This document shows positions 1 to 32,000 of a stretch of 32,000 nt of DNA, piece after piece. Below the pieces are notes generated by a model. It was not told the DNA's origin. It ran no database searches and was given only the letters and a program-made list of their open reading frames with translations. Source of the stretch: Corynebacterium glutamicum ATCC 13032 (GTDB taxonomy: Bacteria; Actinomycetota; Actinomycetes; Mycobacteriales; Mycobacteriaceae); the NCBI RefSeq assembly GCF_000011325.1, contig NC_003450.3, positions 2,970,001 through 3,002,000 of the forward strand. Direction: 5' to 3'. The translations under genes and the position numbers were made by a program. Within the stretch, counting starts at the first letter, position 1. The number at the start of each line of letters is the position of its first letter.

Positions 1-2
1 TA

Positions 3-1007
3 GGTAAAGCCCACGGAATCGCCGATCTCCCAGGGCTTCCCATGAATCGCCCCGATCCGAAAACTCCGGCTTCCACATTGGTTGCTGGTTATTACGGCGC
101 TTACGAGAACGAGTTCTCCTTCGCAGTTGTGCGCCCAGTCAAAGTCTCACGAGTTGAGCCCACTTCCGAGGATCCTTCGAGCCCATTGCGCGTGAGCAGC
201 GACGATGGTCGAGAGTGGATTACCCGCATGGTTCTTAATGCAACAGGTACGTGGACAAACCCTTATGTTCCGTACATTCCTGGCATCGATAAATTCCAGG
301 GCAAGCAGCTCCACACCGTTAATTACCGCAAGGCCGAGGATTTCAAAGGTAAGAAAGTCCTGGTCGTCGGCGGTGGTTTGAGTGCTGTGCAATTTCTGCT
401 GGAGTTGGAAGGCTTGGCGGAAACCACCTGGGCGACGCGTCGTCCGCCGAACTTCACGCAGCGCGAGTTCGACGCCGGCTGGGGCATTGCGGTTGAGCGC
501 GCCGTCCGCGAACGCACGTTCAACGGTAAAGCTCCTGCTAGCGTCGTGCGCACCACGGGAATTCCGCAGATTCCTGATTATCTCGCTGGCGTGGATCGTG
601 GACTCATTGTCAGCCGCGGCATGTTCGAGGAAATCACGCCCACCGGTGTGGTTTTCGGTGAGCCTCCCGCCGAGAGATCTGAAGGTTTAGGCCCTTCGGC
701 AGGCACGACGCTGGCGGTTCCGGAAAGCTGGAAGCCATATCCTGCAGGCACGCACCTGGATGTGGACGTCATTTTCTGGAATACCGGCTTCCGCGCCGCA
801 CTGCGTCACCTCGCACCAATGAAACTCCGCGGGCAAGGTCGCGGTATCGAGCTGATCGACGAGGTCAGCCCCGCCTCCGACGCGCGCGTCCTGCTCGTTG
901 GCTACGGCTCCACCGCATCCACGGTCGGCGCCACCCGCGCGGGCAGGGTCGCCGGCCGGGTTGCTGCTAAAAGATTGCTTGTCGACGTCTCCCCTCACGT
1001 AAATTAA
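3..1007 (+). CDS. Flavin-containing-monooxygenase-like NAD(P)/FAD oxidoreductase, probably 5'-truncated by the window edge
   Basis: The frame is open from nt 3 to the stop at 1005-1007; the first in-window ATG is at 42. It contains the second dinucleotide-binding motif KVLVVGGGLSAVQFLLEL typical of two-Rossmann FMO-type enzymes. The N-terminal FAD GxGxxG motif is not visible, so the true start is probably upstream of the window. Confidence 0.6.
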   Translation, partial: GKAHGIADLPGLPMNRPDPKTPASTLVAGYYGAYENEFSFAVVRPVKVSRVEPTSEDPSSPLRVSSDDGREWITRMVLNATGTWTNPYVPYIPGIDKFQGKQLHTVNYRKAEDFKGKKVLVVGGGLSAVQFLLELEGLAETTWATRRPPNFTQREFDAGWGIAVERAVRERTFNGKAPASVVRTTGIPQIPDYLAGVDRGLIVSRGMFEEITPTGVVFGEPPAERSEGLGPSAGTTLAVPESWKPYPAGTHLDVDVIFWNTGFRAALRHLAPMKLRGQGRGIELIDEVSPASDARVLLVGYGSTASTVGATRAGRVAGRVAAKRLLVDVSPHVN

Positions 1008-1017
1008 GGTAAAGAAA

Positions 1018-2061
1018 ATGAAAGCATTCGGTTTTTTAAGCTTCGGGCACTATCAAATCGGCCACGAACGTTCCATGCTGAAACAAGCACTGGAATTAGC
1101 AAAAGAAGCAGATGCCATTGGAGTAAATGGCGCATACTTCCGCGTTCACCACTTCGCTCCCCAAGGTACATCCCCGATGCCACTTCTTGGAGCCATCATC
1201 GGTGCCACCAAACACATTGAAGTGGGCACTGGAGTAGTGGATATGCGTTATGAAAATCCCTTGTATATGGCCGAGGAAGCAGCTGCTCTCAATCTGCTTG
1301 CCGACGGCCGACTAGCCCTCGGAGTTTCCAGGGGATCACCCGAACCAGCCGAGAAGGGTTGGGAAGCTTTCGGCTACGACGGCGGTGATGATCCTAAAGC
1401 TGCAGGCATGGCACGGGAGAAATTCCTTCGCTTCCTCGATGCCATCGATGGTCGCCCCATGTCCATCGCTTCCGAGAATCAATACCCACGCCTCTACCAT
1501 CCGGGCACTCCCCTGCCGATCTTCCCGCATGATCCTGACCTGCGTAAATCCATTTGGTGGGGCGCCGGTTCCCACAACACCGCCGAACAAGCAGCACGCG
1601 ATGGCGTTAACTTGATGAGCTCCACCCTCGTCGCCGAAGCCACCGGCCAATCCTTCGGGGATCTGCAAGCCGATCAAATCGCGTTCTACCGCCAAGCTTG
1701 GAAAGAAGCCGGACACGATTGGACCCCACGTGTGTCTGTCTCCAGGTCCATCTTCCCGATCGTCACCGACCGCGACCGTGAGCTTTTCGGACTTCAGGGA
1801 CAAGGCGGTGACCAAGTAGGAATCCTGGATGATACCCGATCCACGTTCGGTCGCAGCTACGCCGGAAGTCCCGATGAACTCATCGACCAGCTCAAGGAAG
1901 ACAAAGCTGTGATGGAAGCCGACACCTTGATGCTCACCGCCCCCAACCAAATGGGTGTTGAGATCAACGCGTCGATCCTGAAGAACTTCGCTGATCATGT
2001 CGCCCCAGCACTGGAGTGGCAACCAAACACTGAAGGTCTGGTTACTGGCTACGAGTTCTAA
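1018..2061 (+). CDS. LLM-class (luciferase-like) flavin-dependent oxidoreductase
   Basis: 347-aa ORF starting 10 nt after the preceding stop. The N-terminus (MKAFGFLSFGHY...) and overall composition resemble luciferase-like monooxygenase family proteins. This is a family-level call from memory only. Confidence 0.7.
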   Translation: MKAFGFLSFGHYQIGHERSMLKQALELAKEADAIGVNGAYFRVHHFAPQGTSPMPLLGAIIGATKHIEVGTGVVDMRYENPLYMAEEAAALNLLADGRLALGVSRGSPEPAEKGWEAFGYDGGDDPKAAGMAREKFLRFLDAIDGRPMSIASENQYPRLYHPGTPLPIFPHDPDLRKSIWWGAGSHNTAEQAARDGVNLMSSTLVAEATGQSFGDLQADQIAFYRQAWKEAGHDWTPRVSVSRSIFPIVTDRDRELFGLQGQGGDQVGILDDTRSTFGRSYAGSPDELIDQLKEDKAVMEADTLMLTAPNQMGVEINASILKNFADHVAPALEWQPNTEGLVTGYEF

Positions 2062-3206
2062 CCCAGAACTTTGTCGATTGAGGCGTTGAGGTCTTCCCAT
2101 AGATCTTCAACGTCTTCAATTCCTACGGAAACGCGGCAAAGAGTCATCGGTACTCCTGCCACCACTTCAGCATCCCGCCTGGTGCGACGTTCAATGGCTG
2201 TTTCCACACCTCCCCAACTGGTCGCGTGGGTTAAAAGTGACAGGCTTTCGAGAATCTCATCAGTTCGTTCAGGTGTTGCATCAAGCTCAAATGACAACAT
2301 GTTTCCACATCCAGAGGGTAGGACTCGCACGGCTTTTTCATGTTGGGGATCATCAGGAAGTCCTGGATAATTGACGCGGGTAACCGAAGGATGCGCGTTA
2401 AGTCGCCGCGAAAGTTCTGCTGCGTTGGATTCTGCTCGATCAAGACGCACCGCCAAGGAATACAATCCACGGAGAGCAAGAAACGCTTCAAGACCTCCCG
2501 GCACTGAACCATGATCATGACGGTGAGTGGCAAGAAACTGCGCATGGTGCTCAGACTTGCACACTGCGACTCCAAGAAGAAGATCAGAGTGTCCACCGAT
2601 AAGTTTGGTTGCCGAGTAAAGCACAATATCAGCACCAAGTTCCAATGGACGTTGACGAAGTGGCGTTGCGAAAGTCGCGTCAACGACAGTCAAAACTCCA
2701 AGCCCACGCACACCGTCGACTATTGCAGGGATATCAGCTACCACCATCGTCGGATTAGCGATCGATTCCACCCACACCACATCTGCACCTTGAGCAGCAG
2801 CAATCACTTCTTCGGTATTGTCTGCATCAACAGTTCGAACCTTCAGCCTTCCGCGGGCTTCCATCCTGGCGAAAATATTGGTCACGCCATAATAGGCAGC
2901 TTTAGGTAAAACAACTGTGCCACCAGTAGGAACCAAATCAGCAATCGACGTTGCCGCTGCCAAACCTGAAGAATAAGATACCGCGAACCCACCATCTAGA
3001 GTTCCCATGGCAGCCTCAAATGCACCCCATCCATCATTGCCATCGCGCCCATAAGCTTTTTCTGAATCATGAACATAAGTGCTGGACAACGTGATAGGTG
3101 GGTTCATCGGCGCACCAGGAGTTCTGGCTGGCCGTCCCGCTTGCACAGTTACTGTGGGTGGACGCCACGCAGGGTTAATAGGTACAGATGGTGGGTAAAA
3201 ATTCAT
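2058..3206 (-). CDS. PLP-dependent Cys/Met-metabolism enzyme (cystathionine gamma-synthase / beta-lyase family)
   Basis: 382-aa ORF with the family PLP-lysine motif YSATKLIGGHSDLL and a C-terminal SWGGVETAIE...RVSVGIED block typical of this family. The start codon is uncertain (alternative internal Met at MNPPITL). Confidence 0.8.
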   Translation of the reverse strand: MNFYPPSVPINPAWRPPTVTVQAGRPARTPGAPMNPPITLSSTYVHDSEKAYGRDGNDGWGAFEAAMGTLDGGFAVSYSSGLAAATSIADLVPTGGTVVLPKAAYYGVTNIFARMEARGRLKVRTVDADNTEEVIAAAQGADVVWVESIANPTMVVADIPAIVDGVRGLGVLTVVDATFATPLRQRPLELGADIVLYSATKLIGGHSDLLLGVAVCKSEHHAQFLATHRHDHGSVPGGLEAFLALRGLYSLAVRLDRAESNAAELSRRLNAHPSVTRVNYPGLPDDPQHEKAVRVLPSGCGNMLSFELDATPERTDEILESLSLLTHATSWGGVETAIERRTRRDAEVVAGVPMTLCRVSVGIEDVEDLWEDLNASIDKVLG

Positions 3207-3227
3207 CAGGCTTCCTTACTTGTTATA

Positions 3228-3797
3228 TCAAGCACGAGGTACACGCTTGTCCAAGGCAACTAAATACCTAGTGGCTACGGTGGTGGGATTAGCAAAGTCG
3301 GTATCTCGCGGAGGCCCAAACCGTAGACAATCCCCCGTTGAAAGTTCGTGGACCTCTTCACCTTCAGTAATACGAACGGCCCCTTCGAGTACCCAGACCA
3401 CCTGATCCATGAAACGATAAGCATCAGCTGGGTAGCCAACTTCCGCCCCAGGAGGCAGCATTACTTCCACTAGTTCTAGTGGGGATTCTGACGGCTGTGA
3501 CACTGCACGCCGTGTGTAACCGGTAGCTGGATCTGTCCATACAGACTGCTTTGACCGCCGAGCGCCCCGGTCATAGCCACCTTCAGCCTGTGCAATGAGC
3601 TCCGAAAGCGTCATACCCAATGCACCGGAAAGGCGTCCAAGTAATGCAGCGCTTGGTTGCGCCTCTGCGTTTTCCACGCGGGAAATCATTGCTCGCGACA
3701 CACCGGAGGATTCAGCTAACGCCGAGATAGAGAGCCTGCGTTGGGTTCGCGCGTCGAAAAGCGCTTTGACGAGAGCAGCACTGAGATCGTCTTCCAT
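3228..3797 (-). CDS. XRE-family HTH transcriptional regulator with C-terminal cupin domain
   Basis: 189-aa ORF. N-terminal HTH_3-like LSISALAESSGVSRAMISRVENAEAQPS, and a C-terminal cupin-like segment (VVWVLEGAVRITEGEEVHELSTGDCLRF). It lies directly upstream of, and co-directional with, the PLP enzyme gene (21-nt gap). Confidence 0.75.
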   Translation of the reverse strand: MEDDLSAALVKALFDARTQRRLSISALAESSGVSRAMISRVENAEAQPSAALLGRLSGALGMTLSELIAQAEGGYDRGARRSKQSVWTDPATGYTRRAVSQPSESPLELVEVMLPPGAEVGYPADAYRFMDQVVWVLEGAVRITEGEEVHELSTGDCLRFGPPRDTDFANPTTVATRYLVALDKRVPRA

Positions 3798-3961
3798 GCA
3801 GACAATAATGTCGCTTTAAGAACAATTTTATCTACTATGAGAACATTTTTAGAGAAAGTAGCCCGCTCTGTGGGAGTAGCATTGGATTGCACAAAACGGA
3901 TCGGGTCACGGGGCTCGGAAGACTACGATGATTCACCCACCTACCGAAAGCGCTTACTGCG

Positions 3962-4386
3962 ATGAATAATCAGCTAGATCAGGGCCCCCTTTTCCACGGA
4001 ACAATAGCGCGGCTTCAACCTGGTGACCTCCTTAAACCTGGTCATAAGTCTAATTACCGTCCTGACATAATCATGAACCATGTTTATTTCACCGCTCTGA
4101 TTAATGGCGCTGGGCTTGCTGCCGAAATCGCTGCTGAATTAGACGCTGGCCTATCGGACGATGTTTTTCAGTTCCCCGGAAAACTCCGCGAGTTTATGAA
4201 GTGAAACCACTGGGGAGTTTTGACAACGATCCCAACGTGACCGACAAGAAGTTTCCAGGCAATCCAACGAGGTCTTATCGCAGTGACGAACTGCTGCAGA
4301 TTATTCGAGAGATCACCGATTGGACTCGGTTAACTCCTGAGGCACTAGCGAAGTGGAGGGAAAGGTTACGCAATTACCCCCAATAA
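3962..4386 (+). pseudogene. arr: Frameshifted rifampin ADP-ribosyltransferase (Arr family) gene
   Basis: Two adjacent ORFs in different frames (3962-4204 and 4201-4386) together reconstitute an Arr-like protein. The first gives QGPLFHGT...PGDLL...NHVYFTAL...AAEIA. The second frame gives (VYE)VKPLGSFDNDPNVTDKKFPGNPTRSYR. These match my recollection of Mycobacterium smegmatis Arr (QGPFYHGT, IGDLL, HIYFSAL, YIYIVEPTGPFEDDPNLTNKRFPGNPTQSYR). The frame switch must lie between about 4150 and 4192. Confidence 0.7.
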
Positions 4387-4410
4387 GAGCGTAGAAATCA
4401 TTAACTAGCT

Positions 4411-4451
4411 GCATCGTTCAATATTAGTGAACGTTCAATATTGATGAACAC
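4411..4451. repeat. 41-bp direct repeat, copy 1 (two tandem 17-bp units GTTCAATATTAGTGAAC / GTTCAATATTGATGAAC); candidate operator
   Basis: gcatcgttcaatattagtgaacgttcaatattgatgaacac matches 6376-6416 at 37/41 positions. Each 17-bp unit is a GTTCA-N7-TGAAC inverted repeat. The copy ends 17 nt before the ATG at 4468 and sits just upstream of a -10-like TACACT (4455-4460). Confidence 0.85.
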
Positions 4452-4467
4452 ACGCTACACTTAGATT

Positions 4468-5595
4468 ATGCCAATAGTAACTTTTGAGGACTGGAATGAA
4501 TCGTTCCTTCAGACGGGACTTCCCTTTGAACTCCTTGGACAGGTTCAAGGCAAGACTTTAGAAGACGAACCCTTCGCCGATATGGGCGAAGCCAAGTTAA
4601 GGATTAAAAATTTTGAATCGGTGAATGCGTCAAAAATAGTGCATGCGCTATATTTCCCCAACTTGAAATATCTCCGATTTACACTGCCACAGTCTGTGGA
4701 CAAGTTCTTTATCTTATCCCCAAGTATTCCCCCTCGAGTTGCTGAACTTTTGCGCGAACAAGGGTTTATGTTCGCCGACCAACGAGGCAATGGTTTCGCA
4801 TCATGGCCTGGGGTCCATATCGATGTCCGCGGTAAAACAAGCACCGATTCATCAAAGAAAATCAAAAGACGAACACCAGATCGTCGAACTGCATCACTTT
4901 TCACTCCTCGCAGAGCTCAAGTATCCGGAGCATTGCTTGCACAACCAGCCATATTAAGGTCACCAATCCGCGAGATTGCAGACTCAGCGTCCGTCTCTGT
5001 TGGCACCGCGATCCAAACTCTTGAATTACTCACCGAAGCTGGCTACTTGCGCAAAATAGAAAGCGGATACCGACTCATGAAAGGCGATGCACTGCTTGAT
5101 TCATGGGCGCATGCCTATCCGACTGGGCTCGGTGTAAGCCAACAAACTTTCAGAGGCAATGGAGACCTTAATCGCTTTAAAAACATTGAACCTCTTGGGT
5201 GGATCAGTGGCGAACAAGCTGTCCCAAAACTTATCAGTGGCGGAAATACTGCACATATTTATGTCAACGATGACAGCGACGACAAGGCCACTAACAAAAT
5301 CATTCAACAAGGACGACTTCGGAGAGATGATACCGAGGGCCAGGTATTAGTTCGACGAGCATTTTGGCGGCAATCAAAAAAGCATAATGAAAGCTACCAT
5401 AAAAGAAATCTATCGCTAGCTTTTCCAACCCCATTTAACATGTGGCCGATCGCTCCATTACCAGTAATCTATGCAGATTTACTGTCCGTTGGGGATCCGC
5501 GCCTATCGGAAGTTGCCTACATTATAAAAACTCAGATTCAGGAATACACAGACCATGATGAATTCACCGAACGCGGACATTATTTTAGTAGTTAA
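4468..5595 (+). CDS. Hypothetical protein with central winged-helix DNA-binding segment; candidate AbiEi-like antitoxin/regulator
   Basis: 375-aa ORF in AT-rich DNA. A wHTH-like segment (IREIADSASVSVGTAIQTLELLTEAGYLRKIESGYRL) is present. The ORF overlaps the downstream nucleotidyltransferase gene and is preceded by tandem palindromes. The ORF itself is well supported; the AbiEi assignment is inference from size, wHTH and partner gene. Confidence 0.45.
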   Translation: MPIVTFEDWNESFLQTGLPFELLGQVQGKTLEDEPFADMGEAKLRIKNFESVNASKIVHALYFPNLKYLRFTLPQSVDKFFILSPSIPPRVAELLREQGFMFADQRGNGFASWPGVHIDVRGKTSTDSSKKIKRRTPDRRTASLFTPRRAQVSGALLAQPAILRSPIREIADSASVSVGTAIQTLELLTEAGYLRKIESGYRLMKGDALLDSWAHAYPTGLGVSQQTFRGNGDLNRFKNIEPLGWISGEQAVPKLISGGNTAHIYVNDDSDDKATNKIIQQGRLRRDDTEGQVLVRRAFWRQSKKHNESYHKRNLSLAFPTPFNMWPIAPLPVIYADLLSVGDPRLSEVAYIIKTQIQEYTDHDEFTERGHYFSS

Positions 5596-6364
5596 CAAGC
5601 TGTCCAAGTTTATTGATATCGAAAATATTATGCTCGTTGGAGCACGATGTAGAGACATTCACCAGCAAAAATATCGCGATCAAACAGCGGGTAGAAGAAC
5701 TAAGGATGTTGACTTCGCTTTAGCTTTAGAAAGCTGGGACGACTTCAATCTATTAAAGCAACAATTCTCACCGACTGGTAACGCATGGCAAGGAATCACC
5801 ATTGGAAATATTCCAGTAGATCTCGTGCCATTCGGAAATATTGAAAACCCACCCGGTGAAGTCTTGTCCAGAAAAGGTCATCTACTTAATGTCGCTGGGT
5901 TCAAGGAAGTATTCGAGCAAGCTGAGCTATATCCCCTAAATGATGCGATAGACATTAAGTTGTCTACAGTTCCCGGACTTACTGCGCTAAAGCTACATGC
6001 ATGGCTCGACCGTAAAGAAAATAACATCAAAGATGCAAGCGATCTAGCATTAATCTTGTCGTGGTACGAAGAGGATGTAGAAACTTTATGGAATCGCTAT
6101 TTTGCCCTGGAAAATCAAGGATACATAGGTGAACCAGAGGCAATGGCAGCTGAATTACTAGGACTTGACACTGGAAGAATACTCGGCCACAAGGAAACTC
6201 AAGCCCTCCTTGATCGATTTAATGAACAGTCTCCTCCTGAGCTAAACCAATTTGCTGAATCACTTGAAGCCCCTCCTGAACACAGTCACCCATTAGAACG
6301 GCGTCGTATCCAGGTCGAGGCACTGTTAGGTGGACTTAGAGATTCCCTCGGTTACGATGAATAG
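5555..6364 (+). CDS. Nucleotidyltransferase-fold protein; candidate AbiEii-like (DUF1814) toxin
   Basis: 269-aa ORF. It has a pol-beta-type NTase signature (MLVGARCRD ... TKDVDFALAL, i.e. G-[SA] followed by a DxD-like acidic pair). It overlaps the upstream gene by 41 nt, though the true start may be further downstream. Its length is typical of AbiEii/AbiGii family proteins. Confidence 0.5.
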   Translation: MMNSPNADIILVVNKLSKFIDIENIMLVGARCRDIHQQKYRDQTAGRRTKDVDFALALESWDDFNLLKQQFSPTGNAWQGITIGNIPVDLVPFGNIENPPGEVLSRKGHLLNVAGFKEVFEQAELYPLNDAIDIKLSTVPGLTALKLHAWLDRKENNIKDASDLALILSWYEEDVETLWNRYFALENQGYIGEPEAMAAELLGLDTGRILGHKETQALLDRFNEQSPPELNQFAESLEAPPEHSHPLERRRIQVEALLGGLRDSLGYDE

Positions 6365-6375
6365 CTTCCAATCCC

Positions 6376-6416
6376 GCATTGTTCAATATTACTGAACGTT
6401 CAACATTAATGAACAC
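6376..6416. repeat. 41-bp direct repeat, copy 2 (GTTCAATATTACTGAAC / GTTCAACATTAATGAAC)
   Basis: gcattgttcaatattactgaacgttcaacattaatgaacac begins 12 nt after the stop codon at 6362-6364. It matches copy 1 at 37/41 positions. Confidence 0.85.
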
Positions 6417-6524
6417 GGCTGTTTAATTTTCTTTTATCCATCAGTCATTTTAAGCTTCCGCCCCTCGGCAAGGTGACGAAAATTTTGTTATTCTCTACGG
6501 TTTGAGGGCTTCTCGCGGGAAGGA

Positions 6525-7778
6525 TTGGGTGAGGAGGGAGGCGTCGAAAAGCAAGAAACGCCTGACACGCGTAGCCGTGGCTGCGCACCTTTTACCTTGA
6601 TTAGGTGCACAATAGGGAGTGTGACACCTCGCCCTGTTTCTTCTGTTGCGCGACTCGTTGAGGATAACGCGCAAGATTTTCTTCGCGCCGTTCAGGCGAA
6701 ACTTTTAACGCTCGCGCCACAGGCTCGTGGGCATTTTCCCACTGCGGATGATGCGACTCATATCAGCATCGCCGAAATGGTGAGTGCGCTGTTGGAAGGC
6801 ACTGGTGAGGAAGGGAAAGTAGACGACAAAACACTGGAGTTCTTTAAAGAAGCGGCGTTAGATGCGCGTCGATTTGGCCTGACCCCAGAAATGCACAGCG
6901 CTTTGGGTGAGGCCGTGCGCAGCGAACTATTGTCATTATGCGAGGATCTTCCCTTTGAAAATGTGCTGTTTGCCGAGCGTGCGATTGCTGCAACCACGGC
7001 TGTTTCCGTCGAGGCGGTTCGTGAAGCTGATGAGGCACACATTCCTGCCTCATATCAGGCAGAAATTGTAGAAGTTGAAAAGCGCAGCCGTAGGTTCACC
7101 GTCGTGCGCATGCAAGCTGAAACGCAACTGCCCTACCTACCGGGACAATATCTTGCAGCAACTGCGGATTTTCTGCCCAACACATGGCGCTACCTGTGCC
7201 CTTCGATCCCCACTAACGAATGGGGGCAGGTGGAGTTTCACATCCAATCAGACGCAGATGATATCGCTGGACTTTTAGCCACCACACGCCTTGGCGATAA
7301 ATGGCGACTTGGCCCCGGTCGTGGAGATTTCGGACAAAGCAAAATTAGTTCCGGCAATGATTTGTTATTTATTGCACATGGAACGGGCCTAGCTCCTCTT
7401 CGCGCTTACATGTTTGAGCTGATGAACCAAGCAGCACCTCCACGTTTGCACTTTTTCGTCGGTGCCGACTACCCCGGTGAGCTGTATGAACTCACCGGCA
7501 TGTGGAATTTTGCTGCAGCCAGCCCATGGCTTTCTGTCGTACCGGTGTCAACGCATGACAAGGATGCGTGGTGGGTTCAAGCCACCGAAGCATCGCAGCC
7601 ACCGAGGGGTTTGCATTTGCATCAAACGGGTTCGATGGCGAAGATCGTCACCGAAGCAGGTGCTTGGGCCGACCGCGACGTGTTAATTGCTGGCCCTGAA
7701 TCGTGGGCTCGGGATGTTCGGCGCGCGATGATTAGGCGTGGAACTCCGGCCCAGCAGATTGAGATTTTAGGGTTCTAG
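6525..7778 (+). CDS. Ferredoxin-NADP reductase-type FAD/NAD(P)-binding oxidoreductase with globin-like N-terminal domain (flavohaemoglobin-like architecture)
   Basis: The C-terminal two thirds carry an FNR-like FAD-binding region (LPGQYLAATADF...WRYLCPS) and an NAD-binding motif LLFIAHGTGLAPLRAY. The N-terminal ~140 aa resemble a globin fold (DFLRAVQAKLLTLAPQARGHFP, FGLTPEMHSALGEAV). The start is uncertain: the ORF-track start at 6525 is TTG, and an in-frame GTG lies at 6621. Confidence 0.65.
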   Translation: MGEEGGVEKQETPDTRSRGCAPFTLIRCTIGSVTPRPVSSVARLVEDNAQDFLRAVQAKLLTLAPQARGHFPTADDATHISIAEMVSALLEGTGEEGKVDDKTLEFFKEAALDARRFGLTPEMHSALGEAVRSELLSLCEDLPFENVLFAERAIAATTAVSVEAVREADEAHIPASYQAEIVEVEKRSRRFTVVRMQAETQLPYLPGQYLAATADFLPNTWRYLCPSIPTNEWGQVEFHIQSDADDIAGLLATTRLGDKWRLGPGRGDFGQSKISSGNDLLFIAHGTGLAPLRAYMFELMNQAAPPRLHFFVGADYPGELYELTGMWNFAAASPWLSVVPVSTHDKDAWWVQATEASQPPRGLHLHQTGSMAKIVTEAGAWADRDVLIAGPESWARDVRRAMIRRGTPAQQIEILGF

Positions 7779-7844
7779 GTTGCCTCACCGGGCTGACCAA
7801 TCAGAAGCGCCGACGTGCCCAACGAGTGATTCCTTAGACAGTGG

Positions 7845-8645
7845 TTAAAGAACAGGCAATGCCTCCCGAATTTTGGCCAAACCGCTGACATCAATATCCG
7901 CGATCAACATTTCTGGCTCATAACCCGCGCTAGCAATTACTTCACCGTGTGGGTTTGTCACCATGGAATGACCAATCCCCGTAGGGCCTTTTCGTTCATC
8001 GCGTAATTCTTCTGGAAGTCGCGCTTGCCCACACGCTACGATCCAGCAGGTGGAATCCAGTGCACGCGCGCGAGGGAGGACTTCCCATTGTTCTAATTTT
8101 CCAGGACCGTCTTGCCACGACGTGGGAACCACAATTATCTGTGCACCGTTGCGGGCGAGGTCTTTGAACTGTTCTGGGAATCGAATATCGTAGCATGTCG
8201 CCACACCAAATTTAATATCGTCGACCTCGAATACAACCAGCTCATCGCCCGGTTTCACAGTGTCGGATTCCCTATAACCGAACGCGTCATATGTGTGAAT
8301 TTTGTTGTATCCCTGATGCAATCCAGCGCCACTAATCAGCACGGTGTTGTTGACGCGCGAGATCGTTTTTTCACCGCGCTGCACGGTGTCAGCAGGGGTG
8401 AACATGCCCGCAACGATGACAACGTCCAGCTCATCGGCTAATTTTCGTACCGCGGTGGAGAATTCGCCATCGAGCTCCTCCGCCTGAGTATCAAGCCTTC
8501 CCGTACCAAAGCTTTGCGAAGTCGCCTCCGGAAACACCAACACCCGAGCCCCCTGTTCCGCAGCTTTTTCAGCAGCATCACGCAGCAGGGCGAAGTTGTC
8601 CATCTTATCGGAATTCGTCGAGATCTGAAGCAAGGCAATACGCAT
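7845..8645 (-). CDS. Carbon-nitrogen hydrolase family protein (nitrilase/amidase superfamily)
   Basis: 266-aa ORF with the Glu-Lys-Cys catalytic triad context: VLVFPEATS, GYNKIHTYD and FGVATCYDIRFPE. Confidence 0.8.
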   Translation of the reverse strand: MRIALLQISTNSDKMDNFALLRDAAEKAAEQGARVLVFPEATSQSFGTGRLDTQAEELDGEFSTAVRKLADELDVVIVAGMFTPADTVQRGEKTISRVNNTVLISGAGLHQGYNKIHTYDAFGYRESDTVKPGDELVVFEVDDIKFGVATCYDIRFPEQFKDLARNGAQIIVVPTSWQDGPGKLEQWEVLPRARALDSTCWIVACGQARLPEELRDERKGPTGIGHSMVTNPHGEVIASAGYEPEMLIADIDVSGLAKIREALPVL

Positions 8646-8737
8646 AATCCACAGCCTAGGCGCTTTGAGGCAAGTTATACACAGGTTCGCGTGATCACTT
8701 CTTGCCCAGCATCGTAAAAACCACTTGAATCAGCAGC

Positions 8738-8983
8738 ATGTACCTACAAACCGACCTCCCCAATCACCTCATCCACCGCGACATCACCTATCCCAGCCCC
8801 ACACTTAACTGCACGCCCAGCCACACGGCCACCGCGCTGAGCAGCGCGAATCAACACTGGCGTCTATTGCTTTTCGACGCCAACCTCCATCTCAACAATC
8901 ATCTTTCCGATATGCGCACTGTCAGCGAGCAGATGCTCAACATAGACGTCGATCTTGGCCACACACTGAATAAGTTGCACTGA
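8738..8983 (+). CDS. Small hypothetical protein, possibly translationally coupled to the downstream hydrolase
   Basis: 81-aa ORF whose TGA stop overlaps the next ATG (TGATG at 8981-8985). No recognisable motif; support comes only from the coupling geometry. Confidence 0.3.
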   Translation: MYLQTDLPNHLIHRDITYPSPTLNCTPSHTATALSSANQHWRLLLFDANLHLNNHLSDMRTVSEQMLNIDVDLGHTLNKLH

Positions 8984-10119
8984 TGCTCGCCCTCAAAAGT
9001 TCAGAATTAGAAGGCATAGCCACATCACTCACCGCCGTGGCGGGTGCGCTCCACGAATCAAACACTGACCGGTTGCAGTCCTGGCAGCAGCTCGAAACGA
9101 TGACCTCTGCCAGCTCCCTTATCCAGGGCTTTATCAAGCTTGTCGATTACAACCGACCCACAGTGAATATCGTGGAACAAATGCACAAAACCGCATCCAC
9201 GCTTTTCAACACCGCTGATTTCCTACGCACTTTGGAAGGCTATGTTGATGTACTGGAAAAACAAGCCGATAAATCTATAACGCTCACCGTCATGCTTCGA
9301 TATATTGCCAGCTTGAGTAGCCTTTTAGACCTCATGTGTGCACGCGAGATCAACGCGTTGTGCACAGCGATTACTCCAGAACCATTGAAGCATCTGGGCG
9401 ATTTTGGCACTCTACCCGCCTCAGCAATCCACGAGTTTCATTTGGTGAATGCCCCACCAGAAATCCGTGCCTTAGCCGAAGCCCATCCCGATATGCAGAT
9501 CCTAGAAGCCGGCGATGGTTCATTGGTAGCATCGTTTGGGGATATTGATAGGGCTACGACCGTGACCACCATCGTGGCAGGTGTGGGTTCCTCCAACCCA
9601 GAAGGGTGGAATACATATGTTGACCGTGCCCGCACAGTATCTGCTTCCACCGGTTCCGCAACGGTGTTGTGGCTGGGATATCAAGCACCCGCTTCGATTC
9701 CTGCTGCGGTATCCGGCGCGGCAGCGAATCGCGCTGCCGCGGATCTCCAGAGGTTTCAAGCGGCACTACAGTCCCGCAATCCCCACCAAAGAAAAGTAGT
9801 GATGGGCTACAGCTACGGTTCCACAGTGGTGGGAAAAGCTGCGTCTTCCGGCGAGCTCAGTGCCGATGCGTTGGTATTGGTTGGCAGTCCCGGCGCGGGT
9901 GTCTCGCACTCTTCCCAGCTTGGCGCACCTGTGTATGCGGTAACAGGGTCTGCTGATCCCATCGGTTTTGCCGGCACCCAATATGACGGCATCCACGGCA
10001 CTGATCCCACCGCTGCCCTATTCGGTGCAACAGTGTGGGATTCGCCCTCAACGCATTCCGGTTATTGGAATGACCAGGAGTTCCTGGGCAATGTGGCGGA
10101 GGTGGTTCGCGGCAAATAG
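8983..10119 (+). CDS. Alpha/beta hydrolase (DUF1023-like) with helical N-terminal domain
   Basis: 378-aa ORF. The C-terminal half has a nucleophile-elbow GxSxG motif (VVMGYSYGSTVVG), and later VLVGSPGAG and a His near the C-terminus (STHSGYW). The N-terminal ~190 aa look helical with no motif I recognise. Confidence 0.6.
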   Translation: MLALKSSELEGIATSLTAVAGALHESNTDRLQSWQQLETMTSASSLIQGFIKLVDYNRPTVNIVEQMHKTASTLFNTADFLRTLEGYVDVLEKQADKSITLTVMLRYIASLSSLLDLMCAREINALCTAITPEPLKHLGDFGTLPASAIHEFHLVNAPPEIRALAEAHPDMQILEAGDGSLVASFGDIDRATTVTTIVAGVGSSNPEGWNTYVDRARTVSASTGSATVLWLGYQAPASIPAAVSGAAANRAAADLQRFQAALQSRNPHQRKVVMGYSYGSTVVGKAASSGELSADALVLVGSPGAGVSHSSQLGAPVYAVTGSADPIGFAGTQYDGIHGTDPTAALFGATVWDSPSTHSGYWNDQEFLGNVAEVVRGK

Positions 10120-10120
10120 A

Positions 10121-10161
10121 AAAGCCGCCGCACACTGGAGGATGTGTGAGGCAGCTTTTCT
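10121..10161. terminator. Bidirectional stem-loop terminator between convergent genes
   Basis: aaaGCCGCACACtggaggatGTGTGAGGCagcttttct: a 9-bp stem with one mismatch, flanked by an A-tract upstream and a T-tract downstream. It lies between the hydrolase stop (10119) and the ald stop (10179). Confidence 0.55.
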
Positions 10162-10178
10162 AGGACTTAACGCTTAGA

Positions 10179-11699
10179 TCAGAACAGTCCGGTTGGGTTT
10201 GGATCGTAGGAGACCAACAGGTTCTTGGTCTGCTGGTAGTGGTTCAGCATCATGAGGTGGTTCTCACGGCCGATGCCGGACTCCTTGTATCCACCGAAAG
10301 CGGAGTGCGCTGGGTAGTTGTGGTACTGGTTGACCCAAACTCGACCAGCCTGGATTGCGCGACCTGCACGATAAATGGTGTTTTGGTCACGGCTCCAGAC
10401 ACCAGCGCCGAGGCCGTAGTTGGTGTCGTTTGCAATACGGATGGCCTCATCGAAGTCGCTGAAGGTAGCAACAGAAAGGACTGGTCCGAAGATTTCCTCG
10501 CGGAAGATCCTCATGTCGTTGGTGCCGCGGAAAACGGTTGGCTCAATGTAGTAACCGTTCTCCATGCCATCAACCTTGTTGACCTTGCCACCAGTGAGGG
10601 TTTGAGCGCCTTCTTCTGGGCCGATCTTCAGGTAGGAGGAGATCTTGTCCATCTGCTCCTGGGACGCCTGAGCACCCATCATGGTTTCAGTATCAAGTGG
10701 GTTACCCAGCTTGATGTTCTGAACTCGCTTCACGCCAAGCTCGAGGAATTCATCAGCGATGGACTCATGAACAAGTGCACGGGAAGGACAGGTACAAACT
10801 TCACCCTGATTGAGGGCGAACATCGCGAAGCCTTCAACTGCCTTCTCTGCGAAGGCGTCATCCTGTGACAGAACATCGGAGAAGAAGATGGATGGGGACT
10901 TACCGCCGAGCTCCAGGGTGACAGGAATGATCTTGTCGGATGCAGCGCGGTTGATCAGCTTGCCGACCTCGGTGGAACCGGTGAAAGCAATCTTGCCAAT
11001 CCGATTAGAGCCGGACAGTGCAGCGCCTGCTTCACCGCCGAGTCCGTTGACGATGTTGAGGACGCCCTCTGGGATGAGATCGCCGATGATGTTAATCAGA
11101 TACAAAATGGATGCTGGGGTCTGCTCAGCTGGCTTCATGACGATCGCGTTACCTGCAGCAAGTGCCGGTGCGAGCTTCCAGGTAGCCATGAGGATTGGGA
11201 AGTTCCAAGGAATGATCTGACCAACAACACCGATTGGCTCGTTGAAGTGGTAAGCAACAGTGTTGTGGTCGATCTGTGAGGAACGATCTTCCTGAGCACG
11301 GATCGCGCCAGCAAAGTAGCGGAAGTGGTCGATTGCCAGTGGGATATCTGCAGCAAGAGTCTCACGGACTGCCTTGCCGTTCTCCCAGGTTTCTGCAACT
11401 GCGATTTCTTCCAGGTGCTCTTCCATGCGGTCCGCAATGCGGTGCAGGATCAGAGCACGTTCAGCGACAGAAGTCTTGCCCCACGCATCAGCGGCTGCAT
11501 GTGCAGCATCCAGTGCAAGCTCCACGTCCGCTGCGGTGCCACGTGCGACCTCACAGAAAACTTCACCAGTGACAGGTGAAATGTTCTCAAGGTACTGGCC
11601 CTCTACCGGTGGAACCCACTTGCCACCAATGTAGTTCTCGTAGCGCTTTTCATAGTTAACGATCGAGCCTTCGGTTCCTGGATTTGCGTAGACAGTCAT
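10179..11699 (-). CDS. ald: NAD-dependent aldehyde dehydrogenase
   Basis: ALDH motifs TLELGGKSP and [14 protein letters not shown] (catalytic Cys). I place the start at the ATG at 11699 ([11 protein letters not shown]...), which is preceded by AAAGGAG. The ORF-track N-terminal extension to 11819 has no RBS and looks non-coding. Confidence 0.9.
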
Positions 11700-11950
11700 T
11701 GGGTCTCCTTTGGGCCACCTCCACCTGAGCACTACCTGTGCGTCAGGTGACACTTGGTCAACGATTGTGACAACGCGCACATTCGCACGCTTAGCAGCCA
11801 CCATATTCACGAAAATCAATCCGCGCTAGAACCCCCGTTAAATTCACCCCCTTTTCTCAAAATTCTCGCAGCTCAACGCCGAAAGCCTTTCAAAAGTTAT
11901 TACCCCTGTTCGGGTGGTTATACATGTATCTAATTGGCGAAAGCACGAAA

Positions 11951-11983
11951 CGGGCACCTCCAAAAGATAAATGGAGGTGCCCG
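11951..11983 (-). terminator. Stem-loop terminator downstream of hspR (end of the dnaK operon)
   Basis: CGGGCACCTCC-aaaagataaat-GGAGGTGCCCG: a perfect 11-bp stem about 40 nt after the hspR stop. On the minus strand it is followed by tttcgtgcttt. Confidence 0.6.
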
Positions 11984-12020
11984 CTTAATTTGCTAGAAAG
12001 TGGCGTCGACAAGCATGTTT

Positions 12021-12461
12021 TTACTTGGAACGCCCCTTGCGGCGTTCCCACATGACCACCGCGGTGGAGCGGGGCACGTGCACCAGCTCGCCACGCGGAC
12101 GCCCGCTGCGTAATTGATCTTTGAGCTGCTCATTCTCAGCTGTGACCTTACGCAGGGATTCTTTGAGGTTTCGGTTTTCTTCGCCGAGCTCGATGATCGC
12201 CTTGATTCCGGCGAGGTTTACGCCTTCCTCCTGGCTGAGGTGCTGAATTTCTCGGAGTAATTCCACGTCAGCGCGGGAGTAACGGCGACCGCCTCCGCGA
12301 GTGCGTATCGGGGTGACCAAACCCATGCGATCGTAGGTTCGCAAAGTTTGGGCATGCATGCCGGCAAGCTCGGCTGCGACAGAGATAACGAAGACTTCCC
12401 CTTGAAAATCGACACGGTCAAACTGACCTTCATCGTTGGATTTTTTCGGTGTGGATGCCAT
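12021..12461 (-). CDS. hspR: Heat-shock transcriptional repressor HspR (MerR family)
   Basis: 146-aa ORF with a MerR-type HTH (ISVAAELAGMHAQTLRTYDRMGLVTPIRTRGGGRRYSRADVELL). It is the last gene of the dnaK-grpE-dnaJ-hspR arrangement typical of actinobacteria. Confidence 0.9.
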   Translation of the reverse strand: MASTPKKSNDEGQFDRVDFQGEVFVISVAAELAGMHAQTLRTYDRMGLVTPIRTRGGGRRYSRADVELLREIQHLSQEEGVNLAGIKAIIELGEENRNLKESLRKVTAENEQLKDQLRSGRPRGELVHVPRSTAVVMWERRKGRSK

Positions 12462-12492
12462 GTTTCGTCACCTCCTTTCTCAAAGAGAACGT

Positions 12493-13680
12493 CTAGCGGT
12501 TCTGGCCCGCCCAGTTAGCGCGGGGATCAAAACCTGAATTAGTTTCTGCTTCAGCATATGCGCGGAGAGCTTCCGCAGCGTTGTCATCCAGATTCTTCGG
12601 GACAGAAACCTGGACTGTAACCAGCAGATCACCAGTGGAATCACGTGCTTCGATACCGCGACCGCGTACACGCAAAGTACGACCATCTGGCGTTCCCGCA
12701 GGTAGCTTGAGTTTTACAGGCTTGTTGAGCGTTGGCACAGAAATAGCGCCACCCAAAGCCAGCTCGCTGAAGCTCACGGGAATGGTGATCAAAATGTTGC
12801 TGCCGTCGCGTGTGAACACATCGTCCTTTTTCACGTGGACTTTCACAAAGAGATCGCCCGCTGGTTTGCCATTTGGTCCTGCTTCGCCTTGGCCTGCAAG
12901 ACGAACTTTCTGTCCATCTTCCACACCAGTTGGGATACGCACGGTGATGGAACGAGACTTCCGGACGGTGCCTCGGCCGTGGCAGTTATCGCAAGGATCA
13001 GTGATTATTTCACCAGTGCCACCACAGGTTGCACATGGAGCGGAGAATCCGAAAGCACCCTTGTTCTCAGAGGTGAATCCGGTTCCATCACAGGTTCCAC
13101 ATTTTGCGGGGTGGCCTGATTTGGAGCCCGATCCGTGGCAGGTGTTGCAGGGCGCATCGCCGGTGAGTTCCACTGGGATGGTCGTGCCTTTCGCTGCCTC
13201 AACAAACGAGAGAGTTATTTCGGTTTGTACATCCGCCCCCCGCGTCGGCCTAGCTGACTGGTGAGAACCAGCGCCGCGGTTGAAAAGGCCACCGAAGATA
13301 TCGCCCAAACCGCCGTCCGTAGAAAACCCTCCACCTTGTCCTCCTCCGAAGAGGTCTGAGGTGTCGAATCCTCCCGTCGACGTGCGAAACCCGCCGGGGA
13401 ATCCCGCACCTCCGCTTCCGAATCCTCCGCGGATTCCACCAGAAGCTAGAAGTGCTTTGAGCTCGTCGTATTCTTTTCGTTTCTTGTCATCACCAAGTAC
13501 GTCATATGCCTCGGCCGCTTTTTTGAATCGATCTTCAGCGGCCTTGTCACCTGGATTTTTATCTGGGTGATTTTCCCTGGCGAGCTTGCGGTAAGCCTTT
13601 TTGATCTCATCTTCTGAAGCGGACGAGGAGACCCCCAGGTCTGCGTAATAGTTCTTATTTGCCCATTCGCTGTTGTTCAC
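12493..13680 (-). CDS. dnaJ: Chaperone DnaJ (Hsp40)
   Basis: J-domain with HPDKN, a Gly/Phe-rich linker, and four CxxCxGxG zinc-finger repeats ([32 protein letters not shown]). Confidence 0.95.
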
Positions 13681-13768
13681 TGGGCATCCCCTCCTTCCAT
13701 GAGTCTTATATGCGGTGAATTGTATGCAATTTCTTAAGTTATCTTGTGTTGCAAGTTTTGTTGTCCGG

Positions 13769-13820
13769 ACACCGGCGGATACCTTTGAGTATTTATTACT
13801 TCAAGGATATCCGCCGGTGT
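13769..13820 (-). other. Long imperfect hairpin with HAIR-like core in the grpE-dnaJ spacer
   Basis: acaccggcggatacctttgagt-atttatt-acttcaaggatatccgccggtgt: arms of about 22 nt with one bulge. The minus-strand core reads CTTGAAGT-N7-ACTCAAAG, which resembles the HspR operator CTTGAGT-N7-ACTCAAG with one extra A per half-site. Confidence 0.6.
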
Positions 13821-13884
13821 TGTTCAAGGAGTTCCATCTGTGGACCGTGGACAACGGCGGAAACCACTAAGAGACTTAGTCTCT

Positions 13885-14541
13885 CTAGCTCTCCTCTGGA
13901 TCCCCAATGAGGACCATTGCGGTGCGGATGACGCGGTCGCCGAGGCGGTATCCCTTGCGGAGTACCGTTCCCAGAACCTTGACATCACCCTGTGAGAGAT
14001 CCTGTACTGCTTCGTGGATCTCTGGATCGAATGCTTCGCCGATCTCGCCGAAGGATTCCACCTTCAATCCACCCAGGATGTTGATCAGCTTGTCAGACAG
14101 TGACTTCAGCGGACCTTCGTTAAGGTCACCGTGCTGTTCAGCCAGGTCAAGATCGTCGAGCAACGGCAGAAGTTGGGTAACAACACCTGCGCGTGCGGTG
14201 TCGATGATGCCCTGGCGTTCACGCTCGGTACGTCGACGGTAGTTGGCGTACTCAGCGGTGACTCGCTGCAGATCCTCAGTGCGTTCGGCAAGCTGTGTTT
14301 CTACAGCGGACACTTCACCATCGCCATCCAAATCTGGATCAACATCTGATAGAAGATCATTGATCTCTGCTTCGAGCTCTGGAGAAATTTCTTCCTCTGA
14401 GGCCTGTCCAAATGGAGATTCCTCCGCTTGGCGGGCAGCTGCTTCTTCAGCTGCCTGCTCAGCACGATCAGCAGAGGTTGCCTCTGGATCGGTATTTTCA
14501 GGATCCCCAGGATTGTCGGGCATTCCGTTAGGGGTAGTCAT
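13885..14541 (-). CDS. grpE: Nucleotide exchange factor GrpE
   Basis: 218-aa ORF immediately downstream of dnaK (adjacent coordinates). It has an acidic N-terminus and the GrpE-family core ([16 protein letters not shown] ... [18 protein letters not shown]). Confidence 0.95.
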
Positions 14542-16398
14542 TTACTTCTTGTCCTCACCATTGTCAGCTGCGTCGTCTTCGACAACTTCAGCGTCAACAA
14601 CATTGTCATCTGCAGCGCCTTCTGCACCTGCGTCAGCCTGGGTTGCACCAGCAGCAGCGTCAGCCTCGTAGATAGCCTTACCCATTTCCTGGGACTCGGT
14701 GTTCAGCTTCTCAACTGCAGCCTTGATTGCCTCGAGGTCCTCGCCCTTGAGTGCTTCTTCAACGCCCTTGGCTGCCTCTTCGACCTTTGCCTTGAGGTCT
14801 TCGGAGACCTTCTCGGAGTTCTCTTCAACGAACTTGCGGGTCTGGTAAACCAGGGACTCAGCGTTGTTGCGGACTTCCTGCTCCTCGCGGCGCTTCTTGT
14901 CCTCATCAGCGTGAGCTTCAGCATCCTTGATCATGCGATCAATTTCATCCTGGGAGAGACCGGAGCCGTCCTGAATGGTGATGGTGTTTTCCTTGCCAGT
15001 ACCCTTGTCCTTTGCGGTGACGTGGACGATGCCGTTGGCGTCGATGTCGAAAGTGACCTCGATCTGTGGGACGCCACGTGGTGCAGGTGCGATGCCGCCG
15101 AGCTCGAAGGATCCGAGCAGCTTGTTGGCGGTTGCGATTTCACGCTCGCCCTGGAAGACCTGGATCTGAACAGAAGGCTGGTTGTCCTCTGCGGTGGTGA
15201 AGGTCTCGGAACGCTTGGTAGGGATGGTGGTGTTGCGCTCGATGAGCTTGGTCATCACGCCACCCTTGGTCTCAATGCCGAGGGACAGTGGGGTGACGTC
15301 AAGAAGAAGAACATCCTTGACCTCGCCGCGGAGAACACCGGCCTGAAGTGCTGCACCAACTGCAACAACCTCATCTGGGTTAACACCCTTGTTTGGCTCA
15401 CGTCCACCGGTCAGTTCCTTGACCAGTTCGGTAACAGCAGGCATACGGGTGGAACCACCGACGAGAACAACGTGGTCGATCTCCGAGACGGACACGCCAG
15501 CGTCCTTAACAACCTGGTTGAAAGGAGTCTTGGTGCGGGCCAGGAGGTCCTGGGTGATGCGCTGGAACTCGGCACGGGAAAGGGTCTCATCCAAGAACAG
15601 TGGGTTCTTGTCTGCATCAACGGTGATGTAAGGAAGGTTGATGTTTGCACTCTGGGAAGAGGACAGCTCGATCTTTGCCTTCTCAGCTGCCTCACGCAGA
15701 CGCTGCAGGGCCATCTTGTCCTTGGTCAGGTCAATGCCGTTGGAGGACTGGAACTTCTCTACCAGCCAGTCAACGATACGCTGATCCCAGTCGTCGCCAC
15801 CGAGCTCGTTATCGCCGGAGGTTGCGCGAACCTCAACAACACCGTCGCCGATCTCTAGGAGGGAGACGTCGAAGGTGCCGCCACCGAGGTCGAATACCAG
15901 AATGGTCTGCTCCTGCTCGCCCTTCTCAAGGCCGTATGCAAGTGCAGCCGCGGTTGGCTCGTTAACAATACGCAGAACGTTAAGGCCTGCGATCTGACCA
16001 GCTTCCTTGGTTGCCTGGCGCTGTGAGTCCTCGAAGTATGCAGGAACGGTAATAACAGCATCAGTGACGTCCTCGCCCAGGTATGCTTCAGCGTCGCGCT
16101 TCAGCTTCATCAGGGTACGAGCCGAGATTTCCTGTGAGGTGTAGTTCTTGTCATCGATAGCAACGGACCAGTCGGTGCCGATGTGGCGCTTGACGGAGCG
16201 AATGGTGCGGTCAACGTTGGTGACCGCCTGGTTCTTAGCGGACTGGCCGACTAGAACTTCACCGTTCTTTGCGAATGCAACGACGGAAGGGGTGGTGCGT
16301 GAGCCTTCTGCGTTTGCGATAACTACTGGCTCGCCGCCTTCAAGTACGGAAACCACAGAGTTGGTGGTTCCAAGGTCAATTCCTACTGCACGTCCCAT
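14542..16398 (-). CDS. dnaK: Chaperone DnaK (Hsp70)
   Basis: Hsp70 signatures [21 protein letters not shown] and [12 protein letters not shown] place the start at the ATG at 16398 ([10 protein letters not shown]), preceded by AGGAGG. The 48-codon ORF-track extension to 16542 covers the promoter/operator region. Confidence 0.97.
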
Positions 16399-16492
16399 AA
16401 TGGTGCCTCCTGTTTTAGGTGATTTTAGTACTGTCCACGGCTTGAGCTTTGACTTGCTTCCCACCGACTTTCGCCGGTAAGAAAAACTCCTC

Positions 16493-16513
16493 ATTGAGCC
16501 TGCCTGACTCAAG
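16493..16513 (-). promoter_or_regulatory. HspR-associated inverted repeat (HAIR) operator upstream of dnaK
   Basis: The minus strand reads CTTGAGT-caggcag-GCTCAAT, against the consensus CTTGAGT-N7-ACTCAAG. It lies 95-115 nt upstream of the dnaK ATG and just downstream of the candidate promoter. Confidence 0.65.
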
Positions 16514-16527
16514 CTTACATATATAGC

Positions 16528-16554
16528 AACGGTAAATGCCACAAAGTTGTTCCA
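16528..16554 (-). promoter_or_regulatory. Sigma-H-type (ECF) promoter candidate for the dnaK operon
   Basis: The minus strand reads tGGAAca-N-cGTTg, with 19 nt between GGAA (16553-16550) and GTT (16530-16528). This fits the GGAA-N18-20-GTT pattern of actinobacterial SigH promoters. A TATATAT stretch immediately downstream could be a housekeeping -10. Confidence 0.45.
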
Positions 16555-16737
16555 ACTAGACTCAACTTTCTTAATTTACGCAGGTCAAAGCGCTTCACTT
16601 GAGAAAAAATCCGGGTTTACCCCTAATTTTCAACCACCCAATCAGGGAAGATAAGAGCTGTTTTCAACAGGTCCCACTCAACTTTGACACCAAGTCTCAC
16701 GCAAAATTAACAGCCATAAACTTTAGAAGGACACCCT

Positions 16738-18168
16738 GTGTCCCACACCTGTGGCATAGTGATTTTTGTGAGCACAGAATCAGGAAACACCCCAAAAAGG
16801 GATGATGCAAAAAGCACCATCCCTCCGAAAGATTTGCCTGACACCGTCTTAGACGCGATTGAAGGCAATTTTGAGCCACCGCTAAATACCCAGAAGTCGG
16901 CGGTTCCCCCTAATGCCGAAGCAACTGTCGAGGCTGATTCTGAAGGAACTACCGACCGCTCTGTCATTTTGGGCAGGGACGGCCGCTGGCTGTCCGGATG
17001 GGCATTGCGCTTCATCGTGCTGGTTATCGCCGGCGTCATTGCACTTCGTATGCTGGGCTTCATCTGGGTTGGCATCCTCCCAGTCGTCCTCGCACTTCTA
17101 GTCTGCACCGTGCTATGGCCACCAGTGAAATGGCTGCGCGAGCATAAGATTCCCGCGGCGCTCGCCGTTGTCATCACAATTTTGGGTTTCTTCGCCCTCA
17201 TCGGCGGAGTTTTTGCAGCCATCGCGCCAAGCGTGTCTTCCCAGACAAAGCAAGTGGTAGACCAAGCAACTGTTGGTATCGAAGATCTAATGGATTGGGT
17301 TCAGGGCCCACCTTTTAACTTAGATATCTCACAGTTTGAAGGCGCGCTCAATGACCTAACATCCATGCTGCAATCACAGTCTTCCACCATTGCTTCTGGT
17401 GTGTTCTCTGGACTGTCAACGGCATCATCCATCGTTGTCACACTAGCAGTGATGCTGGTGTTGACCTTCTTCTTCCTCAAAGACGGTCCTCGTTTCCTGC
17501 CATGGATGCGCGGCTTCACTGGTGAAAACGCAGGTTGGCACCTCACAGAAGTCCTGACCCGTACCTGGAATACCTTGGCCGGATTCATCCGTGCTCAGGC
17601 ATTGGTGTCCATGGTTGACGCAATATTCATTGGTATCGGATTGCTGCTTCTTGGCGTCCCAATGGCCCTCGCGCTCGCGGTCATCACATTCTTCGCGGGC
17701 TTCATCCCCATCGTCGGTGCGGTGTCTGCAGGCGCCCTGGCTGTCATCATCGCGCTAGTTACCAACGGCGTGACCAATGCGCTTTTGGTACTTGTATTGA
17801 TCCTGGCGGTTCAGCAGATCGAGGGCAATATCTTGTCCCCATTCCTGCAGTCCAAGGCTATGAACCTGCACGCAGCGGTTGTTTTGCTATCCGTCACCGT
17901 CGGCTCCACCATGTTCGGCATCATCGGCGCATTCTTGGCTGTTCCAGTAGCCGCGACGTTGGCTGTCTGGGTGCGCTACCACTCTGAAATGGTTGCTTTG
18001 CGCGCCGGTGAGATCACCAGTGATGACATTGAGATCGCCACGACGAAAGGTTCCCCAACCAGCCTCAATGGCCAAGAAACCCTTGCTGCCATTCGAAGCA
18101 GATTCGCCATCCTTGGCCGCAAGAAGCCGACATCTGCCACTGCAGAAAAAGCAGACTCAGAAAGCTAG
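16738..18168 (+). CDS. AI-2E family transporter (PerM-like permease)
   Basis: 476-aa ORF with multiple hydrophobic helices and the family-typical C-terminal block AVQQIEGNILSPFLQSKAMNLHAAVVLLSV. The start (GTG at 16738) is uncertain. Confidence 0.8.
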   Translation: MSHTCGIVIFVSTESGNTPKRDDAKSTIPPKDLPDTVLDAIEGNFEPPLNTQKSAVPPNAEATVEADSEGTTDRSVILGRDGRWLSGWALRFIVLVIAGVIALRMLGFIWVGILPVVLALLVCTVLWPPVKWLREHKIPAALAVVITILGFFALIGGVFAAIAPSVSSQTKQVVDQATVGIEDLMDWVQGPPFNLDISQFEGALNDLTSMLQSQSSTIASGVFSGLSTASSIVVTLAVMLVLTFFFLKDGPRFLPWMRGFTGENAGWHLTEVLTRTWNTLAGFIRAQALVSMVDAIFIGIGLLLLGVPMALALAVITFFAGFIPIVGAVSAGALAVIIALVTNGVTNALLVLVLILAVQQIEGNILSPFLQSKAMNLHAAVVLLSVTVGSTMFGIIGAFLAVPVAATLAVWVRYHSEMVALRAGEITSDDIEIATTKGSPTSLNGQETLAAIRSRFAILGRKKPTSATAEKADSES

Positions 18169-18183
18169 CCAATAATGCTCACT

Positions 18184-18214
18184 CCCGATGCCGCCAGGCA
18201 TCGGGTTTTTGTTA
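18184..18214 (+). terminator. Rho-independent terminator of the permease gene
   Basis: CCCGATGCC-gcca-GGCATCGGG followed by tttttgtt: a perfect 9-bp GC-rich stem plus T-tract, 16 nt after the stop at 18168. Confidence 0.8.
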
Positions 18215-18772
18215 TTTAAACTCCTTCACAGCCTCCGCCAACTGTCGTGCGCCCGCATCGACCGCATCAAACCACGACCCCGAAGCCTCCTCATCCGCGC
18301 TGTCACTAACCTGCTTCAGCAGCGTAATCGGAACACCAAAATGCTTTGCGACGCCCACCAGCGCCGCGCCCTCCATATCGCAGAGGGAGGCCCGGGTGGC
18401 CAGGTGGTTGCGGGTTTCTGAATCTGCAATAAATGAGTTTCCTGTTGCCAAACTCGCTACTGGGAAGTGCCCACTCGTGGCCAAAGTTGAACCATTTGAG
18501 CATGGCTTTCCTGTCATTTCAGCGATTAACTCGCTACTGAAATCATGCTGCAGAACGTATTCGATCTCGTATACGCCAGCCAATCCATCCACCAAAGCTC
18601 CCGCCGTACCAATATTGACAATTCGGGCAGGAAGCACCTCCCGAGTAGCCAACTCCTTAGTCAAAATCATCGTTGCTGCGGTCGTTCCGATGCCAGTCAC
18701 CAGCAAGTCGATTCCATCTGGAAGATACACCGCTTCCTCAGTTGTGGCGGATACAAAAAGAGTCTCAGTCAT
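18212..18772 (-). CDS. Nucleosidase of the PNP/UDP-1 family (MTA/SAH-nucleosidase-like)
   Basis: Family motifs VTGIGTTAAT, NIGTAGAL and CDMEGAALVGVAKHFGVP. I place the start at the ATG at 18772 (MTETLFVSATTEE); the ORF-track extension to 18847 would run into the upstream gene. Confidence 0.7.
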   Translation of the reverse strand: MTETLFVSATTEEAVYLPDGIDLLVTGIGTTAATMILTKELATREVLPARIVNIGTAGALVDGLAGVYEIEYVLQHDFSSELIAEMTGKPCSNGSTLATSGHFPVASLATGNSFIADSETRNHLATRASLCDMEGAALVGVAKHFGVPITLLKQVSDSADEEASGSWFDAVDAGARQLAEAVKEFK

Positions 18773-18843
18773 GGTGACCAAGCATAGAACGACCAAGAGG
18801 TTACAGGCTGAGTTGTTTAATAAAAAACAACTCTGAAACAACT

Positions 18844-19950
18844 TCACCCACGAATTACTTTCTCGATTTCTTCAACAGCAACATCGAGGCGGATGCGTTC
18901 TTGTTCAATGCGGAGCTCACCGTCTGTAATGAGTAGGTCAAGTGCGTCAGATTCAAAATCATGAAGGTTGTCAAAGCTCTCTGCCTTGAATTCTCGGTCG
19001 GCAACGCCAAGGTAGCGCCAGCGGGAGACGGTTTCAGAGTTCATCAGCACGGATTCGGTGTGAGGAACATGGCTGCGGACGCCGTCGAGAATTTTGAAAC
19101 CGTCCAGGTCAAGGTCACCCCAGTACAGCAACCGACCATTAGAAAAGTAGGGTCCTCGAACAATGTCTACTGCACGGTAGCCCGCACCCCAAGCAATTGT
19201 TACGCCCGGCCAAGTGGGTAAAGCGAGAAATGAATCGAGGTTTTCCACCATCAGAATTACTTGCGGTTCTTGTAATTCACACAGGTTGGAAAGCGGTACT
19301 TCAATGTCTGTGAGCCCAGCGGGAGCATCTACGGAATGGAAGCGGAGCCGGACGCGAGCTTCGGCGTCACCAAGTCCAAGATCGGCACGACCAGGTTCAC
19401 CACGTTTGTCGGCCACTAACGTTTCAATGAGTACGCGGTGGTTTTCGAGCCATTTGGTATGCACGCCTTCAACTGCGACGGCGCGTTTCAGCAGGCCAGA
19501 GTTAGGGTGTTTCAAAAACCAATCCACAACTAACACTGCCTTAGAGAGATCATCGTTAGACAGCGAACGCCACAGCGACACATGTTTCGCCACCACCTCC
19601 GCTGTAAAACCAGACAGCTGTGAAAACCTCTCGTGAAGTGAAGACCATTCATCCTCTACCTGCGCAAACACAACTAATTCCTCAGTCGTGTTCAACGTCA
19701 GCCTAACGGGTACTTCAGTTTTACCTAAGCCCACAGGAGACCAGTTTCGAATGGCATATTCCACATCATCACGCCCCTCCCATTGGCGGATAAATTCCCT
19801 CGTGGCATCAATATCGGCGGCGGCTTTAGCTGCCGTCGGTGGGTGCAGGGGCAGGCTGAGGCCTGCAAATTCGCCGAGGAGCAGCTCGCTTAAGTGCGCG
19901 TGGAAGTATTTTTTGCTGCGGTGGAGGGCGTCGTCGATAAACAATGGCAT
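18844..19950 (-). CDS. mksG: JetD/MksG-like Toprim-domain subunit (putative nuclease) of the Wadjet/MksBEFG-type system
   Basis: The C-terminal domain has Toprim-like acidic motifs: VILMVENLDSF (Glu) and LLYWGDLDLDGFKIL (DxDxD). The N-terminal domain resembles DUF3322. I prefer the ATG at 19950 (MPLFIDDALH), giving the junction TAAcATG with the upstream ATPase gene. The ORF-track start at 20046 would overlap that gene by 95 nt. Confidence 0.85.
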   Translation of the reverse strand: MPLFIDDALHRSKKYFHAHLSELLLGEFAGLSLPLHPPTAAKAAADIDATREFIRQWEGRDDVEYAIRNWSPVGLGKTEVPVRLTLNTTEELVVFAQVEDEWSSLHERFSQLSGFTAEVVAKHVSLWRSLSNDDLSKAVLVVDWFLKHPNSGLLKRAVAVEGVHTKWLENHRVLIETLVADKRGEPGRADLGLGDAEARVRLRFHSVDAPAGLTDIEVPLSNLCELQEPQVILMVENLDSFLALPTWPGVTIAWGAGYRAVDIVRGPYFSNGRLLYWGDLDLDGFKILDGVRSHVPHTESVLMNSETVSRWRYLGVADREFKAESFDNLHDFESDALDLLITDGELRIEQERIRLDVAVEEIEKVIRG

Positions 19951-19951
19951 G

Positions 19952-22900
19952 TTATTTCTCGATCCTAGAGAAACTGGAATTGCCCTGAATTGCGCCCTGG
20001 GCGTTTGGTTTTTCGGTGTAGCTGACCACGATGGTGGAGCCGACATAATCGCCGAGGGTTTGGATAAGTTTCAGCGGGGTCGCGAGCACCATGTGGAAGC
20101 CGAAGCTGTGGAAGACGTTCATGGTTTGGCGGGTGAAGGCGGGGTCGGCGCGGTCGAAGGCTTCGTCCAGAATGACGGTGGCGTAGGTGGGATAATGGGC
20201 GCCGGGTTCGGCTAGCTGGTAGCGCAAGGCAGCGGCGAGGCAGAAAAACACCAGCTTCTGGGCTTGTCCGCCTGAAAGTGATGCGGAGTCGACGTAGGTG
20301 TTGACGGTTGCGCCGTCGGAATCGCGCTCGAGGCCGATGAAGCGAACGTGGCGGCGGGTGTCTAGAACGGTGTTGCGCCAGCGGGCGTCGGCGGAGTCGT
20401 GGGAGGCGAGTTTGGAAATGATTTCAGCGATCAGCGCATAACGGGCGAAGGCTTGTTTCTCGGTACTGGTTCCCAGGTCACCGCTGGTAGCGGCATCAAG
20501 TTTCTGCTGGAATTCCCTCACAATCGGACCACTTTGATCACGGATGTCGATGTGCAGGAAGCGACCTTCGTTGAATTCCGACTGCGCCAAGGAGGCGTTG
20601 ATCGGCTCGATGCGCTCCTCGATTTCCCGGCGCGCATCACGTAGACGCCGCGAGATTTGGCCGAGGTTTCGGGTGGACATCTCGTTCATGAGCCCTAGGA
20701 ATTTGGCCGTGAATTCTGCCAAACGATCGCTGCGAAGCTCGCCGAGGCGGTTGATGGCCTCACCAACAAACTCAGGTTCGGCTTGTAAGTCAGCGCGGTT
20801 CGCAGGCCACGTTTCAATATAGCTGCGCAAAATGCCAACAATTTGGTTTTCACAACGTCGAAGTTCTGCCTCATTGGCATCGATTTGTTTGTCCAGATCC
20901 TCGCGCAGCGCAATGGTCTGCTCATCCACGTTGGCGGCGTGAACCCGGCGGGTGTTGGCAAGAAATAGTTTCTCCACTTCCCGCGCGATTTCTTCAGAAA
21001 CCTCCGCAACCGGCAGGCTTTCGAGCCGTTTCAATTCAGTTTCGGCGCGTTTCAGGTTCATCGACGCCACGGTTTCCTCACTCTGAGCTGCGACAAGCAA
21101 GTCAGAAACCCTCGCGAGCGTCTGCTTCGCCGCCTCATGCCGCGCGGAAAGCTCGGTGGCCTCTGGAGTGTTGTTCAGCTCTTCCAGCAATCGGTCCAGC
21201 TCAGCAATCGCCGCGTCGGCTGATTCCACATCAATCTGAGCCCACGACACTTTCAAAATTTCTTGCGAAGCTTGATACTGCCGTTCAAGTTCCCGCAGCT
21301 CAGCGCGGTTTGCAGCAATGCGATTATCAGCTGCCTGCACAACTGCTTTGCCAGCTTTCACGGTTTCCCGAAGCGTTTCCACCTTGGCATCATTGGTGGA
21401 ACCCAAACGGTATGTGGAACGATCCCCCAGCTTTCGGCGATCATCTTTTTCCCAACGCGTCGTCGGATCGCCTGTCTGCTGCGCAAATTTTCGCACACCC
21501 AAAATGGTCACGCCCTGATCGCGTGGCCCCAGCGCCGACAATTCCTCAGGAGTGCGCACGCACCGAATATTAAAACGCTTGCCTAATTCTTGATTTACCC
21601 AATCGCGAAACGGCGACTCCACAACATCAACTTTTCGGATCAGGGAATCCGCCGGAAAACGCGAGGTTTTGTACTCCCCCGTTGTCACCACGCCGTTGAA
21701 TTTCAGCAGCGCTGCCAAATGTTTGGCATTTACCCAATCCCGAACCCGTGGCAACAACCCATGAGGAACCAACATTTCCGCAGCAAAACCACCCAAAATG
21801 CGCTGCACAACGGGTTCCCATTCCGCATTATTCGGATCAATCAGCTCACCGGCAAAGGGCATATCCCGCGGGCTCACGCCCAAATCCTGACACAAATTTT
21901 CCCGCACCTGCAGCAAACGGTACTCAATATTACTGCTGCCTTTACTCAAAGAAGACAGCTCTTGATCCGCCGCTTTGAACTCATCAACCGCACGGGTTCG
22001 GTCCTCTACATTCCTCTGACCTGCAGATTCAAGCGCTTCCCTCGCCGCCGGATACTCATCCACGGTCAGCCGCGCAGCGTTGTTGAGCTCCAAAAGCTCC
22101 TCCGCCGATTCCGGCGCCGCACCGCCCAGCCCCTTAACCAATGCGTCCAGACCAGCGCGCGCAGTGCTAATTGTTCTTCGCTTATCGACGGCCCCCTCCC
22201 TCTTCGCACTCAAAATTCCATGCTGCGCTCCCACAATTTGTTTGACGTTGTCGTGCGCGAGGGTTTCCATTTCGCGGGCACGATCTGTCTCAATTTTGGC
22301 GGACTCCACCTTCGACTTCGCCTGCGTTTGCTCGACAGTAAATTGTCGAACCAGCGTTTCTTGCTCTTCCTTCTTAATGCGATTCCCGACAGTCGGCAGC
22401 GCCTTCTTCAGTGCATTGGCATGATCTTTGGACTGTTGCGCTTTCTCTCGCCGATTCTTCAGCTGCACCAAAGGATCCAGGGTGTGGATCTGCCGTTTAA
22501 TATCTTCGACCTGCTCATAAGCACCTTCAAGGTCTTGGAATTGTTCCACGGCAGTTTTGGCAATGCTGAACGTATCCGGTTCCACCAGCATGTAATCCCG
22601 AAATAGATCATCCAAGCTTTGAAGATCTTTCGCCGACTGCGCGCGGTGCAACAACAGCAAAGCTTCCTCACTGGAGATCCCCAAACGGCTTCTAAACCTG
22701 CCGGAGAATACAGAATGCTGCTCGCTAAAGATGGCTTCCTTGAAAGCAGCTCTGATCTGGCGTTTATCGATGCCCTCTTTCAGGAAATCCAGCAGCGCAT
22801 TGATGTCTTGATCAACGGGAAACACACCATAATATGAAGAAATATCGGAGGTTAAATTGTGTCCCGATTTCAGATAGAAAATAGCCACCAAGGTGTGCTC

Positions 22901-23287
22901 GACGCCTTCACCGTTGGAATAAGTCAATCCAACCAGCGAATAGGTTGCGCGGGGACGTAGGTACGTGGAGACAATCTGATCCTGCAGCGGATCCTCCTGC
23001 GCACGCCAAGCGCCACGGATATAGGTAACCAAACTGCGTCCCTTATTCCGCGGAGTATTAGCCTGTGCGGCAGAGTTAAACCTCAGCTTTCCTTGCGGAA
23101 GCAATACCGCCGTGATCGCATCAATCAGCGTGGATTTTCCTGATCCCGAACCACCGGTAACTAAGATTCCTTCCCTGGTCACAGGAATGTCCACCGTTCC
23201 GTGGAAGGTTCCCCAGTTGATCAACTGAATCCGAGAAAGACGGAACTGACCTGGGTGGATAGGATCTAAAGCTTGTTCGCTGGTCAC
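19952..23287 (-). CDS. mksB: JetC/MksB-like SMC-family ABC ATPase (1111 aa)
   Basis: N-terminal Walker A GGSGSGKST (nt 23129-23155). The middle, about 800 aa, is rich in E/R/K/L/A/Q and looks coiled-coil. The C-terminal head carries the ABC signature LSGGQAQKL and Walker B ATVILDEAFDRAD. Its start overlaps the upstream stop by 4 nt (ATGA). Confidence 0.9.
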   Translation of the reverse strand: MTSEQALDPIHPGQFRLSRIQLINWGTFHGTVDIPVTREGILVTGGSGSGKSTLIDAITAVLLPQGKLRFNSAAQANTPRNKGRSLVTYIRGAWRAQEDPLQDQIVSTYLRPRATYSLVGLTYSNGEGVEHTLVAIFYLKSGHNLTSDISSYYGVFPVDQDINALLDFLKEGIDKRQIRAAFKEAIFSEQHSVFSGRFRSRLGISSEEALLLLHRAQSAKDLQSLDDLFRDYMLVEPDTFSIAKTAVEQFQDLEGAYEQVEDIKRQIHTLDPLVQLKNRREKAQQSKDHANALKKALPTVGNRIKKEEQETLVRQFTVEQTQAKSKVESAKIETDRAREMETLAHDNVKQIVGAQHGILSAKREGAVDKRRTISTARAGLDALVKGLGGAAPESAEELLELNNAARLTVDEYPAAREALESAGQRNVEDRTRAVDEFKAADQELSSLSKGSSNIEYRLLQVRENLCQDLGVSPRDMPFAGELIDPNNAEWEPVVQRILGGFAAEMLVPHGLLPRVRDWVNAKHLAALLKFNGVVTTGEYKTSRFPADSLIRKVDVVESPFRDWVNQELGKRFNIRCVRTPEELSALGPRDQGVTILGVRKFAQQTGDPTTRWEKDDRRKLGDRSTYRLGSTNDAKVETLRETVKAGKAVVQAADNRIAANRAELRELERQYQASQEILKVSWAQIDVESADAAIAELDRLLEELNNTPEATELSARHEAAKQTLARVSDLLVAAQSEETVASMNLKRAETELKRLESLPVAEVSEEIAREVEKLFLANTRRVHAANVDEQTIALREDLDKQIDANEAELRRCENQIVGILRSYIETWPANRADLQAEPEFVGEAINRLGELRSDRLAEFTAKFLGLMNEMSTRNLGQISRRLRDARREIEERIEPINASLAQSEFNEGRFLHIDIRDQSGPIVREFQQKLDAATSGDLGTSTEKQAFARYALIAEIISKLASHDSADARWRNTVLDTRRHVRFIGLERDSDGATVNTYVDSASLSGGQAQKLVFFCLAAALRYQLAEPGAHYPTYATVILDEAFDRADPAFTRQTMNVFHSFGFHMVLATPLKLIQTLGDYVGSTIVVSYTEKPNAQGAIQGNSSFSRIEK

Positions 23288-23922
23288 TTCTGTTCCTCTT
23301 CATTTCCATCATGGGCTGCTTTGTTAAATTTTTCGTACTCAGCGCGCACACCTGCCACAGTGTCGGCATCAAAAATCTGGCGCAGTGCTGGTGAGACCTC
23401 AAAACGTTCAGGTGTCTCTGTCTTTTTAGCTAATGAATAATCCACGATGCGCCTAAATGCAGCGTCGAATCGCTTAGCTAGTTTGGCTTCATCTCGCTCT
23501 TCATCAACGCGGTAGAGCAACACTTGTTCGCGGATTTCTTCACGATCCACAATGACTCGTTCCCCCGGTGGCGCCATGGTGAGTTCTTGGCGCAGAATCA
23601 AAATGATCAACGTATCAAAATGCGACAGCGTCTCCGTGCGCAGCACTTTGGGCATCGCTTCAGTTTTGTTATTTCCAACCAATACTTCTTGTCTACCATT
23701 GGCAGGCCGAGTAAATGCAACACCCGCATCCTCATCAAGAACCAACTCGAGGAACAAATTGTTAAGCACAGCATTGAGCGCATCTTGATCTGTGGTGATA
23801 GCCCGCCACACTTCAACATGCTGCAAAGCATTCACCATGGGACCTTTGAGTAATTGCACCAGAGCTTTCCTGGACCCAAAAGTCAGCGTTCCAGTGTCGC
23901 CTTCCCACAGCTGATCATTCAT
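23284..23922 (-). CDS. mksE: JetB/MksE-like small acidic subunit (DUF4194-like, MukE/KITE analogue)
   Basis: 212-aa acidic ORF. The segment LVQLLKGPMVNA...VWRAITTDQDALNAVLNNLFLELVLDEDAGVAFTRP matches my memory of the DUF4194 core (LLKGP..., LeLvlDE..G.Af). It has 4-nt ATGA overlaps with both neighbouring genes. Confidence 0.8.
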   Translation of the reverse strand: MNDQLWEGDTGTLTFGSRKALVQLLKGPMVNALQHVEVWRAITTDQDALNAVLNNLFLELVLDEDAGVAFTRPANGRQEVLVGNNKTEAMPKVLRTETLSHFDTLIILILRQELTMAPPGERVIVDREEIREQVLLYRVDEERDEAKLAKRFDAAFRRIVDYSLAKKTETPERFEVSPALRQIFDADTVAGVRAEYEKFNKAAHDGNEEEQK

Positions 23923-25406
23923 TTATCCATCTCGCTTTCTGCCAAATCTTCACTGTTTAAACCCCTGATGAACTGCCATCCTGTAATCCGCCGGCGGTGT
24001 GTGGCATCATCACTTTCCCACTCCACTATTTGCGCGCGACCTGTGGGAACACCATCACGCATCGCCAGGTATAACAATCCAACAATGCTGGCGAGACCTT
24101 GCGTTGCCGGGAAATGTTCTAGTACCTCGGTGATCGTGGCGTGCGATTGCTCGGCAAGAACTAAAGAAACAGCCTCTTCCAATTCCTCAAAATCAATCTC
24201 GCTTGCCCGAATTTGTTCCATCAAGACTTCAGTGTCTAGTTCTTGTTCTTCAACTGGCTCAGGCAAATCTTCGACGCGTTCTTCACCTGGGTTCTTCAGT
24301 TTCAACCCCGCAATCGAGCGAACATCCATACCAATGCGCACGAGTGGTGTGTCCATGTGATTGAGTGAGGTCACTTCACCAGCCTCGGCGGCCTTAGCAG
24401 CGGCACTGCGGGTATCGCGAAGCAACTGAATCATGCGTCGGCTCTCTGCGAACTCCTCGGTAGTGACATAGTGACGCAAACTTCGAGCCAGCCCTGTCAT
24501 TTCCCCGTTGACCTCGAAGCTGGCATCCTCCATATCCCGGAAAATTCGGTACAGCCCTGTCCTTAATTTTGAATCCAGATCAATAGCCTCATCGCGTCCC
24601 AGAACTTCTCTGATCCATCGATCAATCAGACTTGAGCGTTCCCGATCGAGCAAAACATCAAAGAAACTATTGAAGCTGCGCCCCGCATCGGAATCCCCAA
24701 TCAGATCAACTCCCCTGAAGATCTCTTCCAAAACATCACCACGGGAATCTTCAGGATCAAGCAACTGCCTGCGCAGCTTCCGGTTCAGATCGCTCAGCTC
24801 ATGCCTTACCCTGGCGAAATCTGCAGGAATAGATGCTGCTAGATCCAAAATATCTGCTACCCGATCACCAATCTGCACGGTGGTGAGGACTTCAAATTCA
24901 CCAGCGTGGACCGCTTCAATCTGGCGTTCAATCCTGTCGCGTTCACGCTCTAACTCAGCTAAACGTTTCGCTGTGCTGGGGTCCGATTCCAACGCCAAAG
25001 TCTGCAACGCCTGCGTCAACGATTCAATTCGAGACGCCGAAATGCTTCGATGCGGGTTATCCCACCGCTGCACCGAATCCAGCACCGCCAACAGCTCTTC
25101 ACTCGGTTCCACGGTCTCACCAGTCTGCGAACTACCCGGACGACGCACAAACCACCGGGACTTCACCCAATCACTCACATAATCCGACGGGCTTTTCGGC
25201 AGCTCAAATCCTTCTTCACGCAGCACCCGAAAATCATCGCTGAGCAGCTGATACAGCTCTGAGGCCGGCTTAGCGATAGCCCCCTGCGGAAAATACTGCG
25301 CTACCACGGCGAGCACCACCGGAAAGTTGTCACTGCGCAACAAAGACAGCTCCAGGGATTCCTGCCTAAATCGCTTAAACCCAAGCGCGTGCGATACAAC
25401 GGTCAT
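23919..25406 (-). CDS. mksF: JetA/MksF-like subunit (DUF3375-like, kleisin analogue)
   Basis: 495-aa ORF and first gene of the operon. The N-terminal LSLLRSDNFPVVLAVVAQYF and the overall size and position fit DUF3375/JetA. This is an operon-context call strengthened by its three recognisable partners. Confidence 0.8.
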   Translation of the reverse strand: MTVVSHALGFKRFRQESLELSLLRSDNFPVVLAVVAQYFPQGAIAKPASELYQLLSDDFRVLREEGFELPKSPSDYVSDWVKSRWFVRRPGSSQTGETVEPSEELLAVLDSVQRWDNPHRSISASRIESLTQALQTLALESDPSTAKRLAELERERDRIERQIEAVHAGEFEVLTTVQIGDRVADILDLAASIPADFARVRHELSDLNRKLRRQLLDPEDSRGDVLEEIFRGVDLIGDSDAGRSFNSFFDVLLDRERSSLIDRWIREVLGRDEAIDLDSKLRTGLYRIFRDMEDASFEVNGEMTGLARSLRHYVTTEEFAESRRMIQLLRDTRSAAAKAAEAGEVTSLNHMDTPLVRIGMDVRSIAGLKLKNPGEERVEDLPEPVEEQELDTEVLMEQIRASEIDFEELEEAVSLVLAEQSHATITEVLEHFPATQGLASIVGLLYLAMRDGVPTGRAQIVEWESDDATHRRRITGWQFIRGLNSEDLAESEMDK

Positions 25407-25585
25407 GCCAATTGACTATTCCAGAAGGGGTGGACACGTGTCGTACATTCCTGTTCGAATCCGGTCACACTCCCCCATCACCGCACCAACTTCAAACAAA
25501 GGTCATGCCTTAAGCAGCAAAAAGCCACGCCCCTCCTTTAACTGGCTATGAACCAGCTATATATAAGGAGAAGCGTGACTTTTCA

Positions 25586-25639
25586 ATGATGAGAATGATG
25601 AGAATGATGAGAACGACCAGAACGATGAGAATGTCGAGA
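25586..25639. repeat. Tandem 9-bp repeat, six units (3 perfect ATGATGAGA + 3 degenerate)
   Basis: atgatgaga atgatgaga atgatgaga acgaccaga acgatgaga atgtcgaga. It lies in the spacer between the adhA 3' end (25745) and the mksF start (25406). Confidence 0.9.
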
Positions 25640-25640
25640 A

Positions 25641-25675
25641 CTACAAAAGCGACGAAAGCTCAGCCAAAGTTCGTC
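25641..25675 (-). terminator. Weak candidate terminator downstream of adhA
   Basis: The minus strand reads GACGAA-ctttggctgagct-TTCGTC followed by gcttttg. The stem is only 6 bp and the loop is long, so support is weak. Confidence 0.25.
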
Positions 25676-25744
25676 ACATTTTCAGCCAAACCGCTCTGCA
25701 GCAACCGCCTCAAAGTAGCTTCAGAGCAGTTTCAACACAATCCG

Positions 25745-26782
25745 TTAGAAACGAATCGCCACACGACCATCGATCTTGCCGTTTCGCATGCGGTCAAGCA
25801 CACCATTGACCTCATCGAGGGAGCACTCACTCACGGTTGGCTTGATTAGTCCGCGTGCAAAGAAATCGAGCGCTTCGGCCAAGTCTTGGCGGGTTCCCAC
25901 GAGGGATCCACGGATGGTCAGGCCCTTGAATACGATGTTGAACACGGATGCTGGGAACTCTCCCGGTGGCAGACCGTTGAACACAATTGTTCCTGCACGT
26001 CGAGCCATATCCAGTGCCTGGCCGAATGCTGCCTCGTGAACTGCAGTCACAAGCACGCCGTGTGCGCCACCGTTGGTGTACTTCTGTACAGCTTCGCCTG
26101 AATCTTCATTACGCGCATTCACGGTAAATTCCGCACCGTGCTTACGGGCAAGTTCCAGCTTGTCATCGGCAATATCTACCGCAATGACACGCATGCCCAT
26201 CGCCGCTGCGTATTGGACTGCGATGTGGCCAAGTCCGCCGACACCGGAGATCACCATGAATTGGCCCGGGCGGGTTTCAGAGACTTTGAGTGCCTTGTAG
26301 ACAGTCACGCCTGCACACAGAATTGGTGCTGCTTCGAGGTAGTCCACGCCGTCTGGGATGCGAGCGGCGTAACGGGTATCCACCAGCATGTACTGGCCGA
26401 AGGATCCATTTTGGGTGTAGCCACCATACTCAGCTTCGTTGCACTGAGTTTCCCTGCCGGTGATGCAGTATTCGCAGGTGCCACACGCTGACCAGAGCCA
26501 CGCATTGCCGACAATATCGCCGACCTTCACATCGTGTTCACCTGGTCCGAGCTCAACAACTTCACCTACACCTTCGTGTCCTGGTACGAATGGTGGTTCC
26601 GGCTTTACTGGCCAATCGCCCTCCAAGGCGTGGAGGTCGGTGTGGCAGATGCCGGAGGTGAGTACCTTCACCAATGCCTGGTGTGGCCCTGGCTTTGGAA
26701 GGTCAATATCCTTCACGGTCACGTCATGACCGAATTTTTCAACAACAGCAGCGGTAAATTCTTGGGGTGCAGCAGTGGTCAT
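25745..26782 (-). CDS. adhA: Zinc-dependent alcohol dehydrogenase
   Basis: Zn-ADH motifs GICHTDLHALEGDWP, GHEGVGEVVELG, structural-zinc CGTCEYCITGRETQC, and NAD fold ISGVGGLGHIAVQYA. I place the start at the ATG at 26782 (MTTAAPQEF), preceded by GAAGGAG with 8-nt spacing. The ORF-track GTG at 26791 overlaps that RBS. Confidence 0.95.
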   Translation of the reverse strand: MTTAAPQEFTAAVVEKFGHDVTVKDIDLPKPGPHQALVKVLTSGICHTDLHALEGDWPVKPEPPFVPGHEGVGEVVELGPGEHDVKVGDIVGNAWLWSACGTCEYCITGRETQCNEAEYGGYTQNGSFGQYMLVDTRYAARIPDGVDYLEAAPILCAGVTVYKALKVSETRPGQFMVISGVGGLGHIAVQYAAAMGMRVIAVDIADDKLELARKHGAEFTVNARNEDSGEAVQKYTNGGAHGVLVTAVHEAAFGQALDMARRAGTIVFNGLPPGEFPASVFNIVFKGLTIRGSLVGTRQDLAEALDFFARGLIKPTVSECSLDEVNGVLDRMRNGKIDGRVAIRF

Positions 26783-26965
26783 AAAACTCACTCCTTCTCG
26801 CTTGGATTACTTGGCAAATTGCTCTTCTGGCACATGTAATTTCACACCGACATAGATGTGCCTTAAATTACAATCCTTGCAATTGTGTGATTTACAACAT
26901 TCAATTGCTGCCATCGTCCACCCTAGCGAAATCCCAATAAGGTGAAAATAGAAAGTTGAGTTATT

Positions 26966-27079
26966 ACCCCCGAACATTTCAACAACCGTGAATGAACTGG
27001 CAATTGTAAAAAAACAAACCACCCCCGCACGTTGAAATTTCGAAAAATAGATTCACAAAACTCCAGCAAATCACCCCCT
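26966..27079 (-). promoter_or_regulatory. adhA upstream region with three ACCCCC(G/T) tracts (RamA-type motif candidates)
   Basis: acccccg at 26966-26972 and 27021-27027, and accccct at 27073-27079, sit in an otherwise AT-rich, ~480-bp non-coding region. C. glutamicum RamA is described as binding C/G4-6 tracts, and adhA is described as a RamA/RamB target. The assignment is motif-level only. Confidence 0.3.
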
Positions 27080-27128
27080 AATGGAAATGTTTTTCAATTA
27101 ACTTTTCAAGATTCACACAATTCCCTTT

Positions 27129-27149
27129 AAAAGCATCAAAGATGCTTTT
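27129..27149. repeat. Perfect 9-bp-arm palindrome AAAAGCATC-aaa-GATGCTTTT
   Basis: Read directly from the sequence, in the spacer between the adhA upstream region and the mrr relic. Its function is unknown (small hairpin or protein-binding site). Confidence 0.5.
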
Positions 27150-27268
27150 CGATGCCCCCAGCCACCCATTCCCCACCACCCCAGCGGGCAATTAAGGCAC
27201 GCGCGCCGTACCTACTAGATAGACTCGACAAACATGCAGTACACAACAACATTCCAAGGATCGTTTTA

Positions 27269-27880
27269 GTGTCGATTTTCAAATGGAATGAATATATGCT
27301 GCCGGTGCTTAAGGCACTGCCCCAAGATCAGATTATGGTCCGTCGGGATTTGATTGAGCTCGTCGCCTAGTCAATAGGAATCACCGAAGAGGATCGAAAG
27401 GAATTCATCAGCTCAGGTCAGCTCACTTATGTCAGCCAAATTAACTGGGCAATCACTTATCTTCACAGAGCACTATGCTTAAACCGTCCGCAACGTGCTC
27501 ACTACGCGATCAATAATCTGGGCAAAAAACTCCAAGCTCAGCACCCGGATGAAATTTCGCAAAGTGACCTTGCCAAGTTCGCCCAAGATCATGGAATAAA
27601 GTATCCAAGCGGTGTTGCTCAAAGAAAGCTGAATAATGAAGAACGGTCCGTCGACAAGCAAGAAGCCGAGCTGACGCCGACCGAGCAAATGGAAACCGGC
27701 CTTGTGCGGCTGTGCTCTAGGATTTCAGCCGATTTGTTGGAGCGATTGCACAACAACGCTCCGGTGTTATTTGAGCTGGGGTTGCCCGCAAGTGGTGGAC
27801 ACATAATTAAGCTACTTGTTAGTTTCCTACAGGTGAAACAGGGCGATCATGATCCTGCTCAAACTGAACAGGAGAGATAA
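27269..27880 (+). pseudogene. mrr: Decayed Mrr-type restriction endonuclease gene (Mrr_N winged helix retained, in-frame TAG, catalytic domain missing)
   Basis: A single reading frame gives (V)SIFKWNEYMLPVLKALPQDQIMVRRDLIELVA-*-SIGITEEDRKEFISSGQLTYVSQINWAITYLHRALCLNRPQRAHYAINNLGKKL... This matches the Mrr N-terminal pattern (MLPxLkal...L...va..lglteEer.e.lpSG.q....nrv.WA.tYL.ka.l..rp.rg.y.iT..G). An in-frame TAG lies at 27368-27370. The frame then stays open to 27880 but ends at about 200 codons, with no recognisable D-(D/E)xK nuclease domain. Confidence 0.6.
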
Positions 27881-27944
27881 ACCCGAGCGAGGAATGCCTA
27901 CGCTGGCGGTTATAAAACTCCTTCTTTACCGTTGACCAAAAGAC

Positions 27945-28260
27945 TTAAGCTATCGAATTATCAAAACACACCCCAGTCCGGCCCATCGACTGAGCGATCC
28001 CCAATTCCTGACACGCCCGATACAACTGATCCGATGTGAACTGCGAAAAACCACACCATCAGGCACACCACACCGCAACGTATGCGCCATCCGCAACGCA
28101 CGCCCAACAAGCCGTGTCGTTTGAGTATCATCCATGCCCATCCCAACACACGCCGTGAACAACCATCACGCACCACACATGGACTCAGCCAGCCCCACTT
28201 TCCCCTTTCCCATGAAAGATCCACGCGGAAAACTAAAACCCGCCCCGCTTGCGAAGCACT
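27945..28260 (-). mobile_element. IS3-family transposase (rve integrase core) remnant with multiple frameshifts
   Basis: Minus-strand fragments in three frames match parts of the IS3 OrfB pattern. GKWGWLSPCVVRDGCSRRVLGWAW corresponds to GWLYLA.V.D..SRR.VGWA. MDDTQTTRLVGRALRMA...PDGVVF corresponds to M.T.LV.DAL.MA...P.G.I.HSD. VHIGSVVS corresponds to HSDRGSQYTS. CFDNSIA corresponds to CWDNA. No intact ORF, no OrfA and no clear terminal inverted repeats were seen. Confidence 0.5.
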
Positions 28261-28478
28261 TCGATAGGTTTATGATTGTTTGAATGAGAGGTTTCTGAGT
28301 TTCAGCAAGGCTTTCGCAGACTATTCCAAGGAATTACCATTCAGGAAATTCTGCTCACTCTCAGCGAGTGTGAAAAAGCCACATCCGCTTTCCTTCTGAA
28401 TGAAACAATAGAGTGACCTTAATATCTTTCTCGAATAGAATATTTGTTCTATAATTAGGTTTCACCTACCTGAAGCGG

Positions 28479-28512
28479 GAAAACGCCCACCCGCGGTGGT
28501 GCGGGTGGGCGT
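28479..28512 (-). terminator. Stem-loop terminator downstream of cysZ
   Basis: ACGCCCACCCGC-ggtggt-GCGGGTGGGCGT: a perfect 12-bp GC-rich stem 14 nt after the cysZ stop (28526). On the minus strand it is followed by ttttccc. Confidence 0.65.
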
Positions 28513-28525
28513 CGAAAAGCGTGTT

Positions 28526-29455
28526 TTAAGTGCTTTTAATCTTTTGGCCCTTTGGTTCGGAGACAACTTCGCTGGAGATGGTCTCGTTGAGGAGATTTTT
28601 GCGGTAGCGGCGGAAGCCGAGGTACGTCAGCGGCAGGCCGATGAGGAGGACGGTGACCTGGATGAGGCCGGTGGGGATGAAATCAAGGCCAACCACGTTG
28701 AGCACCTTTGGCAGGTTCAGTGTGACAATCAGGGTGCCCACGAAGCCACCGAGGACGGTTGCATTAACGCGAGAGATCATCCAGGCGCCGATTGGTGCTG
28801 CGATTGCGCCGCCGATGAGCAACGCGAGAACTGCAGAGAGGTTAGCTACTAGGTCATCCCACAGTCCCACGACGAAGCCCAATGTTGCGGCTAGGGAGAC
28901 TAAGAATTCTGCGGTGTTGACGGTGCCGACTACTTTGCGGGGTTCGGTGCGTCCCAAAGACAGCAGCGTAGAGGTGGTCACTGGACCCCATCCGCCGCCA
29001 CCGGATGCGTCAACGAAACCACCGACAATACCGAGTCCGCCGAGGAATCCCCTGCTGTGCGGGCGATCGGAATAGTCGCGGCGGATGCGTCCCTTGCTGA
29101 ATCGCCAGACTAGGTTCATGCCGATCAGGGCAAGAATCAGGGAGGTGATCGGTGCTGCTGCTTCGGTGGAAATATTGGACAAGAAGGTAGCGCCAGCAAA
29201 TGCGCCGATAGCGCCGGGGATACCGAGCCGGACAACTACTTTCCAATCCACGTTGCCAAATTTCCAGTGGCTTAAACCAGAAACTAAGGTGGTTCCAACC
29301 TCTGCGGTGTGCACGACGGCGGATGCCTGCGCAGGGCCTAAACCTGCGAGCATGATGAGGATGGTGGTTGAGGTGACGCCGAACCCCATGCCGAGGCCGC
29401 CATCAACAAGCTGTGCTGCGACGCCTGCAATGGCGATAAAGATTAATGTCTGCAT
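28526..29455 (-). CDS. cysZ: TauE/SafE-family membrane transporter (putative sulfate/sulfite permease of the cys cluster)
   Basis: 309-aa ORF, Gly-rich polytopic membrane protein with internal duplication typical of TauE/SafE (GGLGMGFG... / GGGGWGP...). Its position downstream of cysD-cysN-cysY matches the C. glutamicum cys cluster as I recall it. Confidence 0.8.
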   Translation of the reverse strand: MQTLIFIAIAGVAAQLVDGGLGMGFGVTSTTILIMLAGLGPAQASAVVHTAEVGTTLVSGLSHWKFGNVDWKVVVRLGIPGAIGAFAGATFLSNISTEAAAPITSLILALIGMNLVWRFSKGRIRRDYSDRPHSRGFLGGLGIVGGFVDASGGGGWGPVTTSTLLSLGRTEPRKVVGTVNTAEFLVSLAATLGFVVGLWDDLVANLSAVLALLIGGAIAAPIGAWMISRVNATVLGGFVGTLIVTLNLPKVLNVVGLDFIPTGLIQVTVLLIGLPLTYLGFRRYRKNLLNETISSEVVSEPKGQKIKST

Positions 29456-29475
29456 AGCTGATTTCCTTAGCGGTC

Positions 29476-30201
29476 TTAGATATGTGCCAGCAGTGCGCTC
29501 AATGCAGCGTGGTAACGGGCTGCAACAAGTGGTGCGAGGTCAGTAGTTAGGGGTTCGGAATAGGTGAAGTTTGTGCCGGTGGCAGCTGCGATGTTGGCGG
29601 ATTGATCAATAGCCCGATCCAGCAGCAAACCTTCCGTAACAAACAGCGGCAGGATGTGGACGGCCTTGTGTTTCGAGGCCACCTCTATTACTCCGGCGCC
29701 GCCGGCACCTGGCCCACCGGTAGCGGGCACCACCTCAACCGAAAAGCCAGTGAGGAGAGCAATGGTGTGGGCAAGATCGATGACTGATTCATTGGCGGAC
29801 ACGTGTGAGCTGCCAACGGAATACAAAATCACATGGGCATCTGTGGGGGCGTCCGCACTCAACCGCTGCGCAAGCACGCTGGCTACATCGGAGCCAGTGC
29901 CCAAATGCGGACCCACGAGAAGTTCCACACCATACTTTTCTGAAGCATCTTTTACTGCCTCAGGAACGTCAATCTTTGCGTGATACGCATTGCTAAACAG
30001 CAAAGGAACCAACGCTGCCCTGGTTACACCTTCCGCACTGAGCGTTGCCACAACCTGATCAAGGGAAGGTTCAGCAAGCTCTAAATGCGCTTCCACGGCT
30101 GGTGTTTCCAGCATTCGTCCGGCCTCATGAGTCAGCGCAGTAATGCCTGCAGCTGCGGACTTTTTGCGGGAACCGTGGGAAAGCGTAATCAGGGGAATCA
30201 T
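29476..30201 (-). CDS. cysY: CbiX/SirB-type sirohydrochlorin ferrochelatase-like protein
   Basis: 241-aa ORF with two CbiX-like halves (LITLSHGSRKKSAA... and VILYSVGSSHVSANES...). It sits within the sulfate-assimilation cluster. Confidence 0.7.
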   Translation of the reverse strand: MIPLITLSHGSRKKSAAAGITALTHEAGRMLETPAVEAHLELAEPSLDQVVATLSAEGVTRAALVPLLFSNAYHAKIDVPEAVKDASEKYGVELLVGPHLGTGSDVASVLAQRLSADAPTDAHVILYSVGSSHVSANESVIDLAHTIALLTGFSVEVVPATGGPGAGGAGVIEVASKHKAVHILPLFVTEGLLLDRAIDQSANIAAATGTNFTYSEPLTTDLAPLVAARYHAALSALLAHI

Positions 30202-30238
30202 GAGGTGTCCTAAATGGGGTCTTGCCTAAGACACTGGT

Positions 30239-31540
30239 CTAGATCGACCAGTTATTGCGTAGGCGGTGGCCAACCAAGCCAGCTGCGAGGGTATCGCCGG
30301 AGGATTGGTCGATGAGGAGGAAGGATCCGATGGCGCCGCGGGCAGCGTAATCTTCAACTTCGAGTTCGCCTGCAACGTCGATGCGCACGTGTGCGATGTC
30401 GTTGAGGCCGTAGGTTTCTGGTGCTTCGTTGTCGTTGACGCCGTCGATGTCGAGGACTCGTTCGATGGCTGCGACGCGTCCGCGGACCAGCTCGGTGCCG
30501 TAGCGAACCTTGACTGCTGCACCTGGTTTGATGGTGCGATCGGCCAAGCCAACAACAGTGGCGTTGAAGGAGCGAACGGATTCTGGGCGGTCTTCGCCAG
30601 CGATGAGTTCGCCGCGGATGAGGTCGATTTCCTGGGCTAGGCGCAGGACAACGGCTTCTCCAACTGATGCGGTCTGGAGGGATCCGTCAGCGGAATCGAT
30701 GTGGGTGACCTGGGTGGTGCGGCCTTCAGGTAGGTACACGGTATCGCCCACGGAGACGGAACCAGCGTTGATGGTGCCGGCGTAGCCACGGTAGTCGGTG
30801 GCGTGCTCGCGGATGACGTACTGGATTGGGAAGCGGAAGCCCAGGTCGTGTGCACGGCCGTGGGAAACTTCTACGTTTTCCAGGATTTCCAGCACGGTTG
30901 GTCCGGTGTACCAATCCATGTGGGTGGAAGGTTCTGCAACGTTGTCGCCCTTGAGCGCAGAGATTGGAACAACGTGGGTGTCTGTGACATCAAGTGCAGA
31001 TGCCAGGCCAACGAATTCCTTTTCAATGTTGCGGAAGACTTCTTCGCTGTAATCAACAAGGTCAATTTTGTTGACTGCGAGGATCACCGTGCGTACGCCC
31101 AGCAGAGCCGATACGGACAGGTGGCGGCGGGTCTGCTCGACGACGCCGTGGCGGGCGTCGACAAGCAAAACTACAACCTGGGAGGTGGAGACGCCGGTGA
31201 CGGTGTTGCGGGTGTACTGCACGTGACCTGGGGTATCAGCCAGGATGAAGGTGCGCTTGTCGGTGGCGAAGTAGCGGTAGGCAACGTCGATGGTGATGCC
31301 CTGCTCACGCTCGGCGCGCAGGCCGTCGACGAGGAGTGACAGGTCGAGGCCTTCGAAGCCACGGTCGGCGGAGGTGCGCTCTACGGAAGCCAGCTGATCA
31401 GCAAGAACAGACTTGGTGTCGTGCAGGAGGCGGCCGACGAAGGTGGACTTGCCATCATCTACGGAACCTGCGGTGCACAGACGAAGGGTCTCGCGTGATG
31501 CAATCTTTTCGGATGCTTTATTCAAGGTTGGAGCAGTCAT
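30239..31540 (-). CDS. cysN: Sulfate adenylyltransferase subunit 1 (GTPase CysN, no APS-kinase fusion)
   Basis: GTPase motifs GSVDDGKST (G1), DTPGH (G3) and NKID (G4); 433 aa. The start overlaps the cysD stop (TGATG). Confidence 0.95.
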   Translation of the reverse strand: MTAPTLNKASEKIASRETLRLCTAGSVDDGKSTFVGRLLHDTKSVLADQLASVERTSADRGFEGLDLSLLVDGLRAEREQGITIDVAYRYFATDKRTFILADTPGHVQYTRNTVTGVSTSQVVVLLVDARHGVVEQTRRHLSVSALLGVRTVILAVNKIDLVDYSEEVFRNIEKEFVGLASALDVTDTHVVPISALKGDNVAEPSTHMDWYTGPTVLEILENVEVSHGRAHDLGFRFPIQYVIREHATDYRGYAGTINAGSVSVGDTVYLPEGRTTQVTHIDSADGSLQTASVGEAVVLRLAQEIDLIRGELIAGEDRPESVRSFNATVVGLADRTIKPGAAVKVRYGTELVRGRVAAIERVLDIDGVNDNEAPETYGLNDIAHVRIDVAGELEVEDYAARGAIGSFLLIDQSSGDTLAAGLVGHRLRNNWSI

Positions 31541-32000
31541 CAGAAGTAGCCTTCCTTCTTGCGGTCTTCCATTGCGGATTCGCTGAGGCGGTCATCGGCG
31601 CGGGTTGCGCCACGTTCGGTAAGGGTGGAGGTGGCGATCTCTTCGATCACATCGTCAATGGTGCGGGCTTCGGAGAGCACAGCACCGGTGCAGGACATAT
31701 CGCCGACGGTGCGGTAGCGGACAGTCTTGGTGACGATCTCCTCGCCCTTCTTTGGTCCACCCCACTCGCCTGCGGTCAGCCACATGCCGTCGCGCTCGAA
31801 AACTTCGCGGTCGTGGGAGAAGTAGATCGGTGGAAGTTCGATGCCACGGGCGCCGATGTACTCCCAAATGTCAGCTTCAGTCCAGTTGGAGATTGGGAAA
31901 ACACGGATGTTTTCGCCTGGCAGGTGGCCACCGTTGTAGAGGGTCCACAGCTCTGGGCGCTGACGGCGTGGATCCCAACCACCGAAGGAGTCACGCACAG
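31540..32000 (-). CDS. cysD: Sulfate adenylyltransferase subunit 2 (CysD), 5' end outside the window
   Basis: C-terminal CysD sequence (ELWTLYNGGHLPGENIRVFPISNWTEADIWEYI...MEDRKKEGYF). The frame is open to the window edge. Confidence 0.95.
   Translation of the reverse strand, partial: VRDSFGGWDPRRQRPELWTLYNGGHLPGENIRVFPISNWTEADIWEYIGARGIELPPIYFSHDREVFERDGMWLTAGEWGGPKKGEEIVTKTVRYRTVGDMSCTGAVLSEARTIDDVIEEIATSTLTERGATRADDRLSESAMEDRKKEGYF

What the first reader, a model, noticed from the sequence alone, without database searches (positions are those of the whole stretch)
4411..6416. Two-gene wHTH + nucleotidyltransferase cassette (AbiE-like type IV TA / abortive-infection candidate) bracketed by 41-bp direct repeats
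A 375-aa protein with a central winged-helix segment is followed by an overlapping 269-aa protein with a pol-beta nucleotidyltransferase signature (G-A...DVD). A regulator/antitoxin followed by an NTase toxin, with palindromic repeats over the promoter, is the organisation of AbiEi/AbiEii modules. The pair lies in DNA that is visibly AT-richer than its flanks and next to another foreign relic (arr). Almost the same 41-bp sequence occurs 17 nt before the first start codon and 12 nt after the second stop codon. The cassette therefore has precisely marked borders.
Basis: partly seen in the sequence, partly recalled or inferred. Interest (0 to 1): 0.65.

Follow-up and report, generated by a model that had tools for sequence, protein, structure and literature searches.

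The report
Toxin–antitoxin cassette flanked by operator copies
This is a two-gene AbiE-type toxin–antitoxin (candidate phage-defence) module in the Corynebacterium glutamicum chromosome; the gene pair is a known, already annotated kind, but its promoter operator is repeated just after the toxin gene, where a published antisense transcript starts.

Summary
Two overlapping genes (4468-5595 and 5555-6364) lie between 41-nt direct repeats (4411-4451 and 6376-6416, 37/41 identical).

The AbiE reading is supported:
- Gene 1 matches Pfam AbiEi_2 (E 3e-44).
- Gene 2 passes the AbiEii threshold, and its closest characterised relative is the tRNA-modifying toxin MenT1.
- NCBI already names both proteins this way in C. 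glutamicum (cg3090/cg3091).

What I add:
- **The repeat is an operator.** Each repeat is two tandem 17-bp palindromes, GTTCA-N7-TGAAC. The same tandem motif sits just upstream of AbiEi_2 genes across Corynebacterium and in 21 metagenome loci, so it is the family's operator, not an insertion scar.
- **Promoter geometry.** In C. glutamicum the operator abuts a promoter whose mapped start site is the ATG itself (leaderless mRNA).
- **The downstream copy is unusual.** Only 3 of 21 complete cassettes compared have one, plus a fourth locus with only its right half on the contig. That is two independent clades.
- **The downstream copy looks constrained.** Its half-sites are perfectly kept while its centres drift.
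- **An antisense start maps to it.** Published RNA-seq places an antisense start site on its first base, with the -10 inside it.

My best reading is that the downstream copy is a second AbiEi-binding site that controls antisense transcription over the toxin gene. Binding, toxicity and defence are all untested.

The parts
4411..4451 (.). Upstream 41-nt repeat. It is the promoter operator: two tandem 17-bp palindromes GTTCA-N7-TGAAC at 4416-4432 and 4433-4449.
   Evidence: The same tandem motif lies about 18-50 nt upstream of AbiEi_2 start codons in Corynebacterium loci (L002, L004, L006, L007, L009, L013, L086) and in 21 metagenome loci.
4456..4468 (+). -10-like hexamer TACACT (4456-4461) and the transcription start at the A of the ATG (4468), giving a leaderless mRNA.
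   Evidence: A TAnnnT hexamer sits 6-7 nt before the ATG in 8 Corynebacterium loci. Published mapping gives the cg3090 TSS as its start codon with a 5'UTR of 0 (PMC3890552 Table S3).
4468..5595 (+). abiEi (cg3090), 375 aa. Layout: N-terminal alpha/beta domain (aa 1-120), disordered basic linker, winged helix (aa ~147-205), C-terminal AbiEi_2 domain (aa 202-356).
   Evidence: Pfam PF09952, E 2.9e-44. AF2 model with pLDDT 81. Only the wHTH matches PDB folds. NCBI name: AbiEi family antitoxin.
5555..6364 (+). abiEii (cg3091), 269 aa. A DUF1814-type, MenT1-like nucleotidyltransferase and the predicted toxin.
   Evidence: Pfam PF08843, 28.6 bits against a cut-off of 22.5. The profile hits MenT1 8AN4 at E 5e-7, with T49 aligned to phospho-acceptor T39. 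Foldseek top hits are MenT1. Invariant residues: G29, A30, R47, T49, D51, D53, K146, D152, R153, K159, D160, D163. cg3090-cg3091 is a primary operon.
6376..6416 (.). Downstream 41-nt repeat. It is a second operator copy, with units at 6381-6397 and 6398-6414.
   Evidence: Equivalent downstream copies occur in L086/L087, L092 and L007. They are absent from 18 other complete cassettes. Half-sites show 0/60 mismatches against 9/42 in the centres.
5823..6439 (-). Published antisense transcripts over the 3' part of abiEii. One has a mapped TSS at 6376 (- strand), is 265 nt long, and has its -10 TAATAT at 6391-6386, inside operator unit 1. A longer 617-nt transcript runs 6439->5823 with no mapped TSS.
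   Evidence: PMC3890552 Table S7. I placed the coordinates by matching the printed RNA sequences to the window (genome coordinate = window + 2943305).
3962..4386 (+). arr (rifampin ADP-ribosyltransferase) split by a frameshift. It belongs to the same AT-rich variable island.
   Evidence: Pfam Arr-ms on both fragments. arr is intact (140-148 aa) in other strains and relatives.

Best explanation
**What it is.** The locus is a chromosomal AbiE-class toxin-antitoxin / candidate abortive-infection module of the COG4861 (AbiEi_2) - COG4849 (MenT1-like NTase) branch. It sits in a horizontally acquired, AT-rich variable island of Corynebacterium glutamicum.

**Shown here or in print.**
- The two genes form one leaderless operon.
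- The 41-nt repeat consists of two 17-bp palindromes. These form the conserved promoter-proximal motif of this protein family.
- A second copy lies just after the toxin gene in a few Corynebacterium lineages.
- In strain ATCC 13032 an antisense transcript starts on the first base of that copy, with its -10 inside it.

**Inferred mechanism.**
- AbiEi binds the GTTCA/TGAAC half-sites through its winged helix. The last unit ends 5-6 nt before the -10, so binding would block RNA polymerase and autorepress the operon.
- The C-terminal AbiEi_2 domain neutralises the NTase. The likely route is binding the toxin and inducing its auto-phosphorylation on the invariant T49, as shown for MenT1, MenT3 and AbiEii.
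- The freed NTase adds nucleotides to tRNA 3' ends and stops translation.
- The downstream copy is a second AbiEi-binding site kept by selection. It places the antisense promoter over the toxin gene under the same repressor. When AbiEi runs low, antisense transcription would then rise together with sense transcription and hold down toxin relative to antitoxin.
- The downstream copy may also loop with the promoter operator or block read-through into cg3092.
For: - **Family assignment:**
- **Module conservation:** 14 of 16 metagenome loci with enough flank carry the NTase directly downstream.
- **Operator found without a gene filter:** a pattern-only metagenome scan for the tandem motif returned 63 loci. 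In 21 of them an AbiEi_2 gene starts at or just after the motif.
- **Fixed geometry in Corynebacterium:** the last unit starts at -35 from the ATG and is followed by TAnnnT.
- **Published transcript data (PMC3890552):** leaderless TSS; a cg3090-cg3091 operon; cg3092 monocistronic with its own TSS at window 6504; an antisense TSS at window 6376.
- **Downstream copies:** highly significant in the window, L086 and L007 (z>20), and also present in L092.
- **Constraint on the half-sites:** all half-sites are intact while the centres differ (Fisher p 2e-4).
- **Conserved island:** between the window and L086 the copy is about 85% conserved, and the surrounding intergenic DNA is much more diverged.
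- **Phospho-acceptor:** T49 is invariant and aligns with MenT1 T39. The auto-phosphorylation mechanism is described in PMC11375011 and bioRxiv 10.64898/2026.01.19.700257.
- **Indirect TA evidence:** a C. diphtheriae CDS with a C-terminal AbiEi domain scored essential by TraDIS (PMC10166564). It is probably the 30%-identical homologue P0016, which would imply an active partner toxin.
Against: - No binding, toxicity, phosphorylation or phage data exist for this branch.
- 18 of 21 complete cassettes lack a downstream copy, so it is not needed for basic function.
- I saw no canonical -10 on the minus strand of the downstream copies in L086 or L007. The antisense promoter may therefore be specific to C. 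glutamicum, or may be transcriptional noise from an AT-rich palindrome.
- The upstream copy carries the same TAATAT on the minus strand, yet no antisense start was reported there.
- The half-site statistic has some ascertainment bias, because two of the three copies were found with a half-site pattern.
- PADLOC's models gave only weak hits to candidate systems.
- The Pfam AbiEii match covers only the C-terminal half of the model.
- Some C. glutamicum strains keep an intact NTase beside an AbiEi reduced to its C-terminal 172 aa. The whole cluster cg3072-cg3091 can be deleted. So the toxin may be weak or silent.
Confidence: 0.6

Rival explanations
1. The downstream copy is a non-functional by-product of how the cassette was built or moved. 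Possible routes are Campbell-type integration, or unequal exchange between operators of two cassettes followed by deletion. Its conservation and the antisense start would then be incidental.
For: It is present in only two clades. In L086 the duplicated segment is longer (about 59-62 nt) and includes non-operator sequence 5' of the units, as expected for a plain duplication. AT-rich palindromes readily give spurious promoters.
Against: Half-sites are perfect in three lineages while the centres drift. The copy is a conserved island in diverged intergenic DNA. No trace of a second abiEi gene lies to the right of it. It arose or persisted in two cassettes whose AbiEi proteins are only 39% identical and which sit at different chromosomal sites.
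Confidence: 0.2
2. The two operator copies act mainly as recombination anchors or att-like ends of an exchangeable cassette. Alleles would be swapped, excised or captured by crossover in the only DNA that divergent cassettes share. Exchange might be aided by a recombinase in trans or by the unannotated N-terminal domain of AbiEi.
For: L086 and L092 carry cassette alleles about 65-70% identical at one locus. Their identity rises to 85-100% from the downstream operator rightwards. Cassettes with the same operator sit in many unrelated contexts without any integrase nearby. The N-terminal domain has invariant D104, G107 and N108 and a near-invariant D/E119-x-R121. It also gives a weak Foldseek hit to the nuclease EndoMS.
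Against: On the left, divergence between the window and L002 does not break at the upstream operator and extends into arr. Only about 60 nt of flank are available in L086. No empty site or solo operator was found. No recombinase is adjacent. The N-terminal domain has no Pfam match, and the acidic/basic pair is lost in P0016 and P0020. No close relatives occur on plasmids or phages.
Confidence: 0.12
3. The downstream copy regulates the neighbouring host gene (cg3092 here, menD in L007). AbiEi would have been co-opted as its regulator, or the copy would compensate for the polar effect of the insertion.
For: In the bracketed loci where the downstream neighbour is on the contig (the window, L092 and L007), the copy lies upstream of a co-directional gene. 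In L007 a TAGGCT hexamer follows the copy at the same spacing as the -10 of the sense promoter.
Against: In C. glutamicum the mapped cg3092 TSS (window 6504) is 90 nt beyond the copy, too far for occlusion. cg3092 is transcribed as a monocistronic unit. L002 has lost the copy and still keeps the cg3092-type gene and its proximal upstream region. The neighbouring genes are unrelated between lineages.
Confidence: 0.08

Closest known systems
AbiE of Streptococcus agalactiae / Lactococcus (AbiEi-AbiEii; COG5340-COG2253)
   Same: A bicistronic operon with the regulator first. The antitoxin has a wHTH plus a C-terminal antitoxicity domain. The toxin is a DUF1814 pol-beta NTase. Repeats in the promoter are used for negative autoregulation (PMC3985639, PMC7319586).
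   Different: The antitoxin is Pfam AbiEi_2/COG4861. It has an extra N-terminal domain and a central rather than N-terminal wHTH. It gives no sequence or fold match to AbiEi 6Y8Q or Rv2827c 1ZEL. The operator is two or three abutting 17-bp palindromes, not two 23-bp inverted repeats spaced by 3 bp. A second operator copy lies 3' of the toxin gene.
MenT1 (Rv0078A) of Mycobacterium tuberculosis, a COG4849 NTase toxin
   Same: It is the closest solved and characterised relative of the toxin (profile E 5e-7; Foldseek E 8.6e-4, probability 1.00). The RxT(K/R)DVD motif is shared, with Thr aligned to phospho-acceptor T39, and so is the catalytic Lys/Asp region.
   Different: MenT1 pairs with the small, unrelated antitoxin MenA1, which has no wHTH, and that operon is not autoregulated (PMC11375011). 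The protein here is about 80 aa longer and has a helical C-terminal extension. TM-scores are modest (0.35-0.48).
Phage lambda OL/OR (analogy only)
   Same: Clusters of tandem 17-bp operators lie about 2 kb apart and enclose a repressor gene together with an abortive-infection module (cI-rexAB). This comparison rests on my own knowledge.
   Different: There is no homology. Looping is not shown here. The two clusters are direct repeats that flank a single operon.
Cassettes bracketed by recombination sites (integron attC cassettes, Acinetobacter pdif modules)
   Same: A small module, sometimes a TA pair, lies between short conserved palindromic sites and turns up in varied contexts. This comparison rests on my own knowledge.
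   Different: The sites here travel with a DNA-binding regulator whose family always carries them at its promoter. No integrase or Xer-type core is evident, and no excision products or empty sites were seen.

Membership tests
AbiE-type TA (Pfam definition) | The antitoxin carries an AbiEi-family domain. | tested here: met
   PF09952 AbiEi_2, E 2.9e-44, 151 bits against a cut-off of 21, residues 202-356. The same domain is found in all homologues.
AbiE-type TA (Pfam definition) | The toxin is a DUF1814/AbiEii nucleotidyltransferase above the gathering score. | tested here: met
   PF08843, 28.6 bits against 22.5, E 1.7e-6. Only model positions 119-229 of 238 are matched.
AbiE-type TA | A bicistronic operon with the regulator gene first and the genes overlapping or abutting. 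| tested here: met
   The genes overlap by 41 nt. cg3090-cg3091 is listed as a primary operon with one TSS. 14 of 16 metagenome loci keep the pair.
AbiE-type TA | NTase catalytic motifs are present (hG[G/S], DxD, motif III/IV Lys/Asp). | tested here: met
   G29-A30 (a GA variant), D51-x-D53, K146, D152-R153 and K159-D160..D163 are invariant in 32 sequences.
AbiE-type TA | The antitoxin binds inverted repeats in its own promoter and autorepresses. | tested here: inconclusive
   Conserved tandem palindromes abut the -10 in every lineage examined. Binding and repression cannot be tested with these tools.
AbiE-type TA | The toxin arrests growth, the antitoxin rescues, and the system protects against phage. 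| not testable with these tools
   There is only indirect evidence: an AbiEi-domain CDS is essential in C. diphtheriae. Against this, the cluster is deletable in C. glutamicum.
Characterised AbiEi / MenA3 / MenA4 antitoxins (COG5340) | Sequence or fold similarity to AbiEi 6Y8Q or Rv2827c 1ZEL. | tested here: not met
   phmmer and profile searches of the PDB find only weak wHTH matches. Foldseek with the AF2 model finds no hit at E<=0.001, and neither 6Y8Q nor 1ZEL is among the top 50.
MenT1-like (COG4849) toxins | Homology to MenT1 and a conserved phospho-acceptor Thr next to DxD. | tested here: met
   Profile E 5.2e-7 to 8AN4, with T49 aligned to T39. Foldseek ranks 1-5 are MenT1 entries.
MenAT1 system | A MenA1-type small antitoxin as partner. 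| tested here: not met
   The partner is a 375-aa wHTH protein of the AbiEi_2 family.
PADLOC-defined defence systems | A match to a curated AbiE model. | tested here: not met
   Only weak hits to the candidate systems PDC-M05A (E 0.007) and PDC-M21B (E 1e-5).
Mobile cassette with insertion scars (transposon / integrative element) | The flanking repeats are target-site duplications or att sites, with a recombinase and empty sites. | tested here: not met
   The repeat sequence travels with the gene in unrelated contexts, so it belongs to the element and not to the target. No recombinase lies nearby. No empty site turned up among the loci fetched, and no dedicated search for one was made.

The most novel reading that the evidence does not exclude
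The operator bracket is a functional architecture not described for any TA or defence module. One repressor-antitoxin would hold two facing promoters, the sense promoter at the 5' end and an antisense promoter at the 3' end of the toxin gene. When the antitoxin is lost, an antisense RNA or a transcription collision would then selectively damp the toxin. The same conserved operator pair would delimit the unit at which divergent cassette alleles are exchanged.
Probability: 0.2. Interest if true: 0.65.

Novelty: new variant of a known kind. Interest (0 to 1): 0.42.

Why it matters
- **An untested branch in a tractable host.** The papers I read describe no characterised COG4861-COG4849 pair. This one sits in C. 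glutamicum, a well-studied model organism with published start-site maps.
- **A testable operator.** The analysis gives the branch a concrete operator: tandem GTTCA-N7-TGAAC units at 17-bp period.
- **A candidate phospho-acceptor.** T49 is the residue to test for toxin control.
- **A possible second control layer.** If the 3' operator copy really puts an antisense promoter under antitoxin control, it would add a second layer of toxin control to an enzyme-neutralised TA system.
- **A possible route for allele exchange.** The same copy could explain how such cassettes swap alleles without a recombinase of their own.
- **If it does nothing.** The locus is then an ordinary, already annotated chromosomal AbiE module.

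Tried and rejected
- **Target-site duplication or att scar.** Rejected, because the repeat is the conserved promoter motif of the gene family in many contexts.
- **Remnant of a second tandem cassette.** The translated DNA to the right of the downstream copy shows no AbiEi similarity.
- **Intrinsic terminator.** The RNA hairpins over the downstream copy are weak (-8.8 kcal/mol, z -0.9). The consensus scan finds none there. The published analysis reports 'no significant termination'.
- **Binding site of a host regulon.** No further exact unit occurs in the 32-kb window. The 40 metagenome loci with the motif but no AbiEi_2 gene have no common neighbour.
- **Plasmid or phage origin.** No phage match was found. 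Only distant (<32% identity) family members appear on plasmids or megaplasmids, though these still carry degenerate versions of the motif.
- **Known RNA elements or tRNA integration site.** None found.
- **Nuclease identity of the AbiEi N-terminal domain.** There is no Pfam hit and only a weak EndoMS fold hit. Left open.
- **Search limits.** The first attempt at a genome-wide locus search failed because the alignment was too divergent. The second returned only 4 loci.
Full report
**1. Observation**

The window carries a 375-aa ORF (4468-5595, +) and a 269-aa ORF (5555-6364, +) that overlap by 41 nt. A 41-nt direct repeat lies at 4411-4451 and 6376-6416, 37/41 identical. Reading the sequence, the upstream copy ends 16 nt before the ATG and the downstream copy starts 11 nt after the stop.

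Each copy consists of two abutting 17-bp palindromic units, GTTCA-N7-TGAAC. The relaxed unit pattern matches only these four sites in 32 kb, against 0.05 matches expected. GC content falls to 0.42-0.49 between about 3800 and 6600, against 0.51-0.57 in the flanks. The upstream neighbour is an arr gene broken into two ORFs, and both match Arr-ms.

**2. Organism and context**

The exact proteins occur on more than 500 contigs, and named members of their clusters are from Corynebacterium glutamicum. NCBI names them 'type IV toxin-antitoxin system AbiEi family antitoxin' and 'nucleotidyl transferase AbiEii/AbiGii toxin family protein'. All C. glutamicum chromosomes fetched through a flanking 81-aa protein have the same arrangement.

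The genes are cg3090 and cg3091. They lie at the end of the cluster cg3072-cg3091, which has been deleted in genome-reduced strains (PMC7533341). No recombinase is nearby. A Wadjet JetABCD system lies about 12 kb to the right.

**3. The proteins**

*Gene 1 (antitoxin).*
- It matches Pfam AbiEi_2 (PF09952) at E 2.9e-44 over residues 202-356.
- An AlphaFold model (pLDDT 81) shows an N-terminal alpha/beta domain (1-120), a disordered basic linker, a winged helix (about 147-205) and the C-terminal domain.
- Neither sequence profiles nor Foldseek connect it to the solved AbiEi (6Y8Q) or Rv2827c (1ZEL). Only the wHTH finds matches.
- A profile of 16 homologues finds 4087 clusters at 50% identity, so the family is large.

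*Gene 2 (toxin).*
- It passes the Pfam AbiEii cut-off (28.6 against 22.5 bits), but only over the C-terminal half of the model.
- A profile of 32 homologues hits the M. tuberculosis toxin MenT1 (8AN4) at E 5e-7. The invariant motif R47-x-T49-K-D51-V-D53 aligns to MenT1's R-F-T39-R-D-V-D.
- The AlphaFold model (pLDDT 90) has MenT1 entries as its five best PDB matches.

*Literature.* Dy et al. 2014 predicted COG4861-COG4849 pairs alongside the characterised COG5340-COG2253 AbiE. Later work shows that AbiEii, MenT3 and MenT4 belong to the COG2253 class. MenT1 is COG4849 but has an unrelated antitoxin. Toxin control works through antitoxin-induced auto-phosphorylation of the Ser/Thr next to DxD. 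The cassette is therefore a member of the predicted branch, for which the papers I read describe no characterised pair.

**4. The repeat is the family's operator**

Homologous cassettes sit in different genomic contexts: C. faecale, C. diphtheriae, Corynebacterium spp. A21, LK2510 and HMSC27B11, and others. All carry one to three tandem GTTCA-N7-TGAAC units just upstream of abiEi.

A pattern-only scan of metagenome contigs for two tandem units returned 63 loci. In 21 of them an AbiEi_2 gene begins at or just after the motif. In 14 of the 16 loci with enough flank, the NTase follows. The other 40 loci share no common neighbour. Distant plasmid-borne members in Arthrobacter and Ralstonia carry degenerate versions of the motif, and Paraburkholderia has a single near-match.

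Fifty-six units give the consensus GTTCA-(A/T)TA(A/T)TA(T/A)-TGAAC. In Corynebacterium the last unit starts at -35 or -36 from the ATG in eight loci. A TAnnnT hexamer follows, 6-7 nt before the ATG. Published 5'-end mapping in ATCC 13032 puts the cg3090 TSS on its start codon (leaderless) and lists cg3090-cg3091 as one operon. A protein bound to the units would cover the -35/spacer region. The repeat is therefore element-borne regulatory DNA, not a target duplication.

**5. The downstream copy**

I compared 21 complete cassettes by local alignment of each upstream region against the 400 nt after the NTase gene. Only three have a downstream copy (z>20), and the other 18 score at background. The three are:
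- the window;
- L086/L087 (AbiEi 63% and NTase 71% identical to the window's, at the same arr-adjacent locus);
- L007 (AbiEi 39% identical, at a different locus upstream of menD).

A fourth locus, L092, carries another allele at the cg3092 locus and also has a downstream copy. L002, a relative of L086, has lost abiEii and the copy together in one deletion.

Several observations bear on the copy's status:
- In L086 the duplicated segment is longer, about 59-62 nt.
- Across the three upstream/downstream pairs the 5-nt half-sites show 0 mismatches in 60 positions, while the centres show 9 in 42 (p 2e-4). There is some ascertainment bias here, because two of the copies were found with a half-site pattern.
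- Between the window and L086 the downstream copy is about 85% identical and the intergenic DNA around it is much more diverged.
- There is no trace of a second abiEi gene beyond it and no convincing terminator hairpin.

**6. Published transcript data give the copy a function to test**

Table S7 of Pfeifer-Sancar et al. 2013 lists an antisense transcript to cg3091 with a mapped TSS at 2949681, 265 nt long, with -10 'TAATAT'. It also lists a longer 617-nt antisense transcript from 2949744.

I matched the printed RNA sequences to the window (genome coordinate = window + 2943305):
- The TSS is window position 6376 on the minus strand, the first base of the downstream repeat.
- The TAATAT is at 6391-6386, inside operator unit 1.
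- cg3092 has its own TSS at window 6504, 90 nt beyond the copy, and is scored monocistronic.

No antisense or divergent start is reported at the upstream copy.

**7. Interpretation**

Shown:
- membership of the gene pair in the AbiEi_2 and AbiEii/MenT1-like families;
- the operon and its leaderless start;
- the family-wide association of the tandem palindromes with the promoter;
- a second copy in two clades;
- an antisense start at that copy in one strain.

Inferred:
- AbiEi binds both sites and autorepresses the operon.
- Its C-terminal domain neutralises the NTase through phosphorylation of T49.
- The NTase blocks tRNA function.
- The downstream site places antisense transcription across the toxin gene under AbiEi control. 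It may also loop with the promoter operator or block read-through.

Against a conserved antisense role:
- I found no canonical -10 on the minus strand of the copies in L086 or L007.
- Most cassettes do without a downstream copy.

The main rival is that the copy is a neutral relic.

A third reading is that the copies act as recombination anchors. Its support is a step in identity between the L086 and L092 alleles, from about 65-70% to 85-100% at the downstream operator. On the left side, however, no such break is seen.

**8. Verdict**

What goes beyond annotation is the definition of the operator for this uncharacterised branch and the 3' operator copy that coincides with a mapped antisense promoter. 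I rate this a new variant of a known kind, of moderate interest.

Noticed in passing
window 4416->6381; L086 201->2166: The operator-to-operator spacing is exactly 1965 nt in both C. glutamicum and the L086 lineage. AbiEi differs by three indels (+24 nt before the abiEii start in the window), and the stop-to-operator spacer differs by 24 nt in the opposite direction (16 vs 40 nt). In L007 the spacing is 1847 nt. This may be coincidence or a length constraint.
   Followed up: partly
window 6381-6414; L086 2166-2199; L007 6755-6788; L092 1193-1226: The downstream copies share features that are rare in upstream units. Unit 2 reads GTTCAnCATTAATGAAC in all four; C at position 7 occurs in only 6 of 56 upstream units. 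C precedes the 3' half-site of unit 1 in three of the four. This hints at common ancestry or a specific requirement.
   Followed up: no
window 4416-4432 vs L086 201-217: Unit 1 of the L086 operator is the exact reverse complement of the window's unit 1. Both copies in each lineage share their lineage's orientation. This suggests inversion of the unit centre followed by concerted change of the two copies.
   Followed up: no
window 4468-4827 (AbiEi residues 1-120): This is a conserved N-terminal alpha/beta domain that Pfam does not annotate. D104, G107, N108, I118 and G122 are invariant, and D/E119-x-R121 is nearly so. It has no Pfam hit and only a weak Foldseek match to the nuclease EndoMS 5gkj.
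   Followed up: partly
window 5077-5595 (AbiEi M204 to end): Some C. glutamicum genomes (for example GFK20075.1 and BCB33357.1) annotate only the C-terminal 172 aa of AbiEi, which is the Pfam AbiEi_2 domain. In at least one of them (GFK20075.1, neighbour GFK20076.1) a full-length NTase lies next to it. The DNA-binding half therefore seems dispensable for viability there.
   Followed up: partly
L053 531-581: A metagenome contig that looks C. glutamicum-like carries three operator units upstream instead of two, with unit 1 duplicated. The unit number therefore varies within the species.
   Followed up: no
window 3962-4386: arr is frameshifted in this strain (80-aa and 61-aa fragments). It is an intact 140-aa gene in other C. 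glutamicum strains and a 148-aa gene in L002.
   Followed up: partly
window 2061-6510 vs L002 4867-7123: This is a variable island between conserved flanks that are 89-96% identical. The window has a Cys/Met-metabolism PLP enzyme, an XRE-cupin regulator, arr and abiE. L002 has an acetyltransferase, arr and abiEi only.
   Followed up: partly
window 18844-25406 (-): A complete Wadjet/Mks-type plasmid-defence operon: JetD, an SMC-like JetC, JetB (DUF4194/MksE) and JetA (DUF3375).
   Followed up: no
L007 6139-6657; L003 7109-7909: The NTase gene is truncated or split in two other Corynebacterium cassettes, while abiEi and its operators stay intact. L002 has lost the toxin entirely. Toxin decay with antitoxin retention therefore recurs.
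   Followed up: partly

Follow-up and report, generated by a model that had tools for sequence, protein, structure and literature searches.

A chromosomal operon of Corynebacterium glutamicum ATCC 13032 corresponds to mksFEBG, the published plasmid-restricting type I Wadjet (JetABCD) system

The MksFEBG complex of Corynebacterium glutamicum is known from genetic and biochemical work on plasmid maintenance. Deletion of mksB increases the copy number of plasmids with a pNG2 replicon 10- to 60-fold (PMC7083940), and strains lacking mksG or mksF show the same plasmid phenotype, with a raised copy number of pBHK18 (PMC10123090). Growth, ParB/oriC foci and Hi-C maps are unchanged upon mksB deletion, the phenotypes of smc or parB deletions are not aggravated, and no chromosomal loading sites were found by ChIP-seq (PMC7083940). 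MksG is a dimeric Toprim nuclease dependent on Mn2+ or Mg2+, which introduces nicks into plasmid DNA, linearises it and degrades it; its activity is impaired by the exchanges E236A, D279A and Y258A, and in vitro it cuts DNA on its own, with neither MksBEF nor ATP, albeit at high protein concentration (PMC10123090). MksB binds DNA irrespective of whether it is linear or circular, and its ATPase activity is boosted by MksF, MksE and plasmid DNA and is lost in an E1042Q variant (PMC10123090). MksF recruits MksG and interacts with MksG, MksB and DivIVA, on which localization of the complex to the cell pole depends (PMC7083940, PMC10123090). For the type I homologues of Escherichia coli and Pseudomonas aeruginosa, published work describes ATP-dependent cutting of circular but not linear DNA with a size limit, in which complete loop extrusion is followed by stalling and cleavage.

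The window analysed here, a stretch of 32,000 nucleotides from C. glutamicum ATCC 13032, carries this operon. Window positions 8844-29950 (21,107 bp) are identical to BX927147.1, the ATCC 13032 genome, and the MksG encoded there is identical at 368 of 368 residues to the solved C. glutamicum protein (PDB 8b7f). The order of the genes, the presence of adhA next door, an MksB of 1111 aa and the numbering of E1042, E236, Y258 and D279 all agree with the published descriptions (PMC7083940, PMC10123090). We assign the locus, with a probability of about 0.97, to the chromosomal mksFEBG operon (cg3106-cg3103), a plasmid-restricting type I Wadjet (JetABCD) system. A first-pass annotation made from the sequence alone had already named Wadjet/MksBEFG, an identification borne out by the identity with 8b7f and by type I PADLOC models as the best match for each protein. 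Since deletion strains, purified proteins, mutants and a crystal structure from this operon already exist, the call is correct but not new: locus, function, nuclease structure and catalytic residues are all published for exactly this operon. The proposal that the system is not needed for chromosome condensation agrees with the unchanged Hi-C maps of the mksB deletion (PMC7083940). Likewise, most of the experiments suggested at that stage can be found in the literature, where deletion leads to a rise in plasmid copy number (PMC7083940), the Toprim mutations E236A and D279A impair the nuclease and MksB E1042Q has no ATPase activity (PMC10123090). The operon accounts for the low-copy behaviour of pNG2-type shuttle vectors in C. 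glutamicum, an industrial host.

All four genes lie on the minus strand, and the four co-directional reading frames described in the first-pass annotation, with products of 495, 212 and 1111 aa and a fourth of 368 aa, are present. The first, mksF/jetA (cg3106; 23919-25406), encodes the kleisin-like subunit (495 aa) through which MksG is joined to the MksBE core. It is followed by mksE/jetB (cg3105; 23284-23922), encoding an acidic KITE-like subunit of 212 aa (pI 4.95), by mksB/jetC (cg3104; 19952-23287), which starts with GTG and encodes the SMC-like ABC ATPase motor of 1111 aa, and by mksG/jetD (cg3103; 18844-19950), encoding the Toprim (Topo VIA-like) nuclease. The MksG length of 368 aa follows from taking the ATG within TAAcATG as the start codon, and this is also the form that was crystallised. 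Inspection of the junctions showed an ATGA with a 4-nt overlap between mksF and mksE, a GTGA between mksE and mksB, containing the GTG start codon of mksB, and a TAAcATG between mksB and mksG, the latter beginning one base past the mksB stop. The junctions had initially been given as ATGA, ATGA and TAAcATG, of which the first and third are as described and the second is a minor error. Stop and start codons that overlap or abut in this way are compatible with coupled expression. The order A-B-C-D, contiguous and co-directional, also occurs in loci of Corynebacterium, Agromyces and Glutamicibacter.

Profile searches with Pfam and PADLOC agreed for all four proteins with the families predicted from the letters (DUF3375, DUF4194, split ABC heads and DUF3322/Toprim), and the Pfam and PADLOC type I Jet matches are beyond chance. 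MksF matched DUF3375 (PF11855; E 6.7e-137 over residues 12-472) and, over its full length, JetA1 as its best PADLOC model (E 7.7e-179); among solved structures it matched the JetA chains 8as8_E and 8q72_E (E ~1e-24), the JetA alignment spanning residues 22-460. MksE covered the whole DUF4194 profile (PF13835; positions 1-165, E 6.1e-40) and was best matched by JetB1 (E 4e-81); its PDB matches were weak (E 0.045-0.22), and all of them were JetB chains. MksB matched AAA_29 (E 4.7e-25) and SbcC_Walker_B (E 3.1e-24) in Pfam, JetC1 in PADLOC (E = 0 over residues 3-1096) and the JetC chain 8as8_A in the PDB (E 8e-60 over residues 14-1090). For MksG, Pfam returned DUF3322 (PF11795; E 3.9e-41) together with JetD_C (PF09983; E 2e-48), and JetD1 was the best PADLOC model (E 1.6e-93). 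The solved structures matching MksF, MksB and MksG were exclusively JetA, JetC and JetD/MksG chains.

The catalytic motifs are in place as well. The ATPase motifs claimed for MksB were located intact: the Walker A motif GGSGSGKST at residues 45-53 with K51, the signature LSGGQ at 1004 and the Walker B motif VILDEAFDRAD at 1038 with E1042. MksG carries the Toprim motif MVENLDS at 234, containing E236, and GDLDLDG at 278, containing D279 and D281. Upon alignment these acidic residues held up, E236 and D279/D281 matching the VEN and D.D of P. aeruginosa JetD; E236 and D279 are the metal ligands (D281 is also there), and Y258 and E349/E351 complete the set of MksG residues. The first reading was thus accurate down to the catalytic residues, as K51, E236 and D279/D281 are those mutated or modelled in the literature.

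If the complex works like its type I homologues in E. coli and P. aeruginosa, MksB2-MksF-MksE2 motors would pair up as a dimer and extrude DNA from both sides. Only a small circle could be extruded entirely, whereupon the motor would stall, and the remaining bent DNA would be clamped and then cut by the MksG dimer. The chromosome, being far larger, would never be extruded completely and would be spared. Three observations do not fit this canonical JetABCD model: cleavage by MksG free of motor and ATP, binding of MksB to linear as well as circular DNA, and plasmid selectivity. The last of these is seen in the copy numbers of pBHK18 and pWK0, low-copy plasmids derived from pNG2, which are lowered by the system, whereas those of pJC1 and pEK0, which stem from C. 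glutamicum cryptic plasmids, are not, all being circles of 3.5-6 kb (PMC7083940, PMC10123090). As circles of similar size are treated differently, measuring size alone is insufficient to explain specificity. The discrimination between replicons, the nuclease acting alone in vitro and the parking of the complex at the pole by DivIVA suggest that the C. glutamicum system might not purely measure a circle by full extrusion. Either an extra layer of recognition, based for instance on how a plasmid replicates, where it lies or its copy number, or an anti-Wadjet function on native replicons of the pBL1 and pHM1519 types might then be involved, a possibility we put forward tentatively and at rather long odds.

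The same selectivity is an argument for reading the operon as a modulator of plasmid copy number or maintenance rather than an all-or-none defence, one that, at the pole, senses certain replicons or states of a plasmid, trims their number and tolerates plasmids of the native type. Such a modulator would account for a response limited to the two pNG2 derivatives, and the restricted plasmids are nonetheless maintained in wild type (PMC7083940, PMC10123090). However, both the parts and the catalytic residues are those of a type I Wadjet, homologous systems abolish transformation whatever the sequence, and tolerance of native replicons could be explained equally well by high copy number or by plasmid counter-defence. 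We consider this reading unlikely compared with plasmid restriction by a type I Wadjet. The operon accounts for the low-copy behaviour of pNG2-type shuttle vectors in C. glutamicum, an industrial host.

A second alternative is a condensin of the MukBEF/MksBEF type serving chromosome organisation or segregation, in which MksG would be an accessory, topoisomerase-like factor. MukBEF of E. coli and MksBEF of P. aeruginosa share the plan of SMC-like ATPase, kleisin and KITE subunit with the operon, and MksE has a second, weaker Pfam match to the MksE family ('Condensin complex protein MksE', E 4.4e-9). This reading is refuted by the published Hi-C, genetics and ChIP-seq of the mksB deletion (PMC7083940). 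Moreover, whereas these condensins lack a nuclease subunit and have the chromosome as their substrate, the C. glutamicum system has no chromosome-folding role, and a JetD/MksG gene, the mark of Wadjet and not of MksBEF condensins, is present where a condensin operon would consist of three genes and be free of a nuclease. We regard a condensin as extremely improbable.

Transcription of the type I Wadjet operon can be placed with published RNA-seq data. The start site of cg3106 was mapped to genome position 2968711, equal to the start codon with a 5'-UTR of 0 (PMC3890552 supplement), which corresponds to window position 25406, the A of the mksF start codon; the promoter region including this site spans 25406-25466 (minus strand). 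With transcription starting on this A, the mksF mRNA is leaderless, and a search for a Shine-Dalgarno-like purine run before the ATG found none. A scan for the sigma-70 consensus was uninformative: it gave no promoter in front of mksF, and shuffled sequence contained more sites. RNA-seq operon calls list cg3106-05-04 and cg3103-02 as separate units (PMC3890552), splitting the four genes, so that we infer a single four-gene transcript from the junctions. Upstream, a hairpin with a U-run lies downstream of adhA (25515-25585, minus strand; dG -42.5 kcal/mol, z -6.5), and none of 200 shuffled sequences folded as well. It is probably the adhA terminator and delimits the mks transcription unit on the upstream side; a terminator of cg3107 was predicted at window 25524-25579, yet 'no significant termination' was recorded there (PMC3890552 Table S9).

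On the other side of the operon, a co-directional nucleosidase gene, cg3102 (18212-18772, minus strand; 186 aa), lies downstream, 71 nt past mksG, with a terminator beyond it at 18184-18205. We considered, and rejected, a fifth translationally coupled gene, a 211-aa form of this nucleosidase that would overlap the mksG stop by GTGA, because the longer product matches NCBIfam NF004168 (nucleosidase, E 3.3e-87) from residue 24 onwards, the RNA-seq data shift the start to window 18772 and give the gene a start site of its own, and it does not directly follow jetD in other genomes. In Agromyces, Glutamicibacter and C. occultum jetD is not followed by the nucleosidase gene, and in C. suranareeae another gene lies between the two. 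The same RNA-seq study also joined cg3102 in an operon with cg3103 (PMC3890552). We treat cg3102 as context and not as a Wadjet component.

The surroundings had been described as a core-gene neighbourhood with no obvious mobile element. We found no border of a mobile element, which supports the second half of this statement, and a mobile island around the operon was rejected, no mobile element being recognisable. Searches around the operon found no tRNA genes and no Rfam families; direct and inverted repeats in its flanks were limited to short matches at chance level, and the GC content of the operon (0.532) is that of the window (0.533). The neighbourhood does not, however, consist of core genes throughout: 1.9 kb upstream of the operon there is a decayed Mrr restriction gene, an AbiE pair is found 12.5 kb beyond mksG, and the flanks of the operon vary among Corynebacterium species. 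These two neighbours in the same window, together with the name 'Wadjet anti-phage system protein' that some databases give to JetD homologues, might suggest an anti-phage system, a reading to which we give almost no credence, as the functional data, here and in the type I homologues, all come from circular plasmids and linear DNA is left uncut.

Comparison with described systems places the operon among type I Wadjets. JetABCD of E. coli GF4-3 (PDB 8as8, 8bfn, 8q72, 9qxr and others) and of P. aeruginosa PA14 (PDB 8dk1-3, 7til), both type I, are built from these four families, encoded in the same order, and cryo-EM structures are available for homologous JetABC. MksG has low similarity to the two JetD structures (E 1e-10 and 2e-9), with conservation of the VEN glutamate and the YWGD.D motif. 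It differs from JetD in a candidate catalytic tyrosine, Tyr258, which is absent from JetD, as well as in its motor- and ATP-independent cleavage in vitro, its open-dimer crystal and its tether to the pole via DivIVA (PMC10123090). A protein search with MksG returned many Corynebacterium homologues (36-80% identity), and a pattern-based genome scan, of low sensitivity, returned one close relative and distant ones at ~30% identity. EptABCD of Mycobacterium smegmatis belongs, by its description in the literature, to the same family and has the same operon order (PMC10123090). With C. glutamicum MksBEFG itself (Boehm et al. 2020, PMC7083940; Weiss et al. 2023, PMC10123090; 8b7f) there is no sequence difference: it is the same locus, to which our analysis adds minor annotation, namely the GTGA junction, the leaderless start drawn from published RNA-seq and the nearby Mrr remnant.

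The window carries four co-directional open reading frames on its minus strand, as the first-pass annotation had proposed: mksF (cg3106; 25406..23919, 495 aa), mksE (cg3105; 23922..23284, 212 aa), mksB (cg3104; 23287..19952, 1111 aa from a GTG start) and mksG (cg3103; 19950..18844, 368 aa). When the junctions were read from the sequence, the 4-nt ATGA overlap of mksF and mksE and the TAAcATG between mksB and mksG stood, but the 4-nt overlap of mksE and mksB is GTGA and not the ATGA originally called, a small error. The longest possible mksG frame starts at 20046 and spans 400 aa; from the ATG of TAAcATG it spans 368 aa, which is the form that was crystallised. Window 8844-29950 is the exact reverse complement of BX927147.1 2952149-2973255 (21,107 bp), and other strains differ from it by 1-4 bases. 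We take BX927147.1 to be the C. glutamicum ATCC 13032 genome bearing cg locus tags. This identity is confirmed because the RNA-seq supplement puts the cg3106 start at 2968711, corresponding to window 25406, the mksF ATG. Overall, the observation is confirmed.

Profile searches upheld the proposed family of each product. In Pfam, the kleisin-like MksF matched DUF3375 (E 6.7e-137), the KITE-like MksE matched DUF4194 (6.1e-40) and MksE (4.4e-9), the SMC-like MksB matched AAA_29 (4.7e-25) and SbcC_Walker_B (3.1e-24), and the Toprim protein MksG matched DUF3322 (3.9e-41) and JetD_C (2e-48). The type I model was the top match for all four in the PADLOC defence library (MksF, JetA1 7.7e-179; MksE, JetB1 4e-81; MksB, JetC1 E = 0 over residues 3-1096; MksG, JetD1 1.6e-93). 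Among solved structures, MksB matched JetC chains (8e-60, residues 14-1090), MksF matched JetA chains (1e-24) and MksE matched JetB chains alone and weakly (E 0.045-0.22), while MksG is identical at 368/368 residues to 8b7f chain A, deposited as MksG. Every motif quoted earlier is present: MksB has GGSGSGKST at 45-53, with its lysine at 51 as had been predicted, LSGGQ at 1004 and VILDEAFDRAD at 1038, which therefore places the Walker B glutamate at 1042, and MksG has MVENLDS at 234 and GDLDLDG at 278. MksE is acidic (pI 4.95), as claimed. The Toprim acidic residues of MksG survive proper alignment, as its VEN glutamate and YWGD.D motif correspond to those of P. aeruginosa JetD (7til). The JetABCD/MksFEBG interpretation is supported.

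Experiments published earlier already characterise this exact sequence in full. Published work describes a DNA-binding ATPase motor whose kleisin brings in a metal-dependent Toprim nuclease, reducing plasmids in vivo with no chromosomal role (PMC7083940, PMC10123090). Boehm et al. 2020 named cg3103-cg3106 mksGBEF and reported that MksB co-purifies with MksF and MksE, that MksG enters the complex through MksF, and that MksF and MksG contact DivIVA (PMC7083940). Deletion of mksB left growth, oriC foci and Hi-C maps as before, and ChIP-seq revealed no loading sites on the chromosome. In the mksB deletion, pBHK18 and pWK0, both derived from pNG2, rose 60-fold and 10-fold, respectively, and pJC1 and pEK0 showed no rise (PMC7083940). 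Deleting mksG or mksF gave the same plasmid phenotype (Weiss et al. 2023, PMC10123090). MksG dimerizes via its Toprim domain, which superposes on Topo VIA, and it nicks, linearises and degrades DNA with a divalent cation requirement, an activity drastically lowered by E236A, D279A and Y258A (PMC10123090). MksF, MksE and plasmid DNA raise the low basal ATPase of MksB, which is lost in E1042Q, and the complex resides at the cell poles in a DivIVA-dependent manner (PMC10123090). As these two papers report them for mksFEBG, most experiments proposed in the first-pass annotation (deletion, Toprim point mutants, plasmid copy number and chromosome conformation capture) count as done, with the predicted outcomes. 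The ATPase mutant in print is the Walker B change E1042Q; neither a Walker A K51 mutant nor an assay of transformation efficiency appears in PMC7083940 or PMC10123090.

Upstream of mksF, adhA is followed by a strong hairpin with a U-run (25515-25585, minus strand; dG -42.5, z -6.5). PMC3890552 also predicted a terminator there, yet found "no significant termination". The adhA-mksF spacer further holds a tandem 9-nt repeat, AATGATGAG (~5.4 copies, 85% matches), at 25585-25641, which directly precedes the hairpin in the sense of transcription. The mksF mRNA is leaderless, because transcription of cg3106 starts at the A of its ATG (PMC3890552 supplement). In the RNA-seq operon table the genes fall into two primary operons, cg3106-05-04 and cg3103-cg3102 (PMC3890552), so it is the codons that overlap or abut, not transcript data, that argue for one transcript of all four genes. 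Antisense transcripts on the plus strand are listed in mksB (22844-23132, 289 nt), where they face the region of the N-terminal head, and in mksG (~19220-19318), where they face that of the Toprim VEN motif (PMC3890552 Table S7). One table of an MprAB two-component transcriptome lists cg3105 and cg3106 as differentially expressed (+1.04 and -1.14 log2; PMC12113857), opposite signs that are odd for adjacent overlapping genes in one operon.

Downstream, cg3102 encodes a nucleosidase (NF004168, 3.3e-87) for which public records give two minus-strand starts, 18772 and 18847. The 211-aa GTG form, which overlaps the mksG stop, was rejected, as the profile match and published RNA-seq favour the 186-aa ATG form, which has no such overlap and its own leaderless start at 18772 (PMC3890552). 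Judging from jetD loci in other genomes, cg3102 is not a conserved jetD partner. Between cg3101 and cg3102, which converge, a G+C-rich hairpin (18184-18205) may stop transcription arriving from either side.

Other defence genes also occur in the window. A decayed Mrr-family (type IV restriction) gene lies at 27284-27880 (plus strand), beyond adhA and 1.9 kb upstream of mksF, within a 1.7-kb stretch of lower GC (0.468) without an ORF of at least 150 aa. It is interrupted by one in-frame TAG (27368-27370); reading through this codon yields the whole Mrr_N domain (E 2.7e-19, covering positions 1-85 of the 87 in the profile), after which no Mrr catalytic domain was found. Where the GC content of the window is lowest (0.43-0.46 in the genes), overlapping genes within 4411-6416 (plus strand) encode AbiEi_2 (375 aa, PF09952, 2.9e-44) and AbiEii (269 aa, PF08843, 1.7e-6), a predicted type IV toxin-antitoxin or abortive-infection module. 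Two 41-nt direct repeats, 90% identical, bracket the pair (4411-4451 and 6376-6416); in each, two 17-nt near-palindromes, GTTCAATATTAnTGAAC, stand in tandem. The first repeat ends 17 nt ahead of the abiEi start and could be the abiEi operator; the second follows abiEii.

The locus had been placed in a core neighbourhood with no obvious mobile element. The latter part holds, as no tRNA genes, flanking repeats or composition shift were found within the window, and the dnaK-grpE-dnaJ operon forms one flank; the interval nonetheless looks like a defence locus with slow turnover, in agreement with PMC10123090, which suggested horizontal spread. Many Corynebacterium species have an MksG homologue (36-80% identity). 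In C. suranareeae (80%), the operon is on the same dnaK side with different upstream genes, and a 576-aa SLFN_AlbA_2/HATPase_c_4 gene separates mksG from the nucleosidase (10164-11894 of locus L014); the operon of C. occultum (57%) has unrelated flanks. Two Wadjet operons occur in a strain labelled C. callunae TATVAM-FAB64: one is syntenic with that of C. glutamicum (96%; L005), and the other is divergent (MksG 38% identical), its first gene starting 1.2 kb beyond the gene of a large serine recombinase (operon 2518-9110 and recombinase 1-1278 of L016). Together, the distribution of homologues, the flank differences, the second C. callunae operon and the Mrr remnant point towards cassette-like gain and loss.

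Accounts of the type I homologue JetABCD describe cutting of circular but not linear DNA, which needs ATP and the SMC ATPase, with a size limit near 100 kb, and a motor dimer that extrudes loops symmetrically until the whole plasmid is extruded, the motor stalls and the DNA is cut. By analogy, the MksFEBG motor dimer would extrude loops symmetrically, take in an entire plasmid, stall and then cut. The C. glutamicum system deviates from its type I homologues in three respects. In contrast to JetABCD, MksG cleaves DNA in vitro without MksBEF or ATP, at high protein concentration; plasmids of much the same size are told apart by replicon; and MksB binds DNA without preference for topology.
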